From an uncultured Candidatus Poseidoniales archaeon (GTDB lineage: Archaea > Thermoplasmatota > Poseidoniia > Poseidoniales > Poseidoniaceae), in contig CAZNXM010000003.1 of assembly GCA_964577145.1 (NCBI GenBank), forward strand, positions 6,186 through 70,185: 64,000 bases of DNA. The letters are read 5' to 3'. Position numbers and translations under genes: made by a program. Positions 1 to 64,000 of this stretch are shown here, one piece after another. Within the stretch, counting starts at the first letter, position 1; each line of letters starts with the position of its first letter. The notes under the pieces were generated by a model, which worked only from the letters and a program-made list of their open reading frames with translations, ran no database searches and had not been told where the DNA came from.

Positions 1-294
1 CGACCAAGCAACACCTTTTGGTGCGTTTCCTGAGAGCAACATCCTATGCCCCGGGAGTAGTGAAAGTGCAGTATCGCCACCGGGGGCTCCAATTAATGCT
101 GCAGGAATATAATTGAGAAATGTATGAACTACTCCGGTTGCAACAATGATTCCAGCAACTGCAGAAAGTGGAATTCCTACAGCTAGTAATGCTGGTGAAA
201 CCGCAAGGAGAATAAGTGCGACATTGTTGACGTGAAAACCAGGGATTAATCCGGTTAACGAACCCAAGCAAACACCGATTAATAATGCGGCCAT
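1..294 (-). CDS. N-terminal part of a polytopic membrane protein, TctA/DUF112-like (MAALLIGVCLGSLTGLIPGFHVNNVALILL...). The gene runs off the window start.
   Basis: Hand translation of the reverse strand from the ATG at 292-294. The frame stays open to position 1 and is not in the ORF track because it has no stop. Hydrophobic helices with a GLIPG-type motif. The listed ORF 44..301 in another frame looks spurious. Confidence 0.4.
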   Translation of the reverse strand, partial: MAALLIGVCLGSLTGLIPGFHVNNVALILLAVSPALLAVGIPLSAVAGIIVATGVVHTFLNYIPAALIGAPGGDTALSLLPGHRMLLSGNAPKGVAWS

Positions 295-349
295 CATCCA
301 ACCAAATTCATAGAAGAAGTTGGAAAAAAGGAGTGATACTTCCATATGC

Positions 350-2071
350 TCACCCTTGATTCTCTACTTCTTCACGGTCGGATTCACCATCGCCATCACT
401 GTCTTCATTATCCGGAGAGTAACCAAGAGCGATTTCCGCTTCATCAGATAACATGTCGCCATCTGCATCGCTAACATCTGCATCTTGGAGTAAATATCTG
501 TGAGCAAGATTCACGTCATCAGCAACTTCGACAAGTCGACCTGTCCAAGTAAGTGTCATGTTTTCGTGAATGGAATCAAGACCGATCGAGTCGAATACGG
601 GGTCGATTAGGATTTTTTGCTGTGAGCCTTCTCTCTGCAAGTAGGTTTCACCCTCAATGTCTACGACGTTACCGGTGATTTTCACTCGCTTATCTATATC
701 ATACCATTCTGGAGCACCTTTGCTCCAGTCGAAGGCTTGTGGTTGTGGAGGGTCACCAACAAGCGTCAAACTATTGACAAATAATTGGAATTCTACCGAA
801 GAAGGAATCCAATTCACACTGACGTTGAGCACTATTGCCTGGCCATCTTCAATCCATCCACTATACATGCCCAAAGGAATCATTGCATCGAATTTCGTGT
901 CCATATTTGGATAGATGCCATCTGCTACGATAATTGCAGTATCCCTATCAGTTTCCATTTGTGATGAGCCATATGCAAAGCCTGAGACAACATATGTGGT
1001 ATTATGAGAGGCATTGATTGTTGAAACAGGATTTTCAGCCAATTGTAGTAGTAAATCTTCTGCGTCATTAACATCGATTAGGTCAACATCACCAGTTAGA
1101 CCAGCATCAATACACCATCCTACATATGTGGTAGACCACAAGAGTCTACCTTTGAATTCAACCCGTTCTCCTTCGTATTCGCTTATGTCCCCAATACCTC
1201 TCAAACAAGCACGGTAGCCGTCAGGGCCAACGATTTCCGTTCCGTTTATCTCACCAACTATCGATACTAAATTGCCAGAAGAATAGGACCAACTCGAAAT
1301 ATCATCAAAGCCAATTTCGGTAGATTCGGGGGTATGGGTGCGTACAATTCGGATCTCTGGTCCCTCTGTATGAAGCGCCCATCGCGCTTCTCTTTGTTCG
1401 TATTGCACAACTGCGGTAATTTCGACCTTCTGACCCGCTTCAAGCTGTTGTCCGGGAGCGGAATGAATGATCAAGCGTATTTGGTGGTCAGAGTTTGCAT
1501 AATTTGGATGGTCGCCAAGGTATAGTGCTGTGAAGGATGAATCAGGTGACACAGCCTTGGTTAGATATCCATTTACGATGAATGAATCACCTGCGAAAGC
1601 CTCTGGATCATTAGCAATAGTTGAGATTCCAATTAGCGGAGTTTCTGGAACATCACTTTCGTCCCACGATAAGGCACCGGCTCCTAAGGATTGAAGCCAT
1701 AATCTTCCTTCGTATTCGATGACGTCACCAGTGGCGGTAACCTTTGTCCCAAGAACGGGGATTTCTCCTGGACGATACCACCTAAGTTCGACAACACCAG
1801 TATCATCTTCGACAATGAGGTCAATACGGTCATCTCCTGAACCATACGGGTCTTCAACCCACGAAATAAGCGTGCCTTCAATCGAAACGACTTCATTTGT
1901 GTATTCGACCAGATTCTTGACTTCAACCAATTCCGGTTCACGAACCATAGCATATGCATTCATTGCTGCCACGAGTAATACCGACAGTGAAAACATCACC
2001 CAGAGGCGCTGTCCACGCAGTTCAGGGGAATCGTCCATGAGCCTATCAAGAACATCGCCAATGCCGCTCAT
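350..2071 (-). CDS. Secreted or membrane-anchored acidic protein of unknown function (N-terminal signal anchor, D/E-rich C-terminus).
   Basis: 573-aa ORF. N-terminal hydrophobic helix LWVMFSLSVLLVAAMNAYAMV, C-terminal SDGDGESDREEVENQG. No recognisable catalytic motif. Confidence 0.55.
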   Translation of the reverse strand: MSGIGDVLDRLMDDSPELRGQRLWVMFSLSVLLVAAMNAYAMVREPELVEVKNLVEYTNEVVSIEGTLISWVEDPYGSGDDRIDLIVEDDTGVVELRWYRPGEIPVLGTKVTATGDVIEYEGRLWLQSLGAGALSWDESDVPETPLIGISTIANDPEAFAGDSFIVNGYLTKAVSPDSSFTALYLGDHPNYANSDHQIRLIIHSAPGQQLEAGQKVEITAVVQYEQREARWALHTEGPEIRIVRTHTPESTEIGFDDISSWSYSSGNLVSIVGEINGTEIVGPDGYRACLRGIGDISEYEGERVEFKGRLLWSTTYVGWCIDAGLTGDVDLIDVNDAEDLLLQLAENPVSTINASHNTTYVVSGFAYGSSQMETDRDTAIIVADGIYPNMDTKFDAMIPLGMYSGWIEDGQAIVLNVSVNWIPSSVEFQLFVNSLTLVGDPPQPQAFDWSKGAPEWYDIDKRVKITGNVVDIEGETYLQREGSQQKILIDPVFDSIGLDSIHENMTLTWTGRLVEVADDVNLAHRYLLQDADVSDADGDMLSDEAEIALGYSPDNEDSDGDGESDREEVENQG

Positions 2072-2124
2072 TGTTTCCCTTAGACACTGTTAGGTACATC
2101 AGTCTGTTTGCGAAAGGGGTTGAT

Positions 2125-3438
2125 ATGGTGGTACCCAAAGCGAGGCTTATGCGAGACCGGGTAATACGTGATGAAATTCATCGCGACATCTTGGTTCCCT
2201 CTCATATTGCAAGGTTGATTGATACACGCGAATTCCAGCGACTGCGTAACATTCAGCAACTCGCAACCTGTCATTATGTGTTTCCTGCAGCAACTCATAA
2301 TCGCTTTGCACACAGCCTTGGGGCATACCATTTGGCCACAGTACTTTGCAACCATTTGAGTGATGTACAGCCGGGAATAATTTCAGCAGATGATGCTGAA
2401 CTAGTTTCTATTGCTGCATTATTGCATGATATTGGTCATCCACCCTTTTCCCATCTACTGGAGAGTCCGAAGGTATTCGCAACATTCCATAGCCACGAAA
2501 AGTGGGGCCAGATGATGCTGGAATCTGATGAAACCGAGATAGGTTCTGCTTTGCGTGAGGTCCTTGGAACCGCAAGAACACAACGTTTGTTTGCACTTTT
2601 TAATGGTGCTTCGGAGTGTAATGGTGAAGTGATTGCACCATTCCTAAAGGAGATTGTTTCGAGCCAATTAGATGTCGACAGAATGGATTACATGATTCGT
2701 GACCAGGCAAATACTGGAGCACAAATAGGCGGTTTTGACAGTGCTAGAGTAATCAGGGCACTTCGTGTAGATGAAGAGGGTCACCTATTCGCAAAGCAAT
2801 GGGGGTTACCGGCTATTGAAGCATATTTGGTGACTCGATATCATATGTATAACCAAGTCTATTTTCACAAGGTGAATCAACTTACTCAAGAGTATTTGGT
2901 GAGGGTCTTATCGCGTGCTAGAGTGCTAGCAGAGAGCGATTCGCTTTCACTTAGTAATTCACTTTCATCAATGCTGACCTCAACTGAGTTAACCGTCAGG
3001 GAATATGCTAGATTAACGGATGCTGATATCAATAGTGCCTTGCTTGATTGGGCAGATCATGAGGATGCGATTCTTTCCGGGTATGCACGAAGGTTGGTCT
3101 CTCGGCGCGATTATCACAAGAGTATTCGGATTGGAGACTTGTCAACAAAAATGATGGACGTAGTTATTCCACGCCTCTTACCAATTGTCGAAGAGGCAGG
3201 ATATGATGAGTCGGACATCATCACCGCTTCGATTCGCAAAAAGGGATACATGCCTTATGCGCAGGGAATAAAGTTGGAAGACGGCCGTGATGTCGTCGAA
3301 CATTCACCATTGATTCAGAGTTTGGTACAACAGTCAGTACATGCTTTGATATTCATTCCAGAAGATGTGAGAGACCATTGTGAGCAGGTTGCAAGGGAAG
3401 TAATCAAGCCGTCACAATCAAGTCTTGCATCCTTCTGA
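2125..3438 (+). CDS. HD-domain phosphohydrolase (dGTPase / dNTP triphosphohydrolase-like).
   Basis: HSLGAYHLA ... LLHDIGHPPFSH metal-binding HD motifs. Start chosen at the ATG at 2125 (MVVPKARLMRDRVIRDEIHRDI), preceded by aggggt. The ORF is open from 2071. Confidence 0.8.
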   Translation: MVVPKARLMRDRVIRDEIHRDILVPSHIARLIDTREFQRLRNIQQLATCHYVFPAATHNRFAHSLGAYHLATVLCNHLSDVQPGIISADDAELVSIAALLHDIGHPPFSHLLESPKVFATFHSHEKWGQMMLESDETEIGSALREVLGTARTQRLFALFNGASECNGEVIAPFLKEIVSSQLDVDRMDYMIRDQANTGAQIGGFDSARVIRALRVDEEGHLFAKQWGLPAIEAYLVTRYHMYNQVYFHKVNQLTQEYLVRVLSRARVLAESDSLSLSNSLSSMLTSTELTVREYARLTDADINSALLDWADHEDAILSGYARRLVSRRDYHKSIRIGDLSTKMMDVVIPRLLPIVEEAGYDESDIITASIRKKGYMPYAQGIKLEDGRDVVEHSPLIQSLVQQSVHALIFIPEDVRDHCEQVAREVIKPSQSSLASF

Positions 3439-3451
3439 GAGTGTTTGCTAC

Positions 3452-3525
3452 GGACCAGTAGCTTAGTTGGTTAGAGCACCTGGCTCATAACCAGGCGGTC
3501 GCGGGTTCAAATCCCCCCTGGTCCA
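3452..3525 (+). tRNA. tRNA-Met (anticodon CAT; G1:C72, so not an initiator; could be elongator Met or Ile2-type CAU).
   Basis: GGACCAG acceptor stem, D-arm GCTT-AGTTGGTTA-GAGC, anticodon stem CCTGG/CCAGG with loop CUCAUAA, T-loop GGTTCAAAT, 3' strand CTGGTCC plus discriminator A. No encoded CCA. Confidence 0.85.
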
Positions 3526-3607
3526 CTTTTCCTTATTTCGAGGTTGATTTGAAGCGGCGACCCAGCGTGAACTTTGCATAAAGATGCAGTAGAACCGTTC
3601 ACGCGAC

Positions 3608-3638
3608 GGTAGCGGGTTCAAATCCCCCCTGGTCCACT
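3608..3638 (+). repeat. 31-nt direct repeat of the tRNA-Met 3' end (T-arm plus acceptor 3' strand), 30/31 identical to 3497..3527. A GCGTGAAC/GTTCACGC hairpin (3565..3604) lies just upstream.
   Basis: GGTAGCGGGTTCAAATCCCCCCTGGTCCACT versus GGTCGCGGGTTCAAATCCCCCCTGGTCCACT in the tRNA. No matching 5' acceptor strand upstream, so it is not a second tRNA. Confidence 0.7.
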
Positions 3639-3923
3639 CTTTATTGCAATGATTGATGCCATTTTTATTAGGCCAAAATTGTTCGAATCTTCGCTACCAA
3701 GCGGGTCTGGATTATCGCCTTCGACGAATAGGCTCCCATTTTTGATTGAAGTAATCCTCTTGAGGCAGGTGACGTCTGGTTTCAGTGGATGTTTGAATAC
3801 TACAATGTCACCAACAGTAACAATATGTTCAGAGAATTCTTGGAATTCAACAATATCTCCATCTTTCAGAGATGGCCACATCGAGTCGCCTTTGACAACT
3901 ACTTTCACGATGCGCGAATCCAT
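3618..3923 (-). CDS. sodX: Ni-SOD maturation protease SodX (S26/S24-type Ser-Lys peptidase).
   Basis: GDSMWPSLKDGDIV serine motif and the LKRIT lysine motif. 101 aa. Overlaps sodN by 19 nt in the same orientation. Its last codons (SGPGGI*) lie inside the tRNA-derived repeat. Confidence 0.7.
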   Translation of the reverse strand: MDSRIVKVVVKGDSMWPSLKDGDIVEFQEFSEHIVTVGDIVVFKHPLKPDVTCLKRITSIKNGSLFVEGDNPDPLGSEDSNNFGLIKMASIIAIKSGPGGI

Positions 3924-4354
3924 GTAATCTCACGGCCTTTCGCACCCCAGAATACTCCATGGATTTCTTCGATTGCATCCATTAGTTCCTGTGCGTGAAC
4001 CTCACTGACTTCGACCTTGCATGCAGAACACAACTTTGCAGCCTTCCAAAACATGTCGTGTAGCCCAGGGTTGGATTCAAGGTGCTGTGGCTTGAAGAAA
4101 TCAGTCCAAAGAACAAGTAATTCATCCTTGCACTTCTGTGCTTCTTCTTCCTTGATTGCAGCATAGCGACTCATGGTGTTCAGATATGCTGCCATTGCCT
4201 GTCCGTCATCGGTTGATGGGCATTGCAAGCCGAGCATTTTCTTGGTCATGGATTGAACGGCTTCTCCAGCGATTCTTGCGCTAGCAGGATCATATACTCC
4301 ACATGGTCCATCACAATGTGCTTCAGCCTCAATAAATTTCGTGTATTCGCTCAT
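3905..4354 (-). CDS. sodN: Nickel superoxide dismutase precursor (SodN) with an N-terminal leader.
   Basis: MSEYTKFIEAEA|HCDGPCGVYDPASARI Ni-hook, later VLWTDFFKPQHLESNPGLHDM. This matches the Streptomyces NiSOD HCDLPCGVYDPAQARI ... VLWSDYFKPPHFEKYPELHQL. Start set at the ATG at 4354, preceded by GGGGAG. The longer ORF to 4483 is probably not translated. Confidence 0.9.
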   Translation of the reverse strand: MSEYTKFIEAEAHCDGPCGVYDPASARIAGEAVQSMTKKMLGLQCPSTDDGQAMAAYLNTMSRYAAIKEEEAQKCKDELLVLWTDFFKPQHLESNPGLHDMFWKAAKLCSACKVEVSEVHAQELMDAIEEIHGVFWGAKGREITWIRAS

Positions 4355-4527
4355 GAATAACTCCCCAGTAATCACTCGATGAAGTCCCGGTTCATGAATG
4401 TGTGCTTTGGTGACGTAATAGTTGTGCTGAGGCCCGGTTGAATGCCGTACTGTTCGCCTTTTTGTCAAGGCACGGTCCCACAATAGTTATGAGGGACGCG
4501 AAGGTGGAGTGTATCATAGGTGTAACT

Positions 4528-5472
4528 ATGAAGGCAATCCGACGCTCTCTATTCCTTCTTGCAATCTACATGGCAAGCATGCTAATTGTAGCAACTCCAG
4601 CTGCTGCACAGGTGTCTGTACCAGCGGTTGACTTACAATGTATTTCCCCTAACCCGAGTGGTGCTGTAGAAGTTCCGGTTTATCCAGGTGCTTCGCTAAC
4701 AGGTTATGCAAACTGTAAGGTTTCCAATCCGAACTCCTATGTTGAGCGTATCGAGATTCAGGTAAGTGCTGACGGTCTTGTTGTCGCAGCGCCCGGTACT
4801 ATTACCGTCGGACCTAATGGAGAGTCGGAATTCCAGGTCACTGTTGGAGCAGACCAGCGTATGACAATGGGTAAGCGTAACCTCATGGTAAACGCCCGTG
4901 TTGTAGAGGCAAACGGTGCACCGCCGCCTAATATTGCAGAATCTCAGACCTCGATGATTATCTCGATTCTTCAGTTCAGCAGACTACAGGTTGAGGCAGT
5001 TGAGCCTTTCCTTCAGTTGAATCCTAAGACAGACCACAACTTCGAATTCAAGGTTTACAATCAAGGTAACTGGGCTGACAAGTTCAAGGTCGGAGTTACA
5101 GTAGAATCCCGTGACAAACTCGAAGCAGCAGGCTTCCAATTATCGATGCCAGCAGTAGCAGTTGAGATCGAAGGAATGGCAGCACCAATGAAGGTCCGTG
5201 TCATGACCCGCACTCCAAAGAATCAGGGATGGACTGACGAGTACTACACTCTTGAATTCCAAGCAGAGTCCGAGTTCTCATGCAGATACGAAACAACAGG
5301 ATGTAACTCAATGACACAGATGATTACCATCTATGTCCGTGGAGTTTACCTTCCCGGCTTTGAATTGATTCCAACTCTCTCAATGGTTGCATTAGCAGCC
5401 GCTGTCCTCGTTCGACGTGGCGAAGATGAGGATGAAGAAGGCGAGTGGCGTGAAGCCGCTCCCGGAATCTAG
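4528..5472 (+). CDS. Secreted protein with signal peptide and a C-terminal TM anchor plus acidic tail; CARDB/DUF11-like beta-sandwich motif.
   Basis: MKAIRRSLFLLAIYMASMLIVATPAAAQ signal, VYNQGNWADKFKV motif, C-terminal LSMVALAAAVLVRRGEDEDEEGEW. Confidence 0.6.
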   Translation: MKAIRRSLFLLAIYMASMLIVATPAAAQVSVPAVDLQCISPNPSGAVEVPVYPGASLTGYANCKVSNPNSYVERIEIQVSADGLVVAAPGTITVGPNGESEFQVTVGADQRMTMGKRNLMVNARVVEANGAPPPNIAESQTSMIISILQFSRLQVEAVEPFLQLNPKTDHNFEFKVYNQGNWADKFKVGVTVESRDKLEAAGFQLSMPAVAVEIEGMAAPMKVRVMTRTPKNQGWTDEYYTLEFQAESEFSCRYETTGCNSMTQMITIYVRGVYLPGFELIPTLSMVALAAAVLVRRGEDEDEEGEWREAAPGI

Positions 5473-5547
5473 TAGTCACCATTACAATCCCTTCGGGATT
5501 GACCCTATTCGGGGTTGGGTTGATAAATTACGGATGGCCGTAACTAA

Positions 5548-6822
5548 TTGCGTAATGCGGAGTTGAATGAAATGAGTGGACTTCTCGACAAGGCAACAGA
5601 GTATTCAGATTCCGTACACCAGGGTGATAATGTTGACAAGAAAGTAATCAACGATCCCGATGCAATTATTCAGGCCTATGAGAAGGGTAAGAAAGCTGTT
5701 GATGCAGTAGTAGAAGCCGTTGATGCAACTATTGAAAGCGAGATTTCTCCCTTAGAGAGCAAAGAATTAGGACGTCCAGAGGATAATGCAATTTTCAATA
5801 TTCTGGGCGCAGTTTCCCTACTCGTCATATTGGGTATTGTATTCTACAACAAATATGTTGATTGGCTTATTTTTGGTCCAGCAATAGCAGCGAGTTGGGC
5901 ATTATACAATGGAGCATATTTGAAAGTTAGAAGAATAGACTATGTCAAATTGGGCTCAACAGCAGTTGCATGGGTAGTTATTGCTGGAATCATAACAAGT
6001 GCATCATTCATGATTGGTTCTGCCTCAGGAGTAAAAATTGCCAGCATAGAGTTTGAAGATGGTGCAAATAATTTGCGAATCACAATGTTCGGTTCTTCTG
6101 GTACGGACTTCGATATCTCGGTGACAAATGGAGGAACTGTTCTGTGCTCAGATTCATCTTCAATTGGAATGGACCGAGTGACTGTAAGTTTGGCAGTTGA
6201 GGATTGTTGGGCAGGTAATGCGTATGACCATAATGGCGAAGAGGTATTGGATTATATCGTCAATGTCAATGATGGAGAGAATACCGATACATACACAATT
6301 CCTGCACGATATATGTCTAGGGAAGTCACTGCAGGCTTAGTAAAGGTGACAGAGATTACCAGTTCTACAACTGGAAGCGGTTCTTCATACAATGAATACG
6401 ATGGTATACAAGTGGACGCAGCAATTGGAATCGGTGACCAAAGTCAGGCTTATTCCTTCTCCAATGGTTACTTTTCAGGTATCGACCCTTGGTGGATTGA
6501 GGCTGATTGGAGTGCTACAATTACCGTAATTTATGGTGGAAGTACTGTTTACACATTCAATGTCCTAAATTCTGAGGAAGGAACAGTAGCAGGTTTAGGT
6601 GATTTCAACTCTGGTTGGGTTTATGTGAAATCAAATTCGGGTGGCATGTTAGATCGCAATCACTTCTATGACGACGATGGATGCTATACCTTCGAAGTTA
6701 GCATTACTAGCGATGTTAGTGGTCAGACAGTCGTTGACAGTAGGTCGCAAATTGAATTCCATTGGAATGATAACGAGGCCGACGAGGATACCTCCAACGA
6801 CCAACCAGCTGAATCTTGCTGA
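5548..6822 (+). CDS. Membrane protein: cytoplasmic N-terminus, about 3 TM helices, large extracytoplasmic C-terminal domain. Unknown function.
   Basis: 424-aa ORF on the same strand directly after 4528..5472. TM block NILGAVSLLVILGIVFY ... AVAWVVIAGIITSASFMIGSA. An alternative start is at 5572. Confidence 0.55.
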   Translation: MRNAELNEMSGLLDKATEYSDSVHQGDNVDKKVINDPDAIIQAYEKGKKAVDAVVEAVDATIESEISPLESKELGRPEDNAIFNILGAVSLLVILGIVFYNKYVDWLIFGPAIAASWALYNGAYLKVRRIDYVKLGSTAVAWVVIAGIITSASFMIGSASGVKIASIEFEDGANNLRITMFGSSGTDFDISVTNGGTVLCSDSSSIGMDRVTVSLAVEDCWAGNAYDHNGEEVLDYIVNVNDGENTDTYTIPARYMSREVTAGLVKVTEITSSTTGSGSSYNEYDGIQVDAAIGIGDQSQAYSFSNGYFSGIDPWWIEADWSATITVIYGGSTVYTFNVLNSEEGTVAGLGDFNSGWVYVKSNSGGMLDRNHFYDDDGCYTFEVSITSDVSGQTVVDSRSQIEFHWNDNEADEDTSNDQPAESC

Positions 6823-7071
6823 TTGCTTGTCTACACAATCTCAATAACTATCTCTCCCTCTAGGCTGAGTAGAAGTGGTACTTTGACTGACAAAAGCATC
6901 GAGCAACGAGTGGAAGAAATGGTTGAATATATTTCCGTTCTTGAGAAGAGATTGGATAGAGTAGAAGGAAAATCTGCCCTTAATTTTGATTGGAAAACAG
7001 AGATAGGTTTTGTCATTGGAATATTTGTGCTTGGACTGGGAGCCTTGGCCTATTTCAAATACTTCAGATGA
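6823..7071 (+). CDS. Small protein with a coiled-coil segment and a C-terminal TM helix (hypothetical).
   Basis: 82-aa ORF ending IGFVIGIFVLGLGALAYFKYFR. Start uncertain (possibly MVEYISVLEKRLDRVEG). Confidence 0.25.
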   Translation: MLVYTISITISPSRLSRSGTLTDKSIEQRVEEMVEYISVLEKRLDRVEGKSALNFDWKTEIGFVIGIFVLGLGALAYFKYFR

Positions 7072-7115
7072 TTCGATTATTCGCCAACTAATCTCTTTTT
7101 TTGAGGTACTACTCC

Positions 7116-8777
7116 TCATTCAGTAGTATCTTCTTCAGTGGATTCAATTTCCACTGCATCATCATAGTCCTTTGATTCAGATTCTGAGCCTGAAAACAAA
7201 CCTAACCTAGATGATGCAAATAATACAATGCCGATTCCGAGTGCAATTGCAATTGGAACGACTAGATTATCGCCAGAATCCTCTTCTTCTTCCCAGTCGA
7301 CTATTCCAGAGGATACACTATCTGTGCTACCAACGGTATCGTCATCGAATTCTGAGGGAATTATGAGATTGCAATCAAGGGTTTTCTCACCCTCGGTATA
7401 TGTGTCCCAATTAATTGGAACTTCTACAGTTTCACCCGCTTCAACAGCAATAGATTGGGTCATTCCTATGTTTGCATCTTCTCCATCAGTGAAACACTCG
7501 AACATGACATTTGCATCTGCTGCACCATCATTTGAGAGAGTTACCATCATTCCCAAGCGCTTGTTAACAGTGCCTTCATCAGCGGATTCTACTATACTAT
7601 CGAGAGTAACATGTGGTAGGTCCATCTCTACAGTGAATGATGGTGTCATTGGAAGTGGATCTACGGTCTTAGTCCATGTGCCCCAGATGGTTTCAAGGGT
7701 GAAAGTTGCAGATGCATCTTCTTCATGTAATTCTCCAGCACCATCTTGCCAGCGCACCATTCGGTTATGCTCATTTGTGGTCATTACAACAATATTGTCG
7801 CCACATGTAATAGCGGTCTCTCCATCAGCGCAATCTACCAATTGTCCAGGTGAATTACTATTGTATCCTAGAGAGATGGGCGAAACTACCACTCCACTAT
7901 TTGGAACTATTACTTCTCTCTTAGTGAGGATGTTTACCCAGTTGTCGATATTGCCTCCCGTGCCAGTAGAATTGGTCCACGTAACTCCACCATCATCCCA
8001 GATAATGATGTCTTCATCGGTGAGAGAGCCGGATAAGGTTGAATCCGTTATTGAGATTGATCCAGTAACATCGATTGGTCCCGTTCCACCCATTGTCGCT
8101 CCGTTGAGTTCACAACTACCATCACAGGTAATTCCCACGCCCGAAAGTTCTCCAGAAACGATTAAGCTACCTTGAACATCGATTGTCCAAGCGTGGTCAG
8201 TGTATTCTGTGACAACTGCATGGCCAGTTCCAGAAATATCTTCAGGACTTCTAACTACAGGAGTCCCCGAATCAGGGACGAGTTGTACATCATCTATTGA
8301 ATTGATTTGGAAGATTGTACCGTTTATTTGCACAGTGAGGTTTTCCCCGTCAAGTGAGCCGCTCCAATCGTATTGAGTTCCATTGAATACCTCCTCTGCA
8401 CCACCGTTAACCGAGATTGAAATATCCATTACTACCTCATCGTGGAATGTTATTCGCATAGTTCCAGATGGTCCTAAGTCCCCAGTTGGAACGATTAGAG
8501 TGGCAGTAGTATCGAGCGCTAAACGGGTTGGAGCTTCCGAAAGTGCACTTCCACTTACGACAAGGGTCGAACCTTCTTCGACTGTGATGGTAGAACCATC
8601 TTCGACAGTATAATCTCCTGAGATTGTCAGGGTGCTATTTTGCTTAACCAGTGTGTCACCACCTATGGAACCACTGGATTCCCAGTTGTCATCGCTTGCG
8701 ATGGTCATACCACCTTCAGCAGATACGATTGGTAGGCTACACAGCATGATGAGGCACATCAAAATTGCTCGGCGCAT
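7116..8777 (-). CDS. Secreted surface protein with signal peptide, C-terminal TM anchor and acidic tail; CARDB-like motif.
   Basis: MRRAILMCLIMLCSLPIVSA signal with an RR pair, LSNDGAADANVMFECF, C-terminal VVPIAIALGIGIVLFASS then DYDDAVEIESTEEDTTE. Confidence 0.65.
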   Translation of the reverse strand: MRRAILMCLIMLCSLPIVSAEGGMTIASDDNWESSGSIGGDTLVKQNSTLTISGDYTVEDGSTITVEEGSTLVVSGSALSEAPTRLALDTTATLIVPTGDLGPSGTMRITFHDEVVMDISISVNGGAEEVFNGTQYDWSGSLDGENLTVQINGTIFQINSIDDVQLVPDSGTPVVRSPEDISGTGHAVVTEYTDHAWTIDVQGSLIVSGELSGVGITCDGSCELNGATMGGTGPIDVTGSISITDSTLSGSLTDEDIIIWDDGGVTWTNSTGTGGNIDNWVNILTKREVIVPNSGVVVSPISLGYNSNSPGQLVDCADGETAITCGDNIVVMTTNEHNRMVRWQDGAGELHEEDASATFTLETIWGTWTKTVDPLPMTPSFTVEMDLPHVTLDSIVESADEGTVNKRLGMMVTLSNDGAADANVMFECFTDGEDANIGMTQSIAVEAGETVEVPINWDTYTEGEKTLDCNLIIPSEFDDDTVGSTDSVSSGIVDWEEEEDSGDNLVVPIAIALGIGIVLFASSRLGLFSGSESESKDYDDAVEIESTEEDTTE

Positions 8778-8826
8778 GACTCACGCTAATCGGATTAGGC
8801 TCATCAATGCACCCCTAAGGGGTGCA

Positions 8827-9435
8827 TCAGTATGGCACGTCTTTCCATCCAATTTTGTAACCGATTAGGTTGAAACTACGGTGTAAAATGGGAGTGATTA
8901 CGATTAGGAGAAACATTGGGAGCAGAAGTGACCTATCTCCATGCGCAGAACCCGTAAGGAAAATCTGACCAAACACGAATACTGAAATTGCGAAAGGCAG
9001 AGTATCTAGTAATGGCGCCTTGCTAGAGATCTCACCTTCTCTCTTCATTCCCTTTCGGCGCTTGAAAAATGATCCCGTTGAATCACCTATCAGACTGGTG
9101 AAGCCAAGGAATGTACCCACAAGGAATGCATTTGCTGCCCATCCAGTTGCCTCATTAGTTGGTGATATGAAGACCCAATTTTCTGGAATCTGTGTCATCA
9201 GTAAGCACAACAATCCACTGGTTAGTGAACCACCGATTAGACCGTTCCAAGTTTTTCCATCTCCAAGAAGGCGGTTTCCATCGCTATGCATTCTTCCCCC
9301 ATCGATTGGCCAAGGGCCATATCCGGTCTTTGGAAGCCACTTACCCCACATCATTGCGAATGTGTTCACGAGAAATCCCGGGAGATAAATCCACAGGGTG
9401 AATAAGGCTAATTCGAAGGTATTGAACTCCGCCAT
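8827..9435 (-). CDS. carS: CDP-archaeol synthase (CarS, CDP-2,3-bis-O-geranylgeranyl-sn-glycerol synthase).
   Basis: WPIDGGRMHSDGNRLLGDGKTWNGLIGG matches the CarS PIDGG ... GDGKTWRG signature. About 6 TM, 202 aa. Confidence 0.7.
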   Translation of the reverse strand: MAEFNTFELALFTLWIYLPGFLVNTFAMMWGKWLPKTGYGPWPIDGGRMHSDGNRLLGDGKTWNGLIGGSLTSGLLCLLMTQIPENWVFISPTNEATGWAANAFLVGTFLGFTSLIGDSTGSFFKRRKGMKREGEISSKAPLLDTLPFAISVFVFGQIFLTGSAHGDRSLLLPMFLLIVITPILHRSFNLIGYKIGWKDVPY

Positions 9436-9523
9436 GGATTCCTGTCATCGCACCAACCCCTTGAACTCAGTGGCGACAAAACCTCCACGATGGCCTTATG
9501 TGCCGGATGCTAAAGCAGACAAC

Positions 9524-10774
9524 ATGGCGCAGATGAGTGTTCTCGTCGTCGGTGGCGGAGGTAGAGAGCATGCGCTTTGTCTTGGCCTTGACAGAAGTGA
9601 GAGCATTGGAGAAATTCATTGCGCTCCGGGTAATGCAGGCACTGCTGAACTCGCAACAAATCATGCCTTTAGCGAGGTTGCAGATCTCATCCATTTGGCA
9701 TTCCAACTCGATGTTGATTTTGTTGTTGCTGGCCCTGAAGCCCCACTTTGTGAAGGCTTGGCAGACCAATTAGCCAATATGGATATTCCTTGTTTCGGTC
9801 CTGTTGCAGCACTTGCACGTCTAGAGGGCAGTAAGTTACATGCAAAGCAAGTAATGCAGGCTAATGGTGTCCCAACCGCAGCCTTCCATCTACTCGATTC
9901 CAAAAGTGATATCGATGCTGCTCTCGATGATTTCTCGGGTAGTCCATGGGTAGTCAAAAGAGATGTTCTCGCAGGTGGGAAAGGCGTAGTAGTTACCGAA
10001 GATCGTGTTGAAGCCAAAGAATTCATTCTCGATTCTATCGCAAGTGATGGACAAGTCGTGTTAGAGGACTTCCTCCCAGGGGAGGAGGCGAGCATGCTTG
10101 TCGTTATGGATGAGAGTGGATATGTTTGTCTACCTGCCAGTCAGGACCACAAGCGTGAATTCGAGGGCGATAATGGTCGAAATACCGGCGGAATGGGTGC
10201 ATATGCACCAGCTCCAGTTTATACTGAAGAGGTTCGCTCCAAGACAATTGAGCGTATTGTAGAACCAATGCACCGAGACCTTGCTAATAGACGCAAGCCC
10301 TACCGTGGAGTGCTCTATGTTGGCTTGATGATTGACGCAGTGGGCGACCCATATGTGGTTGAATTCAATGTTAGATTTGGTGACCCAGAGTGCCAAATCA
10401 CAATCCCGTTAATTGCAAGTGACCTCGGGCAAATGCTCCATGCTGCAGCTAGTGGAAATTTGTCTGAGCAAGAGGTCACTTTTCACAATAAACACGCCCT
10501 GACCGTTGTGCTTGCAGCAGAGAATTATCCCGGCTCTGTTGAGAAGGGTAGGGCCATCAATAATCTACCACTTGCAAGTCCAGATTCATGGGTAAATCAT
10601 GCGGGAACAACTCTAGCTAATGAGCAACTTGTGAGTAATGGAGGCAGGGTTATTTCCTGTACAGGTATTGGTGATGATCTTGGTGAGGCTGCTGCTAAGG
10701 CATATGCATTAATCGAGAAAATCGAACTCGCTGGCTCGCACTATCGAAGGGACATAGGCCATCGTGCATTATGA
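9524..10774 (+). CDS. purD: Phosphoribosylamine--glycine ligase (PurD).
   Basis: MAQMSVLVVGGGGREHAL start motif and ATP-grasp body. Start set at the ATG at 9524. The ORF is open from 9398 and would overlap the divergent carS. Confidence 0.9.
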   Translation: MAQMSVLVVGGGGREHALCLGLDRSESIGEIHCAPGNAGTAELATNHAFSEVADLIHLAFQLDVDFVVAGPEAPLCEGLADQLANMDIPCFGPVAALARLEGSKLHAKQVMQANGVPTAAFHLLDSKSDIDAALDDFSGSPWVVKRDVLAGGKGVVVTEDRVEAKEFILDSIASDGQVVLEDFLPGEEASMLVVMDESGYVCLPASQDHKREFEGDNGRNTGGMGAYAPAPVYTEEVRSKTIERIVEPMHRDLANRRKPYRGVLYVGLMIDAVGDPYVVEFNVRFGDPECQITIPLIASDLGQMLHAAASGNLSEQEVTFHNKHALTVVLAAENYPGSVEKGRAINNLPLASPDSWVNHAGTTLANEQLVSNGGRVISCTGIGDDLGEAAAKAYALIEKIELAGSHYRRDIGHRAL

Positions 10775-10817
10775 GGTTTATTTCCACTGCACCGTTTCAG
10801 TGACCCGTTTTCGTAGG

Positions 10818-10902
10818 ACTCCTCTGCAATTCCACCCTACGGGTGGTGGGGAGGTGTTAAAAGAGGGTCTAAGGTGGCCGAGACGCTCCAGCCTTACGGC
10901 TG
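10818..10902 (+). promoter_or_regulatory. Structured leader upstream of the giant aglB: nested hairpin CTCCTC..CCACCC-tac-GGGTGG..GGAGG (10818-10856) and CAGCC-ttac-GGCTG (10889-10902), followed by GGGAG before the ATG.
   Basis: Inverted repeats read directly from the sequence in the 154-nt purD-aglB spacer. Confidence 0.2.
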
Positions 10903-10928
10903 CACTTTGACAACAGAGGGAGAAAAAA

Positions 10929-13900
10929 ATGTCGAACAATAATGGCAACCAAAACGGCGTGCCGAATGGGATGCTTGGGTGGCTAATCGCCCCCCTTGCA
11001 GTTCTAGTCGCAATCGCCGCAAACCTGATTGGTGACTTCGGTCTCAATTTGGATCTCGATGGAATGACACCGTTCGTAGCAATTATCGTCGCTGCGATCT
11101 TAGGAACTGCACCACGCACAATTCGTGAGAAAGCAGACATCACATTGCCAACACAGTACATCTCCCTCCTCGTACTAATCGTCGCAATTGTTGCTTCAGA
11201 AGGTGCTGCAATGCTATCCGGTTCTAATCTGGTTGGCTTGTTATTCTTCATCACGATGTTTGCAGGACACATTCTCGATACTCGTGGTCGACACGAGTGG
11301 AATACCGTGATGGTATTCACAATTGTAGGACTACTGTTTGCACTTATCGCTGCAGGCGATTATGCTTCAACAGGCGCTACATACGTTCTTGACGGACAAG
11401 AAATCGAGCGAACTTCCGCATGGCAGGAAGCTATCGGTTTCGTATTCTTTAACATGCTAACGCTCATGGTTGTACTCGGTTTCTTAGCCGCAGTTCTAAC
11501 CCGTGGAGTACTTACCCCTGAGAGCGAAGACGGATGGTTTGGATACATTCCTTCATTTGATGGATATTACAACAAGAAGACTTTGCCCTTGCAACTCGCA
11601 CTCTTGGTGTGGGCTGCATCGCATGCTGCTGTTCTATGGTACTTCTTCGGTTCTGGGGATTTGAACATTCTCGCAATCTATACCGATGATGCATACACTG
11701 GATATGTTGGTTATTGGCCTGCATTACTAACCGGTGTTTTTGCACTTATTGTTTCGTGGATGTGCGCTGAGCGCTGGTTCACTCGTGCAATGTTCATCGG
11801 TTCAATGTGGATTCTTTACGTCGTATCCTCGCTATATGAGCAAGGGCATTGGACTAATGAGAACTTCGAGCGTAGTTGGGCTGTATGGATTTGGTTCGGA
11901 ATCACCTTTGCTATTGGAGTGGTAATTTACTGGTTCAGTACTCATGAGAGTTACGGTGGATGGATGATTCGTGAATTGCACGAGCCTAGCGCTGCACGCG
12001 TATTCTGGTCCAATCACTGGGCAGGAATCATGACTGTTGCTGCATTCTTAACTGCACTTGCAATCAGGATTCAGTGGTATGCTGTTCCATCGATGAACTC
12101 CTATGGAATCGATTCATGGGACATGACCGGTGGTTCTGACCCGTGGTACATGAAGCGCGTTGTCGACTATATCATTGTAGAAAATGCGCATCTCATATTC
12201 GATGCAGATCGCAACTATCCAGTTGGAGGTATCAATCCACGTCCGCCTCTCTTTACTTGGTCGATTGCACTTGTTGGAATGATTATTGCACCATTGGCTA
12301 ACGTAAGTACTGAAGAAGGAGTCTGGTGGTCAATCCTTGCACTTCCTGCAATATTTGGCGCACTAACTGTCTTCCCAATGGCTGCAATGACACGTGATAA
12401 CTTCGGCAAGGGTGCTGGAGTAATCGCAGCTTGGTTAATCGCATTCATGCCAACCCATGTGCAGAAGAGTACCTGGGGAATGGCAGACCACGATTCATTC
12501 GTAATGCTGTTCATGGTTGCTGCATTCATGTTCTATCTACGCGCAGTCAAACTGGGTGGAGATGAACGCTTGGTGCGTAATGTCAATGCAAGTATACCTT
12601 CAATGCTCAACGCGATGGGTGCTGTTCTAAGGCAGCGTCGTGCTGCTTCTGGCAATGCAATCGCTTCAGGTGTTTGTTTTGCTATCGTTGCATTGGGATG
12701 GAAAGGATTCGTTTACGGTCCTGCAATTCTATTCCTTGCATACTCTGCACAAGTTGCAATGAATATGTTCCGTCGCCGTGACAGTACAATTCTTTCAACA
12801 TTGAACATTCTAATGCTTGGAACAATCTTCCTGATGGTCATTCCATTCTATGGTCACCCACAGTTGGATTTGGTTCTAAACGCAACAGGATTGCAGCCAA
12901 TGGTATTCATCGGTGGCTTCACAGTGGCAATCACTTGGATTACTACTGGATTCCGCGACAAGCCATGGTTACTTGTATTGGGTTCACTCTTCTTTGGACT
13001 CGGTGCATTCCTAGGATTGCTCTATCTCTTACAGTCGATGGATATTTCCAATGCTTGGAATGTTCTAACCACTGGAAGTGGTTATTTCAGTAAGGACAAG
13101 ATCTTCGGCACAATTGCTGAGGCAAGTGCCCCAAGCCGTGGTCAACTATTCGCAAGTTATGGGCCAATTGTATTCGTTCTTGCTATTATCATGGGATTCC
13201 TCGCTCTATGGGATGGATTCGTAAAGAAAAACTCAACACACCTCGTTCTCGGAATGTGGGTTCTTGTTGCTTCTTACATGGCATGGTCAGCTGGCAGATT
13301 CCTGTTCAACGCTGCACCAGCAATGGCCATCATGGGTTCATGGGGAATCGTCGCACTTTGGAGAGCCAGCGGTGCTGGAAAGATGTCCAAGGAATGGAGA
13401 CGAATGGGAATACGTACTCCTGGTGAGCGAATATCCAATGCTCGTCGCGCAGTATGGCGAACACCTCAATTCAGTGCAATTGGACTTATTCTGGTACTAT
13501 TGGTGAGTCAACATGCTACCTACGGCCTAGATGCTGCAATACCAGGTAGTTCTCGACATGAAGGGAACATGGATGAAACTCTGTACAATGTTATTCCAGA
13601 CATCATGCGCTGGAATGACATGGGATTCTCATTGTTAGATGATTCCGAATACGATCAGGACACAGGTCGCTGGTACCTCGGTAGTTTCGGTTCAGGTTTC
13701 AACGACCAAGGATGGAATATGGCCTATGATTGGCTTGATGAACAGGACCAAGAAATGGCTTATTCTGACCGTCCAGCATTCGTAAGTTGGTGGGATTATG
13801 GTTTCCAAGCACTTGAAACCGGTTCACACCCTTCAGTTTCCGATAACTTCCAGTCTGGAATCCCTGCTACAGGTAATATGCTTCTAGCACGAAATCAAGA

Positions 13901-16900
13901 TGACCTTGTTGCAATGTTCGTTTGGAGATTATCCGAGGGTGACCTCAAATACTCTGGAGATGGTGAACATACAGGTTCTTTCGAATCAACTCTCAAGAGT
14001 CATCTATCTACTGCAGAGGTCAATGAATTCATCGCAATTCAGACAGACCTCGACTCAGAGATGGTAAAAGCACGTTCCTTTGAGGTAGTTCAAACTAATC
14101 AGGAAGTGACAATGGCAGCAGGTACTGTATTGTCTGAGGGTCTGCTTACAAACGGAGATACTGTTTGGAAGATTTATGATTCTGGCGACCTTGTTCCCTG
14201 TGAATCTACAGAGGAATCTCCAGATGATTGTCTAGGGGAGGCATTTACTGATTTCAGTGATGCTAACACCACCTTCAACAGTCGTATTCGTTCTACAAAG
14301 GACACACTGTTTGAAACAACACACTACATCTTTGGGGACTACTGGTACACTAGCGACCTAATCGAGGAATTCGATTCGGTTAGTACATCTATTCACCGTA
14401 AGAATTCCGGAATTGCACTAGTAACTCAGTTATTGATTGGAACATTGGATAGTAGTGAACTAAACGATCTCTATGTAGACTTGATGGATAACTCCGTGTA
14501 TTCTGTTCAGAATTACGAAGGTGCACCCGGTGAAACAATTACTCGTGACCACGAGATACGATACTTTGCTGTCGACAACCGTCTGTATCCGAGAGCAGGA
14601 AAATACAGTAGTGATTACACTGGTGGAAACCCATCAGGAATTTTCGCTGCACCGACTATCCTTTCAGGACAGGACTTTAGCACTTTTATGATTGAAACCT
14701 ATGAGACACGACGTGGCGAATTCAGTGATGAGATGTCACGTGAGGAATTCGAGACTGAGATGCAAAAAGATGCAATTAATCAGCAGTCTGGTGCTCAGAT
14801 TGACCCACTACAGCTGGTTGACATTCGCATTGATCACACCTCAGATTTCTTTGAGACAATGCTCGCAAGAGCATATGTTGGATATGGTGCATCAGACCTT
14901 GGTTTCGCAACTAATGAGCAGCCAGGACAGCACTTCGGACAGTCGGGTACACCTGAAACAATGATGGCAAATGCCCTTCCACTACCAGGTGCAATGATGA
15001 ATCACTTTGTTATCGCAAATTGGTATGATGCAAATGATGCTGACAATACGATTAGTCAAGCAAATACTCTTGTAAAGATTCTGAAGTATTATCCAGGTGC
15101 AGAAATCGGTGGTACAGTTACCATGTCTGATGATGGACAACCTCTTGGAGATGTTCGAATTCTAATCGAGCGTGATGCATTCTCTGGTGAGGATAATACC
15201 GATCTAGATTCTGATACCTATTGGATTCCAATTGGTTATACTGATGCGGATGAAAATGGTGAGTGGTCCTATACAGTTCCAGCAGGCCGTATTCGAGTCT
15301 CTGCATATGCAGGAGAATATGATGATACTGCGGCAAAGGATGTTTTCCGAAGCGGTGAATATACCGAAACTCTTGCAGATTTCCTTACAGATGCAAATGA
15401 TGACCGAGATACAAACCTAATCACATCTTTACTAGGAAAGGTTGCAAACATGACCTGGATGGGTGAGTCGACAAATAATATCAGTGGACCAGTTGCAAAC
15501 CGCGATAGCGAGTTCACAGGTTCATACGATATCGAAGTTGATAGTAGCGGTGTTTCTGGAACAGTATTGTGGTCGGGACACGAATCCTTTAACGACCTAC
15601 CACTAGACAATACTACCTTTATTCTTAGGAGTATTTGGGCACTGACAGACAACTACACCCTAGAGACCACATCTGGCTCATTCAGTTCTGAAACTAGCCG
15701 AATAATGCAGGGTACCGGCGAGGTAACCTTCGTTGACGACGGCAGATTTGAATCTGAGGGAATGGCAATCGTACGTGATTTCACTGGAACCTTTGCACGT
15801 GATATTGCTGATGAACGCTCATACACATCCAATGGTTCGTGGACCGGTGCTGGACACATTGTTGCAACTTGGATTAACATGACTGCAGCAGATTGTTTAG
15901 TTGAGGAGAACGAGACAGTTCTTCCAAGTTATGTTGATGAAGATAATCATACGATATATGACACGATTTGTCTTACCGATGAGGAAAACACCTACTTCTT
16001 TGCTGGAACGGTTTCTGCCAATGGTAGAATGACTGCTGATGGAACGGTTTCCTTAGTAAAGAATCTTGATGATGAGACCTTTGAGGGCGCTGGTATCTTT
16101 TTGGGAGAGGGTACTGCAAATGGAACTGGACTATTCATTGGAGCTGGAGATTTCTCCGGTGATATGGTCAAGCCCGGTTCATTCTTCATGACTGGATTAA
16201 TACCCGGTACTTACAACATGATTGCACACCTTGACAATGGAAAGGAAGTATTGCTTCCAGAACCTCTAATTGTCGATGTCAAACCAACATTCGATATTCA
16301 GATGACCCTGCCAGGCAGTATTTTCGAAGACATATTGTACGATGGTACGGGTGAGAGATTGAATGACACTATTATCGAATTAGTCGATATGGGACTTGGC
16401 GAAGAAAGCGTAGTCACCATTGTCACTGATGAGAATGGTTCATTCTCACACGGGCCTCTTGCAAAGGGCGATTACATGTGGCGTGTTGATGTTGACCAAG
16501 ACGGTTGGTATGAGCGTGAAGTTCCACTAACTGTTGGTGATGAATCGGCTAATCTGACCCTAGAGGTATCGATTCCAACGAAGAGAGATTTGACTATCCA
16601 ATTGGAAGCAGTTGATCCATTAGACCCATTAAATCCACTAATAGATGTGACAAATAGAACTCTTGTATTCACAAATATTCTGTCAACCGATGCTAATCCA
16701 TATGTTACTAACGCAACCTCTGATGAAAATGGTGTAGTATACATTGAAATCGACAGAGGAGAGTGGATTGTTTCCGATGAATCCGATGAACAATTTGTAT
16801 TGTGGGATGAAATTAATGTGAATACTGATGACCTAAACCTCACAATGAGTTATGCTGAGAGTGTTTGGGTAAATGGTACAGTATATGCAGTACCTGAGAA

Positions 16901-19900
16901 TATTGTCGAATCTGTTGGAGGCGTGGAAAACATGACTGACGAAATGCTTAGCAACCATGTTGCGAGCAATGTCCTAACTGTTGAGGCTAGGTCTGGTTCT
17001 ATTATGCTGAGTGACGTAACTGACATGAATGGAACTTATTCACTACGTCTACCAGGCAGTAGGGTCTTCCATATTACAGCAGATGCTTACATCAATAGTG
17101 AATCTTACAATGGCGGCCATCTATTGCTCGATGCAAGTAATGGCGTACCTGCAATATTCCTACATGAAACAACAGTTGTACGTGGTTCAGTCTGGCTCAA
17201 TGAAGCTGGTGATAATGGCACATCGTGGGGCGAAGGAGTTCCTGGTTCAGAAGGTGCTGAAGTAATCGCCACAAATTCAGAAGGATTGGAATGGAGGGTC
17301 GAACTTACTGAGATTGGTGATTTCACAATTTCCCTTCAACAGGATAATTGGACTTTTACTATCTCAAATGAGGATATGAATGTTGCACCATTAGATATTG
17401 AAATTCTTGAAGAAACCCCCGCTCCGCTTGAATTAATAGCAGATCCGAACCCTGTGAACCTTACATTCCATGTATTTGTGGATACTAACGACGATAGAGT
17501 TTGGGAGAATGGAACACATGTTCAGTTAGAATTCAGTTTGATACCGGTGAGTGACTTTGGTACACAGTACAATGTTACTGCTGCTAATTATAATACTGAA
17601 ACCAATGAACTCAACATCACTCTTGATGTTGGTGAATACAGTATTGTGATGCCACAAATAAGTCCACGCGATGAGAATGCAACTGATTACATCCTCAATG
17701 GAGACTTCCCACCGGGATTAGATCTTGGATTAGCAGGTTCTGGGGATCCAGTTCCAATCATTCTTGATGCGGCTTGGTTGACTACTGGAACCGTACTAGA
17801 GGACGATGGAGTAACTCCAATGGATAATTCCAGTTTCTGGCTACGTAGCGTGGATGACGAAGAATTCCATATGGTTACAACCGATGAAAACGGAACATTC
17901 GCAGATTACTTGCCACAAGGTGAGTGGGTTGTTGAAGTTGCACCATATGAATCTAGTAGCAATGTTACAGAGATTTACCGCGGCATGATAACACTCGATG
18001 AGAATTCATCTGTTCGTACTGATCTTCAATTCATGACGAGACCTGCATTGGTTATCGATATGCAATTGCAGGAGGTTTTGACTGGAGTCAATATCACTGC
18101 TACACGAGTTACTGCAGTCAGTCAGGATGGTCTGGGCAATGTCAGTCTAGGGCCTTCGGATAATTCCGGTATGATTACTGAAGTCCTAATGCCAGGTGCA
18201 TGGACACTTTCACTTAACAAGTCAAACAGTATTGAACAGTGGATGCTAGACGAAGGCGTGTACAATTTTGATACAAGCACTGCAGTCAATGGAACATGGG
18301 ACCTTGGTATTGTTGAAGTTGAGAAATTAGTGAGCATTGGTGGTAAGGTCTTCTGGGACCTCGATGCTGATGATATTGCAGATTCAAGCGAAGGAATTGC
18401 AGATGTAAATGTCACAATTCTTGGAGGCTCGGTTAATGAGACTCTAATCACAGATGAAAATGGTGTTTGGAAAATGTTTGTTCCAATCCGTACCAATTAC
18501 ACAATTGATGTGTACAAGGATGGATTCGCAGGTGCAACTTACATGGAAGGCAATGAATCGATGTATGTAGTAAATGATACACACGAAAGCCGTGATATTG
18601 AATTGGTTGCAGGAGTGGTATCTGTTTCTGGAACTGTTACAGATATCGCACCTCAGGGACGACTTGAGAATGCAAGCGTAACTCTCTATCCAGTTATTGG
18701 AATTGAAAGAGATAGCGTAGTTGCACAAACCTCATTCGATAATGGCACTCTTACTTGGACAGCTTCTACTGCTCCAGGTGATTGGGTCGTTGTCGTCACT
18801 GGAACTGATATCACCGATAACGGTGGAGGAGTTGCAGTCGGTTTGCTTCAAGCATCTGTACAAGATGGAGCAACTCTTGACCTAGTTATGTCATATGGAG
18901 GACGAATGATCATCGATTCAAGTTGGTCGTCTTTCGATAATATTGTTGAATACAATGCTGGAGATCTCGATGAGACCGTACGTGTCGAAATTGATCTTAG
19001 TGAAGGTATTGAATGGTACATCGATTTCGATGAGAATGGAGAATTCGACATCATTCTACCAACAGGCACTGTCCAACTAATCTCAGAGTTCACCAATATT
19101 CAGCATGAAATGGGATTGGAGATGGAGTACAATGCTGCTCGTAACATCGACAACCAGGTTGGACTTGATTCCAAGACTCTTGAATTCACTCGCAGAACAA
19201 ATTCCGATATGGAAATTGGACTTGCGAGCATTGAATCCGGTGCAACTGCAGGTGAAGGAAACCTTGAGTTGAACTCAATCACAAATGACGAGAATGGCTA
19301 TGAGCAAATCGAAGTCACTCTTTCAATGGATTATGATGGAACCGAGGTCACAGATATCTTCACAGTATCTGGCGGAGTATCAGGTGCACAGGATCAGGAC
19401 CTATGGGTAGTAGAATTCTACAATGCTTCTAGTGAAGAATGGGAAACCACAATCGATGTAAGCATGGGTGTTGGAACCAATAGTACCGATGAAGCAAATA
19501 TTCTGAATGAGACTGTATTGGCAAGATTTACTCTACCGTTACAGAATGAATCAAACAGCTATGATGATGGGCACAGCCTAAACATACGAATGGTATCTGA
19601 CCAAGGTGGATTATCCGAGATTGGATTCTCTGTATTTGTTGAACAGCAATATCAAATCACATTGAGCGATTCACCTGAGGCAATCGGTGTTGCTGATGGC
19701 GGTGAAACACTAGTAACAGTTGATTTGTTCAACGAAGGAAATGGTGACGATAGCATCGAGATTTCGGCAAGTCTAGAAGAAGAGTGTATCGATTGGCAGG
19801 TTACTCCTGCGAATTCAACCATTACCATTGCATCCGGAAATGGCCGTACACAGTCTTTCACTGTGCATGCGCCAGACAATGCTACTGTCACAAGTTGTGA

Positions 19901-20411
19901 CTTGACAATTGTCGCCGATTCTGAAGGTGCTGTAGAGCAGTTGTCGACCGGTACTGAAGTGAAGGTTGCAGTTGCGACCTTGAGTTTCGTACAGGGACAA
20001 GAGAGATCAGATATTGAAGCAAATGAGGCTGGTGTTATTTCCATCATGGTAGAGAACACAGGATTCCTAACTGCAACTGATGTCATCGTGTATCTCGAAG
20101 GAACCCATGGAACTGATTATCCAGCCGAACAGGTGACGATTACTGTTCCAGCAGAGGGAGTTGCTACAGCAGTATTCGACCACGATGGATTTGTTCCAGG
20201 ACCTCAGAGATTCAAGACGTACATGACCATTATTGGAACTCCTGTTGACAGTACTGGACCTGACCATGAGGACACATTCGAGATTGAATTCTACAATGTT
20301 GCCGATGAGGAAAAGGGTGGCGGAGTTATCTATGTTGTAGCAGTTCTAGGAGCCCTCGTACTCTTCGGCGGATACAAGACTGCTCGCAAGGGTTCCAAGG
20401 CTCGCTTCTGA
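10929..20411 (+). CDS. aglB: Giant oligosaccharyltransferase AglB/STT3 fusion. N-terminal ~350-aa extra polytopic domain, STT3 core (EL1 DPWY...D.D at aa ~404, WWDYG at aa 954-958), ~2200-aa extracellular C-terminal region of repeated CarboxypepD_reg-like (TDENG) and Ig-like domains, and a C-terminal TM helix.
   Basis: Single uninterrupted 3160-aa ORF. FVSWWDYGFQ at nt 13788-13802. SDPWYMKRVVDYIIVENAHLIFDADRNYPVGGINPRPPLF first loop. Repeated IVTDENGSF / VTTDENGTF / ITDENGVW motifs. C-terminal GGGVIYVVAVLGALVLFGGYKTARKGSKARF. Confidence 0.75.
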   Translation: MSNNNGNQNGVPNGMLGWLIAPLAVLVAIAANLIGDFGLNLDLDGMTPFVAIIVAAILGTAPRTIREKADITLPTQYISLLVLIVAIVASEGAAMLSGSNLVGLLFFITMFAGHILDTRGRHEWNTVMVFTIVGLLFALIAAGDYASTGATYVLDGQEIERTSAWQEAIGFVFFNMLTLMVVLGFLAAVLTRGVLTPESEDGWFGYIPSFDGYYNKKTLPLQLALLVWAASHAAVLWYFFGSGDLNILAIYTDDAYTGYVGYWPALLTGVFALIVSWMCAERWFTRAMFIGSMWILYVVSSLYEQGHWTNENFERSWAVWIWFGITFAIGVVIYWFSTHESYGGWMIRELHEPSAARVFWSNHWAGIMTVAAFLTALAIRIQWYAVPSMNSYGIDSWDMTGGSDPWYMKRVVDYIIVENAHLIFDADRNYPVGGINPRPPLFTWSIALVGMIIAPLANVSTEEGVWWSILALPAIFGALTVFPMAAMTRDNFGKGAGVIAAWLIAFMPTHVQKSTWGMADHDSFVMLFMVAAFMFYLRAVKLGGDERLVRNVNASIPSMLNAMGAVLRQRRAASGNAIASGVCFAIVALGWKGFVYGPAILFLAYSAQVAMNMFRRRDSTILSTLNILMLGTIFLMVIPFYGHPQLDLVLNATGLQPMVFIGGFTVAITWITTGFRDKPWLLVLGSLFFGLGAFLGLLYLLQSMDISNAWNVLTTGSGYFSKDKIFGTIAEASAPSRGQLFASYGPIVFVLAIIMGFLALWDGFVKKNSTHLVLGMWVLVASYMAWSAGRFLFNAAPAMAIMGSWGIVALWRASGAGKMSKEWRRMGIRTPGERISNARRAVWRTPQFSAIGLILVLLVSQHATYGLDAAIPGSSRHEGNMDETLYNVIPDIMRWNDMGFSLLDDSEYDQDTGRWYLGSFGSGFNDQGWNMAYDWLDEQDQEMAYSDRPAFVSWWDYGFQALETGSHPSVSDNFQSGIPATGNMLLARNQDDLVAMFVWRLSEGDLKYSGDGEHTGSFESTLKSHLSTAEVNEFIAIQTDLDSEMVKARSFEVVQTNQEVTMAAGTVLSEGLLTNGDTVWKIYDSGDLVPCESTEESPDDCLGEAFTDFSDANTTFNSRIRSTKDTLFETTHYIFGDYWYTSDLIEEFDSVSTSIHRKNSGIALVTQLLIGTLDSSELNDLYVDLMDNSVYSVQNYEGAPGETITRDHEIRYFAVDNRLYPRAGKYSSDYTGGNPSGIFAAPTILSGQDFSTFMIETYETRRGEFSDEMSREEFETEMQKDAINQQSGAQIDPLQLVDIRIDHTSDFFETMLARAYVGYGASDLGFATNEQPGQHFGQSGTPETMMANALPLPGAMMNHFVIANWYDANDADNTISQANTLVKILKYYPGAEIGGTVTMSDDGQPLGDVRILIERDAFSGEDNTDLDSDTYWIPIGYTDADENGEWSYTVPAGRIRVSAYAGEYDDTAAKDVFRSGEYTETLADFLTDANDDRDTNLITSLLGKVANMTWMGESTNNISGPVANRDSEFTGSYDIEVDSSGVSGTVLWSGHESFNDLPLDNTTFILRSIWALTDNYTLETTSGSFSSETSRIMQGTGEVTFVDDGRFESEGMAIVRDFTGTFARDIADERSYTSNGSWTGAGHIVATWINMTAADCLVEENETVLPSYVDEDNHTIYDTICLTDEENTYFFAGTVSANGRMTADGTVSLVKNLDDETFEGAGIFLGEGTANGTGLFIGAGDFSGDMVKPGSFFMTGLIPGTYNMIAHLDNGKEVLLPEPLIVDVKPTFDIQMTLPGSIFEDILYDGTGERLNDTIIELVDMGLGEESVVTIVTDENGSFSHGPLAKGDYMWRVDVDQDGWYEREVPLTVGDESANLTLEVSIPTKRDLTIQLEAVDPLDPLNPLIDVTNRTLVFTNILSTDANPYVTNATSDENGVVYIEIDRGEWIVSDESDEQFVLWDEINVNTDDLNLTMSYAESVWVNGTVYAVPENIVESVGGVENMTDEMLSNHVASNVLTVEARSGSIMLSDVTDMNGTYSLRLPGSRVFHITADAYINSESYNGGHLLLDASNGVPAIFLHETTVVRGSVWLNEAGDNGTSWGEGVPGSEGAEVIATNSEGLEWRVELTEIGDFTISLQQDNWTFTISNEDMNVAPLDIEILEETPAPLELIADPNPVNLTFHVFVDTNDDRVWENGTHVQLEFSLIPVSDFGTQYNVTAANYNTETNELNITLDVGEYSIVMPQISPRDENATDYILNGDFPPGLDLGLAGSGDPVPIILDAAWLTTGTVLEDDGVTPMDNSSFWLRSVDDEEFHMVTTDENGTFADYLPQGEWVVEVAPYESSSNVTEIYRGMITLDENSSVRTDLQFMTRPALVIDMQLQEVLTGVNITATRVTAVSQDGLGNVSLGPSDNSGMITEVLMPGAWTLSLNKSNSIEQWMLDEGVYNFDTSTAVNGTWDLGIVEVEKLVSIGGKVFWDLDADDIADSSEGIADVNVTILGGSVNETLITDENGVWKMFVPIRTNYTIDVYKDGFAGATYMEGNESMYVVNDTHESRDIELVAGVVSVSGTVTDIAPQGRLENASVTLYPVIGIERDSVVAQTSFDNGTLTWTASTAPGDWVVVVTGTDITDNGGGVAVGLLQASVQDGATLDLVMSYGGRMIIDSSWSSFDNIVEYNAGDLDETVRVEIDLSEGIEWYIDFDENGEFDIILPTGTVQLISEFTNIQHEMGLEMEYNAARNIDNQVGLDSKTLEFTRRTNSDMEIGLASIESGATAGEGNLELNSITNDENGYEQIEVTLSMDYDGTEVTDIFTVSGGVSGAQDQDLWVVEFYNASSEEWETTIDVSMGVGTNSTDEANILNETVLARFTLPLQNESNSYDDGHSLNIRMVSDQGGLSEIGFSVFVEQQYQITLSDSPEAIGVADGGETLVTVDLFNEGNGDDSIEISASLEEECIDWQVTPANSTITIASGNGRTQSFTVHAPDNATVTSCDLTIVADSEGAVEQLSTGTEVKVAVATLSFVQGQERSDIEANEAGVISIMVENTGFLTATDVIVYLEGTHGTDYPAEQVTITVPAEGVATAVFDHDGFVPGPQRFKTYMTIIGTPVDSTGPDHEDTFEIEFYNVADEEKGGGVIYVVAVLGALVLFGGYKTARKGSKARF

Positions 20412-20502
20412 AGCGAACAGAATTTCGATCGGTGCTTTGGCATCACGGTATGGTTCAGCGTAGAGCATACATGTTCAAGCGTATCCAGCAAGACCCACAA
20501 CC

Positions 20503-21723
20503 ATGTGGGAGGAGCGTGAGCTTGAGGGTATCGAGTTTATTCCCGAGCCCTCCGATTCCAGAATCCTCTCTGCAGCAGATAGTACGACGATTGGTCATCA
20601 AGAAGGGTGGCGCGCGGAAGTTCTGGGTTGGGCACCTGACCCAGTCCATGTTATTCCACGGCGCTCTAGGGCCTCTCAAAGAATTGCCAATGTTGGAATC
20701 ATGCTCCTAATGCTACTAGTTGTATGGGGAATGTGGAATTCACAATTCCTCTACCTTGAGGTTCCACCTCCTACTTCGGAATGGGCTTTTGAGGACACGG
20801 GAATAAGAGATTTACAGGAATCAGGTCTCGACGGTGCTGGAATTCGTGTATGCATGGTTGATACAGGAATCGATGCAACCCATCCCGATTTTGCTGACGC
20901 AGATATCGTGTTCAAGGATTTCTTGACGGGTAGTACAGAGCCAATAGACCATGGAGGGCTTGCTCATGGAACTATGATGGCAGGGATTTTGATTGCAGAC
21001 GGCCACATGAAAGGTGCAGCCCCTGGTGCGACCATAGGGATGGCAGCAGCACTCGGTGACGATGGCGATGGAAGCAATAGTGGCGAAGAAACACTTGTTG
21101 CCGATGCCATTGAATGGTGTTGGCGCGAATTTAATGCAGACATCATTTCGTTATCCTTAGGTGGGGTAAATGACCCAAATGCTAGTCGCGAGGGGCCTAC
21201 TACAAGTGCGGTAAGGCAGGCGATAGACCAAGGCGTGTTCATAGTTGCAGCTGCTGGAAATGATGGTGGAGTTGATGATGATGGGCGAGTAGCTTCACCA
21301 TCAAACGTAAGGGAGGCAATATCCGTTGGTGCATTACTAGAAGATGGCTCGCTTTGGGAAGGCTCGTCAAAAGGTTCACAAATAGATGATGAAAATAATT
21401 TGAGAACAGATCCACATCTGAAACCTGAAGTTTCCGCTCCAGGCTATGACATCATTTCCACGGGTCCAAATGGATTGTATTATACTTCTACTGGAACATC
21501 TGATTCTACGGTTTTTGTTGCTGGAGCCTTGGCTTTGATTCTCGAAGCCGAGCCAACTTTGAAACAAGCAGGTCCAGATTGTATGGAGATGGTAAAACAA
21601 GCATTGCAAACCTCCTCAACCCCGCTCGAAAACGGAGTTTCGCATGATGAATATTGGGGATATGGTGCTCTCAATGCTAATATTTGGCTCGAAGAAATCA
21701 GGTCTGAAGGCGCGTGTGTCTGA
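20503..21723 (+). CDS. Subtilisin-like serine protease (S8) with an N-terminal signal anchor.
   Basis: Catalytic D (VCMVDTGID), H (HGTMMAG) and S (GTSDSTVFVAGALALI) motifs, plus the hydrophobic N-terminal segment IMLLMLLVVWGMW. Confidence 0.85.
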   Translation: MWEERELEGIEFIPEPSDSRILSAADSTTIGHQEGWRAEVLGWAPDPVHVIPRRSRASQRIANVGIMLLMLLVVWGMWNSQFLYLEVPPPTSEWAFEDTGIRDLQESGLDGAGIRVCMVDTGIDATHPDFADADIVFKDFLTGSTEPIDHGGLAHGTMMAGILIADGHMKGAAPGATIGMAAALGDDGDGSNSGEETLVADAIEWCWREFNADIISLSLGGVNDPNASREGPTTSAVRQAIDQGVFIVAAAGNDGGVDDDGRVASPSNVREAISVGALLEDGSLWEGSSKGSQIDDENNLRTDPHLKPEVSAPGYDIISTGPNGLYYTSTGTSDSTVFVAGALALILEAEPTLKQAGPDCMEMVKQALQTSSTPLENGVSHDEYWGYGALNANIWLEEIRSEGACV

Positions 21724-21935
21724 GGTAAACGCTATACTGCTAGCAATATTACCAATATTACAGGATTTGACATTTATCGAGTAATTTGATATTATTATAT
21801 TTTTAATCAAAATAAAATTTATTTTTCGCATTTCGAGCAAGTGATACAATTAACTAATTTTGATACTATCCAATTGGAATTTAAACGAATCAGTTAAGGT
21901 GGACCTTGAATTCCCGAAGTTAGAGAGGGATTCAT
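21724..21935 (+). promoter_or_regulatory. Strongly AT-rich ~210-nt intergenic region upstream of the 1424-aa gene. Probable promoter (TATA-like ttatatttttaa) and 5' UTR.
   Basis: The local composition is much more AT-rich than the surrounding coding sequence. No ORF. Confidence 0.35.
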
Positions 21936-24900
21936 TTGGACAATACCAAGGCCCGTTACAGCATAGCAATGACCAGCATCTTTCTGATGTCTATCTTCGC
22001 AGGAATTGCGATGATTCCATCAGCTTCTGCGGTAAATGAAACCACTTCGGGTACTATCACTGGTACAGAAACTTGGACTGGAGTGATGAATATGGATGGC
22101 GATATTCTCGTCGCCGGTGGAGCCAAATTGATTATCAATGCAGGAACAACCATCAATATTCCAGCAAATAGAAGCATTCACATTCAAGGTTCTATTTGTG
22201 CAGGTGATACTTCATGTGGGGCTACACAGGGAAGTACCGGGTCTCCGGTACGCTTTATTTGGGGTGCTGCTGCTAGTGGACCTGCAAACCAGTCGCGCTG
22301 CTATGTAACAGGAATTTGGAACCCAGACCTCTCATGTGGTTCCGGTATCTACCTTGATTCTACGATAGATCAATCTCTTACTAAATTGAATCATGTTACT
22401 CTCGATGGTGCGTTTGGGATTCCTATTGACATCGATGGTCAAGGGAATTACAAGTACGGTGCATTGATTTTTGATGGCGCTAGTGTACAAACTTCCAATC
22501 TAAATTTCAAGGATATCAACACAACAAATGTACTCGTATTTTCGGGTGCTGCTCCAAAGATTGACGGCAGCACATTTGTCGTTGGTGCCGATGAAAATGG
22601 TTACCACGGTGCTGCGATTCAAGCATATGGTGCTGGTGCAGGATTAGTCACCATGGATGTCACAAATTCTGCATTCACCGGTGCTGAAACCGATTGTGGA
22701 AGCCAGGGTGGTGGGCGCTCAGCTATCTATCTGGAAAATTCGTTCGTGAACATGGACACAATTTCGATTACTCAGAATTCTTATGGTGCTTTCTTACGAA
22801 GCAGTAGTGGTTGGTTGACAAATTCGAATATCGCTACCAAGTGCAATGCGATTGACACGAATTCACACCTTGTTACCAACGAGTTTCGTCACACCTTCGT
22901 GATCAGTGATAACACAATCACTCCTGCTGAAGGCGCAGGTATTACCGCATATGACGGTGCGATTGTATTGGCAGAGCGAAACACTATTTCAGGTGCTTCT
23001 GAAGGTTCAGGCTTTGGAATTCGCTCGTCTGAGGTTGTTATCAACAACAACGTAATTGGTCCTATCGAAGGATGGAATGGCCTGTGGATTTATGGTGAGT
23101 CAGATGTTTCTGCTGAGAATAACACAATTCTCAACACCGGTAGGGAAGCAGTTCTACTCGGTGAATATCACTACAACGACCAAGGTTGGAATGTCCCAGC
23201 GCCATCTAAGGCTCGATTGTATTTCGCAAACAATGTTGTTTCCAACAATACGGGAACATGCAACTCCGAATGGATGTATGGTGGCGATTTCCCTTGCCCT
23301 GCTTTCCATCTATTCATGACTTCTGCAACATTTATCGATAATACCGTGACTAATAATCTCGGAGATGGATTCAGAGTTAAGGGCGGAATTATTAACGCAC
23401 AAGGCAATGATATCGAGGTCGGTGGATTTGCTGCAAACATCTCACTATATGATGATAAGTATGGCAACAAGTATGGAAGTATTGGCTACTTTGCAGAAAA
23501 TACCTATACTAACGCTAGTCAGATTTACAATGTAACCGAGTCGAGAGTTGCAGTCCAATCGGAATACATGCCAGACCCAGGTGCAGGAGAGCAATATCCA
23601 GTTCAGTTGGCATGGTTAGGTGCAGAATGTCCGTGGGCAAATGATGAATGTCTACAAACGCCAACAACTGCTGACATGCCGCCGAGATTTATGCCACTTT
23701 CAATGGAATTGAATGTCAATGCAACAACTTTCACTTTCGCAGATGTACTGAACTTTGATCGCTCAAAGATTCACATTCAGAACCAAAACACTGCTTGGGG
23801 TGTACAAGTCGAACAAGGAGAATTAGTTCGCTATCAAGTAAAGGCAGACAATTCTCAGGTAGCAGACGCCCTTGTCAAAATCAAGGATGCAAATGGCAAG
23901 CCCCTGTACAATATGTCCACAGATGCATATGGATTCACTCAATGGGTAACTCTCCCATCCAACTTCCATATTGATACAAATTGGAATCATCTTGCAAATG
24001 ATCCTGGTGAGGATTCATGTGGTGACGGAAGTGACAATGATGGAGACACATTGGTCGATGGTCAAGACCCTGATTGCCAAACTGGAAGGGAAATGCCATT
24101 GTACAGTGTTTCCGCAAGCAAATTTGGCAAAGGCACATCGGACCACGATTTCACTTTGACTGGAATGGTCGATGAGACAATTCATCTAAGCAATACTGCA
24201 CCTTCGATTTCTATCGACCAAAACGATGGAACATCATTCCCTCGAACTGTTAGTTTGAGCGGTAGTGCACACGATGGAATTTCTGGACCATATTTCAATG
24301 ATTATGATTCATATGTCAAGCAATTTGGATTAGTGAAGCGTGTCGAGATTCAGCCGCATGGCAGTTCGGATTGGTACCTTGCAACCGATACTTCGAATGC
24401 AGATGGTGAAGTTACAGCACAGAATTGGCCTTTCAAGTCTTGGAGTTTTGACTGGGATATGTCCAATCACTTTGAGGAGGATGTTACATTCAGAGTAAAA
24501 TCCTTTGATGGTATCGAAGATTCCATTGTAACAACTAGAGTTTTCAAACTCAACATTAATCCTCCAAATCTTGTGTTGGAGTCACCGATTGATGGTTCTA
24601 CTCACAGTGGTTCTGATATTCTGTTCAGTGGCACCGCAAGCGATGACTATCAGGGAGTTTGGGGAAGCGATATCAGGGACATCTGGTTCCAGGTTGAAGG
24701 TCCAAACAATTACTCTGCTAACTACCCAGCTGGAATGGGTGGTTCAAGCGTGTGGAGCGACAAATGGAATTTCTCATCATTGCCTTCTGGTGATTATACA
24801 TTCACCGTGTGGGCTAGTGATTCAAATTATTGTCATGAGGAAGTTGACGTCTGTACTGCAGATACAATCACAGTGACTGTTGATAATGACAATCGCCTTC

Positions 24901-26210
24901 CAATTGTCCAAGTAAGTGAGCCACTTCCTTTCGATAGTATTCGTGCCTCTGAAGACACAATTATCTCAGGAGTTGCCAGAGACAATGATGGTCAAGTTAC
25001 TCGAGTTGAGATTTCAATTGTCGATTTAGCAAGTGGAATTGAGTTACTTGATGGGCCCGACCCAATTACTAATTTCCAACCAAATGGTGCATGGGCAACA
25101 TATTGGGACACAAGTGATCTAGTTCATGACCAACAGTATGAAATTCATGTAAAGGCATACGATGGTATTGATTATTCAATGATTGAAGTACTGAGAATTG
25201 TCATCGACAATCCATCCGATGCGAACAACATCGCTCCAACATTTTCTCCAGATGGCTGGATTAGCACAATCACAATCTTCTGTGATGAGAAATCGAATGC
25301 TTTCAATAAATGCGGGGTAGGTGCAAGTATTAACCTGCTAGATTTCTTTAATGATTCAGATGGAGTTGGTCCAGATACAAGCCACATGGTTTTCGATATT
25401 TACGACGATCCCTCGACACTAGTCGATGACGATTATGCGTACCACATCCAAATTGATGCTAAGGGTGTTGCAACTTACAACCCTATGAATTCAATGTCCT
25501 CTCACTCTTCTGAGATATCGGAATGGTCTCTCGTAAATGTGATGTTTGAGGCTCGTGATGCACATGATTCTCCAGCATATTCCTATACGATTAATTTCAT
25601 CGTTAAGGGTGTTGAATTTACTGCAGTTAGAGAAGATGCAGGTGCTCTTGTATTCGGTGATGATGCCGAGTTCAGCGGTACAGGTTTGCCGGGAAGTCAA
25701 GTCAAAGCTAGATTACTTTCTGGAAATCTATTACTAAACCAGACTACCGTCAAGGATGATGGAACATGGAATATGGCACTAACAGCTAGCCAATTAGGCG
25801 ATGATGGTGTGTACGATATTTACTTTGAGCAGGATGGTCAATACATCGGCAAAGGTGAAAAGAATGACAATTCAGAGTTCGCATTACAAAATGGATTGAC
25901 TGCAGCATCAGGTATTCCGGGATGGCTACTTGTTGTGTTCGTAGTAATCGGAATAGTAGTTCTTCTTGGTGTAGGTGCTTTCTTCTTCATTGAATTTGAA
26001 GAATTTGACGAAGACGAGGAAGGTTCTGACGAGCAACAAAAGGATGAGGACCCCTATGCATGGGCAAAGGTGAGAGCAGCCGAGCAAGCAGTTGCAGCAG
26101 CAGCACCTGCACCTCAACCTGCTGCCGAGCCTCAGCATCCTGGTTGGCTATGGGACACACAATCAAATCAGTGGGTTCCAGACCCCAATTACCAGCCACC
26201 ACAGCAGTAA
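21936..26210 (+). CDS. Giant secreted surface protein: signal peptide, right-handed parallel beta-helix (PbH1) repeats, Ig-like domains, C-terminal TM and an acidic/Pro-rich cytoplasmic tail.
   Basis: MDNTKARYSIAMTSIFLMSIFAGIAMIPSASA signal. NNT(I/L)xN / NNVxxNN repeats. C-terminal GWLLVVFVVIGIVVLLGVGAFFFI, then DEDEEGSDEQQKDEDP ... AAAPAPQPAAEPQHPGWLWDTQSNQW. Confidence 0.8.
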   Translation: MDNTKARYSIAMTSIFLMSIFAGIAMIPSASAVNETTSGTITGTETWTGVMNMDGDILVAGGAKLIINAGTTINIPANRSIHIQGSICAGDTSCGATQGSTGSPVRFIWGAAASGPANQSRCYVTGIWNPDLSCGSGIYLDSTIDQSLTKLNHVTLDGAFGIPIDIDGQGNYKYGALIFDGASVQTSNLNFKDINTTNVLVFSGAAPKIDGSTFVVGADENGYHGAAIQAYGAGAGLVTMDVTNSAFTGAETDCGSQGGGRSAIYLENSFVNMDTISITQNSYGAFLRSSSGWLTNSNIATKCNAIDTNSHLVTNEFRHTFVISDNTITPAEGAGITAYDGAIVLAERNTISGASEGSGFGIRSSEVVINNNVIGPIEGWNGLWIYGESDVSAENNTILNTGREAVLLGEYHYNDQGWNVPAPSKARLYFANNVVSNNTGTCNSEWMYGGDFPCPAFHLFMTSATFIDNTVTNNLGDGFRVKGGIINAQGNDIEVGGFAANISLYDDKYGNKYGSIGYFAENTYTNASQIYNVTESRVAVQSEYMPDPGAGEQYPVQLAWLGAECPWANDECLQTPTTADMPPRFMPLSMELNVNATTFTFADVLNFDRSKIHIQNQNTAWGVQVEQGELVRYQVKADNSQVADALVKIKDANGKPLYNMSTDAYGFTQWVTLPSNFHIDTNWNHLANDPGEDSCGDGSDNDGDTLVDGQDPDCQTGREMPLYSVSASKFGKGTSDHDFTLTGMVDETIHLSNTAPSISIDQNDGTSFPRTVSLSGSAHDGISGPYFNDYDSYVKQFGLVKRVEIQPHGSSDWYLATDTSNADGEVTAQNWPFKSWSFDWDMSNHFEEDVTFRVKSFDGIEDSIVTTRVFKLNINPPNLVLESPIDGSTHSGSDILFSGTASDDYQGVWGSDIRDIWFQVEGPNNYSANYPAGMGGSSVWSDKWNFSSLPSGDYTFTVWASDSNYCHEEVDVCTADTITVTVDNDNRLPIVQVSEPLPFDSIRASEDTIISGVARDNDGQVTRVEISIVDLASGIELLDGPDPITNFQPNGAWATYWDTSDLVHDQQYEIHVKAYDGIDYSMIEVLRIVIDNPSDANNIAPTFSPDGWISTITIFCDEKSNAFNKCGVGASINLLDFFNDSDGVGPDTSHMVFDIYDDPSTLVDDDYAYHIQIDAKGVATYNPMNSMSSHSSEISEWSLVNVMFEARDAHDSPAYSYTINFIVKGVEFTAVREDAGALVFGDDAEFSGTGLPGSQVKARLLSGNLLLNQTTVKDDGTWNMALTASQLGDDGVYDIYFEQDGQYIGKGEKNDNSEFALQNGLTAASGIPGWLLVVFVVIGIVVLLGVGAFFFIEFEEFDEDEEGSDEQQKDEDPYAWAKVRAAEQAVAAAAPAPQPAAEPQHPGWLWDTQSNQWVPDPNYQPPQQ

Positions 26211-26249
26211 TTGTCAACACAGACTACCATAACACTCTAAGAGGAACCA

Positions 26250-28790
26250 GTGGGCGTTGATGATATGGTCGCGAAACCTAAACCAGGGGTACAAGAGAGA
26301 ATACTTCTCCACCTTTCTGATTTTTCGGATTTTATGAATTCGGTTGAGGTTCCGTTCGCACTTTCGCAGATGGGAATTGCAAACGCAGTTGCGATTGCGA
26401 GGTCAAATGTACCTAGGGCAATCGCTGGTCTCAAGGATCAAGGCCTGCTAATTGAGCGGCAAGCACACGTTCAAGGAGTCAGCCGTAAAAGGAAGGCATA
26501 TTTCTTGACCGATACGGGGATGGTACTGGCAGATGAGACTTGGAAGAGACTCCGTGATTTCTCACTGCGGTGCATTTTACCCGATGGTCAAACGATTAGT
26601 TCTACCTTAGGTGAAGTGCAAGACCAACTTCCATTTTCGATGAGGCCGGTTGATGTCATTAGGTATCTGGATGATAATGGAGTTCTCGATGTTCGCTCAT
26701 TATCGGCAGAGCTTGTTGAGAGGGACCTCTCAAAACATGTTGAGAAGCAATTGGTTTCAAGTCTAGGAGATTTACCACGGCTCCGCCATTTCTATGGCAG
26801 ATCTCAGGAACTCGAGAATATGGTCAATCTCTTGGAAGCGAGGTCAACAACATTGATGATTCCCGGAATTGCTGGAATTGGAAAAACAGCAATGGCTGCA
26901 AAAATCATTGAATCATTTATGCATCGCCGTAATCTTCTCTATCATAGATGTCAAGACTGGGATGGTAGCAGGGCACTGTTCGAAAATATTGCTGATTGGT
27001 TATCCAATATCGGTGACCCAATGCTTTCGGAATATATCTCTGCCACACCGGTGCCAAAACCTGGTGATGCAGCTGATTTAATCATTGACGCACTCGATAA
27101 TACTCCGGCACTAATCGTGATTGATGATTATCACAAAGTGAGTGACAAGGCATTGCATCAGATGGTACAAGCATTGTCTAGAGGCCTTGTTGATAGCGAA
27201 GGTGATGTAGGACTGGTGATTTTCTCGCGTTCATTCAAGCCTGTAGTGCCAATGAAGGATGCAGAGGGGAAAATTGTGAGCCTTGTTCTCCCATTGGAAG
27301 GCCTTGATCAAGATTCATGTAGAAGTCTTCTCTCCACTTTCGAAGATTTGGATAATGAGACATTGCTATACATTCATTCCCTATCAAGAGGCCACCCCTT
27401 AGTTCTGGAATTAATCAACCGCGGTGCTTCGGCAGGTGCATTCCATGAAACATTAGAGAATTATGTAAATATCGAGATTTTCTCTAAATTGAGTGGGGAA
27501 CAGAAACGCCTCCTTGGAGTTCTTTCTGTTTTCCGTGAACCTATTCCATTAGCAGCACTTACCGAGCAGGATTTGAACATTGATGAATTAGATTCCCTCG
27601 TTGAGGCTGGACTTGCTAGGCAAGCTGATTCTGATGCATATGACGTACACGATTTGATTCGTGAGTTCTTACTTCAGAGTTTAGACCACCAGACGAAAGA
27701 AGAATTGCACAATAAGGCTGTTCTGTGGTATGAAAAGCAGGGCAGTGGGCCACTGATTGCTATGGAATTGATCTACCATTTAATCAGTAGTTCTCGGCAT
27801 GAGGACGCTGGTGAAATCATTGTTCAACAAGGAAGAAATCTGATCAAAGAAGGGTACATAGAATTACTTGGATTGTTAGAAGCGATTGACTTGTCGGAGA
27901 TTCAAGAGGAGAATGCTTGCAGAATTGATTGTCTCAAGGGCGAGGTTCTTTCACTACTGGGGAGATTTGCTGAGGCTGAATCTGCATTCAATTCAGCCCG
28001 TGCTCCTGCAGAAGCAGCGGGAATCCAAGATGTAATTGCCGACCTTCATTCCAACCTTGCAGATATCGCATTAAAGCGTGGTGAAACTGAATCTTCATTG
28101 ACAATGCATCGTAATGCGCTTGAATTATTCATTCAAATGGGTGATGCAGTCGGCGCTGCACGCTCTTACAATAATATGGGCTACATCATGCGTCGCGGTG
28201 GAGATAAAGTCAAGGCTCTTGAGGCATATGGTGAGGTTGAAGCAATACTTTCAGATGATAGTTCTGAGGAACTTATTCCAGCACAATTGATTCTTGCTCG
28301 AGCACTGATTGACCTTGGCGAAGTAGACCGAGCCAGAGACCACGCTCTCAATGCGTACGAAGCATCGTCTGATGGTGCTGACCTGATTCTACACGCAAGG
28401 TCGCGAGCAGTTCTTGGTAGATACTATGCCAAGGTAGGAGACTCAGACCTAGCATTGCATCACTATTCGGACGCACTAGAGGTAATGGGAGAGGCAGGAG
28501 ACCCTCATGCACTTGTTGAAGTCAGTATTCTTCTCGGTGAAGTTCTACAGGATAGTGGGCGTGTTGATGAGGCACTCGAGAGATATCGCGCAGCCCTTCT
28601 AATCGCCGAAGGAAACGATCTAAGGATGCAAATCGGAGAGTTGCTTTCACGTCTTGGTGGTGTAGCTCCCGACCGGCAGAGACGAATGGAATATCTTCAA
28701 AGAGCACTTTCGGTATTCAGAGAATTAGGTGCACAAGCAAGGATGCGTGAGGTCCAGATGATGGTTCACACCGCCGTGATGGGACGCTGA
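26250..28790 (+). CDS. STAND-class NTPase with an N-terminal winged-helix domain, NB-ARC-like P-loop ATPase and C-terminal TPR repeats (putative signal-transducing regulator).
   Basis: wHTH ALSQMGIANAVAIARSNVPRAIAGLKDQGLLIE. Walker A LMIPGIAGIGKTAMA. Walker B ALIVIDDYHKV. C-terminal TPR-like repeats (ARSYNNMGYIMRRGGDKVKALEAY ...). GTG at 26250 or ATG at 26265 as start. Confidence 0.75.
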   Translation: MGVDDMVAKPKPGVQERILLHLSDFSDFMNSVEVPFALSQMGIANAVAIARSNVPRAIAGLKDQGLLIERQAHVQGVSRKRKAYFLTDTGMVLADETWKRLRDFSLRCILPDGQTISSTLGEVQDQLPFSMRPVDVIRYLDDNGVLDVRSLSAELVERDLSKHVEKQLVSSLGDLPRLRHFYGRSQELENMVNLLEARSTTLMIPGIAGIGKTAMAAKIIESFMHRRNLLYHRCQDWDGSRALFENIADWLSNIGDPMLSEYISATPVPKPGDAADLIIDALDNTPALIVIDDYHKVSDKALHQMVQALSRGLVDSEGDVGLVIFSRSFKPVVPMKDAEGKIVSLVLPLEGLDQDSCRSLLSTFEDLDNETLLYIHSLSRGHPLVLELINRGASAGAFHETLENYVNIEIFSKLSGEQKRLLGVLSVFREPIPLAALTEQDLNIDELDSLVEAGLARQADSDAYDVHDLIREFLLQSLDHQTKEELHNKAVLWYEKQGSGPLIAMELIYHLISSSRHEDAGEIIVQQGRNLIKEGYIELLGLLEAIDLSEIQEENACRIDCLKGEVLSLLGRFAEAESAFNSARAPAEAAGIQDVIADLHSNLADIALKRGETESSLTMHRNALELFIQMGDAVGAARSYNNMGYIMRRGGDKVKALEAYGEVEAILSDDSSEELIPAQLILARALIDLGEVDRARDHALNAYEASSDGADLILHARSRAVLGRYYAKVGDSDLALHHYSDALEVMGEAGDPHALVEVSILLGEVLQDSGRVDEALERYRAALLIAEGNDLRMQIGELLSRLGGVAPDRQRRMEYLQRALSVFRELGAQARMREVQMMVHTAVMGR

Positions 28791-29261
28791 TTAGAAATTA
28801 GGGCCACTGATGGATATCCTAGTGATGCCATTTTCATGTATTACCCATATTTGCGTTGTACCTGAGAGTGATATCGAGCCTTCATAATCTCCGGAGCCCG
28901 TCCCCGAAATACTGAGCGTCGTATCGAGTTCATCCTCAAAATGGTCTAATGATAATCCATCTTCACTAAGTGAAAGAGTGAATAAACTTTCATCGGCCTC
29001 GGTTAATCTCCATTCAACAGATTCAGCATATTTCACATCTTCACCTTGTCTACTTGCGCTATCAGCGCGTTCAACCGCAGCAGCAATATCAGCCATGTTC
29101 GCATCAATGGCGGTTTCGTTCCATCTTTGCCTAGTTGAAGTTTCGATTTCAAAAGTCCAAACTGCAAACATTGAAAGTAATAGAACTCCGAGTAGGAATG
29201 TAAAGACATAGCCTAATTCTGTCGATGCGGCCTCTACATCATTCTTGAGTTTCCCGTTCAT
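28791..29261 (-). CDS. Small protein with a class-III (archaeal type IV pilin-like) signal peptide; putative minor pilin (third gene of the operon).
   Basis: MNGKLKNDVEAASTELGYVFTFLLGVLLLSMFAVW N-terminus. Its start overlaps the stop of 29258..31405 by 4 nt. Confidence 0.55.
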   Translation of the reverse strand: MNGKLKNDVEAASTELGYVFTFLLGVLLLSMFAVWTFEIETSTRQRWNETAIDANMADIAAAVERADSASRQGEDVKYAESVEWRLTEADESLFTLSLSEDGLSLDHFEDELDTTLSISGTGSGDYEGSISLSGTTQIWVIHENGITRISISGPNF

Positions 29262-31405
29262 ATTCTAGCCTCCGTAACATGGGCTTCAATACTACTTATT
29301 TGCAAATTGAATTGGATTGGGAGACCACCTGTGTGCCACACCGCTTCACTTGGACCATGTGAAGGGATAGGAACCCATCCTGTATAGTCGTCAAGTAAAT
29401 CCATTCTTCCTGGAGTGACAATCCAATCCTCTGATGCCTCGAGGTCTTGAGAGGACCAAGAGGCAATAGCATCACCATATGGCCCAGCCCATCCTCTGCG
29501 TACTTCGTATGCAGTAGTTGATGCAAGGCTTTCTCTGTTGGTTAATTCCAAATTTAAATTCATGACTCCTGCTCCAGAGACACTATTCGAAGTTGGATGC
29601 ATTGATGGGATTGTAGCAGAGAAGCGTGGACCTGGGCCCCCTCTATCGGTTGGACCTTGGAGGATTAGAGGTTTCAGTTCTGGATGATTGGTTACTACGG
29701 CACCAGCAGACCATGCGACTTCTAAGCCACTAATAGATGAATCAAATTCATAAGTAAAACGAGAAAGATGGAAGGCCCAAGCGGTTGCAATTGTAGAATG
29801 GCTCGAATCACCAATATTGCCGATAAGATCGATGCCTATACTCGCCGGATGAGCTCCACTTTTCCACGCAGCGATTATGCCTCCCTCAAGAAGACCATTC
29901 AAATTCGCCCAAGGTAACTGGACCTCAATCCAACCTGAAGCAGTAGTGTCTACCATGATGCAACGAGGAGAACCATCGTGTCGTAGTGAAAGCAATCCGG
30001 AATCTCCATCATCACGAATAACCGTTAGTGCATCTCCGTCAGTACTTGTCAATGTATCATCGGATGCTGGTGTTATTGTGGTCGATGGAGCATCGGTGTC
30101 AAGTGTTCCATTTGCAGAACTCATATTCCACGAAGTTTCCATGCCAGACAGTTGCACCTCATTGACAGAACCTTCCTCTAGGAAAAATTCCGAACCTGAA
30201 AGGCGACCAGTATCGCTTGCTCCAAGCAAATCTAGCCCATTTGTTCCAGAAGCCCAAGACAGCATTACCGCTTGGCTTGATTCGATAATAGCTGCATCAA
30301 CGAGTCCCGCTGCAGGCCAGTCTACTTCGATTGTTGAATCTGCGGGAACTGAGGTTCCACCATTGCGCCAAGTAATAGTTGCAGAATTATCGCTTGGGTT
30401 TGACAGAACCAATTTACCATCTACGAATGGTGGGATAAATCGTTTTGACAACATCGAACCATCACTACCTGGCCACGCAGTCCTTCCTTCATCAGAGAAC
30501 ATTACCATCAAACGAGCATCGCTATCTGAAAATACTTCGAGTAGTGTATCCTCGGTAGCTGTGAAAGTGCGGGTCCAATAATTTGCCGAATGCAAAGTAG
30601 TCGGATGGACTTCCACTTGCGTTCCTGAGTCACCTTCCATTGCCCATTGCACCATCAGATCATCCTCTGCAAGCATGTGAATTGTGGTAGTACCCGTTGC
30701 AAGTGGAATCGCCCAATGTCTGCCCTCTCCGGTTGCAGGCTCTGCTTTGGAGGGTGGATGAATCGAAACTCCACCATCACCTTGGATTGCAAAACCTGTT
30801 AGTTCATGGCTTGAAGAAAATTCTTCATCGCTGTCGATAACTAATACTTCGCCTACCTTCAGTGAAAAGACATCCTCGCCCTGTGAGATTTCAACTGGAC
30901 CTAATGGAATCGCCAATCCATGTGCAGGTGTGATGATGTATGAATCGGCATTAGAATAGGGTGTATAGATGAAATCTCTGTCGGGGCCAAGTCGCATATC
31001 CTCTGTACATATTGCTTGAACATGGCCCTCTGGGTGGCGAATTTCCATATTATTGTCGAGAGTTAGGGCATCCCTAATCCGGAAGGAATTATCCTCGTAC
31101 CATGATGCTGAATACCACATCCCACCACGGACTCGGTCCCAACGCATTTCACCATCTACCGGAATTAACTCATATTCCGTCTTATCACCAGGCATCCCCG
31201 ATTCGGAGAGAATTGTGACTTCATGACCAAAACTGGTTAACTGCGCTTCCATATCATGCCGCTTGACAGAACCTTCCAATTCTTGAATAACAGGCATCAT
31301 GGAAAGCAACATCATTCCAATGATGGAAATAACTCCACCAAAGAGTAAGACCGTAGCGACAGCAGCACTCACTGCATCATCATCTCTTCGCAATTCTCCT
31401 TTCAT
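29258..31405 (-). CDS. Large (715 aa) protein with an archaeal class-III / DUF1628-type pilin signal peptide and an unknown extracellular domain.
   Basis: MKGELRRDDDAVSAAVATVLLFGGVISIIGMMLL matches the archaeal pilin N-terminal pattern (D/E)(R/D)AVSxV(I/V)G plus hydrophobic helix. Overlaps the upstream gene by 4 nt. Confidence 0.7.
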   Translation of the reverse strand: MKGELRRDDDAVSAAVATVLLFGGVISIIGMMLLSMMPVIQELEGSVKRHDMEAQLTSFGHEVTILSESGMPGDKTEYELIPVDGEMRWDRVRGGMWYSASWYEDNSFRIRDALTLDNNMEIRHPEGHVQAICTEDMRLGPDRDFIYTPYSNADSYIITPAHGLAIPLGPVEISQGEDVFSLKVGEVLVIDSDEEFSSSHELTGFAIQGDGGVSIHPPSKAEPATGEGRHWAIPLATGTTTIHMLAEDDLMVQWAMEGDSGTQVEVHPTTLHSANYWTRTFTATEDTLLEVFSDSDARLMVMFSDEGRTAWPGSDGSMLSKRFIPPFVDGKLVLSNPSDNSATITWRNGGTSVPADSTIEVDWPAAGLVDAAIIESSQAVMLSWASGTNGLDLLGASDTGRLSGSEFFLEEGSVNEVQLSGMETSWNMSSANGTLDTDAPSTTITPASDDTLTSTDGDALTVIRDDGDSGLLSLRHDGSPRCIMVDTTASGWIEVQLPWANLNGLLEGGIIAAWKSGAHPASIGIDLIGNIGDSSHSTIATAWAFHLSRFTYEFDSSISGLEVAWSAGAVVTNHPELKPLILQGPTDRGGPGPRFSATIPSMHPTSNSVSGAGVMNLNLELTNRESLASTTAYEVRRGWAGPYGDAIASWSSQDLEASEDWIVTPGRMDLLDDYTGWVPIPSHGPSEAVWHTGGLPIQFNLQISSIEAHVTEARI

Positions 31406-32445
31406 CCACTCACCTCTATTCTTTGGAGGTCAATTTCAAGGTCGATCATCGTATATCCACCATCTACGGTGAATCCATCACTACCACTTGCACGTAGCCA
31501 TGGACAAATCCCATTGAATTCTTCAAGTGTCCCCGATGCACGGTGCAGATTGTATTCGGTCAACCAATTCTCATGCATTTGTGGAGTGATTGTGGAATCA
31601 AGTGAGGAGTCATAGGTGAAGCGGAAATGCCACGCATCGCCACTGAAGAGGTTTATTGGGCCCTTTGAAACTAAGTCAATTCCCATTGAGCGACCAGTTG
31701 GAACCGTGCCGTTAATTGTAACATCTCGCAACAGCATCGAGGCTCTAACCGTCCCGTCTACTAGTTCGTCTAGAACTACACTGGGGCGCTTGGACAAGGC
31801 CCATGGTGCATCTTCTGTTTTGTCAGCACGGCCATCGTTAACCATGGCGATTCCATGCTCTCCACCTTTGATATTCGTAACGACTTGTAAACCTGATAAG
31901 GTGATACTCGCATAGCGGTGAATCGGAGTGCCATCCGCATCGAATACCGTGATGATAACAAGGTCCTTGACCTCAAGTTCATGTTCGACGAACACAGCCT
32001 CATGAGAAGGTGTGAATGAATGACTTTCCTCGCCATTTTCTGTCCAAATTAATATCGATGCAGCGGTTTCATTTATGGCTAAAATCGAAAACGAAGACGA
32101 ACTATTCCAGGTGACAGTCACACGTTCATAGTCAACAAGGTCAGCTGCAAGTGTCCAAGTTTCCACATTGACAAGTGGTGCGACATTACTACTTGCTGCG
32201 GGAATAGTAGTCCGGATTCCAGTGTTTTCAGGCATTGGTCCCGTTAGAGCAATTCTATCCTCTAGTCTATCCGCAATACCATTTGCATTGGCCCATGAGG
32301 TATTATCTTGGAAATCTTCGATATAGGGTGTGAGCATCAAAAACACTCCACCCATTATCGTGATTACCATTGCCAGAAGCATGACTACTCCGATGACCTC
32401 GCTAACAGCGAAGTCATTTTCACGCTGGGCACGGCGTCTCATCAA
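31402..32445 (-). CDS. Protein (347 aa) with an archaeal class-III / DUF1628-type pilin signal peptide; first gene of the three-gene operon.
   Basis: MMRRRAQRENDFAVSEVIGVVMLLAMVITIMGGVFLML. Confidence 0.7.
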   Translation of the reverse strand: MMRRRAQRENDFAVSEVIGVVMLLAMVITIMGGVFLMLTPYIEDFQDNTSWANANGIADRLEDRIALTGPMPENTGIRTTIPAASSNVAPLVNVETWTLAADLVDYERVTVTWNSSSSFSILAINETAASILIWTENGEESHSFTPSHEAVFVEHELEVKDLVIITVFDADGTPIHRYASITLSGLQVVTNIKGGEHGIAMVNDGRADKTEDAPWALSKRPSVVLDELVDGTVRASMLLRDVTINGTVPTGRSMGIDLVSKGPINLFSGDAWHFRFTYDSSLDSTITPQMHENWLTEYNLHRASGTLEEFNGICPWLRASGSDGFTVDGGYTMIDLEIDLQRIEVSG

Positions 32446-32503
32446 TCCTGAGGAGAGAATCGTCCGTTCTTATGTCTTGGGCCCATGGGAGCCCTTACAG
32501 GGC

Positions 32504-33319
32504 TCATAGGTGCAAGGAAATTCTGCTTCGGGCATCAATTTCACTTTCATTGGCGCTTAGGTGATGAGTGAATTCCGGTCCGTCCTGCAAAGAGATTCTG
32601 ATATCTCCTTCGAATATATCTTCCAAGTGATAGAGCACTGTTGACTCAGCCAGATGAGGAAGATTATTTCTCTCGGAAAGGTGGGTCAAAACAATTGATT
32701 TTGTCTCAGCGGTAACCACGTTGGAAAGGAACTCCCCAGTCTGGTGGTTTGACAGGTGTCCGCCACGACTTCCTATCCGCTCTTTGAGCCGCATTGGATA
32801 TGGCCCATTCCACAATCTATTGTGGTCGTAATTTGCCTCGATTGAAATGTGTTGACAACCGTGGAGATGAGTAACTAATTCCTCAGTCCATGACCCAAGA
32901 TCTGTAACTACTGCAGCTCGCTCTTTGCCATTACTGGCGATGAAAGCTACATTGTCTGCGCCGCTATGTGGGACCGGCACCGGGAGAAGCGCTAATTTGC
33001 CGATTTCCAAGGCCTCAAGAGATTCAAAAATTCTTACTTTGGAGAGGTCGAGATTGAGTGCGGCTGCAGTTCGGTCATTGCACAAAATTGGGATGTCAAA
33101 TCTGCGTTGAGCAATCGCTGCTCCGCCACCGTGGTCACCGTGGTGATGTGTTATCAAAATCGCATCAATTTCGTGCGGTTGAATCTCCATTAATGAGAGC
33201 CTTCTTTCGAATTCTCGCCCGCTAAAACCTTGGTCGATGATGACTTTTGACTCCCCACATTCAACCAAAGTAGCGTTACCGCGGCTCCCGGTTCCAAGGT
33301 GGGTGACTGACATCGGCAT
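32504..33319 (-). CDS. MBL-fold metallo-hydrolase (metallo-beta-lactamase superfamily).
   Basis: ILITHHHGDHGGG (HxHxDH) plus downstream His/Asp ligands. Start set at MPMSVTHLGTGS (33319). The ORF is open to 33376. Confidence 0.8.
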   Translation of the reverse strand: MPMSVTHLGTGSRGNATLVECGESKVIIDQGFSGREFERRLSLMEIQPHEIDAILITHHHGDHGGGAAIAQRRFDIPILCNDRTAAALNLDLSKVRIFESLEALEIGKLALLPVPVPHSGADNVAFIASNGKERAAVVTDLGSWTEELVTHLHGCQHISIEANYDHNRLWNGPYPMRLKERIGSRGGHLSNHQTGEFLSNVVTAETKSIVLTHLSERNNLPHLAESTVLYHLEDIFEGDIRISLQDGPEFTHHLSANESEIDARSRISLHL

Positions 33320-33497
33320 GGTTAACCCAAGGAGACCAGCGCGTTGAGCCCTTGAACCCATCTCATGTTGAGTCACTATTCCGGCGTATTTTCACGGAAC
33401 CCAGAAGACTCCGTAGGAGTCATCTGTCGGAACAGTACTCCATCATCCTATTAAGGCAGGTTCAGTCGTTCATGACTGTCTGGGTGCATTTGCGCCC

Positions 33498-36400
33498 GTG
33501 GTGGTTTCAATGCGACGTTCACAGTCAACCCTACTAATGACAATCATAGTGTTGTCTAGTCTCTTCGTCATGAGCCAGGCTCCAGCCATCTCAAACGTGG
33601 CTACAGTTCATCCCGATGATACCTTTGAGGAAAAGCCACCACAGACCGATTCCGATGGCGATAAAATCCCAGATGTACATGAGAATTTATTTGCAGAATG
33701 GGTGAATTGGACAGCTGTAGATGGGCGCCCAGTCACGATGGAAGGCCTTGACCGTGATGATGCGACAGATGCAGACCTCGACCGTGATAGAGATGGTTTG
33801 AATTCTACTGAAGAATATTGTTGGCCATATCCTGCCAATTGCACTGATGCTGGTTTTCCCCGTGGGCTTACAGGGATAATCAATCCAGAAGATGGAGAGA
33901 GGATTTACCTTGACCCTAGAGTTTCAGATACCGATGGCGATGGAATGCCTGATGGTTTTGAAATCGCAATGTGCGAACGACTTTGGTATTACGATGAAGA
34001 CGAAATGAGATTCGAATGCGGTGAATTCAATCCACTAAATGCAAGTGATGCTGATTTGGACCCTGATGGGGATGGTTTCGATGTAAATCGCGATGGCTTT
34101 ACCTCATTGGGAGAATTACTCACCTCATCTGAGGAATATTCGTATGGTTCACCGGATAATTGGACGAATGAACTCGATGGACTACGTTGCCTATCTACCG
34201 ACCCCACACCTGCATTGCTCGATGCTTGGCCATTTATCACATCGGGATCAAACTCAACCCATTTTGTGAATATTATCGATGCTTGTTTCACCAATGGAAC
34301 AGGGTATTTCGATGACAATATTTGGGTTGGAACCGATCCACTGAATGATGATAGTGACCGTTTTAATTGGGATGGTTACAAACATCGCAGGCTCCATCCT
34401 TCTTTGGGTGATGGAATGATTGATGGATGGGAAATTCACTTTGGCTTAGACCCCCTAAACCGCTCAAATGCACTAGTGGATCTCGATTCGGACGGATGGG
34501 ATTACAATCGTGATGGTTTCATTTCGGTAGATTCTGCACGTACTGCAACAGCGATGGCAATAGGTGAAGAATTGTCCACACTCGAAGAGTATACCGTGCA
34601 CTTTGATGATGGAAATACGGTGAAGTCTGGAATGCGTTCAGTCAAATTGGACTCAAATGGCGGCACATATCTGGAGTATCTACTCACTCCCGAGGCTACT
34701 GCCTCTGACAATATCTCTATTCTCCACCACGATGTTAGGGAAATCTCATCTGTGGATGGACAACTTTGGGTTGGTTCGCGCCTCGGCGTGACAATAATCG
34801 ACTTTGATGCTGTCACTTCAGTCGATCACTCATTACCAATGGGACATAATCTCAACGACATGATCATTCTCGATGATGATGTGGTAATGCTGACCGATGG
34901 AGGCATTTGGGTAGCACCGAGGTCGAGTGGTTCCTTGTCAGATATTTCGACATGGGAATTATTTTCACCAGGGGTCAGAATGACTGCTGGAACCCAATTA
35001 TTGGAAACGGGATCATCGGTACGAGTTGTGGCCATAGGTAATGGTGGAGAGGGTGGAATTCTAACTCTCGATGGCACACCTTCATTCAGCACAAGCCTTG
35101 GAGATGGCATTGTTAATTCTATGAGAGATGGCAATGCAACTGCAACTGAAGTTATACACGTTGATGTTGCAGGTGGCCCTCTTACACTATATGTCGGAAC
35201 AGATGTTGGATTATTCCGTGTAGAAACCGCATCTGCACAGGATGATGCAACTCCTAATTGGTTATTCTATCACCACCCCGAACCATCGGTTATTGCAACA
35301 AATATCGTAGACCTCCGAGCCTTTGGTTCACAAGGAAATGGTAATCCTGCGCATGTGCAAGCACTGGTTGCCGATGGGCCTGATGGTGCAGCACATCAAG
35401 TAGTTTGGATTGGAACCCCATCAGGATTACACCGGGTAGATTTGGTTTCTGGAGCAATTGAACATAGTGGCCTTCTGGAACACCCCGGAATCGATGGTAG
35501 TACCATTTCCGAAGCAAACGACATACATTCAATTCAACCAACAGATAATGAATTGCTTCTTGGTTCTGGCTGGGGACTATGGTCACTATCTGGTGACCAT
35601 GCAGCAGTGTATGGAGCAACTGATCAAGAATGGATTCCGGGGACAATCGCTGCAATAGCTAACCACGATATTTCAGGTGCTGCAACGGTCTTCGTGGGGA
35701 TAGATCCCGGCATGTATTCCAATCTGGAATTAATGGATCCAATGGCCAATGATTCTGATTCTGATGGAATGATTGATGGCTGGGAAGTGCAGTATGGACT
35801 GGACCCAACCGACCCATGGGATGCATTCCTAGATGCCGATGGTGATGGCGTAAACCTTGATGACGACCCAATACAAGAACGTGCTTGGAGAAATCTTGAC
35901 GAATTCCGTTATACCGCCCGCACACCAAATGGCTATGACGCTACTGACCCACGTCTGGTAGATACCGATGCTGATGGTGTTGGAGATGGTGCTGAATATT
36001 TCGGCCTGTATCATGAATACACTCCATTATGGTGCCATTATCTCAATTCATATTCCTTTGAGCATGTATGCGGTGACGCTGCAGGTAATGCCGCTAATGC
36101 AACATATCTCGCATCGATGGGAGTTGATGCTGGAAGTGACCCTACCAATACCGATAGTGATGGCGATGGTATTCCTGATGGTTGGGAAGTTATCCATAGA
36201 AGGTGGATAGGCTCCTCATTCACTGGTTCGAATAATTGGACGATGGACCCAAATCGTGCTGAAGATGCACTTTGGGACGCAGATGGTGATGGATTATCGA
36301 ATCTCTGCGAGTATCAATGGACGCAAATTCGCTTACTCGGCATTGCTGATGAACTCCTTGAAAGCCACTTTGAAACCGCAGCTGCGGCTGCTAATTGGGT

Positions 36401-39197
36401 CGAAGCCGATCCAAATAATGTTGATTCAGACGGCGATGGTCTACCAGATGGATGGGAGGCTAGAAATGCGTGTACTTGGGATATTTCTAGAGTTGGAATC
36501 AATCCATTGAATGGCTCTGATGCATTTGAAAATCCTGATGGTGATGGATTTGATATTAATCGAAACGGGGTAATCGAGGATAACGAAGCCTTTGTCAATT
36601 GGCTTGAATACAACGTTAAGGATGCACTATTCGATGGCAACCAAAGCCTTGATGGCGACGAAATCCCGGAAGGATTCTCTACCGACCTTTTCAGGAATAT
36701 ATCCGATTGGGGAGTTCCTGAAGGTCTATTCGGAGACGGTATAGAAACGGGCGACCCAACTAGTGCTGATAGCGATTCAGATGGCATGCCTGATGGATGG
36801 GAAATCTGGTTTGCTCGTTGGGATATTCTAGGAGGAGACTGGACTTTGGACCCGCTCGATTCTTCAGACAGATGGGGCGATTCTGATGAAGATGGAATGG
36901 CTAATTGGGAGGAATATAATGCAATAGATCCTTCGATGAGTGAGACCAATTCCAATAGAAGTAGCCCACAATGGTATGTGACAACTATCGGAAGTGGGTA
37001 CACATTGCAGCAGTGGGCTGGTATCCTAAACACAGAGTCATTTGGTTCATTTATCGACCAAGAAGTTGTGAATAACACAGGATATACCGCAGATCCAACC
37101 AACCCCGATACCGATGGAGACGGATTCCTTGATGGACTTGAACTGATGTTCACTTCGTGGAATCTTACCGCCCAAACTTGGACGTTGAATCCACTTGTAG
37201 CAGGTGATGGCCAATTTGATTCAGATAATGATGCATTAACTGATGCGCAGGAGTTTTCTTTGGCAACTGAAAATCCGAATAATGGAATCTTGCACCCTGG
37301 TGACGCGCCGCTAATGCATGAGGACGGGGATATTAACGACCCAACTCAGAAGGCACAGCGCGTTTACACGATTATCCTAGACAAAGGCTCACGTGCAAAA
37401 CGCCATCTCGATGCATTTACTGAATGGCAATCAACGGGTATTCCAAATAATTTCATTGGAACTTTGATGGGAATAACTGACCCAACAATAGCGGATACCG
37501 ATGATGATGGGATGATAGATGGGTACGAATACTGGTTCACAAGTTGGGATCTTGATGATAACCGATGGTCAATGAATCCTCTAATCGATTCTGACCAATG
37601 GCTGGATAGTGATCAAGATTCGGTTGACTGTAATGGGGATGGCAATCTTTCACTCGAAGAGCAATACACCAATAAGCGCGAATATGAATCCCGAATATAC
37701 GGTAAGTACTCACAGAGACATACTACGGGTTCAGGGTTGATTGGATACGGTGATGATGCAATTGATGCCTATATCGAAGAGGGGAATAGCGATGCTGAAG
37801 CAAGGCTTGCAATTTTCACTACATTTTGGGGCAAAGATGCGGTTTCGACAAGCCGAGTAGACATGATCAATGATGCAGATTCAAATACATTCAATCGAAC
37901 ATTATTCGGAATTTCCGATCCAACTCATGTAGATTCAGATCTCGATGGAATTGAGGATGGATGGGAATATTGTTACTCGACTTATGGTATGCCTGACCCA
38001 ACCACACAAAATCACTGGTCGAGTAACCCAGTAAATCCATTCGATGTCGATTATGACCCTGATAGTGATGGCTGGTATGGACGAACTTCCTTCGATACTC
38101 CAGCTACTCAGGGCGAGTGGGATTCTCGTGTATTCACACCTTCCGGCATCGTCATTCAAAATGGAATCGGCGATTTACCATTCACCAATATCATGGAGTA
38201 CCTCAATGGAACGAGGCCGGATACCAACGATTCGGATTCAGATTCGGTGACATATAATACCGAAGAAATTGGAGGAGTGGTCCAATCTCATCTTCGTGAT
38301 TGGAATCTTTCTGATGGACGAGAGGTCTTCAAGTATGGTATCAACCCGATGGACAATGATTCAGATGGCGATATGCTACCAGATTGGTATGAATATCATT
38401 TAGGCTGGAATGAATCTAATGATAATTACACTTCCAGAATGCAAATCGAAGTTCAGTGGATTGATCCTGCTACTGGTGGCTCATGTGATTCTTCTACCAC
38501 CTCTTGTCGCCCACTTTCACTTTCAGGTGGAACATTAGGTAGGCCTGATTTAGGTTGGACTTGGGCAACAATGGATCCGAGCGATGCCCTGGATGCGAAT
38601 GATGATCCAGATCAAGATGGAAACTGGGACTGTTCTGGTGCGACATGTGAATATACGCCATACACAAATTTCATGGAATTTTATGCTGTTGCAGATCCTA
38701 ATTTAGATTCGCCAACTGCAGTTAGACTTTCAGGTGAAACACATGAGGGCACGCCCATTACTGAGTGGTGGCAGTTCCGAGCATTTACACTGCATTTAGG
38801 ACAATTTGACGAGGCTACTTCGAATTATTTGAAGATGAATAAAGCAAATTTTGATGATACCCGTTATGTGCTAATTGTTGATGATAATGACATAGATTTC
38901 CTTGTACTTGATGCAGGAGATGATACGACTATCTGCTCTGGTGATATTACCGATGACTGGGACCTATATTACACAGGAAACACAAACCGTGCTCCTGCAT
39001 TAGAAGTTGGTGAACATGAGTTCGGTTGGTGGCTGCTTGACTTTGATGATGACCATATCGCAGAGGGGAGCGATCCGTATAATTGGGATACAGATGGCGA
39101 TTGGCTTGTTGATTGGTTCGAAGTAAAGGATGACGAAGAGGATGGAATCCGTGGCGATTCATCGCCGATTAGATACGACTCGAGGAATACGGCTTGA
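33498..39197 (+). CDS. Giant (1899 aa) secreted protein with about 24 calcium-binding TSP3-like DxDxDG repeats and a beta-propeller (Reg_prop-like) segment. No C-terminal anchor.
   Basis: Signal MRRSQSTLLMTIIVLSSLFVMSQAPA. Repeats DTDGDGMPDGFE, DSDSDGMIDGWEVQYGLDP, DSDGDGIPDGWEV, DTDDDGMIDGYEYWFTSWDLDDNRWSMNPL and others. Propeller-like GQLWVGSRLGVTIIDFD / LYVGTDVGLFRVE / VVWIGTPSGLHRVD. Confidence 0.85.
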   Translation: MVVSMRRSQSTLLMTIIVLSSLFVMSQAPAISNVATVHPDDTFEEKPPQTDSDGDKIPDVHENLFAEWVNWTAVDGRPVTMEGLDRDDATDADLDRDRDGLNSTEEYCWPYPANCTDAGFPRGLTGIINPEDGERIYLDPRVSDTDGDGMPDGFEIAMCERLWYYDEDEMRFECGEFNPLNASDADLDPDGDGFDVNRDGFTSLGELLTSSEEYSYGSPDNWTNELDGLRCLSTDPTPALLDAWPFITSGSNSTHFVNIIDACFTNGTGYFDDNIWVGTDPLNDDSDRFNWDGYKHRRLHPSLGDGMIDGWEIHFGLDPLNRSNALVDLDSDGWDYNRDGFISVDSARTATAMAIGEELSTLEEYTVHFDDGNTVKSGMRSVKLDSNGGTYLEYLLTPEATASDNISILHHDVREISSVDGQLWVGSRLGVTIIDFDAVTSVDHSLPMGHNLNDMIILDDDVVMLTDGGIWVAPRSSGSLSDISTWELFSPGVRMTAGTQLLETGSSVRVVAIGNGGEGGILTLDGTPSFSTSLGDGIVNSMRDGNATATEVIHVDVAGGPLTLYVGTDVGLFRVETASAQDDATPNWLFYHHPEPSVIATNIVDLRAFGSQGNGNPAHVQALVADGPDGAAHQVVWIGTPSGLHRVDLVSGAIEHSGLLEHPGIDGSTISEANDIHSIQPTDNELLLGSGWGLWSLSGDHAAVYGATDQEWIPGTIAAIANHDISGAATVFVGIDPGMYSNLELMDPMANDSDSDGMIDGWEVQYGLDPTDPWDAFLDADGDGVNLDDDPIQERAWRNLDEFRYTARTPNGYDATDPRLVDTDADGVGDGAEYFGLYHEYTPLWCHYLNSYSFEHVCGDAAGNAANATYLASMGVDAGSDPTNTDSDGDGIPDGWEVIHRRWIGSSFTGSNNWTMDPNRAEDALWDADGDGLSNLCEYQWTQIRLLGIADELLESHFETAAAAANWVEADPNNVDSDGDGLPDGWEARNACTWDISRVGINPLNGSDAFENPDGDGFDINRNGVIEDNEAFVNWLEYNVKDALFDGNQSLDGDEIPEGFSTDLFRNISDWGVPEGLFGDGIETGDPTSADSDSDGMPDGWEIWFARWDILGGDWTLDPLDSSDRWGDSDEDGMANWEEYNAIDPSMSETNSNRSSPQWYVTTIGSGYTLQQWAGILNTESFGSFIDQEVVNNTGYTADPTNPDTDGDGFLDGLELMFTSWNLTAQTWTLNPLVAGDGQFDSDNDALTDAQEFSLATENPNNGILHPGDAPLMHEDGDINDPTQKAQRVYTIILDKGSRAKRHLDAFTEWQSTGIPNNFIGTLMGITDPTIADTDDDGMIDGYEYWFTSWDLDDNRWSMNPLIDSDQWLDSDQDSVDCNGDGNLSLEEQYTNKREYESRIYGKYSQRHTTGSGLIGYGDDAIDAYIEEGNSDAEARLAIFTTFWGKDAVSTSRVDMINDADSNTFNRTLFGISDPTHVDSDLDGIEDGWEYCYSTYGMPDPTTQNHWSSNPVNPFDVDYDPDSDGWYGRTSFDTPATQGEWDSRVFTPSGIVIQNGIGDLPFTNIMEYLNGTRPDTNDSDSDSVTYNTEEIGGVVQSHLRDWNLSDGREVFKYGINPMDNDSDGDMLPDWYEYHLGWNESNDNYTSRMQIEVQWIDPATGGSCDSSTTSCRPLSLSGGTLGRPDLGWTWATMDPSDALDANDDPDQDGNWDCSGATCEYTPYTNFMEFYAVADPNLDSPTAVRLSGETHEGTPITEWWQFRAFTLHLGQFDEATSNYLKMNKANFDDTRYVLIVDDNDIDFLVLDAGDDTTICSGDITDDWDLYYTGNTNRAPALEVGEHEFGWWLLDFDDDHIAEGSDPYNWDTDGDWLVDWFEVKDDEEDGIRGDSSPIRYDSRNTA

Positions 39198-39209
39198 GCC
39201 CCCAGAATC

Positions 39210-39228
39210 CCCCCTAAAGGGGGGTTTC
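39210..39228 (+). terminator. GC hairpin CCCCCC-taaa-GGGGGG followed by TTT, directly after the 1899-aa gene; putative terminator.
   Basis: Perfect 6-bp inverted repeat read from the sequence, 13 nt past the stop codon. Confidence 0.35.
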
Positions 39229-39298
39229 TGAGGTTGACCTGTAGCCGGAGTGTTCAATATGTTAGTTGATGTGAGACATGTAATAGGATGGCCACGTT

Positions 39299-42200
39299 AT
39301 GACGCGCAAAACCTCTTCCCGTGCATCCTTGATTTTCGTGTTGTTGATTTTATTACTCACCCCCCTCTCTCCTTTTGGCGAGTCGATTATCGGTGAGGCA
39401 GAAGCTACAGGTGCTTCTCGCCACATCTACACGCTAAGCGACGGAAGTGTGGAAAATATCGCATTATTCCAAGGCGGCGCTCCTGATAAAACTACGAAAG
39501 TATCGATTCCAAAGGGAGCCGAAGTCATCGATGTAGAAATGACTCTTTCTGGTGCATCATCTACCGGTTGGTCCCAAGTAATGACTGATACTTACGAGGA
39601 ATGGCTGGCTGGCTCTTCCAGTAATGCTGACCCTCGTTCAGAGGAATTAACGCTTGGTTTTGATTCAGGTGATACTGTTTTCAGTTCGCATGGAATGGAT
39701 GATACGGAGTTAGCTGGTACGACAGCATGGCTCGACAATGGTTCATTTGCTATTCGTCAACCACACACTTCGAATTCTACCGAATCTAGATTTTCTGAGC
39801 AAGTAAAAACATCTTCATCGAATCTAATGGCTCAGGGCCAAGGTGCTATTTTGAGGAATCATGATTGGTTGTACCTTTCCACTTGGACGGGCACAACTTT
39901 CGACAAAGTCGTTCAGCGAATGTACCCAAATAACATCACTCGAGAATCTACGATAAACTTAGACCAAGGTTCTTGTTCACTACCTCAGGATCCAACTTCT
40001 AGTTATTACAAGGGATATGGTTTCCGTGATTGGACCATTACCGATGATGAGACCATGTATGGGATTTTCACTACTTATCGTTACTTGTATTCTTCATCAG
40101 CACCTACGCAATACCACCGGGTATTGAAAATGGATATCAGCGATGATTGGAATTGGGTTTGTGAGGATTCATATGACCTCGCATCTCCATATGGGGAGTA
40201 TACTGCTATCTCATATGACCGTGTTAGTGACCAAATCTGGGTCGTTCATAACCAGCAAAGGAGAATCGTTCCATACGATTTCGGAGAAAATGGACAATAT
40301 ACCTCAGGTGAGAATATGTATTCCTTTACTTCGTCTTCAGGGTCAAATACTGCCTGTGGCCAATCTGGCAGCCTCGTTAGAGGTATGGCGGTAAATGGTG
40401 GAATGTTCTACATGAAGTGCATGAAGGGCAGTTACTACCAAGATACTGACCAACTAAGTGCATGGGCTGTTTCCGGCACCTCCTCTTCATTGGTTCCACA
40501 ATCGGGCCTACGTGATGTTGCATCATTGGGTAATGGATTATTCTTTGATGGCGATCGTTTCCTTGCAGTTGATTGTGGATACTCAACATGGGGTGGAAAA
40601 ACCCTCTATTATCGAGAGTTTGGTACGGCATTGACCTATGAGACTACACCTGCGCCTGGAACAACTGTTTGGTTGGGCGAAACCATCGAAACAGAGGAAG
40701 ATGTTTTGGCAGTCAATATTCGAAATCATTGGACTGCTATTAGCCAAGGTGACCGTGTCGATTATTGGGTTAGTGCTGATAATGGAACACATTGGGAATC
40801 GGTATTGAAAAATGAAACAATTCACTTTGCCCATCCTGGTAATGAGTTGGTATGGAAAGCCCAATTGATAGGCTCATCTGCTGTTTCATGGTGGGTTTCA
40901 TTAGAATATGCAACTTCGTATCAGGCTTCAGGAGATTGGATTAGCGAAGTAGTCAATACCGGCACTGAAGTTGGTAAGGTTCGAGCCGTTTGGCAAGCAG
41001 ATGTACCGAGTAGCTCCGCTTTATCGGTCCTTGTTTCCAATGACAATGGAACAAGTTGGACCGCAGCCGAGAATAATCTCGAGGTAAGTTTCTCAACATC
41101 GGGTGCTGGGAATGAATTATTGTATTCGATTTCACTATCCACTACAGATGATGTTGAAACTCCAAAAGTTGATTCCTTTACACTATGGTATGAGGAAGGT
41201 TATCCCGATGGTCCACAAATCGATATTGGTGATGATGGTGACTGGGATTGGCGCTCAGTATTATTCCTAAATGAATCGAATGTTGTAGCATCCGATGATT
41301 CTCCTGTCGGGCCTGTGGTTAGTGAACCACCTTCCCTTGTAAGTGGATTTAACGATCATATTCCAGAGAACGGCGTAGGAGATGTCGAGATTCCAATTGC
41401 AATAAAGGCGAGGACCCCTGGTAGGATTAAGGTAACAGACCTCGATATCGAGTATCGAATGAATACTAGAGTTCTCGATGCGAGTTTGGAAGGAGGTTTG
41501 ATGGCACCTGATGGTGTGTTCCGCAACCTCATAGTTCGTGTTTCGCATGGTGATGAAGTAGACCGAGTAACAGAGGCCACAATTGGATTGGATAATTCTC
41601 ATGGAAGTGACCCTGCATTCAAGTGGGAACGCGGAGATACTTGTACAGTATTGGATGATGCAGAGGGAATTGTATTCTTCGATGCAGGCAATTGTACTTC
41701 GACATTAGATTCCGAAGGAATAGTCTCGATTCGAATTCCCGTGGCTGTTAATTGGACGTGGGATGATGAGAGAGCGATGGAAGCTATCGTTTCACTAAAT
41801 GATGACCTTGGCCCGCAGGTGTCAGCATGGACTACCGAGACACTGTCTCTAAATGTCGAGAATGATATTTCATTAGATGGGATGCGAGTTTACGAAGAAA
41901 CTGGAAGAGAGTTGTATGTTGGCGATTGGGTACGTGGTGGCTATAATATCTCAATAAATGGTGGAATGCATTTCGAAAATTCAGCATTATCACCACTTCC
42001 GGGAGAATTTAATTTACGTGTCCTCGGTCAGAATGTAACCTATGATGGCGACCCAATTGGGGAGCCAATTATTCTGCATGTCGAAGGAAATCCTGGATTT
42101 GGCGAGTATAACATGACTTTCCAAACCCCAATGGAATCTGCTCCTGGCGGAATGGTTCTCTATGTGGAGGCAATCGATTTGCCAAATGGTTCGACCTATG

Positions 42201-44662
42201 TGAATCCGGGATACAATTCAATCAAGTTGATTTTTGATGGAAATGCACCTCTGGTACTTTTCGCCTCACCTACTCCTGATTCTGAGTTGCACAAGGGGCC
42301 ACCTTCGCCCGGTGGACAATCTGTAGAGGTTATCATTCAGGACTCTGTAGATCCTCCTCAATCAATCAGTCTGCATTATTGGATTGGTTGTGAACCTGGA
42401 GAGCACGAATCATGTTCTGACTCAAATTTCAATGGATTACCAGAGGAAATAGAATATCGTCAAAAGAGTTTGACTACACCTGAAGTAAGACCGGGTGGAA
42501 TCAATATTTTCAACGGATTAATCGATGATTCCATGCTATATCATGGTGACAGAGTTGCATTCTATGTTACTGGCCAAGATGGCCAAGGAAATGTCATTGC
42601 GATGGGTGGAGAACCGGTGTGCGCAGATGGTCCACCATATTGTGGGAACATGCCGGGAGAAATCCCTCCTGCATGGGATGAATCATTGTCTTGGTACACA
42701 ATAAGAGAAGAGTTTGAGCCGATAATGGATGTTGATAATTCGACGATATTGGGGCATGATGACCGTGCTCCTTTGCACCCCGGAATTCCATATACTGCGA
42801 ACTTTGCAATTTCTGACACTAATGGTTGGTGGGATATTGAATATATCCAGTTAGCACTAGCAGGTGATTTCGATGACGAATCAACCTCGATATTCGCTCA
42901 AATCGGAAAGGATTCCAATGGTTTCCCTACACTCGCACTCGAGAGTGGAGGTTCGGGATTAGCGGTATCAAACCTGTACTCACAATTCCTGATAGACCCC
43001 ACCAATAATTCTCGAATGATAGTCTCGATAAGATTCCAGTTAACTTGGAACTTCCCTGAGGTTTGGGATACAAATGGTGAAGAGCATTTCATTCCTAAAG
43101 TATGGATTGAGGATAAGTCATGTGGTCTAGAGGAAGATGTACCTTGTAATATCCATAAGGCTGGATTAGGAAATGACATGTGGAGTCTTGACAATGATTT
43201 ACGCTTTGATACGCAGCCAGGGCACATTCTTGCTATCGAATTGCGCGATGGTACAAATCACTACAATCCAGAATTTGATGAGACCTTAATCGGTGCTGGT
43301 CAAGCGCTTCGCTTCAGTGGAAGAGTGTTGTTTGCAGAGGATGAGTCACCGGCTCCACCAGGTTCATTCAATATCGAACTTGGGGATTATGAAAATGAGT
43401 GGATTACAACTAGTCGCGAAGGTGGATTTTTCACTATTGATTTACTTGTTCCAGATGTTAGAAGTGGGCATCTTGATTTACGAGCATCTCTTTCTGATTT
43501 ACCCGGTCTTTCAACCGATGAATCACCATTCAAACCGCGACTACGCCTCGCAGTTGATGGCGAGCAACCTACTATTCATGCAGTGACATTAGACGGAATT
43601 GAACCGGGTGGAGAAATACCAATTTCACGCGCTGGTGAACTTCAAGTAATGCTCGAAACAAGGGATGACAATGGATTTGATATTGACAATCCAGCGGTAC
43701 TCCATTATCTTGTAAGAGCTGGTGAGGCTGAAATTAGCAGGGGAACTGCTCCTCTTCCAGATACTACTCCTTTCGAAGACCAATTCTTCTGGACCGGAAA
43801 TATCGATCTGACCGATGGTGGTGCAACACAATTGCTACCATCTTACACAATCGATGTATGGGTTACAGGCTCAGATGCTTCAGGAAATCCATATGGTAGC
43901 GATTCAAACCAATTGAACGAACCTCTTGCCTCTTGGCCACTTGCTCTCACAGGACCCGATGTTAGTCTTCGGGCTGCAGATACAACTTGGACATGGTCAG
44001 ACCCATCTCCTAATCCCGGTGATTCAGTGCAATTGGTAATTCAAGCACGTAATGCCGGCTCAACTGGTGAAATGACCTTCTTGTTGCAAAAGAAGGTTGA
44101 AGGAGATTATTGGGCAGAAGCAAGCAGTAGGACTGTTGAAATGAGCAGTGGAAAGAATATCCAGATCTCACTACAGATAATCGCTGATGGACTCGATGGA
44201 GATACTCTTGAGTATCGCCTACTCCTTTTGGATTCAGGTGTTGAGAAAGAGAGAATTTCCATATCTCCACTTCTTGTAAAGGATGAAGTTGAACGTGACG
44301 GCGAAGCATTAGCTGGGCAAGTTTCTGATTCTGCACTTGCTGTTGTAATGTATCTAATCGCTCTTGCAGCAATGTCATATGCGGTTTGGACAATGATTCA
44401 AATTAGAAGGATTCGTAGAGGAGATGAGGAGATTGAAGGAGATCAGACCGCTGAAGTAATCGAGGAAATGATGGAAGATAAAGAAGTTCCAAATGTTCCC
44501 GATATGTCTGTTCCACCAGCCGCTCCCGCTCCCGCACCAACAGAGCCTACAAATCAACCGCCACCTCCACTGCCTCCAACTGGTCTACCTGAAGGGTGGA
44601 CTGAGGACCAGTGGCAGCATTATGGTCACCAGTATGTGGCCTCGATGGGTTCAAACGATTGA
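39299..44662 (+). CDS. Giant (1787 aa) surface protein: signal peptide, large ectodomain, C-terminal TM, acidic and Pro-rich cytoplasmic tail.
   Basis: MTRKTSSRASLIFVLLILLLTPLSPFG signal. C-terminal AVVMYLIALAAMSYAVWTMIQIRRIRRGDEEIEGD ... PPAAPAPAPTEPTNQPPPPLPPTGLPEGWTEDQWQHY. Confidence 0.8.
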   Translation: MTRKTSSRASLIFVLLILLLTPLSPFGESIIGEAEATGASRHIYTLSDGSVENIALFQGGAPDKTTKVSIPKGAEVIDVEMTLSGASSTGWSQVMTDTYEEWLAGSSSNADPRSEELTLGFDSGDTVFSSHGMDDTELAGTTAWLDNGSFAIRQPHTSNSTESRFSEQVKTSSSNLMAQGQGAILRNHDWLYLSTWTGTTFDKVVQRMYPNNITRESTINLDQGSCSLPQDPTSSYYKGYGFRDWTITDDETMYGIFTTYRYLYSSSAPTQYHRVLKMDISDDWNWVCEDSYDLASPYGEYTAISYDRVSDQIWVVHNQQRRIVPYDFGENGQYTSGENMYSFTSSSGSNTACGQSGSLVRGMAVNGGMFYMKCMKGSYYQDTDQLSAWAVSGTSSSLVPQSGLRDVASLGNGLFFDGDRFLAVDCGYSTWGGKTLYYREFGTALTYETTPAPGTTVWLGETIETEEDVLAVNIRNHWTAISQGDRVDYWVSADNGTHWESVLKNETIHFAHPGNELVWKAQLIGSSAVSWWVSLEYATSYQASGDWISEVVNTGTEVGKVRAVWQADVPSSSALSVLVSNDNGTSWTAAENNLEVSFSTSGAGNELLYSISLSTTDDVETPKVDSFTLWYEEGYPDGPQIDIGDDGDWDWRSVLFLNESNVVASDDSPVGPVVSEPPSLVSGFNDHIPENGVGDVEIPIAIKARTPGRIKVTDLDIEYRMNTRVLDASLEGGLMAPDGVFRNLIVRVSHGDEVDRVTEATIGLDNSHGSDPAFKWERGDTCTVLDDAEGIVFFDAGNCTSTLDSEGIVSIRIPVAVNWTWDDERAMEAIVSLNDDLGPQVSAWTTETLSLNVENDISLDGMRVYEETGRELYVGDWVRGGYNISINGGMHFENSALSPLPGEFNLRVLGQNVTYDGDPIGEPIILHVEGNPGFGEYNMTFQTPMESAPGGMVLYVEAIDLPNGSTYVNPGYNSIKLIFDGNAPLVLFASPTPDSELHKGPPSPGGQSVEVIIQDSVDPPQSISLHYWIGCEPGEHESCSDSNFNGLPEEIEYRQKSLTTPEVRPGGINIFNGLIDDSMLYHGDRVAFYVTGQDGQGNVIAMGGEPVCADGPPYCGNMPGEIPPAWDESLSWYTIREEFEPIMDVDNSTILGHDDRAPLHPGIPYTANFAISDTNGWWDIEYIQLALAGDFDDESTSIFAQIGKDSNGFPTLALESGGSGLAVSNLYSQFLIDPTNNSRMIVSIRFQLTWNFPEVWDTNGEEHFIPKVWIEDKSCGLEEDVPCNIHKAGLGNDMWSLDNDLRFDTQPGHILAIELRDGTNHYNPEFDETLIGAGQALRFSGRVLFAEDESPAPPGSFNIELGDYENEWITTSREGGFFTIDLLVPDVRSGHLDLRASLSDLPGLSTDESPFKPRLRLAVDGEQPTIHAVTLDGIEPGGEIPISRAGELQVMLETRDDNGFDIDNPAVLHYLVRAGEAEISRGTAPLPDTTPFEDQFFWTGNIDLTDGGATQLLPSYTIDVWVTGSDASGNPYGSDSNQLNEPLASWPLALTGPDVSLRAADTTWTWSDPSPNPGDSVQLVIQARNAGSTGEMTFLLQKKVEGDYWAEASSRTVEMSSGKNIQISLQIIADGLDGDTLEYRLLLLDSGVEKERISISPLLVKDEVERDGEALAGQVSDSALAVVMYLIALAAMSYAVWTMIQIRRIRRGDEEIEGDQTAEVIEEMMEDKEVPNVPDMSVPPAAPAPAPTEPTNQPPPPLPPTGLPEGWTEDQWQHYGHQYVASMGSND

Positions 44663-44679
44663 GTTGGAGGCCACTCATC

Positions 44680-45114
44680 ATGAGCGCTACTGACGCTATG
44701 GTCATCCTACAGGAAAGGATGGTTAATCTCGTCAACCAGTTATCAATGCCAGTTATTGAGACTAGCTTAGTTATTGGAAGATGGACCAATAAGGCCTCAC
44801 ACCACCTTTCAATGGTAGCACAAGAAAATGGTGAAACCTTGCCCCCATTACTAGCCGAGGCTTGGCCTTTGGAAATCGAGACATTGGAATCAGATGTCGA
44901 ATTTGATTTAGAAAAGGCACTGTCCATAACCGATAGAGACCGCATGGATATTCTCGATACATTGGTACGAGTGACAATCGATGAAACTAAAATTCCTCTT
45001 TCCGATGCTTTGCTAGTTCTTCGTTCATGGGAGCGCCTTGTTAGGATGCAATTGAGTCAGGCCATTGGGCCAGGACAGTTGTTTAGTCCTACGGAGATAC
45101 CCGAGGATTTCTGA
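44680..45114 (+). CDS. Hypothetical cytoplasmic protein (144 aa).
   Basis: ATG at 44680 preceded by GGAGG at good spacing. The longer ORF from 44611 would overlap the giant gene. Confidence 0.45.
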   Translation: MSATDAMVILQERMVNLVNQLSMPVIETSLVIGRWTNKASHHLSMVAQENGETLPPLLAEAWPLEIETLESDVEFDLEKALSITDRDRMDILDTLVRVTIDETKIPLSDALLVLRSWERLVRMQLSQAIGPGQLFSPTEIPEDF

Positions 45115-45123
45115 GGTGAAAAT

Positions 45124-45891
45124 ATGAGAGCAATTCTATTATCTGCATTATTGGTATTGACTTCACTCAGTGGATGCTTTGGTGGAGATGAAATATTTCC
45201 TGAGGACCCTGGAATACCGGGAGGTCTCGCCCTTGCTTGCTTGCGTTCTAGCACCTTTGATTCTCTTGTCATAGAAATTGATTATGAGGAGGGCCACGAG
45301 CCAGATGCTAACGCAGTAAGCACTCTGAAAAGTCGGGTTTCTGAAGTATGTGATAAACCGGGAGGAGTAACGGTTGAGAAAACTCTCGTAGATTTCTCCC
45401 ATGATGGGCCTTGGAATGCAAATGATGTGCGAACAATTTCGGATGAATTCCGCCAAGGTGATGCCATGGAAGGAGATACATTGTACTGGCATTTCCTCTA
45501 TCCTGCGGGTAAAAATCAGGACTCCAGTGTATTGGGTGTAGCAGTTGATGCTTCGACGGTTGCGATTTTCCTTGATGCGGTTGAAGATGCAGAAGGATTC
45601 CTCGGAAGGCCTTCGGCAGAGGAAGTTGAAAAATCAGTTACTGTGCATGAAGCAGGTCATCTTCTCGGTTTGGTAAATTTAGTTTACATCTCTCCGGTTG
45701 ACCATGAAGATTCTGAACACAAAGGCCATTCAAGTAGTTCAAGTTCAGTGATGTACTGGGCGATTGAATCGCAAAATGTTGGGAATTTCATCACCGGAGA
45801 TCTACCAGATGAATTTGATGACGATGACAAATCAGATTTAGCTGGAATGGCAGACGGGTCTATCGAAGTCGATAGCCAATTATGGCCCTGA
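45124..45891 (+). CDS. Secreted lipoprotein, HExxH zinc metallopeptidase-like.
   Basis: Lipobox LTSLSG|C after a hydrophobic signal. VTVHEAGHLLGL followed by DHEDSEH. Confidence 0.65.
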   Translation: MRAILLSALLVLTSLSGCFGGDEIFPEDPGIPGGLALACLRSSTFDSLVIEIDYEEGHEPDANAVSTLKSRVSEVCDKPGGVTVEKTLVDFSHDGPWNANDVRTISDEFRQGDAMEGDTLYWHFLYPAGKNQDSSVLGVAVDASTVAIFLDAVEDAEGFLGRPSAEEVEKSVTVHEAGHLLGLVNLVYISPVDHEDSEHKGHSSSSSSVMYWAIESQNVGNFITGDLPDEFDDDDKSDLAGMADGSIEVDSQLWP

Positions 45892-46221
45892 ATTATCAGC
45901 GACAAGAATGCTGGAGTCTTTCCATGCATCGAAAATCGACCATACATAGAGTCCTATCCAAAGGATTAGCGTAAATGATAACGGTATTTGTAAGAAGAAG
46001 AAATCGAATGACTTCCGGTGTTTGCGATTGAAATGCTGTCCGAGAAATAGGAAAGGAATTATGGCTAGAGTCACAGCAATTAGAGGCCTAAGAGTCCCCC
46101 AAAATCCAACGCCAGCAGTCATTTCGTCCCAGATCTGCTTACCGACATTTCTGACACCAGCATCTTTGACTTCAGAGGTCAGACTTACGACCATGACTTC
46201 GTCGCCATCTTCGCTCATCAT
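45880..46221 (-). CDS. Small two-TM membrane protein (hypothetical).
   Basis: 113-aa ORF with LIAVTLAIIPFLFLG and LSFTLILWIGLYVWSIF helices. Weak support. Confidence 0.3.
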   Translation of the reverse strand: MMSEDGDEVMVVSLTSEVKDAGVRNVGKQIWDEMTAGVGFWGTLRPLIAVTLAIIPFLFLGQHFNRKHRKSFDFFFLQIPLSFTLILWIGLYVWSIFDAWKDSSILVADNSGP

Positions 46222-46295
46222 ACACTCCTCTTACGCTAAGGCTTGTCAATGTGGCGACAAGAATGCTCATGGTTGGCCGGTGTTGAGGGGGATGT

Positions 46296-47225
46296 ATGGC
46301 GAAGCCGGTACTGGTGACGGGTTTCACACCATTTGCCTCTCATGCGGTCAATATTTCGCAGGAAGTTGCTGAATCACTTGTAGGGCAAGAGGTTCGTGGC
46401 CACCCGATTGAAGTAGAAATTTTGAGCGTAGATGAAGCGGGTTCACAATTGGTTGCAAACCGAATTAATTCAGGTGAAGAATTTGCTGCAATAATGCACA
46501 TGGGATTGGCTGAAAATGCGGCCTGGCCGCGAATTGAGACTGTTGGACGAGATATACTTGATTTCCGAATACCGGATAACTCCGGGCGGCAAATCAAGGA
46601 TTCAACTATCACCGACAAAGGTGATTTGCCTGCGACAATTAATCCTCTTGACTGGGATGTTGAGAGGATGATAGATTCTCCAAGAATTAGTACTGATGCG
46701 GGTGAATTTCTCTGCAATGAGGTTTTTCATCGAACACTGAATAATTGTGGAGATACACCTTGCTTTTTCCTACATTTACCATTGCGTGAAAAATTAACTG
46801 ACCCGAAGGGTCTAGCAATCGAGTGCATAGACCGCATGTTACGTCCACCGGCAATTGATGTAGGGGCAGGAGCAATAATGCGGGATGGTACTTTCTTGGC
46901 AGCACGTAGAGCCCCTAATGAAAAACACGCTGGGTGGTGGGAATTTCCCGGAGGTAAATTCGAGGAAGGGGAAGATGCATACTCCTGTTTGCGGAGAGAA
47001 ATCATGGAAGAACTGGAACTGGAGGTAGAAGTGGGTGAAAACATCGGGGTCTGGATTTTTGACCACGGTGATGTAGTAGTTCGGTTACATGTACACGAAT
47101 GCATCGTAATTTCCGGTGAAATGAAGTTGCATGTTCATGACGATTCACGCTGGTGTACTTCGCCGGATGAGGTTCCTTGGCTAGGTCCTGATTATGAGAT
47201 TGCCACAGCAATCAGTGCCAGGTAA
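46296..47225 (+). CDS. Fusion protein: pyroglutamyl-peptidase I (C15, Pcp) domain plus C-terminal NUDIX hydrolase domain.
   Basis: Pcp: KPVLVTGFTPF, catalytic Cys in TDAGEFLCNEVFH, His in CFFLHLPL. NUDIX box GGKFEEGEDAYSCLRREIMEELELEV (Gx5Ex7REUxEE). Confidence 0.75.
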   Translation: MAKPVLVTGFTPFASHAVNISQEVAESLVGQEVRGHPIEVEILSVDEAGSQLVANRINSGEEFAAIMHMGLAENAAWPRIETVGRDILDFRIPDNSGRQIKDSTITDKGDLPATINPLDWDVERMIDSPRISTDAGEFLCNEVFHRTLNNCGDTPCFFLHLPLREKLTDPKGLAIECIDRMLRPPAIDVGAGAIMRDGTFLAARRAPNEKHAGWWEFPGGKFEEGEDAYSCLRREIMEELELEVEVGENIGVWIFDHGDVVVRLHVHECIVISGEMKLHVHDDSRWCTSPDEVPWLGPDYEIATAISAR

Positions 47226-47745
47226 TTGCCTCACCATCTCCTCGCATACTGTAATCATCGCCAACACGGCGCGGAATAGTATCTCGCCCTGAGTGCCAAG
47301 TTGCAGCCTCTATCCAATCGGCTAGTTCAGTACCCTCGATCTCGATAGTAATGACTCCGCCAAGAGGTGATTCGCCAGGTAAAGGAAATGCAACTTTACC
47401 TGCAAGAGCTGCTTGCCTTGAGATATGAAAGATTGTAGTATCATCTTGCAAATTTTCACTCATTGCATCTAGGCAGGTATCAAGAATTCGTTGGGTGTGA
47501 ATTGCTGAAAGGAATTCATCGAGTGGAACTGCAGATGCTGCCAAGACGATATTTCTGTCAATTGGGAACCTTGGCTCTTCTGGTACTTCACAACTAAAAC
47601 CGGGAAAGAGTCTGCAAACTGCTTCCATGACTTTGTCTGGAGAGTCTGCACCAGTGATGATTGTCGAGACTATTACGTCCAGCCCCTCGTCAACACCCGA
47701 GAGTTTCAGCCTCTGCATATTACTCTCCAGATACCCATGGCTCAT
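47212..47745 (-). CDS. Hypothetical protein (178 aa).
   Basis: Start set at MSHGYLESNM so the gene does not overlap the divergent GT2. No motif recognised with confidence. Confidence 0.5.
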   Translation of the reverse strand: MSHGYLESNMQRLKLSGVDEGLDVIVSTIITGADSPDKVMEAVCRLFPGFSCEVPEEPRFPIDRNIVLAASAVPLDEFLSAIHTQRILDTCLDAMSENLQDDTTIFHISRQAALAGKVAFPLPGESPLGGVITIEIEGTELADWIEAATWHSGRDTIPRRVGDDYSMRGDGEAITWH

Positions 47746-47792
47746 CAAGATGTCAGGCCAACCTTGACATCCCGCATCGATTGCCACTGGCC

Positions 47793-48758
47793 ATGGGATA
47801 CCGGGTATGTGCAGTTGTGCCAACCCTGAATGAACGCGCCCATATCGCTCGGTGTATCGATTCATTGCTCGCCCAAACAACGCCCATTGACATCTTGGTA
47901 CTCGATGGTGGTTCAACAGATTCTACGCTTGAGATTCTTGCAGGTTATGGTGATGCAATTACCGTGATTGATAATCCCGGTGAACGGGTGAGCCAAGCAC
48001 GCAACCTCGCATTGGAACATATCGGTAAAGACATCACACATTGTTTGGAAATTATTGGCCACTCTTGGGTTGATGCTGACCATGTAGAGAAACGTCTTGC
48101 AGACCTATACAGCCTTGAAGAAGAATTGGGTAAGGAAGTCGGAGCCATTGGCTGTCGAACCGAATCAGGTTCTCACGAAGGCATGGTCTCGCGTTGGGTA
48201 GAAGGTGCACTGGCCTCACCAATCGGCTCTGGCGGAGGGCAATTCAATCGATTTAAGGGGCGAAGTCGTACCAAAGTACCTGCATTTTGTCTTCACAATG
48301 TTAGAGCACTCAAAGAAGTAGAGGGGTGGGATGAACGTTTCATCACCAGTCAGGATTCAGACCTATCGATGCGAATGATTGCTGCGGGTTGGCAATTATG
48401 GAGAAGCGATGTATCTGCAGTATACATGCATAAGCGCTCTACACTTTCCAATTGGTGGCGAATGTGTCACCGCTATGGATTTTGGCGAACGAAGGTAATT
48501 TTACGCCATCCCTTACGAGCTGACCCTCGCGAATTTCTTCCAATTATAGGTTTAATTTTAATTGCATTATTACCGGTTTGGTGGTGGGCTCCTGCAGTAT
48601 ATTTGGCTACACTATTATTGGTCGGCCTTGCCTCGATGAGGGGCATTTCAAGCATCGTCGGCATCCCATTGTGCTTGATTATCCTACATACGGCCTTTAC
48701 AATAGGTCTCTTCGACGGACTGGTCCGTACTGGTAGGCCGCCTAAAGACCGGTCATGA
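47793..48758 (+). CDS. Family-2 glycosyltransferase (dolichyl-phosphate sugar synthase-like) with C-terminal TM helices.
   Basis: VCAVVPTLNERAHIARCIDSLLAQT ... ILVLDGGSTDST (GT2 DxD region) and C-terminal hydrophobic helices. Start at the ATG at 47793. Confidence 0.8.
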   Translation: MGYRVCAVVPTLNERAHIARCIDSLLAQTTPIDILVLDGGSTDSTLEILAGYGDAITVIDNPGERVSQARNLALEHIGKDITHCLEIIGHSWVDADHVEKRLADLYSLEEELGKEVGAIGCRTESGSHEGMVSRWVEGALASPIGSGGGQFNRFKGRSRTKVPAFCLHNVRALKEVEGWDERFITSQDSDLSMRMIAAGWQLWRSDVSAVYMHKRSTLSNWWRMCHRYGFWRTKVILRHPLRADPREFLPIIGLILIALLPVWWWAPAVYLATLLLVGLASMRGISSIVGIPLCLIILHTAFTIGLFDGLVRTGRPPKDRS

Positions 48759-48798
48759 GATGTCAACAATTATCCCTTGAACCTCGCGCACAGGGTTC

Positions 48799-49716
48799 AT
48801 GGATGTCCCCCGTGGCCTGACTTCTTGGGTACTTTTGGGATTGCCAATAGTGATTCTAAACACCCTGAGACTAATCGTTACTCCATTAGGTGGAATGATG
48901 TCGGTATCACCTACGCTCGATGTAGCACTCCATATCGTCGCACTTGCAATTGGGATCATCATGTTCCGGAAGACTCGAATCGTACGAGATCATGAGTGGG
49001 TACGCAGCAAGGCAGTAAAATCAGTTGGTGAGCACTTCAAAGCAGAGGAAAAGGGCGTTTGGGAGAAGGACGTACATATGGACTCAAGCCTTTCCATTGA
49101 TGCTGAGGTCAATATGAAGGGACAAGTTAGCACGCTTACTGGCTCAAGCAATAATCAAGATGTTGAGATTACCGAGGAAGTCGAAGTCGAGATGTTAATT
49201 GATTCCGAACATGTAATGCGTGCTCAAAGAAGGGTAAGTGGGGATGAGCAGTTCGATGACGGCGCCGTTCACTCAACCTTGGGTGCGACTCGAAAAACCT
49301 CCCCAATGGATGCCTTAATCGACTGGATTTCCAGTTTCTGGGGATATGACCGTGCTGCAGAAAGAGCGGCTAAGAGAGCCGCATCACTCGAACATAGGAG
49401 CCGTGAAACTCCGGTTACTGCTCAGCGTCCAATCGCTCCAATTCAACCGATTGAGACCGACCGCAAGGATACGGAAATGAAGCTTACAACGATGACTGAT
49501 GAGGGAAATCTCGAAACCGATATTGAAGTAGCACCTGTAGTGGAAGAAAAGCAAACGCTTTCGATGGAGGAAATGGCATATGGTGTCAAATCTCCAGCAG
49601 CATATTCTCCTGAACCGTCCTCTTCTTCATTTTCGCCACGTCCTACATGTCGCACATGTTCTGCACCGAATGAAGTTGGAGAGCGTTTCTGTAGCAATTG
49701 TGGTAGCGATCTTTGA
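48799..49716 (+). CDS. Membrane protein with a cytoplasmic C-terminal zinc ribbon.
   Basis: N-terminal TM helices. C-terminal [22 protein letters not shown]. Confidence 0.55.
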
Positions 49717-49769
49717 GCGCATGGTTCAAAGAGGCCCTGCTACCCGAACGGAATGAGGCAGTGGTCGAT

Positions 49770-50894
49770 ATGTCAGAAAAGCGCGACTACTACGAAGTCC
49801 TTGGTGTCAGCAAGGGTGCCGATGATTCCGAGTTGAAAAAGGCCTTCAGGTCTATGGCTCGAAAGTATCATCCCGACAAAAATGATGCAGCAGATGCTGA
49901 GTCAAAATTCAAAGAAATCCAGGAAGCTTATGCTGTATTATCGGATTCTCAAAAACGCGCAAATTATGACCGCTTCGGACATAATAGCCCGGGCGGAAGT
50001 CCGTTTGGTGCAGGCGGTTTCCAAGGGTTCAATATCAATCTGGATGACATTCTTGGAGGCGATTTCTTTTCCAATATTTTTGGAGGAGGTGCAAGGCGTT
50101 CGACAACTCGGCAGGGAAACGACATTCTCGTTCGACATTCGGTAAGTCTGAAATCTGTATTAGATGGGTCTGAGGAGGAGATTACTCTTGAACTTCCACA
50201 CCACTGTAGTGACTGCAGTGGTACAGGCGCCAAGGATGGGGAAGTGAGTGATTGCACAGAATGCGATGGCCAAGGCCGGGTCCGTATTAGGCAACAGATT
50301 GGCCCATTTGTGCAGGATGCGGTTCGAGATTGTCCACAATGCCAAGGCAGCGGTATGTCATCGGCTGCACGTTGCAAAAAATGCGCAGGAGATGGGCTTG
50401 ACACATCAGAGGAAACTTTGCGATTCAACGTCCCAAAGGGAGCAAGTGATGGTACTCGTTTGCGCATGAAAGGCAAGGGTCAGCCTGGCCCCCATGGGAA
50501 AGGTGCTTCAGGAGATCTATTCATTGAATTGCGAATTGAAGAACACGCTTGGTTTGAGCGTAATGGAATGGATTTAATCATGAGTATTCCAATCGGCTTT
50601 AGCGACCTTGCTTTGGGAACCTCAATCACAATTTCGCACTTTGACGGTAAGGATTTGACAATCAAGGTGCCTGCGGGAAGTAATTCTGGTGATACTACGA
50701 CAGTTAGTGGCAGAGGACTCCCAAGTAAACGTGGTTTTGGCCGTGGTGACGTAGTAGTCTTGTTCAAATTACATATGCCAAAGAAATTCGGCAAAGTTGC
50801 AAAGAAAGCGCTCGAAGAACTTAGAGAATCGCTTGATGGCGGTGGCGATATTATCGACCGTATCATCGATGATGCAGAAGATAGGCGTTCGTAA
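49770..50894 (+). CDS. dnaJ: Chaperone DnaJ (Hsp40).
   Basis: J-domain [35 protein letters not shown] region, and four CxxCxGxG repeats ([32 protein letters not shown]). Confidence 0.9.
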
Positions 50895-52922
50895 TCACTC
50901 TTCTTCAAAGTTTACAGTACGTGTAATAATTTGAGTTGGCTTAGCAGCCATAGGTGTACCATTTACAAGTCCTGAAAGATGAATATCCAGTGCATTTCCT
51001 CCTCCGGTTAATTCTACCTTGAGGAAGAAACGAGTACCCTTTGCAAGTGTGTCGATAAATACTTCATGGCCTCGATAAAGTAACCGTGGTTCAACCTTAC
51101 TAACTTCCCAGTGTTCACCTTCAGGGGCTTCAAATCTGATTGCTGCGACTTCCCATTCCTCATCTTGTGGGTTGAGGCCGATTAATAGAGGCCAGGCGCC
51201 CTTTGATGCCATTCGGTCGTCCATGGTCCATACTGCGAGGTCAATTCCCGAAGTATGATGTCGGAGAGTTGGTTTTCCCCATGCTTTTAGCGCCTCTTCC
51301 CATTCAAGACTAGCAACTGCACGTAGAGCGCGAGCTAAGTCTTTCTGAACAGGATTTCCACTCTCAAGGCGTTGGCGCAACCACTCTAGCCTATTCTTTG
51401 CCGTGGCCATTTCTGCGGCAAGAATCCGTTCACCTCGCAAGTGAACTAGAAGCCATATTAACGGAAGAAGGAAACTGAAACCAAGAGACCAACGCAACAT
51501 TACTGCTGCATTTTCTACTTCATCACTTGCAGGGAACCATGGCTCTTCACCCTCATCGATTACGATGGTATCAACCCGTAGATTCCAGTTTAGTATTTCG
51601 GCCCCATCATTTGTTGCTGCTGAACCATTTACATGTTCGATTATTATGAAATGTGTACCCCTACTAACAGTAAGCGCAGCCTCGATATTACTCATTGAAA
51701 ACGTGGCTTCAGTTTCATCGTGAATTTCCCAAGTTCCTTGGTTTACATCGAGAATTGTTACTTTCAAATCTCTTACATCTCCCTCAAGCGTGAGGTCGAT
51801 TAAATGGATCGACTCATTCCACCCAGTCGTTTCTATTCGTAAAACATCAATCCAATCACCATTTGACAAAGTCAGTTCACCTTGTACAACCTCTCCATTC
51901 ATTTCAATATGAGGCCATGAGGAATTGTCTGAACTAAGACCCATTGGTATTAACGAGGGCGCCTCAAGGCCGGAATTTGCATCTGCATGACTAGTTCGTT
52001 GTAGACGACTGGTCCAATAACAATCACAATTTACAGTTATTTCAATGAGCCCAACATCAGCTTGTGAGAACACCATATCTCCTACATTGTAGGTACTTGA
52101 TTCTCCCCATGAATCACTTTTCAGCAATCGAATACTTGCATTCAAGTTATTGTCAACATCGTCAATTTCTGTGAGAGCTACAATCTCCAACGATTGTATT
52201 GGATTGAATAGAGTGCGAATAGGTACACGGCCAATACCGCTGAGGAATGTTGGATAGTCAACGATTCGTGGAGTGGAAACATCGATGCGATGAACAGTAA
52301 GTGACCATAGAGTATCGGGAGATTGACTGGTAATTGTAGCCACAATACGTCCTTCCTCAGAAATTGGAATGAATAATGGTTCCATACCATCAATAGATGT
52401 ATTTGAGGCAGTTGTGATTTCACCAATCAAAATTTCACTGCCATTTGTTTGGAAATGAAGTTGAATGTCAAGGTCTGAAGAGGCACCCATCAAATTGATG
52501 CGATACATTTCACCGGATTCTACTGGAGTAACAAAGACATCTGCGCTATCATTCGTCATGTCGCCAGTCATTATTGCAACATCACAATTTCCAATGAAGA
52601 AATAATCTTGCGGGCATAATTGCACACTTGTATTTGTGAAATTTTCACCTGGTGCGGGTCGAAGATTTGGTAAGTCTTCCATTGTGGGGAGCACACCTTG
52701 GCAATATACTCCATGGTCTGCGAATACAGTAGCATTTCCTGCAGTGATATTTACTTCAAAGGAGGTGCCATTTGCGAGTTCCTCTCCATTATTGCTAATA
52801 TTGGCTTCACCGGTGCAGTCGAGCCAAGCTCGACCATCAACGACAGCATAGGTGAACGAGTATGCACTAGCCCCTTGTGCGATAAACATCACAACCAAAA
52901 TGCCGACCAATACCCTGCGCAT
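50895..52922 (-). CDS. Surface protein: signal peptide, ~480-aa ectodomain, single TM, ~170-aa cytoplasmic domain.
   Basis: MRRVLVGILVVMFIAQGASA signal. TM LRWSLGFSFLLPLIWLLVHL. Confidence 0.65.
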   Translation of the reverse strand: MRRVLVGILVVMFIAQGASAYSFTYAVVDGRAWLDCTGEANISNNGEELANGTSFEVNITAGNATVFADHGVYCQGVLPTMEDLPNLRPAPGENFTNTSVQLCPQDYFFIGNCDVAIMTGDMTNDSADVFVTPVESGEMYRINLMGASSDLDIQLHFQTNGSEILIGEITTASNTSIDGMEPLFIPISEEGRIVATITSQSPDTLWSLTVHRIDVSTPRIVDYPTFLSGIGRVPIRTLFNPIQSLEIVALTEIDDVDNNLNASIRLLKSDSWGESSTYNVGDMVFSQADVGLIEITVNCDCYWTSRLQRTSHADANSGLEAPSLIPMGLSSDNSSWPHIEMNGEVVQGELTLSNGDWIDVLRIETTGWNESIHLIDLTLEGDVRDLKVTILDVNQGTWEIHDETEATFSMSNIEAALTVSRGTHFIIIEHVNGSAATNDGAEILNWNLRVDTIVIDEGEEPWFPASDEVENAAVMLRWSLGFSFLLPLIWLLVHLRGERILAAEMATAKNRLEWLRQRLESGNPVQKDLARALRAVASLEWEEALKAWGKPTLRHHTSGIDLAVWTMDDRMASKGAWPLLIGLNPQDEEWEVAAIRFEAPEGEHWEVSKVEPRLLYRGHEVFIDTLAKGTRFFLKVELTGGGNALDIHLSGLVNGTPMAAKPTQIITRTVNFEEE

Positions 52923-52988
52923 GTCATACTCTCGTACACTTCTCCTCCTTCAAATCATTCAAGACAGGCGCACACACGGGCATGATAC

Positions 52989-54731
52989 ATGCAGGCGCTA
53001 GGGCGTTCCGTAATAGCACGTCAAAGGATGGCGCGCCTATGGGGCTTAGGAGATAGGAGCGAACCTTCTTCCTTCACTCCAGGATTAGTCCTGATGGATG
53101 GAGATGATGCTCCAGTTTCTATTGCCCCATTCACCACTTCAAAGAATGAAGGTATTCCTGCAATAATAAAACTCGAAGCCAGAGCTGCTTTTGCTCCATG
53201 GGAGGGCTCAGACTTCTCACCAATACTCAGTGCTTCTATCGGACATGTACTTCCACCTTCTCTCGATGAGGCAGATGCTGGAGAATCAGCAGAGAAGGGA
53301 TTGCTATTGCCTGTTTCTTGGCAGGCAATGTGCCACGATCAAGAACTCTTTGAAACAGAAATCCAACCCCATGTTGTAGTCTTGACTGATGCTCTTCAAT
53401 TAGCTGGTCGTCCCGGCCGTCTTGTAGAAGCAATCGATGTAATCAAGCGTAGATTTCCTGGTGCCCTTTTGTGGTGTCCAGGTATTGGTGGGCCGGATAA
53501 TTGCGCGGTTTATTCATGGTTTGGAGTTGACCTTTTCGATACAACACGGACACAACAAGCCGAGGCATTTGGAGCGGTGTTAACTGGCGAAGGTCCACGC
53601 TTGAGTGAACCTACAGTAGAAGACGATGTAGACCATTGGTCTTTAGCAATCGCAGAGGTGCGTAGGGCGATAAGGGATGGAAACCTCCGGGAATTAGCAA
53701 TGAAAAAATCGCTATCGAGTCCACGCTTGGTAGAGCATATGCGAAAGCATGACCAATTAATGTCACAAAAGAATGGCTTTCTTAATCAAATCGTGACCGA
53801 AGGCACAACCTTGAGGATCCACTCTAGCGATTCCCATGATGACCCAATCATCACCGATTGGGTTCGATTCATGACCGAATCTTACTCCCGCCCGGAAGGG
53901 GTAGATGATGTGCTGGTTCTATTACCGTGCTCGGCCAGAAAACCATATTCATTTTCGCGCTCGCATAGAGCATTTAGAAGAGCACTTGGACATAATTCCG
54001 CCCATGAAGTGATGGTGACATCACCGCTTGGACTTGTGCCAAGAGATCTAGAAGAATGCTGGCCTGCTGGCCATTATGATATCCCTGTAACAGGTGATTG
54101 GGGCGATGATGAACTAAAACGTGTTCGGGCAATGCTTGATGCACTCGTGAGCAATAATGGCTATCGAGTAATAATCAATCACAGTGGGATGGAATATCAA
54201 AACGACTCATGTGAAATAGTTGAGACTAGACAAGGTGACTCAGCAACATATCATGATTCATTGAAGCGCCTTGGTGAAGCTGTACTCGAGCATGTGCGCA
54301 TCAAGAAGCGTCGTGGCGAGGAGATCAATATCGCCAATTTCCGTTCTGTAGCCCGATTCCACAATCTCAACGATAATTGGCTTGAAGGAGTCAAAATAGG
54401 TGGGCGTTTCCCTAGGTGGAAGATTAATCTCAATGGCGAACAAATTGCAATGTGGGCGCCTGAAAGAGGTGGATTTTCATTAGCAAAGGCTTCGATACCG
54501 CTCCTCGATAAGCATGATTCCTTGCCTCGGGTCCACCTCAAGCCGGATATCAAGTGGAAAGGAGACCTCAACTTATCCATTCTCGAATCATGGCCGGAGA
54601 CCATACGTTCCGGTCAGGACTTATTGGTGGTGCAAGACGGCGCAGTTGTTGGAATTGGTCGTGCAACAGCTCCTGCTTGGGAGTGGCCAGCAACCCCGGG
54701 TAGGCTTGGAAAGATGCATCAAAGGCTGTGA
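52989..54731 (+). CDS. arcS: Archaeosine synthase ArcS-like (degenerate TGT-like N-terminus, DUF5591 with PCX3KPYX2SX2H motif, C-terminal PUA domain).
   Basis: LLPCSARKPYSFSRSH fits the ArcS signature exactly. C-terminal PUA-like LLVVQDGAVVGIGRATA. Confidence 0.7.
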   Translation: MQALGRSVIARQRMARLWGLGDRSEPSSFTPGLVLMDGDDAPVSIAPFTTSKNEGIPAIIKLEARAAFAPWEGSDFSPILSASIGHVLPPSLDEADAGESAEKGLLLPVSWQAMCHDQELFETEIQPHVVVLTDALQLAGRPGRLVEAIDVIKRRFPGALLWCPGIGGPDNCAVYSWFGVDLFDTTRTQQAEAFGAVLTGEGPRLSEPTVEDDVDHWSLAIAEVRRAIRDGNLRELAMKKSLSSPRLVEHMRKHDQLMSQKNGFLNQIVTEGTTLRIHSSDSHDDPIITDWVRFMTESYSRPEGVDDVLVLLPCSARKPYSFSRSHRAFRRALGHNSAHEVMVTSPLGLVPRDLEECWPAGHYDIPVTGDWGDDELKRVRAMLDALVSNNGYRVIINHSGMEYQNDSCEIVETRQGDSATYHDSLKRLGEAVLEHVRIKKRRGEEINIANFRSVARFHNLNDNWLEGVKIGGRFPRWKINLNGEQIAMWAPERGGFSLAKASIPLLDKHDSLPRVHLKPDIKWKGDLNLSILESWPETIRSGQDLLVVQDGAVVGIGRATAPAWEWPATPGRLGKMHQRL

Positions 54732-54804
54732 TTCCCCGTAGGGGAGATGGCCGCAGCGGTTAAGAATGGGTTACAGGTCGGCGGAATGCTCGGAGGCACC
54801 TCAC

Positions 54805-55260
54805 ATGGCACGAATGTACGCTGGCAGCAAAGGTAAGTCTGGTTCCACAAAACCACACACAGGTGTAGCGCCAGAGTGGTCTAACGCAGATGCATCCGCT
54901 ATTAATTCTCTAATCATTGAACTCGGTAAGTCTGGACATACCAGTGCACAGATCGGTACCATCCTTCGTGACCAGCACGCAGTTCCTGATGTTCGAACTG
55001 TTCTGGGCAAGAGGGTTTCCGCAGTTCTTTCGGAAAACGAAATCGGTGGTTCTTACCCTGAAGACATGATGAACCTCATGCGCAAGGCAGTCAGTATCAT
55101 TGAGCACCTTGGTTCCAACCGCAAGGATTTGCATAACAAGCGAGCCCTTGAGTTGATTGAAGCAAAAATCCGCAGACTCGCAAAGTACTACATCTCCGAG
55201 GGTCGTTTAGACTCCGAGTGGAAGTACAAGCGTGACCAACTCCGCCTGATGGTAGAGTGA
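54805..55260 (+). CDS. rps15: 30S ribosomal protein S15 (uS15, archaeal type).
   Basis: MARMYAGSKGKSGSTKPH N-terminus. GGAGG 9 nt upstream of the ATG at 54805. Confidence 0.9.
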   Translation: MARMYAGSKGKSGSTKPHTGVAPEWSNADASAINSLIIELGKSGHTSAQIGTILRDQHAVPDVRTVLGKRVSAVLSENEIGGSYPEDMMNLMRKAVSIIEHLGSNRKDLHNKRALELIEAKIRRLAKYYISEGRLDSEWKYKRDQLRLMVE

Positions 55261-55314
55261 TGGCTCCGCACAACTTGATGAACTACCGGCCGCGAGTGGT
55301 CGGACGGTGAGTGG

Positions 55315-56208
55315 TTGCACGACCTGCTTCAGACATCCTTATTTCTGGACCTCAAAGAAGGTCTGCTCGCCATTATCAATCGCATCAAAGAGGCGAAAAT
55401 CATCCAAATTGTTTCGCCAGCGGATATGGAAGGCGTACTCGCTCTTTCACAATTAGAAGCCGCACTATTGGACGTTTCAATTCCATATCGTCGCCGCCTA
55501 CAGCCACCGCGGCGGCATGTACCGAGAGATGAGGTCCCACCATTGCCTGAAGGAGATGGACTGACAATCCATATCGATCCATTCGAAGAGGCACAAAACT
55601 CCATGTTGATGGAAGATGGTGTCATCCATATACATCCTATACAGGTTGAAGTAGAATTTGAATCCTCATCACGTTCTCACCATGGAGCATTGGATTGCGT
55701 AGCTATTTGTGGAACGATTGCTGCAATTATCGCTCCAGATGGTGCACGTGTGAGAAAGCAACGAGCAATGGTACTAGCCGGTACTTGGCTCTCAAATAGG
55801 ATGGAATCTAATTACGACCCAGTAATGTCGTTACTACGGGACCATTTAGATTCAGAAGGGTCAATTGATGTTCGTCCTTTACCTGAAGTATCCTCGCCAG
55901 CACCTGACATGATTCCCGGGCTTTCAGCAGGTATGCTGAAACGATTGTGCAGAAGTTGGGTGGGTATGGATTTTGAAGAGAGGGCAGGTGCAATTAGCGA
56001 ATTGGTATTGCCTTGTCTGAAGGAAGAGGGATTGTCTACAATGCGTATCGAGGAGTTAATTTGGCATCGGGCAATTGTACCAGGGCATGATGTTGACATT
56101 GCTAGTCAATTACATTTAGCGCTTGAAGGGTGGCCAGAAGAGTCTGATGCTTCAAGGGTTCACGCGAGTGGTATTGCTGATAATCTAATCAAGCAAGGTC
56201 ATCTCTAA
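55315..56208 (+). CDS. Hypothetical protein; possibly a degenerate DHH-family (RecJ/GAN-like) N-terminal domain.
   Basis: IVSPADMEGVLALSQLEAALL resembles DHH motif I (hhxHxDxDGxxS) but lacks the acidic residues. Located directly after rps15, where RecJ-like genes often sit in Euryarchaeota. Confidence 0.4.
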   Translation: MHDLLQTSLFLDLKEGLLAIINRIKEAKIIQIVSPADMEGVLALSQLEAALLDVSIPYRRRLQPPRRHVPRDEVPPLPEGDGLTIHIDPFEEAQNSMLMEDGVIHIHPIQVEVEFESSSRSHHGALDCVAICGTIAAIIAPDGARVRKQRAMVLAGTWLSNRMESNYDPVMSLLRDHLDSEGSIDVRPLPEVSSPAPDMIPGLSAGMLKRLCRSWVGMDFEERAGAISELVLPCLKEEGLSTMRIEELIWHRAIVPGHDVDIASQLHLALEGWPEESDASRVHASGIADNLIKQGHL

Positions 56209-58229
56209 TCGACAATTTTGAGGACTCTGCCACACCCACCACATGGCATTCTGAATGGACGAGTATCAGTGGTCACTGGATTTGCTGTGCTGCATGCGGG
56301 GCAATCAATAAGTGGGAACGTTGGAAGATTTTCTCCAGGAGCCTTACGCCGTTTCGGACTGGCAAAGGCGGTAATTATCCACATAATCACCGTACTACAA
56401 GCAATTGCCCCCACAGTGAATGGTGGGTATGAATACCATAGAGTTATCAAAACAAATGGCACAAGTATCAATTCTATCCACAGCGCGTTTCTACGCTTTT
56501 CCTTGGTGATATTGAGTGCAAGCCAGAAACCTCCGCCAAGTAGAATTAGAGTGATTAGATTCAGTGAAAGAGGTGCATTGAGAATATTTGTCGAAGGCAA
56601 TGCAGTCAGTCTAAATGTAGTCGAGGGGTCGAGTCCACTTTGAATAATTTCAATCGATTCACCAGATAATCCCCTCCGGTGTGAAAGAGATGATTCGAAG
56701 TTTTCATCATCTGATTTTAGTTCAGCACCTGTTAGGCTGGACATCAAATCGGTATCGATTTTGATAATTAGGTCGAAGCTTGACCAGATAGGAGTTGGCT
56801 GAGGTATCAGAAACTGTCGCAATAGAGTATTCACGCTATCTTTCTCAGCAATTTCCTTCGTCTTTATTGTGAGAGTTAGAGGGTGTGGAGTGACTTTGTA
56901 CTCGCCATGTAATTCAACCTCGAAAGAGAGCTCAATCAAATCAGTAACATCATTCCCAAGCAATTCTTCTATCTCGATGGCCATTCCATCATTCATATAT
57001 GTCATTGCAAGATTGACCATTTGATGTTCAAATTCGTTAATTTCCACTTCATCAATAACGCGATTTCTACGCAGGTCATCATCGACTGCTCCGGCGCGGA
57101 ATATTCTCAAGGGTTGCGATAATGCAGGGTCTTCATTGCCTATATTATCAAGGCCCCAACGCATCCAATATGCGATTTCCCCATCGATGGCTAGAGTAGT
57201 GACCCTATCGATTACCATCTTGTCCTTTTCTTCATACACATCCATCTTAATCTGGACAGCAAGAGGTGAGCCGCTACCATCGGACCTCAGTGGTTCTTCA
57301 TCTGGGTAGAATACACCTCCTCCTCCTGAGCCATCATCTTGTGGATAAATTGTGAATTCTGCAGTTCCCGACATTGTTGGTGTTCCTGATTGAACTTGAA
57401 TGGATGCTTCAACTGTGATATTTTGCTCTCCACCATCTGCTGCGGCCCAAGTCCATGTGAGGCGAACATATTCCCCACTCCTAGTCTGTATTGGATCACC
57501 ATTCAATGCAGCATTATTTACTCGTACCTCGATACTATTTGCATATGCTCCAACCGATGTACCCCAAGGCGATGCAATCACTAATGAGACATGTGTGTCC
57601 AATCCTTCAACAACAGGTTCCTCAATCGTCAAATCTACAAGCGGTATATTTGCACTAATTGTACTATCGTCATCACTTGTCCCCCATCTGAAGAACAATC
57701 CAGCGTCACCACCAGGAACACTGAACACAACCGTTTGTGCCTTCAGTGTAACAGTAATACTGCTCGAGCCTGAAATCGAACCCGAATCTACAGGAATGGA
57801 AATTGAGAGAACACTTGCTCCGGCTGGAAGGAACGAGTTACCTGCATCTGTTGAACCCGTATGAGTTTCTCCTCCAATCATGACATCTACCGAGGCGTTT
57901 ATTTGGGCTCCACCGGCATTTTTGACTTCATATTGAATCTCAAATTCCCAAGTTGATGAGGGGAATTCACCTGGCCACGCGGGGGCAATGCTCCACTCAG
58001 CGAGCGTTTGCTCTTGAGCCACAGCATCGTTAATCGCTACCTCTTCGACTTCAGTGCCTAACTCCGCATCAAATGGGGTCATCATCCCTGCATTTGCTGG
58101 TCCAAGTAGGTGGAGTTCTATCGCATTTGAATCGCAGCAAACAGTTTGTGATTCTGCACTTACAGTATCCATAGGCAATGAGGATAACAGCAAGATAAGG
58201 CAGAGTATTGCTGGCTGTATGAAGCGCAT
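56205..58229 (-). CDS. Surface protein: signal peptide, ~520-aa ectodomain, 2-3 TM helices, cytoplasmic zinc ribbon.
   Basis: Start MRFIQPAILCLILLLSSLPMDTVSA (ATG at 58229, AGGTGA upstream). C-terminal CPACSTANPVTTDTRPFRMPCGGCG. Confidence 0.65.
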   Translation of the reverse strand: MRFIQPAILCLILLLSSLPMDTVSAESQTVCCDSNAIELHLLGPANAGMMTPFDAELGTEVEEVAINDAVAQEQTLAEWSIAPAWPGEFPSSTWEFEIQYEVKNAGGAQINASVDVMIGGETHTGSTDAGNSFLPAGASVLSISIPVDSGSISGSSSITVTLKAQTVVFSVPGGDAGLFFRWGTSDDDSTISANIPLVDLTIEEPVVEGLDTHVSLVIASPWGTSVGAYANSIEVRVNNAALNGDPIQTRSGEYVRLTWTWAAADGGEQNITVEASIQVQSGTPTMSGTAEFTIYPQDDGSGGGGVFYPDEEPLRSDGSGSPLAVQIKMDVYEEKDKMVIDRVTTLAIDGEIAYWMRWGLDNIGNEDPALSQPLRIFRAGAVDDDLRRNRVIDEVEINEFEHQMVNLAMTYMNDGMAIEIEELLGNDVTDLIELSFEVELHGEYKVTPHPLTLTIKTKEIAEKDSVNTLLRQFLIPQPTPIWSSFDLIIKIDTDLMSSLTGAELKSDDENFESSLSHRRGLSGESIEIIQSGLDPSTTFRLTALPSTNILNAPLSLNLITLILLGGGFWLALNITKEKRRNALWIELILVPFVLITLWYSYPPFTVGAIACSTVIMWIITAFASPKRRKAPGENLPTFPLIDCPACSTANPVTTDTRPFRMPCGGCGRVLKIVD

Positions 58230-58301
58230 ATACTGCTCACCTGAAGGACTGTGCTGCCAATGCACTATTCAACACTGTGGGCACATTGGCCCCGAAAACG
58301 C

Positions 58302-58652
58302 TCAAAGCGCCTTCTCTAGCAATGTGCCGAGTTCTTTCTCAAATAATCCGACAAGAGCTTCTCCGACTTCACCTTGGAGGTCATCGGGTAGCATCCTCAG
58401 ACCAAGTCTTGCAGCGGCGCGACTTGCTTTTAATTCTGCATAAACCGAGCGAGCCTTCGCTTGGAAATAATATGATACAGCATCTTTAATTTCAGCCTTG
58501 AGGTCTTCATCCGCATCGACCTTTGCACGAATATGGTTCTTTAATTCATCCTTGACCAAATCTCTGAAGGCCTCTAGGACCAAATCTTCAGTTGCCATCA
58601 GGTCTTTGACCTGAGCACCGAGGTTTCCTGTGAGAAGACGTTCAATCGCCAT
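58302..58652 (-). CDS. Small all-alpha-helical acidic protein (hypothetical).
   Basis: 116-aa ORF with good coding appearance. No motif recognised. Confidence 0.45.
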   Translation of the reverse strand: MAIERLLTGNLGAQVKDLMATEDLVLEAFRDLVKDELKNHIRAKVDADEDLKAEIKDAVSYYFQAKARSVYAELKASRAAARLGLRMLPDDLQGEVGEALVGLFEKELGTLLEKAL

Positions 58653-58727
58653 GATTTCCGGTTGCGGTCACCACTCTTGAACCCATCTGTGGCGAGGATT
58701 CATCAACCAGAGCGCTCAGTCACAAAC

Positions 58728-58994
58728 ATGGAGTTCTCATCAATCGGTGCTGAAGATTCAATCGAAGAGGCACGTTCACGTCTGGAATCGTGCGATGCTC
58801 TTATTGTATGGGGTGCTGAAATAATGGTTGGAGTATTGACTGAGGAACACCTTGAGAGAAAGGGGTCTTGCGGACAAGTTTGCGAACTGGATATTTTGAT
58901 AGATCCCGACCCAGTAAAGGCAGCAACATGGCGCCCAGCATACGTTATCATCACCGAGGATGGCGAACCAGTTATTCTCAGTCGTGGACCATGA
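58728..58994 (+). CDS. Small CBS-domain-like protein (hypothetical).
   Basis: ALIVWGAEIMVGVLTEEHLE and AYVIITEDGEPVILSR resemble CBS beta-alpha-beta-beta units. Overlaps the gltX 3' end by 17 nt (convergent). Confidence 0.35.
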   Translation: MEFSSIGAEDSIEEARSRLESCDALIVWGAEIMVGVLTEEHLERKGSCGQVCELDILIDPDPVKAATWRPAYVIITEDGEPVILSRGP

Positions 58995-60648
58995 GAAGCC
59001 CTTCTTCCTCGATGATAGCATAGCCAATTCTCTCAAGTTGGACAATTGTGCCAATTGGTAGGTTGTGAGTTTCTAGAATTCCTTCTTCTAAGCGGAGTTC
59101 CTTACCTTCTGCTGTGCGAAGAGTGGATGGTGAGCCACCTGCGACCCAGTGGATAATCGGTCGCTTGTCAGATCGTTCAATACTTTCGACATCCCCTTTT
59201 GCATCAACATCGCATAGGTCCTTGAGTCTAACCGGCTTTCCTGAATCCTCAGATTCAATCCATACGCCTTCTTCGAATGAAAATGAACGCATCCCTAGGT
59301 CCTCGGAAGGATGTGATGCAATACTTCCACTTCTTTCGACATCACCAGAAATCACAAGTGGAACTGCATTGCGAATGAAGGCAAGCCTCGGAGCAGTTGC
59401 TTCAATCGATTTTGTATTATGTGAATAAAGTGTGGATAATGGTACTGCAATATCTTTCTGCGTCAGACCTAATTCAATCCAGAATGACCTCAAAGCTTCT
59501 GCTTTTATTCCTCGACGAGAAAGTGCTGAAAGAGTAGGTAAGCGCGGGTCATTCCAATCACTGAATAATCCCTCAGCGATGTCCTTTTTCATTTGAGAGG
59601 TTGAGAATCCTCCGAATTCATGTACCTTGACTCGGCCCCAGTAAATAGTCTCAGGATATTCCCATCCGAAGTGTGAATAAAGAAGCGTTTGCTTTCTAGT
59701 AGAGTCCATCAAATCTTTGCCGCGAATGATATGAGTGACACCTTGGAGATGGTCCTCAACTGCTGATTGGAAGTCAAGTAATGGCCACACTCTCCACTTA
59801 TTTCCCACACGAGGATGAGCATTTGTCTGGATACGCGCAGCAGGCCAGTCACGAAGTGCAGGATTTTTCAGAGTCATTTCGGTCTTTACACGGAGTACAG
59901 CATCCCCCGGTTGGTATCCCTCAGGGTCATTCATCTTCTTCCAACCAGCGAGATTGTCTTCGACTGAATTAGCTCGGCATGGGCACTCGGTCATTCCAAC
60001 TCTGTGTTTCTTGAAATCCTCTGCTGGACATGTACACACATAGCCAAAGCCCTCGTCAAGCATCATTCTCGCATGTTCGTGGTAAACATCCATTCGCTCG
60101 GATGCAATTACGATTCGATGGGCAGGATATCCACATAACCACTCTTGTTCCTGAGGTATACTTTCGTATGCTTCAAGCATTGGAGGCTTGACTGTAGTAT
60201 CTGTATCGTCGAAGCGAAGAATAAGTTCGCCTTCATGTTCATTTGCATAATGAGCATTAATGACTAGTCCGCGTGAATGTCCAAATGAAAGGGGGCCATT
60301 TGGGTTTGGAGCAAATCGTAATATCGGCTTATTTCCATCGAGGTTTGGCAATTCTGGCAACCCCTCCCTACGGGCTTGAATTTTTTTCTCGAGTAGATGA
60401 GGCGCCTCAGATTCGAGAATTGCTTCAATCGCTTCGAGCCCTTCTGTTGTTGCCATTGCATTTGCAGAGGTTACAGCTTGTGCGACTAAGGGTGCGAGAT
60501 GTTTGCCATGAGGTCTTAGATCTGCCCTGTTTCCCATGATGCGGGAAATAACCGAGCCAGCCTGCCCTTTTCCAGAATACTGCAGACTATTTTGCAGGGC
60601 GAGGTGGCGAATGAGGTCTGAAACCTCATCGTCTGGAGTCCACTCCAT
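58978..60648 (-). CDS. gltX: Glutamyl-tRNA synthetase (archaeal/eukaryotic type).
   Basis: LRFAPNPNGPLSFGHSRG (HIGH region) and THIIRGKDLMDSTRKQTLLY. Start set at MEWTPDDEVSDLIRHLALQNSL (60648) to avoid a 90-nt overlap with rnhB. Confidence 0.9.
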   Translation of the reverse strand: MEWTPDDEVSDLIRHLALQNSLQYSGKGQAGSVISRIMGNRADLRPHGKHLAPLVAQAVTSANAMATTEGLEAIEAILESEAPHLLEKKIQARREGLPELPNLDGNKPILRFAPNPNGPLSFGHSRGLVINAHYANEHEGELILRFDDTDTTVKPPMLEAYESIPQEQEWLCGYPAHRIVIASERMDVYHEHARMMLDEGFGYVCTCPAEDFKKHRVGMTECPCRANSVEDNLAGWKKMNDPEGYQPGDAVLRVKTEMTLKNPALRDWPAARIQTNAHPRVGNKWRVWPLLDFQSAVEDHLQGVTHIIRGKDLMDSTRKQTLLYSHFGWEYPETIYWGRVKVHEFGGFSTSQMKKDIAEGLFSDWNDPRLPTLSALSRRGIKAEALRSFWIELGLTQKDIAVPLSTLYSHNTKSIEATAPRLAFIRNAVPLVISGDVERSGSIASHPSEDLGMRSFSFEEGVWIESEDSGKPVRLKDLCDVDAKGDVESIERSDKRPIIHWVAGGSPSTLRTAEGKELRLEEGILETHNLPIGTIVQLERIGYAIIEEEGLLMVHD

Positions 60649-60674
60649 GAATAGGGCGTAACGCCTCTGGTTAT

Positions 60675-61310
60675 TCAAAACAAGGTTCGTTGAGACTCTG
60701 AGGGCCTCGGTGGAGGCCTTCCTCCCCATGCGTCGGAAGTCGTTTTCCAACTCCATCGCAAGCACTCGTGTGGCATATCACCCTTGACTAGAATTTTCAC
60801 AGCAGCCCTAGTTTTGGGATCGGAAGGGTAACCGCTTCCCAAATCAATTCCAATTTCTTTGGACAATTCGTCAATTGCTCTATCCCTTGTTACCTTTGCA
60901 ATAATACTGGCTGCTCCAACCTCGAGGTGGTTGGAATCTGCACCATGTTCAGCCATGCATTCCCTCCCAGATTTCTGTGAGACATTGAGTGCAAATCTTT
61001 CAGCATTAACATCACATGCGTCAAGCATTGTTTCACCTGGTGGCATTATCGCTAAAGCCTCTGCAAATAATTCCACTTCGAGGTCGTTTAGGTTGTGGTG
61101 GCAATCAATTCTTTCAGGTGAGCAGATGACAATGCTATGCGGCATTTCAACTAGAGTAGCATAGATTTCTTCACGGCGCTTCTTACTCAAATCCTTTGAA
61201 TCTCGCACCCCTAATTCAGCAAGTTCACTGAGGCTCGTTGATGCGAATGCACAAACTACGAGTGGTCCGATTACCGGACCTCTTCCCGCCTCATCAACGC
61301 CTATGCGCAT
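60675..61310 (-). CDS. rnhB: Ribonuclease HII.
   Basis: MRIGVDEAGRGPVIGPLVV ... DSKDLSKKRREEIY. Confidence 0.9.
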   Translation of the reverse strand: MRIGVDEAGRGPVIGPLVVCAFASTSLSELAELGVRDSKDLSKKRREEIYATLVEMPHSIVICSPERIDCHHNLNDLEVELFAEALAIMPPGETMLDACDVNAERFALNVSQKSGRECMAEHGADSNHLEVGAASIIAKVTRDRAIDELSKEIGIDLGSGYPSDPKTRAAVKILVKGDMPHECLRWSWKTTSDAWGGRPPPRPSESQRTLF

Positions 61311-61319
61311 CTGTATTCC

Positions 61320-63689
61320 TCACAGGTCCAAATCATCAAGGTCGAGCATAGATGGGACTTCTTCAATTTCCTTCGTCACAGGATTTGTGCGTGAAGTTTC
61401 GGGCTCTAGGTCATCAGGTAGTGAAATATTAGCATGATGAGGAGTGCTAACTTGACCTGTTGCAACATCGAAAGCGAGTTCATCCATCTTATCTTTGACA
61501 ATAATCTCCTCGTGGTGGTCGATAACCGTACTTGCAGCTCCAACTAATTGCGGTGCAACCGGGTCGGTTTGCATTTGCTTTGGACCACTAGATGCATGGA
61601 ACATACCAGTGAATACCTCTGCTGGCATTTCTGGAGATTTAGCAATTTCGAGTTCATCCTGTCGCTTGCCATGGAATTCTGCCATCCAATCTTCAGGCTC
61701 TTCATTCATGGGTTCTGGTGGAGCATTACGTGCTGCTTCAGCCAACCGCTCACGTCGGTCCTTCACGCTCTTGTTAATCATCAGGCCACCGAGTAAAGTA
61801 GCCATAATGATCCATTTCCATGCCCATATGATGTAGACAATTGCCGAGGCTATTCCTCCAATATCTACTAGTGGCTCATCGATTACATCTGCTGCTTTGC
61901 CATCGAACGTAGAATTAGCGGTGTACACGAAGGGATTTTCTTCAGCAAGGCGACTATGCGCCGTAATATTGAGGAATAGGTTTCCTCCTTCATTTTGGTC
62001 TACAGGTAAAACTGCATATGCGCGGAATGTGAAATTTGCACCCCTTTCAATATCTATCATTTCAAATGAACGAATAGCCCCTTCTTCACTTTCTGTCCAT
62101 GCACCTTCCGGAGGTACAAAACTCATTTCGGTGAAATATGATGAAGTCATTCGTACAATCAACCCGTCCATAATATTGCCATCATTTCTCAATGTCATTA
62201 CTACATTGAGTCTACCTCTTGAATCGACTTCTGAACTGGAGTTCTCCCATATCCATTCAATGTGAGGTGCTGTTTTTGTTTCGAAATTGATAATGTCAAT
62301 AATGACTCCATCACCACGAATCAAGCGTATTGTTAGGCTTCCTTCGGATAAGCCATCTGCACCTTCAAGAGTAGAAAGACTCAGTTCAATTCCGTCTGCG
62401 AATCCGCCCTTTTGAATATTCCATGGGCCGACATCGATACTTGCATTTATTCCCTCTACGTCAAAGAGTTCCAAACTATAGGAATCCAAATAATTGCCAG
62501 TATTATTTATCTGAAGTGGGATAACACAATTGGAATTGACTTGCACCGATGAGCATTGGTCTGCAGCCATGAATAATTCGCCACCTCTCTCCCAATTGAT
62601 GAACGATCCAATGGATGCAACTCTTGTTCTCTCAGAAATACTACCTGGGGCCGCAAGGAAATCGAGTCGCAACTCGCCAGAATTTGCATTTGGTGCGCTA
62701 AATCCGATTTCGATTATCCTACTTTCATTTGCTTCAAGAGAATGGTCCTGTAAATTATCGAATACTGCAATTGTCCATCCATCGGACTCGATTCGGTCAC
62801 TTTCCTCTGAGCCCATGCGCAATCGCGCGTCGAGGAAAGTCGCAGTATTGCCATTATTACGGACGGTTACATCAAGTCTACCGGTCCCGCCAGGATTTAG
62901 AGAGAGGTCACTTTCAACCGAGTCGATAGTGAGGTTAAACCAAGTTTGCATATCTAAAGAAAAGGTCCAATTTGCGATTCTTCTATCCAATCCCGATTCC
63001 GCTTCAAGCGTGAATGACGGCCCAGTTCCTGCTAGAGGTGCACCATCGATGACTGGAGGGATATCAATCCAGAAACTAACAAATTCATTCTCTCCATCGA
63101 GGAGGTCGAGATGTACTTCACCATCATCGTTAATATCGTCAGAGAATCCGAAATTCCAAGATGAGGCGGTATTCATTCTAACTTTAACAAAGTCATCAAA
63201 GCCTGCAGTATTTGAGATATTCATAGCCCCATTGAACCGTACCCCTTGCTGAACATAGAATGACGAACCATCACTTGCGCCAAAACTTAGCATTGACCAG
63301 CGCGAGACAAGAACTTCGACCGTGAAATTCTGACTCCAGTTAGGGACTTCTACACATGAAATCGTGAAATTGAAATTTTGAGTACCATAGGGAGCAGCTG
63401 CGTCTACAGAGATGTTGATGTCTAAACCACCTTGCCTTCCCGATGCGACCCTGTATGCTTCGATTGGTAGGCCGCTAATATTCAAATCCTCATCTACGGA
63501 ATCTAAATTTGCCTCAAGGTGTCTTTCAAATCCAACGATATTATGCCAACCGATACGGAATTGCACAGTTTCACCTGGATGAGCAATAACTTCGCTATCT
63601 ACATAGAGATTGAATGGAGTCTCTTCGGCAGCAACCGGTAATTGCGGTAGTAAAAAGATGACCAAAAGGGCCACAGTGAACCGGCGCAT
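61320..63689 (-). CDS. Surface protein (789 aa): signal peptide, CARDB-like ectodomain, single TM, ~150-aa acidic cytoplasmic tail. Immediately upstream of rnhB-gltX on the same strand.
   Basis: MRRFTVALLVIFLLPQLPVAAE signal. RNNGNTATF / RNDGNIMDG motifs. TM IASAIVYIIWAWKWIIMATLLGGL. Tail ends DLDDLDL. Confidence 0.7.
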   Translation of the reverse strand: MRRFTVALLVIFLLPQLPVAAEETPFNLYVDSEVIAHPGETVQFRIGWHNIVGFERHLEANLDSVDEDLNISGLPIEAYRVASGRQGGLDINISVDAAAPYGTQNFNFTISCVEVPNWSQNFTVEVLVSRWSMLSFGASDGSSFYVQQGVRFNGAMNISNTAGFDDFVKVRMNTASSWNFGFSDDINDDGEVHLDLLDGENEFVSFWIDIPPVIDGAPLAGTGPSFTLEAESGLDRRIANWTFSLDMQTWFNLTIDSVESDLSLNPGGTGRLDVTVRNNGNTATFLDARLRMGSEESDRIESDGWTIAVFDNLQDHSLEANESRIIEIGFSAPNANSGELRLDFLAAPGSISERTRVASIGSFINWERGGELFMAADQCSSVQVNSNCVIPLQINNTGNYLDSYSLELFDVEGINASIDVGPWNIQKGGFADGIELSLSTLEGADGLSEGSLTIRLIRGDGVIIDIINFETKTAPHIEWIWENSSSEVDSRGRLNVVMTLRNDGNIMDGLIVRMTSSYFTEMSFVPPEGAWTESEEGAIRSFEMIDIERGANFTFRAYAVLPVDQNEGGNLFLNITAHSRLAEENPFVYTANSTFDGKAADVIDEPLVDIGGIASAIVYIIWAWKWIIMATLLGGLMINKSVKDRRERLAEAARNAPPEPMNEEPEDWMAEFHGKRQDELEIAKSPEMPAEVFTGMFHASSGPKQMQTDPVAPQLVGAASTVIDHHEEIIVKDKMDELAFDVATGQVSTPHHANISLPDDLEPETSRTNPVTKEIEEVPSMLDLDDLDL

Positions 63690-63807
63690 GATGCTTCGAG
63701 GAAGGCAAGCACTTCAAGTCGTTGGGCAAAATGTGTCGATGGGTTGATGATGTGTAACGCAATACAGGTAGCATGCCCATTTGGCCGTTCAAGCGTAAAT
63801 CTCCCAA

Positions 63808-64000
63808 GATGGCTGAGGAGTCTCCTACTCCTATTGCATATTCCATTGGAGAAGAAAACACTGCAGAGGAATTGAGTGATACCTCCCACAAAGAGGATGC
63901 AGATTACAAGGCAGCAATGGCACTTTTCGGCGGTTCGAAGGAAGACGAAAGCAAAGAAGACGAAGGTGAATGGATCAACCATACAGATGGATATTGGTAC
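63808..64000 (+). CDS. 5' part of an ORF encoding an acidic protein (MAEESPTPIAYSIGEENTAEELSD...). It runs off the window end.
   Basis: Hand translation from the ATG at 63808. No stop before position 64000. Not in the ORF track. Confidence 0.25.

Follow-up and report, generated by a model that had tools for sequence, protein, structure and literature searches.

Genes and features at the locus

The window, which here means the whole 64-kb stretch of DNA that was analysed, comes from a Poseidoniaceae (MGIIa) archaeon. A tRNA-Met gene is found between an HD-domain phosphohydrolase gene and the convergent pair sodX-sodN, and the space between the tRNA gene and sodX contains a hairpin and a second copy of the tRNA 3' end. 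The features, in order of their start positions, are the following:

2071-3438, plus strand: HD-domain phosphohydrolase gene (Pfam HD and HD_assoc_2), the conserved left anchor, syntenic in 160 related loci
3452-3525/6, plus strand: intact tRNA-Met(CAT) gene (ARAGORN; Rfam tRNA model, 69.3 bits, E=1.2e-14)
3496-3530, plus strand: repeat copy 1 (variable loop, T-arm, acceptor 3' strand and 5 nt of trailer), within the working tRNA
3528-3545, plus strand: T-rich trailer that follows the tRNA; no other part of the insert varies as much, and it is wholly different between haplotypes A and B (see below)
3528-3638, no strand assigned: the ~111-bp insertion overall, from alignments with L001, L082, L162 and L301-306
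3546-3562, plus strand: inverted degenerate copy of the T-arm (GATTTGAAGCGGCGACC versus the reverse complement GATTTGAACCCGCGACC, 15/17)
3565-3604, no strand assigned: hairpin with an outer 8-bp stem (3565-3572 / 3597-3604) and a 24-nt loop, directly before copy 2
3607-3641, plus strand: repeat copy 2, not a tRNA (33/35 versus copy 1)
3618-3923, minus strand: sodX, NiSOD maturation peptidase of the S26 family, 101 aa (Peptidase_S26/S24; Peptidase_S26 at 1.8e-11)
3905-4354, minus strand: sodN, nickel superoxide dismutase (Pfam Sod_Ni, 3.3e-44)

SodN begins with a 12-aa propeptide (MSEYTKFIEAEA) that is directly followed by the nickel hook (HCDGPCGVY); the assignment of the pair as a NiSOD system is based on a Sod_Ni domain with an HCxxPCGxY hook after a propeptide, together with the adjoining S26-type peptidase. 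Related loci (80 from genomes and 80 from metagenomes) were retrieved by a search with the upstream HD-domain protein, and nearly all of the 80 genome loci are labelled Poseidoniaceae or other Marine Group II archaeal MAGs. The conserved gene order is a 573-aa protein, HD, tRNA-Met, sodX and sodN (where present), g4438, g5548, g7116, CDP-archaeol synthase and PurD. Among the 80 genome loci, sodX-sodN is found only in L001-L021 and L071 (it is also found in many metagenome contigs), and where present in the genome loci it invariably adjoins the tRNA 3' end. A synteny comparison with relatives lacking sodN, which the earlier note on this DNA had put forward, proved informative: in L022-L080 the cassette is absent at the same tRNA, g4438 follows the tRNA directly, and the order is otherwise identical. 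Both flanks of the cassette are housekeeping genes with family-wide synteny. By these sequence comparisons, the sodX-sodN pair forms a block that is specific to one clade and located at the tRNA 3' end.

Several smaller observations concern the same genes. Between genomes about 12% apart, almost no variation is seen in the final ~60 nt of the HD gene and in the 13-nt spacer after it (window 3380-3451); the tRNA promoter probably lies in this segment, within the coding region. sodX diverges by 13–15% and sodN by 8–9% in the same genome pairs, so that sodX changes faster than its neighbours; relaxed constraint, or recombination close to the junction, may be the cause. In P0084 (an ENA contig, in the cluster of P0002), SodX lacks a stop and reads on into the hairpin (...SGPGGFEPATVA, 107 aa), and the SodX tail evidently tolerates extension. 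An exact look-up of the window SodX in the contig index gave no match, though P0069 (NCBI, an 84.9-kb contig) is identical.

The tRNA gene and the repeat of its 3' end

The anticodon CAT of the tRNA at 3452-3525 is of the elongator Met or Ile2 type, and the tRNA sequence of the window is 100% identical in L001, L081, L082 and L162, where it was compared. The last 31 nt of the tRNA (3497-3527) occur again at 3608-3638, 111 nt downstream, with one mismatch; this repeat had been reported in the earlier note, and the repeat search widens it to a 35-nt pair (3496-3530 and 3607-3641, 33/35 identical) at the same spacing of 111. Shuffles of the window gave not one match to the tRNA 3' 31-mer, which places the repeat far beyond chance, and no third copy of the repeat exists within the 64-kb window with up to three mismatches allowed. 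In the Rfam alignment, the T-stem of the tRNA (window 3500-3516) is marked as having a C:C mismatch, and copy 2 has the same bases.

Read on the minus strand, bases 3618-3638 of copy 2 encode the last six codons of sodX and its stop (...SGPGGI*), again in agreement with what had been reported. Copy 2 has drifted in other strains, where the SodX tail shows P to L, P to S, G to R and I to V changes and loss of the stop. Judged from its sequence, copy 2 acts as coding or neutral DNA and not as a tRNA, and it varies where a tRNA could not.

The repeat is near common k-mer sizes, and the minimum-free-energy fold of a 194-nt read-through pairs the 5' end of the tRNA with copy 2, both of which would fit an assembly artefact or a second or split tRNA (with its 3' half supplied in trans, or containing an intron). 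Such an explanation is barely credible. The same structure is found in 15 other contigs from several assemblers and samples, and the insert structure is not an artefact of assembly, since it is the same in independent JGI, ENA and Logan assemblies. As for a split tRNA, copy 1 already completes a high-scoring tRNA, ARAGORN and Rfam make no second call, no acceptor 5' strand is seen before copy 2 and no bulge-helix-bulge is apparent (both by eye), and copy 2 gathers stem-breaking changes in other strains.

Structure of the insert

Compared with L001, the window has exactly 111 extra bases. They consist of ~80 nt of novel sequence and the 31-35-nt duplicate of the tRNA 3' end, and the exact limits of the insertion (3528-3638) are ambiguous within the repeat. 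The inverted T-arm piece has a Smith-Waterman score of 24, as compared to a shuffle maximum of 20 (the score was reached by 0/500 shuffles), and it pairs with copy 2 in the minimum-free-energy fold. No credible ORF is found in the 80 nt between the repeats. The hairpin that had been reported before the copy is indeed there, with an 8-bp stem and a 24-nt loop. The arms of its outer stem are GCGTGAAC (3565-3572) and GTTCACGC (3597-3604), and the loop contains an inner 5-bp stem (3575-3579 / 3584-3588). Across the window-group haplotypes the outer stem is invariant, and in L106 (a separate lineage, described below) its pairing is kept via two double changes; the inner tetraloop is variable (AAAG, GAAG, AATG, AATA) and its stem is retained. 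The plus-strand fold of 3527-3645 has z=-3.2, and that of the tRNA plus the insert has z=-4.3.

These structural features raise the possibility that the insert persists chiefly through its function as a structured module, of RNA or DNA, between convergent genes, with its origin being secondary (such a role would fit either of the origins discussed below). It could act as a 3'-end or terminator hairpin for the sodX mRNA, or as an insulator that shields the tRNA from sodX transcription or translation. The outer 8-bp stem is paired in 6/6 distinct sequences (L106 included, with its two double-sided changes), the stems are retained although the loops vary, both plus-strand folds are stable relative to shuffles (the z values above), and the type A insert is invariant between lineages 13% apart. 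However, the minus-strand fold, which has the sense of the sodX mRNA, is no better than shuffles (z=-0.9); an Rfam scan at E<=1 over 3000-4600 returned the tRNA alone and no match for the insert; on direct reading of the minus strand, the sodX stop has no oligo-T tract after it; changes in the inverted T-arm piece are not compensated in copy 2; the covariation comes from a single lineage; and the insert is wholly absent from healthy lineages. We consider this reading improbable, and the role of the hairpin putative, because the minus-strand fold is unremarkable and healthy lineages do without the insert.

Several other classes of element were considered by eye and dropped: C/D-box and H/ACA sRNAs, integron attC sites, primer-binding sites, and casposon or CRISPR-type structures. 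In each case diagnostic boxes, spacing or target-duplication lengths do not fit.

Relatives in which sodX overlaps the tRNA gene

L001 and L082 share ~88% DNA identity with the window and have a single tRNA copy. In both, sodX enters the tRNA gene by 19-21 nt on the opposite strand and ends in the tail GGPGGI*, with the TGA stop in the antisense T-loop. The same tail, GGPGGI*, is read from the tRNA itself in L301-306, which have the same tRNA and no insert, and in L002 and L083, also with a single tRNA copy, the tail GPGGT* is read antisense from the real tRNA. Because single-copy relatives read the tail antisense from the tRNA, the GPGGI tail came originally from the tRNA gene and not from an att copy. 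In the window the tRNA is intact in copy 1 and the SodX tail is in copy 2, and therefore the two genes no longer overlap. In 34 other loci the sodX stop is 0-20 nt from the tRNA. A different overlap is seen in L111 and L112, where sodX overlaps the tRNA by 42 nt in another frame (tail GLEPTTARL*) and reaches the anticodon arm.

A later insertion of ~111 bp very probably separated two overlapping genes, the tRNA gene and sodX. Before it, sodX would have run 19-21 nt into the tRNA gene on the opposite strand, taking six codons and its stop from it; the insertion would have brought a second copy of the T-arm and acceptor 3' strand, and copy 2 would then have been free to drift. The comparison with relatives is the basis for the overlap, for its undoing and for the drift of copy 2, and parsimony places the overlap before the duplication.

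The same relatives bear on the model in the earlier note, in which the repeat was taken as the attR/attL scar of an integrating element that carried sodN-sodX and whose att copy supplied the C-terminus of SodX. The cassette is clade-specific and lies exactly at the tRNA 3' end, and the repeat, as a duplicate of a tRNA 3' end, is att-like; this part of the claim stands. The repeat is not, however, a sodN-sodX boundary, since only 80 nt separate the two copies, with the cassette beyond them, which is the wrong geometry for an att boundary of the cassette. Many relatives have sodX-sodN without the duplicate and read the same tail from the tRNA: the L001 clade, L002 and L083 read GPGG[I/T]* from the real tRNA, so the att copy was not the source of the sodX 3' end, and L001, L002, L083 and L301 contradict the model. 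The other traces it predicted are missing as well. A further copy of the 31-mer at a far island boundary is found neither in the 64-kb window nor beyond sodN, the sodN-g4438 spacer holds no remnant, there is no integrase among 34 ORFs of the window, and the GC content of the cassette (0.46-0.48) is like that of its flanks. A recurrent 11-mer in the sodN-g4438 spacer had been a candidate for an attR-like remnant, and turned out to be the ribosome-binding region of sodN. Arrival of the cassette on such an element is thus very improbable as an explanation of the repeat; the insertion would be younger than the sodX-sodN cassette and would have had no part in its arrival. Annotators should not take the second copy as evidence that NiSOD arrived on an island.

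Distribution and haplotypes of the insert

Besides the window, the insert is carried by 15 contigs (JGI, ENA and Logan), namely L081 (JGI), L161 and L163 (ENA), the P0063 strain group (L284, L287, L290-292), L293, L294-299 and L300. L001, L082 and L301-306 lack it; these form one clade, and their sources are an NCBI MAG, JGI and ENA k141 contigs. Three Logan contigs (L162, L285 and L289) also lack it, and we treated these as ambiguous: insert-bearing contigs encode an identical SodX, the repeat in those strains is perfect over 32 nt, and an assembly at k=31 (which we take to be the setting used for Logan) could collapse such a repeat. Contigs L286 and L288 break at the repeat. These three 'empty' alleles from k=31 assemblies, and the possibility of chimeric metagenome contigs, are among the points that count against a later insertion of att-type origin.

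There are two insert haplotypes, A and B. Most of the difference between them is in the ~18-nt trailer, and they resemble each other in the inverted T-arm piece, the hairpin and copy 2. Insert and flanks differ greatly in divergence in the comparisons below, all of which involve metagenome contigs, where chimeric joins are possible at conserved segments. Between the window and L081 the insert has 0/118 differences, while HD differs by 12.5% and sodX by 13.7%; the calculated chance of 80 unchanged bases at 13% divergence is ~1e-5. Conversely, L163 (type A) and L300 (type B) have 23/118 differences in the insert and 0.7% in sodX. The sodN genes of L300 (B), L163 (A) and L301 (empty) differ by 0.2–0.7%, and all three states (A, B and empty) are found in one species-level clade, with HD differences of at most 3.2% (L300, L001, L082 and L301; the L163 contig is too short to be included) and sodN differences of 0.2–2.6%. 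L300, whose insert carries variants of its own, matches one and the same clade on both flanks. The right-hand limit of the shared sequence is the end of copy 2, after which every strain has its own flank of the host type (CCACTC or CCACCT). Overall, the insert is near-identical between lineages 10–15% apart. Since its history is decoupled from that of its flanks and the shared sequence ends at copy 2, the insert appears to have been gained, lost or exchanged as a discrete unit.

Other insertions at the same tRNA 3' end

Two further, independent tiny insertions were found at this site. L087 (2199-2286) has an 88-nt insertion at the tRNA 3' end with a 16-17-nt direct repeat (CCCTCCGGGTCCACTT), as compared to L089 and L085; its HD gene matches that of L089 by 100% over 1,224 nt, and the inserted sequence is unrelated to the insert of the window. 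L106 (1396-1570) is a separate lineage whose tRNA has the same 3' sequence. It contains a 60-nt direct repeat, perfect and at a spacing of 115 nt, and its repeat region includes a near-perfect inverted copy of the tRNA 3' end. The hairpin of L106, GTGCGAAC-N24-GTTCGCAC, has the 8+24+8 geometry of the window, with two stem pairs changed on both sides. By eye, an apparent degenerate T-arm precedes the perfect repeat in both L087 and L106 (the likeness in L087 is given without a chance estimate).

We also note that in a subclade a 203-aa scramblase-family gene (PF03803) lies between the same tRNA-Met and sodX (L005:7516-8127, L012:2810-3421 and at least 22 other related loci). Since this gene was inserted there, the tRNA-sodX junction is an indel hot spot for whole genes too. 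In the loci compared, the 3' end of tRNA-Met thus appears as a recurrent insertion site: in these abundant uncultured marine Poseidoniaceae it has received the sodX-sodN cassette, the scramblase-family gene and three kinds of tiny insert.

No source of the three inserts (window, L087 and L106) was found elsewhere in the window or in the collected related loci. A hairpin covariance model run over 1.05 Mb of related loci matched the window and L106 alone; the hairpin module therefore does not represent a multi-copy family. Local flanks as a source of the insert gave no significant result in a tandem copy test, most of the insert (hairpin included) being unmatched, and the sequences after copy 1 and after copy 2 show a weak colinear alignment that is not significant.

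Searches for an integrase, a donor and a free element

None of the 34 window ORFs that were scanned belongs to an integrase or recombinase family, and none of about 190 related loci contains a full-length element or a large insertion at this tRNA. The searches for an attP site or a free element used exact matching and limited collections. In IMG/VR, the tRNA 3' 25-mer, which is expected in any attP for this tRNA sequence type, gave 0 hits by exact matching, as did the window hairpin, a degenerate hairpin-plus-T-loop pattern, and the L087 and L106 inserts; no autonomous element with the same att specificity was found there. A degenerate pattern for the tRNA 3' end gave more than 120 hits in IMG/VR and was uninformative, nearly all of them being complete phage tRNA genes; the few partial tRNA 3' copies among them differ from the Poseidoniaceae sequence. 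The insert had no blastn match in phage and plasmid collections. Integrase-bearing elements that integrate next to tRNA genes have been reported in Poseidoniaceae (bioRxiv 10.1101/2025.08.03.668216) and are a lead only: the supplements of this paper, on Charybdis, do not name the targeted tRNA, and the clade P elements serve as a literature lead.

Origin of the insert

The insert may be the product of att-type site-specific recombination at the tRNA 3' end, a mechanism to which we give slightly less than an even chance. It would be a tiny non-autonomous att-flanked unit or relic, like the cis-mobilisable relics of integrative elements, and could be lost through recombination between its own direct repeats. 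It would spread either by means of an integrase that a helper element supplies in trans or by homologous exchange (of short patches) across the invariant tRNA. A free or tandem form would carry an attP-type junction running from the hairpin end through the copy into the trailer (...GTTCACGCGACGGT[A/C]GCGGGTTCAAATCCCCCCTGGTCCACTTTTCCTTATTTCG...). The hairpin could, speculatively, serve as a spacer or a 3'-end structure between the two convergent genes. Several points stand against an att-type origin: there is no integrase or other cargo between the repeats or in the 34 window ORFs, no full-length element in about 190 loci, and no attP in the IMG/VR, phage and plasmid collections; moreover, 111 bp is very small for circularisation and re-integration, and the insert is single-copy. 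The combined statement, i.e., that a later insertion ended the overlap of the tRNA and sodX and that it arose by an att-type mechanism, we regard as evenly balanced.

The main rival is a replication or repair accident at the tRNA gene, in which a fork stalls at the highly transcribed tRNA and template switching duplicates its 3' end together with a short templated or filler segment; the product would then spread by ordinary homologous recombination, with no recombinase involved. The inverted copy of the adjacent T-arm within the insert is what fold-back switching would give, and the repeat length differs among events (16-17, 31-35 and 60 nt). The empty searches for an integrase or donor element in the window, IMG/VR and the phage and plasmid collections point in the same direction, as does the weak (not significant) colinear alignment after the two copies. 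On the other hand, most of the insert, including the hairpin, matches nothing local, and the degenerate T-arm seen by eye before the repeat in L087 and L106 is hard to explain as decay if the duplications are recent. Three events at one site, two of them with identical hairpin geometry, suggest a directed process, and the near-identity of type A across lineages 10–15% apart would need repeated exchange of very short patches. We consider such an accident fairly unlikely.

Comparison with known systems

Returning to the att-type origin, the insert has much in common with the attL/attR scars that tyrosine integrases leave in tRNA genes. Its repeat consists of the T-arm and acceptor 3' strand, the tRNA is regenerated intact, copy 2 follows a short distance downstream and is mismatched at its 5' edge, relatives carry precise empty-site alleles (L001, L082, L301-306), and the same tRNA has been hit repeatedly. 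Unlike such scars, the window repeats enclose only ~80 nt without an integrase or ORF, no full-length or free element with the window att was found, and the repeat length varies from 16 to 60 nt among events.

CIMEs, described in Streptococcus, are att-flanked, gene-poor derivatives of integrative elements that are moved in trans by a related element. The insert resembles them in its att-like flanking repeats, in having no recombinase of its own, in being patchy among close strains and in being near-identical in diverged hosts; spread independent of the flanks, which is characteristic of CIMEs, is also seen for the insert (in metagenome contigs). It differs from CIMEs in being about ten to hundred times smaller, in its archaeal host, in having no known helper, and in that its mobilisation is putative.

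MITEs and other small palindromic elements are similar in size (about 90-115 nt), in having an internal hairpin and in their imperfect inverted ends (here the T-arm piece versus copy 2). In contrast to MITEs, the insert is single-copy in the window and in 1.05 Mb of related loci and is bound to one specific tRNA site, its 31-35-nt duplication is far longer than the target-site duplications made by transposases, and its inverted piece matches at only 15/17 positions. The locus can also be compared with overlapping convergent genes that are split by duplication: the shared 19-21 nt are now present twice, one copy per gene, and the sodX copy then diverges. Unlike a simple tandem duplication, the one in the window came with ~80 nt of foreign-looking structured sequence.

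The 111-, 88- and 115-bp units could also represent a kind of miniature site-specific mobile insert not described before in archaea (att-flanked, hairpin-bearing and gene-less, and also acting as a spacer), which would jump, or be transferred, from lineage to lineage at a single tRNA gene; we consider this unlikely. If the tiny inserts are indeed moved in trans by an integrase, they would be among the smallest site-specific mobile units known and would provide a handle on the integrative elements of these archaea. Apart from mobility, the locus offers a clean case from nature in which a tRNA gene, read antisense, provides the final codons of a protein gene, and closely related strains show this overlap between the tRNA and sodX undone via duplication of the shared segment.

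Other features of the window

The window also contains three very large ORFs at 10929-20411, 33498-39197 and 39299-44662 (3160, 1899 and 1787 aa, respectively), which probably encode giant surface proteins. The second of these has repeated GATGG...GATGG units (33.9-38.0 kb), presumably corresponding to Asp/Gly-rich motifs. A STAND NTPase-TPR protein is encoded at 26250-28790.

What the first reader, a model, noticed from the sequence alone, without database searches (positions are those of the whole stretch)
10929..20411. 3160-aa oligosaccharyltransferase (AglB/STT3) fused to an extra N-terminal polytopic domain and ~2200 aa of CarboxypepD_reg-like repeats
The STT3 hallmarks are visible: the EL1 loop DPWY ... 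D.D at aa ~404 and WWDYG at aa 954-958, about 550 residues apart, as in characterised archaeal AglBs. However, the catalytic core is preceded by ~350 aa with about 8-9 additional TM helices. It is followed by a very long extracytoplasmic region built from at least six transthyretin-like TDENG(S/T/V)(F/W) modules and Ig-like domains, and ends in another TM helix with a basic tail. Typical AglBs are 600-1000 aa. An OST tethered at both ends, with a ~2000-aa repeat stalk, suggests an enzyme that reaches far from the membrane, for example to glycosylate the giant surface proteins encoded around it, or one that doubles as a structural surface component.
Basis: partly seen in the sequence, partly recalled or inferred. 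Interest (0 to 1): 0.75.

Follow-up and report, generated by a model that had tools for sequence, protein, structure and literature searches.

The report
Giant oligosaccharyltransferase of marine Poseidoniales archaea
The gene is real and encodes a 3160-residue version of the archaeal protein-glycosylating enzyme AglB/STT3, found throughout Marine Group II archaea, that carries an orphan 10-helix membrane domain in front and a long, sequon-rich, membrane-anchored surface array behind.

Summary
The ORF 10929..20411 (+) is uninterrupted and encodes 3160 aa. An STT3/AglB core sits at aa ~355-1390. GSD404, D520-H-D522, TIAE731 and WWDYG954-958 are invariant in 24-46 aligned relatives.

It is not an assembly artefact. 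More than 120 protein clusters and 450 species-level genomes, all named ones Poseidoniales apart from one Verrucomicrobiales-labelled contig, carry full-length orthologues. They measure 3138-3276 aa, all parts are under purifying selection, and the gene order is conserved.

The N-terminal extension has 10 TM helices, not 8-9. It is predicted confidently (pTM 0.84) but has no sequence relative outside this family among 1.84 billion proteins. It has no significant fold match.

The C-terminal part (aa 1391-3125) is acidic and holds at least 9 diverged transthyretin-like modules. It holds 46 N-X-S/T sequons against about 18 expected. This excess is conserved across the family, and 17 sites are positionally conserved. 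The catalytic ectodomain is sequon-poor.

Best reading: a catalytically competent AglB whose own doubly anchored tail is a heavily N-glycosylated surface component. The idea that the enzyme "reaches" to distant substrates is not supported. This is a new variant of a known kind. I found no published description.

The parts
10929..20411 (+). Complete gene for the giant AglB/STT3 (3160 aa plus stop)
   Evidence: It is a single ORF. Full-length orthologues of 3138-3276 aa occur in more than 120 clusters and 450 species genomes.
10929..11990 (+). N-terminal extension, aa 1-354. It has 10 TM helices (14-35, 43-69, 75-97, 100-118, 122-148, 162-191, 216-241, 262-280, 284-304, 318-338). The N-terminus is cytoplasmic.
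11991..13538 (+). STT3/AglB transmembrane catalytic domain, aa 355-870 (about 13 TM helices)
   Evidence: Pfam STT3 and NCBIfam archaeo_STT3 match. phmmer aligns it to AfAglB-L 3waj/5gmy. The top Foldseek hits are 7e9s and 3wak (AfAglB), then yeast and human STT3.
12132..12140 (+). First DXD-type motif, G402-S403-D404, in the sequence GGSDPWY on EL1
   Evidence: It aligns to AfAglB GGNDPWY, which holds the metal ligand Asp47. It is invariant in 24-46 relatives.
12486..12494 (+). Second DXD motif, D520-H521-D522 (EL2)
   Evidence: It aligns to AfAglB D161-H-H163 and is invariant.
13110..13121 (+). TIXE motif, T728-I-A-E731 (EL5)
   Evidence: It is identical to the AfAglB Thr-Ile-Ala-Glu motif. 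All relatives have T(I/V)AE.
13539..15098 (+). Enlarged extracytoplasmic catalytic (WWDYG) domain, aa 871-1390. It is sequon-poor and highly conserved.
   Evidence: The profile aligns aa ~927-995 to AglB-S C-terminal domains 3vgp and 3vu0. Identity in 50-aa blocks is 0.35-0.86. It holds 1 sequon against 4.3 expected.
13788..13802 (+). WWDYG motif, aa 954-958. The invariant DNFQ at 972-975 (13842-13853) sits at the DGGK-equivalent position.
13926..14528 (+). Alpha/beta insertion of about 200 aa (aa ~1000-1200) with invariant C1091 and C1101. It separates WWDYG from the next conserved strand.
   Evidence: AF2 pLDDT is about 80-88 for aa 990-1190. This is the least conserved part of the catalytic ectodomain.
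14553..14606 (+). Candidate DK-like motif, EIRYFAVDNRLYPRAGKY (aa 1209-1226). D1216 is invariant. Position 1225 is K, R, M, L, V or S.
   Evidence: The resemblance to AglB DK motifs is from my memory only. Sequence alignment to solved AglBs does not reach this region.
15099..20303 (+). Acidic beta-sandwich array, aa 1391-3125. It has at least 9 transthyretin-like (CarboxypepD_reg) modules plus unassigned segments and 46 N-X-S/T sequons.
   Evidence: Pfam PF13620, SdrD_B, SpaA and NOMO-like domains hit here. Module positions are at ~1380-1494, 1778-1882, 1892-1949, 1977-2052, 2071-2146, 2266-2355, 2460-2548, 2566-2631 and 2647-2743. D+E is 17.6% and K+R is 3.6%. dN/dS is 0.13. There is a partial choice-of-anchor T match at aa 2894-3009.
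20316..20408 (+). C-terminal TM helix (aa 3130-3148) and conserved basic cytoplasmic tail YKTARKGSKARF, ending in a nearly invariant Phe
20503..28790 (+). Conserved downstream cassette. It comprises a signal-anchored S8 subtilase (20503-21723), a type-I beta-helix/Big_7 surface protein (21936-26210) and an HTH-STAND-TPR protein (26250-28790).
   Evidence: Pfam and NCBIfam assignments are. The same order is seen in L001 (48% identical relative) and L083 (most divergent relative).

Best explanation
This is the AglB (STT3-type oligosaccharyltransferase) of Poseidoniales (Marine Group II archaea), in a lineage-specific single-chain architecture with 24 TM helices.

Shown:
- The central ~1000 aa form a complete OST core with all testable catalytic motifs intact and invariant.
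- The protein is full-length, under purifying selection in every part, and present across the order.

Inferred mechanism:
- The core transfers a lipid-linked glycan to Asn in N-X-S/T at the outer face of the membrane, as AfAglB does.
- The C-terminal 1735-aa acidic array of beta-sandwich domains lies outside the cell. It is tethered at both ends, by STT3 TM13 and by its own C-terminal TM helix.
- The array is itself a major substrate. Its conserved 2.5-fold excess of sequons contrasts with sequon depletion in the catalytic ectodomain. This indicates that it is heavily N-glycosylated, in cis or by neighbouring copies.
- The glycosylated array forms a membrane-anchored glycoprotein arch that contributes to the cell envelope.
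- The N-terminal 10-TM orphan domain has its conserved polar residues on cytoplasmic loops. It most likely serves as an accessory membrane module. Candidate roles are handling or delivery of the lipid-linked donor, or docking to cytoplasmic or translocon partners. This is the least certain step.
For: OST core:
- Pfam STT3 E=4.6e-17 and NCBIfam archaeo_STT3 E=3.3e-48.
- phmmer alignment to AfAglB-L places GGSDPWY on GGNDPWY and ADHD on NDHH.
- The Foldseek top hits are AfAglB 7e9s at E=1.7e-11, then yeast and human STT3.
- GSD404, DHD520-522, TIAE728-731 and WWDYG are invariant and retained in the most divergent members.
- Motif roles are taken from PMC8342417.

Reality and distribution:
-.

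Selection:
- dN/dS is 0.06-0.16 in all five regions.

Topology:
-, plus the positive-inside count.

Array as substrate:
- It holds 46 sequons against 18.2 +/- 3.8 expected.
- 24 relatives have 31-54 against 16-20 expected, and 17 sequon columns are conserved in at least 18 of 25 sequences.
- Divergent members have 31-64 against 13-20 expected.
- It has the highest sequon density of any ORF in the window.
- The catalytic ectodomain has 0-3 sequons against 4-6 expected.

Expression:
- Supplementary data of PMC9723583 list aglB among the genes with higher transcript abundance when MGII genus O1 was active.
Against: - No biochemical, proteomic or glycoproteomic evidence is available.
- The DK/MI motif could not be identified with confidence. 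In the 1-1200 model the WWDYG segment had pLDDT below 50.
- Whether Poseidoniales also carry a conventional short AglB was not testable here. If they do, this protein could have a specialised rather than a general role.
- A sequon excess predicts glycosylation but does not prove it, and it says nothing about a structural role.
- The array was not structure-predicted, so the 'arch' is inferred from topology alone.
- Nothing links the N-terminal domain to any specific activity.
Confidence: 0.6

Rival explanations
1. Accessory-scaffold reading. The beta-sandwich array is not mainly a coat component. It acts as a built-in counterpart of the lumenal subunits of eukaryotic OST (ribophorins, OST48) or of the NOMO rod. 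In this view it is a spacer or substrate-holding scaffold above the active site, or it sets the distance between the membrane and an outer layer. The extra TM helices would play the part of the small OST subunits.
For: - The array and the C-terminal TM anchor mimic the 'beta-sandwich ectodomain plus single TM' design.
- Pfam gives weak hits to NOMO1-like domains (PF22902 at 18.4 bits, PF23193).
- Domain order and total length are tightly conserved at 3138-3276 aa with few indels. That fits a defined machine better than a variable adhesin.
- The proximal part, up to aa ~1800, is more conserved than the distal part.
Against: - All NOMO-type hits are below their cut-offs and reflect a generic prealbumin-like fold.
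- The conserved sequon excess of the array is not explained by a scaffold role alone.
Confidence: 0.2
2. Polyprotein reading. The chain is cleaved after translocation, for instance by the conserved adjacent membrane-tethered S8 subtilase. Cleavage would give a conventional-size AglB (plus the N-terminal domain) and a separate, C-terminally anchored surface glycoprotein. The fusion would then ensure that the coat protein is made and glycosylated next to its enzyme.
For: - An S8 subtilase lies immediately downstream in this window, in L001 and in the most divergent L083.
- Its N-terminal signal-anchor (aa 61-79, after PRRSRASQR) places the protease domain outside the cell.
- Its best NCBIfam match is mycosin, a membrane-anchored processing protease, although below the cut-off.
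- The array has its own TM anchor.
Against: - No cleavage-site motif was identified.
- Conservation is continuous across the aa 1390 boundary.
- Conserved gene order alone does not show a protease-substrate relation. The subtilase could equally process the neighbouring beta-helix protein.
Confidence: 0.15
3. Pseudo-enzyme reading. The STT3 core has lost catalysis and serves only as a polytopic membrane anchor for a giant surface protein.
For: - The DK/MI motif is not recognisable by sequence.
- The score against the archaeo_STT3 model is far below its cut-off, 164.7 against 450.
Against: - Every metal-binding and sequon-binding residue that could be aligned is invariant over sequences down to ~45% overall identity, and in still more divergent members.
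- dN/dS for the TM core is 0.063, the lowest of all regions.
Confidence: 0.03
4. Artefact reading. The long ORF results from a frameshift, a mis-assembly or a chimeric join of separate genes.
For: A few fetched loci carry shorter WWDYG ORFs of 1335, 1447 and 2002 codons.
Against: - Hundreds of independent assemblies from different studies give the same uninterrupted ~3180-aa ORF.
- Some of these lie on contigs of more than 1 Mb.
- The few short cases are what sporadic sequencing errors would produce.
Confidence: 0.01

Closest known systems
Archaeoglobus fulgidus AglB-L (PDB 3WAJ/3WAK/5GMY/7E9S), the structurally characterised archaeal single-subunit oligosaccharyltransferase
   Same: - It shares the 13-TM GT-C core.
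- First DXD-type motif: GSD404 here, GND47 there.
- Second DXD motif: DHD here, DHH there.
- The TIAE motif is identical, and WWDYG is present in both.
- It is the best sequence match and the best fold match.
   Different: - AfAglB-L is 868 aa (875 in the deposited chain). This protein is 3160 aa.
- AfAglB-L has no 10-TM N-terminal domain, no ~200-aa insertion after WWDYG, no 1735-aa beta-sandwich array and no C-terminal TM anchor.
- Identity is only 16-18% over the aligned core.
- The longest STT3-type chain seen in my PDB searches is 935 aa.
NCBIfam TIGR04154 archaeo_STT3 (archaeosortase A system-associated AglB subfamily of Euryarchaeota)
   Same: It is the best-scoring curated family, matching aa 369-990 to model positions 4-573 of 831.
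   Different: - The score of 164.7 bits is far below the 450-bit cut-off.
- The C-terminal third of the model is unmatched.
- The protein's own C-terminus lacks a PGF motif.
Eukaryotic multi-subunit OST (STT3 with ribophorin I/II, OST48, DAD1, OST4, TMEM258 and others) and the NOMO rod of the BOS complex
   Same: There is a design analogy only. A catalytic STT3 is surrounded by extra TM helices and accompanied by beta-sandwich ectodomains that end in a single TM anchor. NOMO is a chain of prealbumin-like domains with a C-terminal TM. These statements on subunit architecture rest on my knowledge, not on a test here.
   Different: - Here everything is in one polypeptide.
C-terminally membrane-anchored archaeal surface (S-layer-type) glycoproteins
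   Same: It has an acidic, sequon-rich, beta-sandwich ectodomain ending in a TM helix with a short basic tail. The comparison to archaeal S-layer glycoproteins rests on general knowledge.
   Different: - It is fused to the glycosylating enzyme.
- It has no signal peptide of its own and no PGF-CTERM.
- It has no detectable sequence relative among solved structures at E<=1.
- Lattice formation is unknown.

Membership tests
STT3/AglB/PglB oligosaccharyltransferase (GT-C fold) | N-terminal polytopic GT-C domain of about 13 TM helices | tested here: met
   Pfam PF02516 scores 63.1 bits against a cut-off of 24.5. AF2 helices from aa 355-870 are consistent with about 13 TM helices. The top 16 Foldseek hits are all AglB or STT3 chains, at E 1.7e-11 to 1.8e-6.
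STT3/AglB/PglB oligosaccharyltransferase (GT-C fold) | First DXD-type motif on EL1 (AfAglB Gly-Asn-Asp47, a metal ligand) | tested here: met
   G402-S403-D404 aligns to AfAglB GGNDPWY. It is invariant in relatives. The definition comes from PMC8342417.
STT3/AglB/PglB oligosaccharyltransferase (GT-C fold) | Second DXD motif on EL2 (AfAglB Asp161-His-His163) | tested here: met
   D520-H521-D522 aligns to NDHH of AfAglB and is invariant.
STT3/AglB/PglB oligosaccharyltransferase (GT-C fold) | TIXE (archaea and bacteria) or SVSE (eukaryotes) motif on EL5 | tested here: met
   T728-I-A-E731 is present here. All 24 relatives examined have T(I/V)AE, and so do the divergent members.
STT3/AglB/PglB oligosaccharyltransferase (GT-C fold) | WWDYG motif in the extracytoplasmic C-terminal domain | tested here: met
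   WWDYG is at aa 954-958. It is invariant and aligns to AglB-S domains 3vgp and 3vu0.
STT3/AglB/PglB oligosaccharyltransferase (GT-C fold) | DGGK motif or its equivalent shortly after WWDYG | tested here: inconclusive
   The invariant D972-N-F-Q975 aligns with NNFQ of AglB-S. It occupies the expected position but is not DGGK.
STT3/AglB/PglB oligosaccharyltransferase (GT-C fold) | DK or MI motif forming the Ser/Thr pocket together with WWDYG | tested here: inconclusive
   Profile alignment to solved AglB domains stops at aa ~995. There is a candidate at aa 1209-1226 with invariant D1216 but a variable K1225. It lies ~260 aa after WWDYG. No structure model of this region was made.
STT3/AglB/PglB oligosaccharyltransferase (GT-C fold) | Oligosaccharyl transfer activity | not testable with these tools
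   This needs biochemistry or genetics.
NCBIfam TIGR04154 archaeo_STT3 subfamily | Whole-protein score above the curated cut-off (450 bits) | tested here: not met
   The score is 164.7 bits.
CarboxypepD_reg / transthyretin-like domain (PF13620) | Score above the Pfam gathering threshold | tested here: met
   The score is 67.4 bits against 32.3, with 4 stretches. Further diverged modules were found by iterated HMM and hhalign.
PGF-CTERM / archaeosortase A substrates | Pro-Gly-Phe motif immediately before the C-terminal TM helix | tested here: not met
   The C-termini of 25 family members show no PGF. The region before the helix is acidic, of the (D/E)ES.W type.
NOMO / BOS-complex rod | Pfam NOMO domain models above threshold | tested here: not met
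   PF22902 scores 18.4 bits against 27, and PF23193 has E=0.19.
UbiA / trans-isoprenyl diphosphate synthase fold (considered for the N-terminal domain) | Significant fold match, and Asp-rich motifs | tested here: not met

The most novel reading that the evidence does not exclude
Poseidoniales, the most abundant planktonic archaea of the surface ocean, may build a main part of their glycoprotein envelope from the glycosylating enzyme itself, as a single-chain 'holo-OST'. In this reading the orphan 10-TM N-terminal domain supplies or flips the lipid-linked glycan, or docks the translocon. The STT3 core glycosylates. The enzyme's own ~19-domain, doubly anchored, self-glycosylated tail is the coat, possibly released or trimmed by the co-conserved membrane-tethered subtilase.
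Probability: 0.15. Interest if true: 0.85.

Novelty: new variant of a known kind. Interest (0 to 1): 0.62.

Why it matters
Marine Group II archaea are globally abundant and uncultured, and their cell envelope is essentially unknown. The major comparative-genomics papers I checked mention neither glycosylation nor an S-layer.

This gene is an order-wide, strongly conserved locus that joins three things in one chain:
- an intact oligosaccharyltransferase core;
- a membrane domain with no detectable relatives;
- a sequon-rich surface array.

It is roughly three times longer than any characterised OST catalytic subunit. It suggests a different solution to coupling N-glycosylation with envelope assembly.

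It also gives concrete targets for work on this clade. Those are peptides and glycopeptides for metaproteomics, and a defined core for heterologous complementation.

Tried and rejected
1. Origin of the N-terminal domain.
- Pfam at E<=10 gave nothing useful, and NCBIfam gave nothing.
- A profile HMM search of 1.84e9 representatives returned only family members or contig-end fragments. Apparent short hits (P0139, P0171, P0189, P0194) are truncated, or end in peptides that I take, from memory, to be sequencing-adapter-derived.
- hhalign against the STT3 TM core, and of its two halves against each other, gave probabilities below 1%. I therefore rejected an origin by duplication.

2. DK motif.
- A profile of aa 870-1400 against PDB sequences aligned only the WWDYG region.

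3. Recent tandem repeats.
- A BLASTP self-comparison of the ectodomain found none.

4. Solved relatives of the array.
- phmmer against the PDB found none at E<=1.

5. Shared C-terminal sorting signal with neighbouring giant proteins.
- Their tails differ.

6. Literature.
- Nine searches found no description of a giant Poseidoniales AglB. There is only a passing 'oligosaccharyltransferase (aglB)' entry in a transcript table.

7. The afdb50 fold library was unavailable.

8. I could not test whether Poseidoniales also have a conventional short AglB, because whole genomes cannot be scanned with these tools.
Full report
**Observation**

The window holds one uninterrupted ORF at 10929..20411 (+) of 3160 codons.
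- Pfam places STT3 (PF02516) at aa 392-800 (E=4.6e-17).
- CarboxypepD_reg (PF13620) scores 67.4 bits with four stretches.
- There are weaker SdrD_B, SpaA and NOMO-like beta-sandwich hits, and a sub-threshold AglB_core-like hit over WWDYG.
- NCBIfam's best family is archaeo_STT3 (aa 369-990, E=3.3e-48), well below that subfamily's cut-off. A partial choice-of-anchor T match lies near the C-terminus.

**Not an artefact, and taxonomic range**

A search of 5.8 billion proteins returned more than 500 relatives.
- All but one of the best 120 cover 98-100% of the query; the exception is a 2716-aa entry at 85%.
- Their lengths are 3138-3245 aa and their identity is 45-90%. Where named, they are Poseidoniales.
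- A scan of one genome per GTDB species found 450 loci. All named ones are Poseidoniaceae, Thalassarchaeaceae or unclassified Poseidoniales, apart from one contig labelled Verrucomicrobiales (L056) that I take to be mis-binned.
- The closest is Ca. Poseidoniaceae archaeon ETNP1_MAG_19, at 93%.
- More divergent members, down to 22% identity in the N-terminal domain, are 3146-3276 aa.
- In 82 fetched loci, 64 of 69 complete WWDYG-bearing ORFs are 3145-3245 codons.
- Against the 93% relative, dN/dS is 0.067 (N-terminal domain), 0.063 (TM core), 0.097 (catalytic ectodomain), 0.132 (array) and 0.16 (C-terminal anchor).
- Alignment of 25 diverse members shows few indels and position-by-position orthology of the whole chain. 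The length is a fixed property and not a variable repeat number.

**The enzyme core**

phmmer aligns aa ~362-802 to A. fulgidus AglB-L.
- GGSDPWY falls on GGNDPWY, which holds the Asp47 metal ligand.
- ADHD falls on NDHH, which holds Asp161 and His163.
- The EL5 motif is TIAE, identical to AfAglB. Motif roles are as given in PMC8342417.
- GSD404, D520-H-D522, T(I/V)AE731 and WWDYG are invariant in 24-46 aligned relatives and kept in the most divergent ones.
- An AF2 model of aa 1-1200 (pLDDT 69, pTM 0.61) retrieves AfAglB (E=1.7e-11), then yeast and human STT3, then other GT-C enzymes.

The DK/MI motif is unresolved.
- A family profile of aa 870-1400 aligns only the WWDYG-DNFQ segment to solved AglB-S domains.
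- A well-predicted alpha/beta insertion of about 200 aa (aa ~1000-1200, with two invariant Cys) follows.
- After it comes the conserved strand-turn EIRYFAVDNRLYPRAGKY. It resembles AglB DK-region sequences as I recall them, but its Lys is variable.
- I therefore file the protein as an STT3/AglB family member, with the DK and DGGK features inconclusive. It is not a member of TIGR04154.

**The N-terminal extension**

AF2 on aa 1-362 alone gives a confident compact bundle (pLDDT 83.7, pTM 0.84) of 10 TM helices. The same helices appear in the longer model.
- Counting K and R on the sequence, loops assigned to the cytoplasm hold 12 and external loops hold 2. The N-terminus is therefore inside, and helix 10 delivers the chain correctly to STT3 TM1.
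- The conserved polar residues are E123, R192, E281, R282, T285, R286, S354 and R357. All lie on the cytoplasmic loops.
- A profile HMM of this domain against 1.84 billion representative proteins finds 81 hits. All are the giant family or fragments of it.
- Pfam and NCBIfam find nothing.
- hhalign excludes derivation from the STT3 TM domain or from an internal duplication.
- Foldseek against the PDB has no significant hit; the best is E=0.43.

The domain is thus an orphan, and its function is inferred only weakly.

**The C-terminal region**

After the catalytic ectodomain comes an acidic stretch of 1735 aa (D+E 17.6%, K+R 3.6%).
- It has at least nine diverged transthyretin-like modules and several unassigned, probably beta-rich, segments.
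- No recent repeats are detectable, and no solved relatives exist at the sequence level.
- It ends in a TM helix (aa 3130-3148) and a conserved basic tail that terminates in Phe in nearly all members.
- There is no PGF motif, so it is not an archaeosortase-type signal.

The STT3 C-terminal domain is extracytoplasmic, so the array lies outside and is tethered at both ends.

**Sequon statistics, the most informative new result**

- The array has 46 N-X-S/T sequons against 18.2 +/- 3.8 in shuffles.
- The catalytic ectodomain has 1 against 4.3 expected, and the N-terminal domain has 0.
- The pattern holds in all 24 aligned relatives: array 31-54 against 16-20 expected, catalytic ectodomain 0-3 against 4-6 expected.
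- Seventeen sequon columns are conserved in at least 18 of 25 sequences.
- The pattern also holds in the divergent members.
- Among all ORFs of the window, the array has the highest density, at 2.65 per 100 aa.
- The adjacent giant proteins at 21936-26210 and 39299-44662 are at chance level.

This argues that the enzyme's own tail is a prime N-glycosylation substrate. It argues against the idea that the enzyme is specialised for the flanking giants.

**Gene context**

The order is PurD, giant AglB, S8 subtilase, ~1430-aa beta-helix/Big_7 protein, HTH-STAND-TPR protein.
- It is conserved in a 48%-identical relative and in the most divergent relative examined. In the third locus examined (L002) the contig ends just after the gene, so only the upstream PurD/CarS neighbours could be confirmed.
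- The subtilase has an N-terminal signal-anchor that places its catalytic domain outside the cell.
- The beta-helix protein has a signal peptide and a C-terminal TM.
- This keeps open a processing (polyprotein) variant of the model.

**Mechanism and ranking**

| Reading | Confidence |
|---|---|
| Competent AglB whose doubly anchored, heavily glycosylated tail is part of the cell envelope; the N-terminal domain is an accessory membrane module acting at the cytoplasmic face | 0.6 |
| Built-in scaffold or spacer, analogous to eukaryotic OST subunits or NOMO | 0.2 |
| Polyprotein cleaved by the neighbouring subtilase | 0.15 |
| Pseudo-enzyme | 0.03 |
| Artefact | 0.01 |

An enzyme that 'reaches far from the membrane' is not compatible with where the active-site residues and the lipid-linked donor sit.

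**Novelty**

Databases auto-annotate members as 'STT3 domain-containing protein', as 'hypothetical protein' or with a JGI Stt3 label.
- Nine full-text searches found no description of this architecture.
- Reading the two main MGII comparative-genomics papers, one archaeal N-glycosylation review and one transcriptomics paper also found none. There is only a line in a transcript table.
- STT3-type chains in my PDB searches are 696-935 aa, apart from two isolated ~160-aa C-terminal domains.

I rate it a new variant of a known kind, of moderate-to-high interest.

Noticed in passing
window 4438-5472 (+): This 344-aa protein is a full-length choice-of-anchor T family member (297.5 bits against a cut-off of 70). 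Its C-terminus reads ...LPGFELIPTLSMVALAAAVLVRRGEDEDE, that is PGF, then a TM helix, then basic residues. It gives a weak Heimdall-CTERM hit. It looks like a sortase-type surface-anchoring signal, unlike the tail of the giant AglB.
   Followed up: partly
window 20503-28790 (+); L001 13039-21402; L083 10826-19033: A three-gene cassette follows the giant AglB in distant family members. It comprises a signal-anchored extracellular S8 subtilase, a ~1430-aa beta-helix/Big_7 type-I membrane protein and an HTH-STAND(AAA_16)-TPR protein. The functional link is unknown.
   Followed up: partly
window 20373-20408 and homologues: The cytoplasmic tail of the giant protein ends in Phe in nearly all family members (...RF...KF...PF), including the most divergent ones. 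No known sorting or interaction motif explains this.
   Followed up: no
window 15411-16253 (aa ~1495-1775 of the giant protein): This is a Gly-rich segment with no Pfam match and a conserved Cys pair (C1656, C1681). It is as conserved as the catalytic ectodomain (0.52-0.65 identity), apart from the 1651-1700 block (0.37). It is clearly more conserved than most of the distal array. The conserved 'functional core' may extend to about aa 1800.
   Followed up: no
window 50895-52922 (-) and 61320-63689 (-): Two secreted-looking proteins of 675 and 789 aa have signal-peptide-like N-termini and no or little family annotation. They show strong N-X-S/T sequon excess, at z 4.2 and 4.7. They are the best candidate N-glycoprotein substrates in the window after the AglB tail itself.
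   Followed up: partly
window 28791-32445 (-): Three consecutive genes (156, 715 and 347 aa) have archaeal class-III-signal or pilin-like N-termini. The last matches DUF7289 and Pilin_N. The first two of these (156/159-aa and 715/744-aa genes on the minus strand) also follow the STAND-TPR gene in L001.
   Followed up: no
window 47661-48758 (+): A GT2 family glycosyltransferase lies 27 kb downstream. Its hydrophobic C-terminal part suggests a possible dolichyl-phosphate sugar synthase type. It is the only other glycosylation gene seen in the window.
   Followed up: no
L056 (NZEQ01000036.1): A contig carrying a typical giant Poseidoniales AglB (54% identical) is deposited under 'Verrucomicrobiales bacterium isolate ARS100'. 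It is probably a mis-binned contig in that MAG.
   Followed up: no
proteins P0189, P0194 (public metagenome predictions): Apparent short stand-alone versions of the N-terminal domain end in ...LLYTSPSPRD and ...SYTHLTLPTTPYV. From memory, I take these to be translations of sequencing-adapter sequence. They are truncated artefacts, not real short genes.
   Followed up: partly
window 10778-11320 (-): A 180-aa ORF on the opposite strand overlaps the 5' end of the giant gene. Given the strong conservation of the + strand frame, it is most likely spurious.
   Followed up: no

Follow-up and report, generated by a model that had tools for sequence, protein, structure and literature searches.

The window, the 64-kb stretch of Poseidoniaceae DNA that we analysed, carries the gene of a STAND NTPase that most likely controls the surface-protein gene upstream of it through four TGATAYW repeats in the promoter of that gene. 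As a protein the STAND gene product is of an ordinary kind, and its presumed target can be tested directly. We favour, at a probability of about 0.6, the reading that it is a PH0952-like transcription factor, an oligomer gated by ATP and a ligand, which would bind the repeat array and activate its own gene and the surface-protein gene as one operon. The repeat array in the surface-protein promoter is newly noticed. Marine Group IIa archaea (Poseidoniaceae) abound in the surface ocean and have, to our knowledge, not been cultured; literature searches turned up no description of a regulatory circuit for them.

A preliminary description of this DNA had assigned to the open reading frame at 26250..28790 (forward strand) an N-terminal winged helix (wHTH), a central P-loop and C-terminal TPR repeats. 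The coordinates were borne out, the frame giving 846 aa from a GTG, and each of the three parts was confirmed. About 110 of the 120 homologues listed are 840-841 aa long and begin at the position equivalent to the ATG at 26265, which leaves two candidate starts, 26250 (GTG, 846 aa) and 26265 (ATG, 841 aa). An AF2 model run with a diverse alignment (mean pLDDT 91.1 over aa 1-555) replaced an earlier run on 30 close sequences (pLDDT 71.6, weak in the wHTH and the nucleotide-binding domain, NBD). Conservation was highest in the wHTH (0.86) and lowest in the arm (0.53), and the middle domain, which is without family assignment, was kept across the wider family. No paralogue of the gene was found within the 64-kb window.

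Features of the STAND locus (positions in the window)
Feature	Position	Strand	Remarks
Distal dyad of the candidate operator, TGACATT-N12-TGATATT	21768..21793	+	
Proximal dyad of the candidate operator, TGATACA-N12-TGATACT	21842..21867	+	
Surface-protein gene, 1424 aa, type-I membrane protein	21936..26210	+	presumed target and first gene of the putative operon
Conserved cytoplasmic C-terminal motif of the surface protein, HPGW[LI]WDxxSNQWVPDPNY	26136..26192	+	
Peptide from the cytoplasmic tail of the surface protein			HPGWLWDTQSNQWVPDPNY
Short gap between surface-protein gene and regulator gene	26211..26264	+	GAGGA ribosome-binding site
wHTH-NOD-arm-TPR STAND protein gene	26250/26265..28790	+	ORF list, homologue starts
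N-terminal wHTH domain, aa 1-97	26265..26555	+	HTH LSQMGIANAVAIARSNVPRAI; wing VSRKRKAYFLT
Small beta/alpha middle domain and linker, aa 98-165	26556..26759	+	AF2 model
Nucleotide-binding domain	26760..27230	+	pre-P-loop motif LPRLRHFYGR, Walker A, Walker B
Walker A GIAGIGKT, aa 201-208	26865-26888	+	
Walker B LIVIDD, aa 283-288	27111-27128	+	
Helical domain and STAND-specific winged-helix domain	27231..27686	+	
GHPLVLEL motif in the helical domain	27390-27413	+	
VHDLIREF with conserved His-Asp, STAND winged-helix domain	27645-27668	+	
Arm (HD2), helical hairpins	27687..27899	+	AF2 model; domain definition from the available text of PMC6468293
TPR sensor, about 7 repeats and a capping helix	27900..28787	+	15 helices in the model

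In the model the N-domain has the topology H-H-H-beta-beta(wing)-H, with pLDDT >90 over aa 10-100. When the family profile was compared with the PDB, the best matches were all DNA-binding wHTH regulators of the MarR, SlyA, PadR and Crp types (MepR, 2e-4). HTH_Crp_2 was matched by 25 of 28 diverse family members, with a best E of 6.7e-10; the window protein's own N-domain, searched singly, stayed under the Pfam cutoffs. Judged by the profile matches and the model, the N-domain is a MarR/Crp/PadR-type wHTH. The preliminary description had named a nuclease or protease fold as the outcome that would speak against its reading, and the PDB profile and HTH_Crp_2 matches gave a wHTH instead.

The STAND hallmarks were found throughout the central part of the protein. 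Across 84 sequences of about 30% identity, the Walker A residues G201, G204, G206 and K207 were invariant and the two acidic residues of Walker B, D287 and D288, were conserved at 90% or more; G376 and P378 of GHPLVLEL, the GxP in the helical domain, were likewise invariant in 84 diverse sequences. The winged-helix-domain His, H462 of VHDL, was conserved at 90% or more and aligned with the HD of PH0952. That archaeal protein (PDB 6mfv) was by far the best PDB sequence match, with E 1.9e-25 and the whole NOD aligned. By this alignment and by the structural ranking, the NBD and helical domain are fused to a STAND-specific winged-helix domain. Foldseek placed PH0952 first (9e-17), followed by Apaf-1 (2e-12) and MalT (8bob, 1e-11), and then CED-4, NRCs and Avs3 (3e-9). 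The best Pfam NTPase models were AAA_16 (2e-7) and nSTAND6. The core had been described as an NB-ARC-type P-loop: the P-loop and Walker B motifs are there, but the NB-ARC label does not hold at the Pfam level, where PF00931 scored 14.6 bits (E 0.019) against a gathering threshold of 23.5 bits; one relative of 32% identity has a significant precomputed NB-ARC match. The C-terminal TPR repeats were confirmed (TPR_12, 2.5e-24; TPR_MalT, 5e-9). The protein thus has the domain order wHTH, NOD, arm, TPR of the PH0952-like archaeal STAND transcription factors, and the earlier assignment to wHTH-STAND-TPR signal-transduction ATPases of the MalT/AfsR functional type was supported.

PH0952 of Pyrococcus horikoshii, a predicted transcription factor, resembles the window protein in domain order (Lisa et al. 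2019, available text of PMC6468293), at about 24% identity in structural alignment. Unlike PH0952, the window protein has a further domain, about 70 aa long, between the wHTH and the NBD. Its NBD starts at about aa 166-180, that of PH0952 at about aa 102. For PH0952 an ArsR-like wHTH has been described; the best matches here were of the Crp, MarR and PadR types. The available text of PMC6468293 places the PH0952 clade as sister to the APAF1 clade and names neither a target nor an inducer for PH0952, whereas for the window protein a candidate operator can be named. Apaf-1, Avs proteins and plant NLRs (NB-ARC) have the NOD fold and the switch logic in common with the window protein, which falls short of Pfam NB-ARC and has no death, nuclease or protease effector domain; its gene is chromosomal and in fixed synteny, unlike genes of defence islands.

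Among the bacterial regulators, MalT of Escherichia coli, itself a transcription activator, is like the window protein a STAND with a TPR-type sensor. Beyond the TPR_MalT and 8bob matches given above, the sequence likeness is weak: the MalT family model NF003420 gave 48 bits (E 5e-13) against a cutoff of 537. The DNA-binding domain of MalT is LuxR-type and C-terminal, whereas the wHTH of the window protein is N-terminal and its TPRs lie at the C-terminal end. MalT works with a sigma-70 RNAP; the window protein would use the archaeal TBP/TFB machinery. AfsR of Streptomyces (SARP-NOD-TPR) likewise begins with a DNA-binding domain and continues with the NOD and TPRs, and its protomers sit side by side on direct repeats (PMC10936776), as the candidate array here also consists of direct repeats. 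The AfsR repeats are 11-bp units that overlap the -35 element, whereas here there are heptamers in a 19-bp register, far 5' of a TATA-like box. The DNA-binding module of AfsR, an OmpR-type wHTH with BTAD, has no counterpart in the window protein: NF053617 gave 43.9 bits against 1430, in the TPR region only (8e-12), and Trans_reg_C and BTAD were unmatched. GutR of Bacillus subtilis, an inducer-dependent activator of the adjacent operon, also has an N-terminal HTH, an NTP-binding domain and C-terminal TPRs.

The neighbours were as previously described, a surface protein upstream and a pilin-like operon downstream. The surface protein has a signal peptide, a right-handed beta-helix, Ig-like domains and a C-terminal TM helix (25914-25991) followed by a cytoplasmic tail of about 70 aa; a PDB sequence relative and an NCBIfam assignment were sought for the beta-helix protein and neither was found. 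Its last 20 residues showed an identity of 0.80, as against 0.37 in the preceding linker and 0.61 on average over the protein, and the tail motif HPGW[LI]WDxxSNQWVPDPNY occurs once in the window. The 28-58 nt that separate the regulator gene from the surface-protein gene contain no AT-rich promoter, T-run or terminator signals, which suggests that the two may be co-transcribed as one operon. The downstream operon is convergent with the regulator and encodes three proteins with type-IV-pilin-like N-termini; its promoter lies about 3.7 kb from the regulator, beyond three genes. None of the other scanned ORFs of the conserved cluster matched a DNA-binding family.

The promoter of the surface-protein gene carries a footprint of four direct heptamers, TGATAYW-N12-TGATAYW, a spacer, and TGATAYW-N12-TGATAYW, in which the spacer between the dyads is 16, 26 or 48 bp only. 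In the window the proximal dyad lies 48 bp 3' of the distal dyad and 68 bp 5' of the surface-protein gene start; apart from mismatched, chance-level matches, the dyads at 21768 and 21842 are the only ones in the window. The heptamers all point the same way, in an AT-rich intergenic region 5' of the TATA-like box. The exact N12 dyad was found 102 times, at 66 of 69 loci, always 5' of the surface-protein gene and on the same strand, and 14 loci showed just one dyad under a looser heptamer definition, which speaks against the favoured reading. The exact dyad occurred nowhere else on either strand of the 1.56 Mb scanned, which comprised about 22 kb around the gene in each related genome and the 64-kb window. 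Heptamer density was 17.3 per kb in the surface-protein promoter, compared with 0.49 per kb in the background. The intergenic region has otherwise diverged, and in its distal part no column outside the heptamer cores reaches 90% conservation; one lineage (L188) has kept the array although its flanking proteins are just 38-40% identical. The HTH and wing did not change in an orthologue of 65% identity; this parallels the invariance of the heptamers, and we count it in favour of binding of the array by the STAND protein.

Promoters of the genes at 21936 and 32445 had been singled out as places where conserved motifs might be found. The array stands at the former, while the heptamer was at background level in the pilin-operon promoter and in the remaining intergenic regions. 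The likely target is therefore the adhesin-like surface-protein gene together with the regulator; the proposal that the STAND protein switches adjoining adhesin or pilus genes probably stands for the first and finds no support for the pilin-like genes. The heptamer was also considered as a general promoter element, but TTGATAYT and a 13-mer showed no enrichment in the window. A metagenome scan for the four-heptamer array returned mostly unrelated 19-bp satellites; among the matches listed, ten rows were the same locus and no second target was seen, and the non-satellite match L106 was rejected as LRR coding sequence. Given the scope of these scans (about 22 kb per genome, the 64-kb window and the metagenome matches listed), further regulon members may exist. 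Strong conservation was also seen in another block, some 30 nt long, in the intergenic region that separates the MBL gene from the 1899-aa gene.

A pattern scan built on an alignment of close relatives found the STAND gene's relatives in 419 GTDB species genomes, most of them from Ca. Poseidoniaceae. The gene order was identical in 84 of 84 related loci, among housekeeping genes, and across these loci the regulator was the best conserved gene of its cluster. The STAND gene belongs to the conserved core genes of marine Group IIa archaea and is not mobile. Synteny kept within one family of collinear genomes is in itself a weak sign of functional linkage. The genomic contexts of distant relatives (about 30% identity) vary: of four, L088 lies immediately 3' of a Pilin_N gene, while L086 is transcribed away from neighbouring PKD/FG-GAP giants. 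Nothing convincing in the way of repeat arrays was found upstream of L086 and L087, and the region of L085 is masked by Ns. Three TTACAGGTA repeats lie 5' of the pilin gene that precedes L088, in a single sequence without phylogenetic support.

These observations can be joined into a model of how the regulator may work. In the resting state ADP would be held in the NOD, which the arm and the TPR sensor would keep locked. Binding of an inducer to the TPRs and the arm would free this lock, and exchange of ADP for ATP would then allow a head-to-tail multimer to form, aligning its N-terminal winged helices on the four direct TGATAYW heptamers. The two dyads, in a 19-bp register with helical phase kept, would span an estimated -60 to -170 or so upstream of the TATA-like element. 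We infer activation rather than repression, in which case the operon of beta-helix surface protein and regulator would be switched on and the regulator would positively regulate itself. MarR-type wHTH proteins are usually dimers on palindromes, as opposed to the direct repeats seen here, and this counts against binding of the array. Both halves of the model have precedents: in MalT, inducer and ATP lead to an oligomer that binds its promoter sites cooperatively (PMC10427625), and in AfsR each protomer takes one direct repeat and the NOD and TPRs are autoinhibitory until ATP is bound (PMC10936776).

The locus yields a concrete prediction, which comprises a 100-bp candidate operator containing four heptamers, the operon that it would control and a peptide as candidate ligand. 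Large surface proteins of Marine Group IIa heterotrophs are thought to be involved in attachment to particles and polymers. Should the STAND protein act on the array as modelled, this would show a STAND multimer reading direct repeats 5' of an archaeal TATA promoter and would tie regulation to these surface proteins. Should it not, the gene would belong, as an ordinary member, to a class of regulators that is already known, and its present annotation is correct.

The array might be owned by a different regulator, with the real targets of the STAND factor elsewhere, in the pilin-like operon, in giant surface-protein genes or at distant loci. We consider this unlikely, because the array adjoins the sole recognisable transcription-factor gene of the cluster and heptamer and HTH are both invariant. 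The proximity argument of the preliminary description and the two of four distant relatives that adjoin pilin or giant surface-protein genes would favour such targets, but the pilin operon is convergent and its promoter distant, as described above. The conserved block next to the MBL gene also speaks for a target elsewhere, whereas the other four intergenic regions are without repeated or heptamer motifs. A further reading extends the favoured one: the TPR sensor would read the tail motif of the surface protein, and engagement or processing of the beta-helix would gate the regulator from outside. Short peptides are common ligands of TPR domains. The surface protein is of type I with a cytoplasmic tail behind its TM helix, and the conservation of the tail end and the uniqueness of its motif in the window fit this proposal. 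MalT, which is likewise under the control of partner proteins, MalK and MalY (PMC10427625), is at the same time a characterised TPR-STAND regulator that senses a small molecule, maltotriose; moreover, the tail motif could serve sorting, anchoring or another partner, and we regard gating by the tail as doubtful. The complete circuit, in which the tail peptide acts on the TPRs, a multimer forms on the phased four-heptamer array and the operon amplifies itself as a self-contained module, is quite improbable as a whole. If true, no member of the PH0952-like STAND clade would have had its inducer, operator and target defined before, and for the uncultured Marine Group II archaea this would be the first regulatory circuit to be worked out.

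Two other kinds of NTPase were weighed against a transcription factor of the PH0952 type. An antiviral, Avs-like STAND or another defence NTPase, with the N-domain as effector, would be in keeping with Avs3 among the structural matches and with weak PADLOC matches to the candidate systems PDC-S27 and PDC-S73. Beyond these PDC matches PADLOC returned nothing but a generic TPR model, with no Avs model among the matches, the N-domain is of the MarR/Crp/PadR type, and the synteny among housekeeping genes is invariant at all loci examined. The gene is also better conserved than its neighbours, whereas a defence gene would be patchy and evolve fast. With a wHTH as N-domain, nothing meaningful in PADLOC and fixed synteny, a defence role is very improbable, and the earlier view that it was the less likely one was upheld by the absence of an Avs model in PADLOC, the 84 collinear loci and the 419 species genomes. 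That the protein is an Orc1/Cdc6-type initiator or a plain AAA+, with the AT-rich repeats as an origin-like element, is scarcely credible. The AT-rich intergenic location of the repeats, ORC/Cdc6 structures among the Foldseek matches and a weak match to TIGR02928 lean that way, but these structures (2e-8 and weaker) rank below the STANDs, which also answers the question of a plain AAA+ or ORC core raised earlier, and TIGR02928 reached 14.1 bits against a cutoff of 181. The STAND winged-helix domain, the arm and the TPRs are present, the heptamers are unidirectional 5' of a TATA-like box, and cumulative GC skew climbs smoothly across 21.8 kb, without inflection.

The organism behind this DNA is an archaeon of the Ca. 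Poseidoniaceae (Marine Group IIa), a lineage that to our knowledge is uncultured; the nearest public contig found was JASLKC010000017.1 (encoded protein 98% identical). The ORF of the regulator is real, and its start is ambiguous by five codons: ATG 26265 is the start in about 110 of the 120 homologues listed, with lengths of 840-841 aa, and GTG 26250 is better spaced than ATG 26265 from a GAGGA ribosome-binding site. Residues are numbered here on the 841-aa form. An AF2 model of aa 1-555 (pLDDT 91.1; 84 diverse sequences as alignment input) gave the topology of the N-terminal domain. From the window sequence alone, this domain gave sub-threshold Pfam matches, all to wHTH families (HTH_Crp_2, PadR, HVO_A0261_N and MarR_2). 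When a profile of 28 diverse family members was compared with the PDB, only DNA-binding wHTH regulators were found among the best matches (MepR, MJ223, SlyA, PadR and Crp/Fnr). Scanned individually, 25/28 members matched HTH_Crp_2 (best 6.7e-10), 15/28 MarR_2 and 12/28 PadR. The winged helix named in the preliminary description was thus borne out, with no nuclease or protease fold, as were its C-terminal TPR repeats. In relatives of about 30% identity, the key NOD residues either do not vary or reach at least 90% conservation.

Features of the locus (nucleotide positions in the window; aa, residues of the regulator)
Feature	Position	Strand	Details
STT3-domain protein	10929-20411	+	3160 aa; STT3/AglB oligosaccharyltransferase domain at its aa 392-800 (4.6e-17)
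S8 subtilase	20503-21723	+	
Intergenic region	21724-21935		212 nt
TGATAYW heptamers	21768, 21787, 21842, 21861	+	strand of the beta-helix gene
Beta-helix surface protein	21936-26210	+	
Regulator	26250-28790	+	
Winged helix-turn-helix	aa 1-97		AF2 topology H-H-H-beta-beta-H
Small beta/alpha domain and linker	aa 98-165		no family match
NOD	aa 166-474		LPRLRHFYGR, Walker A GIAGIGKT, Walker B LIVIDD, GHPLVLEL, VHDLIREF
Arm	aa 475-545		helical hairpins
TPR sensor	aa 546-841		about seven TPRs and a capping helix
Pilin-like operon	28791-32445	-	three ORFs (156, 715, 347 aa)
MBL-fold protein	32504-33376	-	
Conserved block	~33420-33455		about 30 nt, consensus TGTCCGAACATCGCTCCATCATCCTCATAAG
1787-aa protein	39299-44662	+	

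The label "NB-ARC-type", previously given to the core, is loosely right in evolutionary terms and wrong as a family assignment, since the regulator scored 14.6 bits against the Pfam NB-ARC threshold of 23.5. The best NTPase models in Pfam were AAA_16 (32.1 against a cutoff of 32.6) and nSTAND6. Comparison with solved structures was decisive: 6mfv (PH0952 of Pyrococcus horikoshii) aligned across the whole NOD (E 1.9e-25), and Foldseek ranked PH0952 first (9e-17), followed by Apaf-1, MalT, CED-4, plant NRCs and Avs3, with ORC/Cdc6 further down (2e-8 and weaker). This order agrees with the earlier view of the core as a STAND ATPase and not a plain AAA+/ORC protein. The domain architecture of PH0952 equals that of the regulator. 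Lisa et al. (PMC6468293) describe PH0952 as a predicted transcription factor; in their placement its clade and APAF1 are sister groups, and MalT is basal to the two. On the structural comparison, the regulator is very probably a PH0952-like STAND transcription factor. Homologues are already named "MalT" or "TPR repeat protein/MarR family regulator" in IMG, and the protein class is ordinary. Literature searches found no publication that describes a regulator or circuit of this kind in Poseidoniales; the present analysis contributes a candidate operator and its phasing rule, a likely target operon and a candidate peptide ligand.

With aa 1-555 as query, 2437 relatives were found among 1.84 billion representatives, 465 of them below 1e-30. 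Poseidoniaceae orthologues formed one full-length 50%-identity cluster and some fragment clusters. The remaining full-length matches were about 26-35% identical to the regulator and mostly aligned from the wHTH through the arm, indicating that the wHTH-NOD fusion is old and widespread. Relatives with a named source came from Thermoplasmata archaea, and 419 stretches of GTDB species genomes encode relatives. One NOD-TPR member, P0178 (1061 aa; contig L087, 6001-9186), has an N-terminal DUF835 in place of the wHTH; as this is the case in some members, the sensor-switch module has been joined to different heads. Gene order was constant in 84/84 related loci (L001-L084), as far as each contig reaches: giant STT3-domain protein, S8 subtilase, beta-helix surface protein and regulator, then, on the opposite strand, DUF7266-like protein, 715-aa protein, Pilin_N/DUF7289 protein and MBL-fold protein, and, last, a 1899-aa protein. 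Of these, the regulator shows the highest conservation (67-98% identity versus 30-77% for most neighbours, the near-identical locus L005 left out), and the rest of the window is housekeeping (e.g. GARS, DnaJ, ribosomal S15 and GluRS). Constant order, top conservation and such surroundings give the profile of a core regulator. An Avs-type defence gene, which the preliminary description had considered less likely, was rejected on the same profile and because PADLOC returned no Avs model.

The region upstream of the beta-helix gene has diverged almost completely between related loci, the exceptions being TGATAYW heptamers, a proximal TATA-like element and the ribosome-binding site. The heptamers are paired into two dyads, and the two members of a dyad are 12 nt (104 cases) or 13 nt (10 cases) apart. 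The dyads themselves are separated by 16 bp (30 loci), 26 bp (18 loci) or 48 bp (2 loci, one of them the window), and no other spacing was seen among the related loci compared. Such steps of 10 and 22 bp would be expected if the dyads must share the same helix face. Exact N12 dyads occurred 102 times, in 66 of 69 loci, and each lies on the strand of the beta-helix gene, no more than 350 nt upstream of it; none was found elsewhere on either strand in the 1.56 Mb scanned. Upstream of this gene the heptamers number 17.3 per kb, compared with 0.49 per kb as background. A look for conserved motifs had been suggested at both the surface-protein (21936) and the pilin-operon (32445) promoters; the former carries the array, whereas the latter, like three other intergenic regions, is at background. 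The array is kept in the metagenomic lineage L188, where the S8 and beta-helix proteins retain only 38-40% identity. Among the matches listed from a metagenome scan (L089-L208), many unrelated contigs carried tandem satellites of about 19-bp period containing TGATAYW, and collection-wide operator searches are therefore swamped.

The other scanned ORFs of the conserved cluster gave no match to a DNA-binding family. The wHTH is the most conserved domain of the regulator (0.86); HTH and wing are unchanged even in a 65%-identity orthologue, in which the heptamers are also the same. These data slightly favour the regulator as the protein that binds the array, and we assign a probability of about 0.6 to the combined reading of a PH0952-like STAND transcription factor acting there. 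The beta-helix and regulator genes are separated by 28-58 nt with a GAGGA ribosome-binding site; neither an AT-rich promoter nor a T-run was seen in this gap, and the two genes probably form one operon.

With inducer and ATP, MalT forms open-ring oligomers that bind cooperatively to several promoter sites (PMC10427625). AfsR places one protomer on each direct repeat, its NOD and TPR being autoinhibitory until ATP is bound (PMC10936776). The resting form of PH0952 is an ADP-bound monomer locked by the arm and TPR sensor (PMC6468293). By analogy with MalT and AfsR, we propose that the regulator would rest as a monomer locked as in PH0952, that an inducer would open the NOD, and that the ATP form would assemble into a head-to-tail multimer. 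The N-terminal winged helices of this multimer would then occupy the array of four direct heptamers that precedes the TATA-like box, and this would activate the surface-protein and regulator operon. For an abundant lineage, the locus offers unusually clean access to gene regulation that can be tested by experiment. It is also relevant to the way in which a STAND multimer recognises DNA in archaea.

The beta-helix protein has the layout of a type-I membrane protein: a signal peptide, beta-helix and Ig-like domains precede a TM helix (aa 1327-1352), after which comes a cytoplasmic tail of about 70 aa. Its last 20 residues, HPGW[LI]WDxxSNQWVPDPNY, are among its best conserved stretches (0.80 versus 0.37 in the preceding linker and 0.61 overall), and no second copy was found in the window. 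As the gene that ends in this conserved cytoplasmic peptide is directly followed by that of a cytoplasmic TPR sensor, the peptide might speculatively be a ligand or anti-activator of that sensor, although we regard this as improbable. The 1787-aa protein also has a C-terminal TM helix and a proline-rich cytoplasmic tail, with a Trp-rich motif, GWTEDQWQHYGHQYV, loosely reminiscent of the beta-helix tail. The S8 subtilase, conserved in the cluster, has type-VII-secretion mycosins as its nearest NCBIfam models (3e-34, below cutoff) and could process neighbouring surface proteins. Upstream of it in every locus long enough lies the STT3 protein. This protein further contains CarboxypepD_reg and SdrD_B-like beta-sandwich domains and, C-terminally, a TM helix; typical archaeal AglB is far smaller.

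All three pilin-like products have class-III-signal-peptide-like (archaeal type-IV-pilin-like) N-termini. Their Pfam matches (Pilin_N, DUF7289, DUF7266) were weak, near or below the cutoff in each case; for the 715-aa protein, no family matched. The scanned ORFs of the window yielded no assembly ATPase, PilC or prepilin peptidase. The operon converges on the regulator gene, the stop codons abutting at 28790/28791 (28788-28793) with zero intergenic bases; in a clade of about 69% identity, the regulator and last pilin-like gene overlap by 4 nt (12520-12523 of locus L003). Each transcript must therefore end inside the coding sequence of the other. Two of four distant relatives of the regulator adjoin pilin or giant surface-protein genes, making a family-level link to cell-surface genes possible. 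On metagenomic contig L088, a STAND relative of 32% identity (5429-8421) follows immediately after a 153-aa Pilin_N gene, which is preceded by three direct repeats, TTACAGGTA/TTACATGTA (5341-5404); an Arc_PepC_II (preflagellin-peptidase C-terminal) gene is close by.

The gene of the MBL-fold protein precedes the pilin-like genes at a short distance, on their strand, and the match of the protein to the anti-Pycsar Apyc1 family is weak in the window copy and stronger (precomputed) in homologues. In the divergent intergenic region between the MBL gene and that of the 1899-aa protein, the TGTCCGAACATCGCTCCATCATCCTCATAAG block is at least 90% conserved in 59 loci, without codon periodicity. It had no Rfam match. 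A regulatory element or 5' leader belonging to the 1899-aa gene is one possibility, a tiny minus-strand ORF (MRMMERCSDKY) another; in locus L001, a 25-aa ORF was annotated at the block by one gene caller.

Follow-up and report, generated by a model that had tools for sequence, protein, structure and literature searches.

Based on the evidence reported here, we favour on balance the interpretation that three consecutive minus-strand ORFs (p1, p2 and p3) of an uncultured Candidatus Poseidoniales archaeon of the Poseidoniaceae (MGIIa) encode stoichiometric minor-pilin-like subunits, with p2 as a 'modular pilin', which would be processed and assembled in trans. As judged from sequence comparison, the trio is an order-wide and co-translated gene set under purifying selection. 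In the 64,000-nucleotide stretch of DNA that was analysed (the window), the type IV pilin-like p1 occupies positions 31402-32445 (347 aa in the ORF call), the 'modular' type IV pilin-like p2 positions 29258-31405 (715 aa), and the small pilin-like p3 positions 28791-29261 (156 aa). The 5′ end of p1 reads TTG-ATG, and because its orthologues begin at ATG, p1 likely starts at 32442 and has 346 aa. A 4-nt start/stop overlap (ATGA) joins p1 to p2 at 31402-31405 and p2 to p3 at 29258-29261. An MBL hydrolase gene (32504-33376, minus strand) ends 58 nt upstream of p1, and a convergent STAND gene (26250-28790, plus strand) adjoins the p3 stop with its final base. The sizes, strand, overlaps and flanking distances given in an earlier note on this DNA, including the zero spacing to the STAND gene, match the ORF coordinates exactly.

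The signals around the three starts bear out the translationally coupled operon that the earlier note had proposed. The p1/p2 and p2/p3 4-nt overlaps are kept in 53/61 and 53/60 loci, respectively, and a Shine-Dalgarno-like motif is placed before each downstream start, namely AGGTGA (31410-31415, minus strand) within the 3′-terminal part of p1, 4 nt ahead of the p2 start codon, and GAGG (29269-29272, minus strand) within the 3′-terminal part of p2, 7 nt ahead of the p3 start codon. Such motifs (GGAGG), each within the preceding gene, are conserved across loci, preceding p2 in 45 of 48 and p3 in 64 of 69, whereas p1 is preceded by one in only 10/49. Upstream of p1, a promoter-like element, GGGCCCAAGA-CATAAGAA (32467-32484, minus strand), begins ~32 nt from the ATG; its form in other loci is GGT[GC]AA..CATAA, it is kept in divergent loci, and a strict regular expression finds it at a fixed distance in 28 of 77 loci, the background rate being 0.002 per 160 nt. 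This element fits a TATA/BRE from which p1, p2 and p3 would be transcribed together with a very short leader or none. The MBL hydrolase probably stands outside this unit, because p1 has its own promoter-like element and one locus (L085) lacks the MBL gene.

The trio recurs with its overlaps and neighbourhood in ~90 loci of both MGIIa and MGIIb (Thalassarchaeaceae), with three-gene synteny in each of the 84 loci examined by tblastn and in 7 more divergent ones. Compared with the closest relative, p2 has 199 codons with synonymous-only changes and 57 with replacements, and p3 has 48 and 8. The common gene order runs from giant surface proteins through MBL, p1, p2 and p3 to the oppositely oriented genes for the STAND protein, a beta-helix protein (1424 aa), an S8 protease and a giant AglB/STT3 fusion (3160 aa); TSP3-type proteins of 1.8-1.9 kaa belong to this envelope island. 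This setting raises the possibility, which we consider real but distinctly less probable than the pilin interpretation, that the trio is a membrane-anchored envelope complex that never forms a filament, its helices serving as permanent anchors, cleaved or uncleaved, for example in a stalk by which the giant glycoproteins or an S-layer-like coat would be tethered or arranged independently of a filament ATPase. A core, order-wide locus within a syntenic island of envelope genes counts in favour of such a complex and against the minor-pilin reading; however, synteny is high throughout Poseidoniales genomes, and a place in the island may reveal little about function.

It is highly improbable that the flanking MBL and STAND/TPR NTPase form an AVAST-type-1-like defence module to which the trio belongs, and the MBL and STAND pair was not recognisable as any defence system. 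The MBL protein does weakly match Avs1a (NCBIfam E 0.0046; PADLOC 13.5 bits), and the STAND protein weakly matches STAND, PDC and TPR models, but all of these matches score far under the family cut-offs and are confined to the generic MBL motif or the TPRs; for Avs1a, the score is 15.8 bits against a cut-off of 420. Moreover, the genes are core and syntenic throughout the order, unlike defence islands, the operon separates the MBL gene from the STAND gene on the other strand, and the MBL gene is absent from L085. The defence reading is thus effectively refuted.

The N-termini carry the main evidence for the pilin interpretation. Each protein begins with a charged n-region and a small residue followed by a hydrophobic helix of ~20 residues, as in MMRRRAQRENDF-A/VSEVIGVVMLLAMVITIMGGVF for p1, MKGELRRDDD-A/VSAAVATVLLFGGVISIIGMMLL for p2 and MNGKLKNDVE-A(A)/STELGYVFTFLLGVLLLSMFAVW for p3 (the slash marks the presumed cleavage site); the N-terminal strings quoted in the earlier note were correct. 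Such N-termini occur in just 3 of the 33 window ORFs, namely p1, p2 and p3. The class III motif comprises charged residue(s), G/A at -1 and a hydrophobic stretch of ~20 residues. When its strict FlaFind/Szabo-type pattern, [KRDE][GA][ALIFQMVED][ILMVTAS]x3, was used on this genome, the earlier note having suggested FlaFind or PilFind for all three N-termini, p2 alone passed (DAVSAA). The p1 protein fails through an F at -2, a position at which its orthologues have R, L, H, S, P or Q, and many of these orthologues read RAVSEV, which would pass; p3 (EAASTE) fails at the last position, the form of its family being [GA]A[ST]TE. In all three families, the N-terminal motif hardly varies across MGIIa and MGIIb, whereas ectodomain identity falls to 31-60%, and the helices are the best conserved parts, with 78-80% pairwise identity vs 48-59% overall (for the p1 helix core, 80% vs 57%). 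The p1, p2 and p3 families resemble one another only over their N-terminal 36-48 residues, and a likeness confined to the helix was counted in favour of the trio being pilins of one system. Although the imperfect class III motifs of p1 and p3 would suit permanent anchors in an envelope complex, the pilin-type junction and helix are exactly the parts most conserved, and a simple anchor needs neither a small residue at -1 nor conserved polar residues at +2/+3. Therefore, the conserved small residue and the [VSA][ST][EA] junction motif, needless for a plain signal anchor, favour a pilin-type reading of the three proteins.

Profile searches extend this result from the window proteins to their orthologues. 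The best Pfam matches of the trio are to DUF7289, DUF7287 and DUF7266, uncharacterised archaeal families on which we found nothing published. In the window, p1 matches DUF7289 (PF23960) with 26.5 bits (cut-off 27) at profile positions 2-54 only, and Pilin_N (PF07790) with 21.8 bits (cut-off 25.2) at the N-terminus only, while p2 matches DUF7289 with 15.2 bits at positions 2-71 only, and neither p2 nor p3 matches the Pilin_N profile. The DUF7289 model has 238 positions, of which the window proteins match only the N-terminal quarter, reaching the first 54 (p1) or 71 (p2); full-length membership, at more than 27 bits, was thus not found. The p3 protein matches DUF7266 (PF23928) over its whole length, with 21.1 bits (cut-off 27.6) over positions 5-141 of 145. 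Among the orthologues, 30/35 of p1 match DUF7289 (best 5.6e-8) and 25/35 match Pilin_N at E <= 0.01 (best 4.9e-6), PF07790 being assigned to many p1 homologues in precomputed Pfam annotation as well, and 14/34 of p3 match DUF7266 (best 3e-7). Because the DUF7266 model is also matched by 18/35 p1 orthologues, much of its signal comes from the shared helix. The proposal of the earlier note that the N-termini resemble those of type IV pilins, with their class III signal peptides, is thus upheld by the near-invariant motif and by the orthologue matches, and the comparison with DUF1628 and newer pilin families that it had called for gave matches to Pilin_N and DUF7289 in most p1 orthologues and to DUF7266 in many p3 orthologues. 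That the window copies of all three stay under the Pfam gathering thresholds, with the strict motif in p2 only, counts against the minor-pilin reading; the Pilin_N matches of the p1 orthologues, in turn, count against the envelope complex.

ArlF and ArlG also bear archaellin-like, hydrophobic N-termini, and two p1 homologues in JGI records (P0141 and P0227) are labelled 'FlaG/FlaF family flagellin'. We nevertheless think it very unlikely that the trio consists of archaellum accessory proteins, that is, ArlF/ArlG-like stator or S-layer-binding components, even though all Poseidoniaceae have an archaellum operon. No archaellin or FlaF/FlaG profile matches p1-p3 at E <= 1, the trio is neither in nor near an archaellum operon at any locus, and it differs from such proteins in architecture and in size (347 and 715 aa for p1 and p2). 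Membership in the archaellin or ArlF/ArlG families was rejected on this profile result and on the location outside the arl operon.

The structure predicted for p2 is consistent with a pilin carrying additional modules. The AF2 model (mb971ee0c317c; pLDDT 88, pTM 0.85) comprises a 61-residue N-terminal helix (9-69), a beta sheet (75-136) and further beta modules, and so has the pilin architecture of an N-terminal helix of ~50-60 residues followed by a beta-sheet domain. The ectodomain consists of variable beta-sandwich modules (~145-460) and a conserved C-terminal beta domain (~460-715); the middle is the most variable region (34% identity), and Cys133 and Cys482 are near-invariant. Structure prediction, proposed in the earlier note as a check of the 715-aa protein, thus returned a confident model with an all-beta ectodomain, and the fold search of PDB and BFVD gave no meaningful match (TM <= 0.22; generic beta-sandwich hits only). 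By sequence p2 had no match in PDB, and neither these fold searches nor the PDB sequence search recognised an adhesin or lectin domain in the ectodomain, which weighs against the minor-pilin reading. Relatives of p2 (124 representatives in 1.84e9 proteins) measure 675-775 aa, and all those with a named source or examined context are Poseidoniales. The p1 protein, with 157 homologue clusters, all Poseidoniales-type, is probably also modular, with a beta-rich ectodomain.

Large ectodomains of this kind invite comparison with SPIII-type functional proteins that act in solute binding or uptake, such as the Saccharolobus 'bindosome', which likewise place a large functional ectodomain behind a class III signal peptide and hydrophobic helix, are encoded apart from TFF loci and are proposed to plug into a generic TFF base (bioRxiv 10.64898/2026.04.22.720090). 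Such proteins, with large functional domains at the C-terminus, occur widely among archaea (bioRxiv 10.64898/2026.04.22.720090), MGII live as proteolytic heterotrophs associated with particles (PMC6461757), and an S8 protease lies inside the island. However, SPIII functional proteins contain solute-binding domains and are encoded beside ABC transporters, whereas p1-p3 contain no solute-binding-protein or other functional Pfam domain in the Pfam search, have no ABC transporter adjacent, and return generic beta-sandwich matches only in fold searches. We therefore consider a bindosome-like function of the trio unlikely.

The earlier note had found no assembly machinery nearby, and this holds well beyond the window. 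No window ORF of at least 150 aa matches the T2SSE/FlaI, T2SSF/FlaJ or A24-type peptidase families, no gene for an ATPase, platform, peptidase or additional pilin occurs in the window or in the 10 kb on either side of ~90 related loci, and no arl genes occur at any examined locus. The lack of machinery or a candidate major pilin in cis at ~90 loci speaks against the minor-pilin reading, and for the envelope complex, as does the presence of the trio in Thalassarchaeaceae, half of whose genera are reported without archaella. In archaea, however, pilin genes apart from ATPase loci are the rule, and such sets commonly act in trans with ATPase/TadC modules (PMC4858521). All Poseidoniaceae genera have an archaellum operon (ArlI/ArlJ type) without chemotaxis genes, for which an adhesion role was proposed, and half of the MGIIb genera are reported to lack it (PMC6461757); since the trio is present in MGIIb, its dependence on the archaellum machine is unproven. 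In a metatranscriptome from the Red Sea, a DUF1628 pilin/archaellin-like gene ranked among the most strongly expressed genes of Euryarchaeota (PMC5069720).

For the favoured minor-pilin-like set, we propose the following mechanism. First, p1, p2 and p3 would be translated in a coupled manner from one short-leader or leaderless transcript, and therefore in roughly equal amounts. The short charged leader of each protein, with A or G at the presumed cleavage site before the long hydrophobic helix, would most likely be removed by a PibD/FlaK-type prepilin peptidase encoded elsewhere. The three conserved helices could then pack into a small heteromeric "minor pilin" complex for extrusion by a type IV filament machine whose genes lie elsewhere; this complex may be located at the filament tip or base or form a short surface pseudopilus. 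Within this complex, p2 would be the effector, displaying its ~650-residue all-beta ectodomain outside the cell, with variable middle modules that fit a binding or adhesion surface, and p1 and p3 would be adaptor or stabiliser subunits.

By description, the closest known systems are the arCOG02911/PilA-family pilin sets of clade-2 type IV pili (Haloferax volcanii PilB3/PilB4; PMC4858521). They share with the trio an N-terminus of the DUF1628/Pilin_N type that resembles a class III signal peptide, all-beta ectodomains of variable length, and several pilin-like genes in tandem, often apart from the ATPase/TadC module and acting in trans. However, the minor pilin arCOG02911 spans ~250-550 aa (PMC4858521), a range that the p2 family exceeds; no relative of the p2 ectodomain was detected by sequence or by fold, the Pfam matches of the trio are restricted to the N-terminal helix (p1, p2) or sub-threshold (p3), and the trio is never beside ATPase/TadC genes in ~90 loci. 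In bacteria, "modular pilins" are well described, and the Streptococcus sanguinis PilA/PilB/PilC tip complex contains one small and two modular minor pilins (PMC9934059), as the trio comprises three co-encoded subunits, one small and two with bulky modules. That complex was proposed to be quasi-helical, to fit only at the filament tip and to present effectors (PMC9934059), but it is bacterial, its genes are inside the pil locus with the machinery, its modules are recognisable (vWA, ConA-like lectin) while those of p2 are not, and no sequence homology is expected. A tip location of the archaeal trio would be pure analogy, and the tip adhesin or non-canonical surface filament suggested in the earlier note is likewise unproven. 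The GspH-I-J-K and PilVWX-FimU initiation complexes are further minor-pilin analogues. A 715-aa pilin-like protein, called unusual in the earlier note, is indeed uncommon but not unprecedented, as large SPIII proteins, arCOG02911 and modular pilins are known, and with scattered pilin genes also familiar the trio does not overturn type IV filament biology.

Poseidoniales are the most abundant archaea of the surface ocean and, to our knowledge, have never been cultured, and their particle or phytoplankton attachment and envelope composition are inferred from genomes only. In a wider and rather doubtful reading, the trio, rather than being an accessory pilus part, is a core three-subunit, pilin-derived 'pseudopilus' or stalk of all Poseidoniales or, in a milder version, the adhesive tip of the chemotaxis-less MGII 'archaellum'. 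If so, the pseudopilus would work without a dedicated type IV filament ATPase, tethering or presenting the giant glycoprotein coat, and would therefore be retained even in lineages without archaella; in the milder version, a long-missing tip complex would turn the MGII 'archaellum' into a particle-attachment organelle. In conclusion, the trio supplies specific proteins as candidates for the adhesive, or else structural, end of the surface apparatus of MGII, with an unprecedented and confidently modelled ectodomain of ~650 residues in p2, and thereby a solid, but not revolutionary, lead on how Poseidoniales build their cell surface.

The three pilin-like genes of the window lie consecutively on the minus strand at 31402-32445 (p1), 29258-31405 (p2) and 28791-29261 (p3), encoding 347, 715 and 156 aa, and overlap by 4 nt (ATGA) at both the p1/p2 and the p2/p3 junction. 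These coordinates and overlaps, and the N-terminal strings read from the translated ORFs, agree exactly with the earlier note, as do the flanks, where the MBL-fold hydrolase gene (MBL, 32504-33376) ends 58 nt upstream of p1 and the STAND/TPR gene (26250-28790) on the opposite strand adjoins the p3 stop with its last base. The p1 5′-end reads TTG-ATG and, because the orthologues start at ATG, a start at 32442, which would give 346 aa, is more likely than the 347-aa form. A 234-aa antisense ORF wholly contained in the conserved p2 gene is most likely a by-product.

Overlaps of 4 nt are seen again in 53 of 61 (p1/p2) and 53 of 60 (p2/p3) related loci, and a GGAGG-type Shine-Dalgarno sequence lies within the preceding gene ahead of p2 (45/48 loci) and p3 (64/69) and is seldom present before p1 (10/49). 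Upstream of p1, the element GGT[GC]AA..CATAA is conserved at a fixed spacing of ~32 nt to the ATG in 28 of 77 loci (background 0.002 per 160 nt); we infer a putative TATA/BRE-type promoter, from which a leaderless p1-p2-p3 mRNA would be transcribed and its genes translated in a coupled manner. Membership of MBL in this operon is unlikely, as p1 has its own promoter-like element and MBL is missing upstream of p1-p2-p3 in one locus (L085), and therefore MBL is probably a separate unit. A perfect hairpin, GAGCCC-TGTAA-GGGCTC (32489-32505, minus strand), overlaps the MBL stop codon and recurs in 26 of 87 loci by regular expression, with a compensatory variant AAGCCC...GGGCTT in locus L001; no T-run lies 3′ of it, and it may be a 3′-end or regulatory RNA element.

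In all three products a charged n-region precedes a small residue and a hydrophobic helix, and across the order their N-termini follow the motifs [D/E]x-A|VSE[VI][ILM]GV[VS]MLLAMV (p1), [DE][DEG]-A|V[ST]AA[VI]ATVLLF[GA]GV (p2) and [GA]A|[SA]TE[LI]GY[IV]FTFLLG (p3). Within each family, pairwise identity is 78-80% in the helix core, 48-59% overall and 31-45% in the n-region, and by profile-profile comparison the families are alike only in their first 36-48 residues. In this genome all Pfam matches are sub-threshold, namely p1 to DUF7289 (26.5 bits, cut-off 27) and Pilin_N (21.8, cut-off 25.2), p2 to DUF7289 (15.2 bits) and p3 to DUF7266 (21.1, cut-off 27.6), and p2 alone of the three passes a strict class III (FlaFind-type) regular expression; among orthologues, 25 of 35 p1 proteins match Pilin_N, 30 of 35 match DUF7289, and 14 of 34 p3 proteins match DUF7266. 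In a PDB search with the family profiles, the p1 N-terminus met the Pilin_N protein 8fj5_A at a non-significant E of 0.52. A literature search found no mention of DUF7289 or DUF7266, both haloarchaeal families; tblastn of p1 against plasmids gave noise only, with zero haloarchaeal plasmids matched, and the best 120 homologue matches listed were all Poseidoniales. In two divergent loci (L078 and L080) the p2 N-terminus (about 10019) is AVSAVIGTVLLFAGV, nearer to the canonical Pilin_N AVSxVIG than the AVSAAVATV of other loci, which hints at an ancestral form.

Pilin_N-type N-termini were found on no other gene among the window ORFs or within ±10 kb in ~90 loci, and no nearby major pilin or further class III protein was found, bar one loose candidate. 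This sole other class III-like candidate in the window starts internally at 5920 of ORF 5548-6822 (plus strand) with the loosely class III-like N-terminus MKVRRIDYVKLG-STAVAWVVIAGIITSASF...; its 300-aa product has no Pfam match and fails the strict motif.

With p2 as the profile query, 1.84 billion representatives yielded only 124 matches; ~14 of them span the full length (610-768 aa) and the others are fragments, and the family ranges from 675 to 775 aa. Its relatives with a named source or an examined context belong to Poseidoniales, and among these we found none outside the order. A first AF2 model, with 37 close homologues in the alignment, reached a pLDDT of 56.6 and gave meaningless Foldseek matches; it was superseded by a second with divergent representatives added (pLDDT 88, pTM 0.85), in which residues 9-69 are predicted to form a helix and 75-136 a sheet, followed by beta-sandwich modules and a beta domain at the C-terminus. 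When this fold was compared with PDB and BFVD by Foldseek, the only matches were generic jelly-roll, cupin, PA14 and tail-fibre-like structures (TM ≤ 0.22), and a p2 sequence search of PDB gave no match. Conservation is bipartite, with 58% identity in the N-domain, 54-58% in the C-domain and 34% in the middle (145-460). The almost invariant C133 and C482 suggest a putative disulfide that would staple the C-terminal part onto the pilin-like domain.

The C-terminal ~30 aa of p3 (28791-28890) follow the pattern GxIxLxGxxxIWVVxxxGxTxIxxxRP and resemble one unit of the triple-repeat domain in the GH18-associated proteins 7zoh/7zoi. This short match has an E of 1.6e-4 for the whole protein and is not significant for single repeats; the likeness is probably spurious, a generic beta-hairpin motif.

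The host is archaeal by the markers encoded in the window (CDP-archaeol synthase, a ribosomal protein of archaeal type that has S13/S15 N-terminal and S15 domains, and DUF5591); among species representatives a Poseidoniaceae MAG comes closest (92% identity), and the named p1 and p2 homologues are Candidatus Poseidoniales or Poseidoniaceae. Against this MAG, p2 differs in 199 codons that are synonymous-only and in 57 that are replacements (48 and 8 for p3); judged from such comparisons, the trio genes are of the expressed type and under purifying selection. The window also holds a nickel superoxide dismutase (3905-4483, minus strand; Sod_Ni, E 7e-44), a pyroglutamyl-peptidase (C15) fused to NUDIX (46296-47225, plus strand) and a single tRNA (3452-3525).

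Using tblastn with the window proteins, a single invariant gene order was found across 84 loci, in which 1787-aa and 1899-aa (TSP3-repeat) surface proteins and then MBL, p1, p2 and p3 face, from the other side, the STAND/TPR protein, a 1424-aa beta-helix protein, an S8 protease and a 3160-aa STT3 (AglB) protein. The identical island surrounds those p2 relatives that have diverged furthest (33-36% identity), including one in a Thalassarchaeaceae (MGIIb) genome, and therefore the trio occurs in both Poseidoniales families. The entire island, in full synteny and with 46% p2 identity, also stands on a contig titled 'Verrucomicrobiales bacterium isolate ARS100' (NZEQ01000036.1), which is probably mis-binned or from a mislabelled MAG.

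In every locus three very acidic giant surface proteins stand on both sides of the operon, all encoded on the plus strand in the window: the 1424-aa beta-helix/Big_7 protein, which has its TM anchor at the C-terminus (21936-26210), the 1899-aa protein, whose repeats are of the bacterial TSP3 (thrombospondin type 3) kind (33498-39197), and the 1787-aa protein with no domain match (39299-44662); these are the counterparts of the 'thrombospondin' adhesion genes described for MGII (PMC6461757). The 3160-aa ORF (10929-20411, plus strand) encodes ~12 TM segments at the N-terminus together with an STT3/AglB oligosaccharyltransferase domain (residues 392-800), fused to an extracellular region of >2300 aa that bears CarboxypepD_reg, SdrD_B and SpaA-like domains, and keeps a size of 3146-3202 aa, unusually large for an AglB fusion, in MGIIa and MGIIb. 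The 846-aa STAND product (plus strand) carries a wHTH, a STAND NTPase (AAA_16) and TPRs and is a putative MalT-like regulator, which could regulate the island; in nearly all loci its stop and that of p3 are either 0-8 nt apart or overlap by 4 nt, and in locus L004 the gene is divided into 570- and 286-aa ORFs. An AVAST-like defence reading of MBL and STAND was tested and not supported.

The earlier note was right that assembly machinery is missing nearby: among window ORFs of at least 150 aa no T2SSE/FlaI, T2SSF/FlaJ or A24 peptidase family match was found, and multi-TM proteins are limited to CarS and the AglB fusion. Archaeal pilin genes commonly lie outside ATPase loci, and ATPase/TadC modules take pilins in trans (Makarova et al., PMC4858521). 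The archaellum operon is present in every Poseidoniaceae genus and in half of those in the Thalassarchaeaceae, lacks chemotaxis genes and has been proposed to serve adhesion (Rinke et al., PMC6461757), and a DUF1628 pilin/archaellin-like gene was among the top-expressed euryarchaeal genes in a Red Sea metatranscriptome (PMC5069720). The minor pilin arCOG02911 measures ~250-550 aa (Makarova et al., PMC4858521), and the premise that 715 aa is far beyond the archaeal range was overstated.

We propose, as the best-supported reading and one towards which we lean, that the trio supplies minor-pilin-like subunits in stoichiometric amounts, whose processing and assembly take place in trans. On this reading, p1 and p2 would be modular pilins, and p1-p2-p3 would be cleaved, form a complex and be incorporated into a filament; the nearest functional analogue is the PilA/PilB/PilC tip complex of S. 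sanguinis, in which one minor pilin is small and the other two are modular (PMC9934059). The main rival, that p1-p2-p3 form an envelope complex independent of any filament, draws on the trio being core across the whole order and present in MGIIb and on its envelope-gene neighbours, and we consider it possible though rather doubtful. An ArlF/ArlG identity of the trio was rejected after profile searches. Class III signal peptide proteins, scattered pilin sets and modular pilins are already known in kind, and p1, p2 and p3 are new lineage-specific families.
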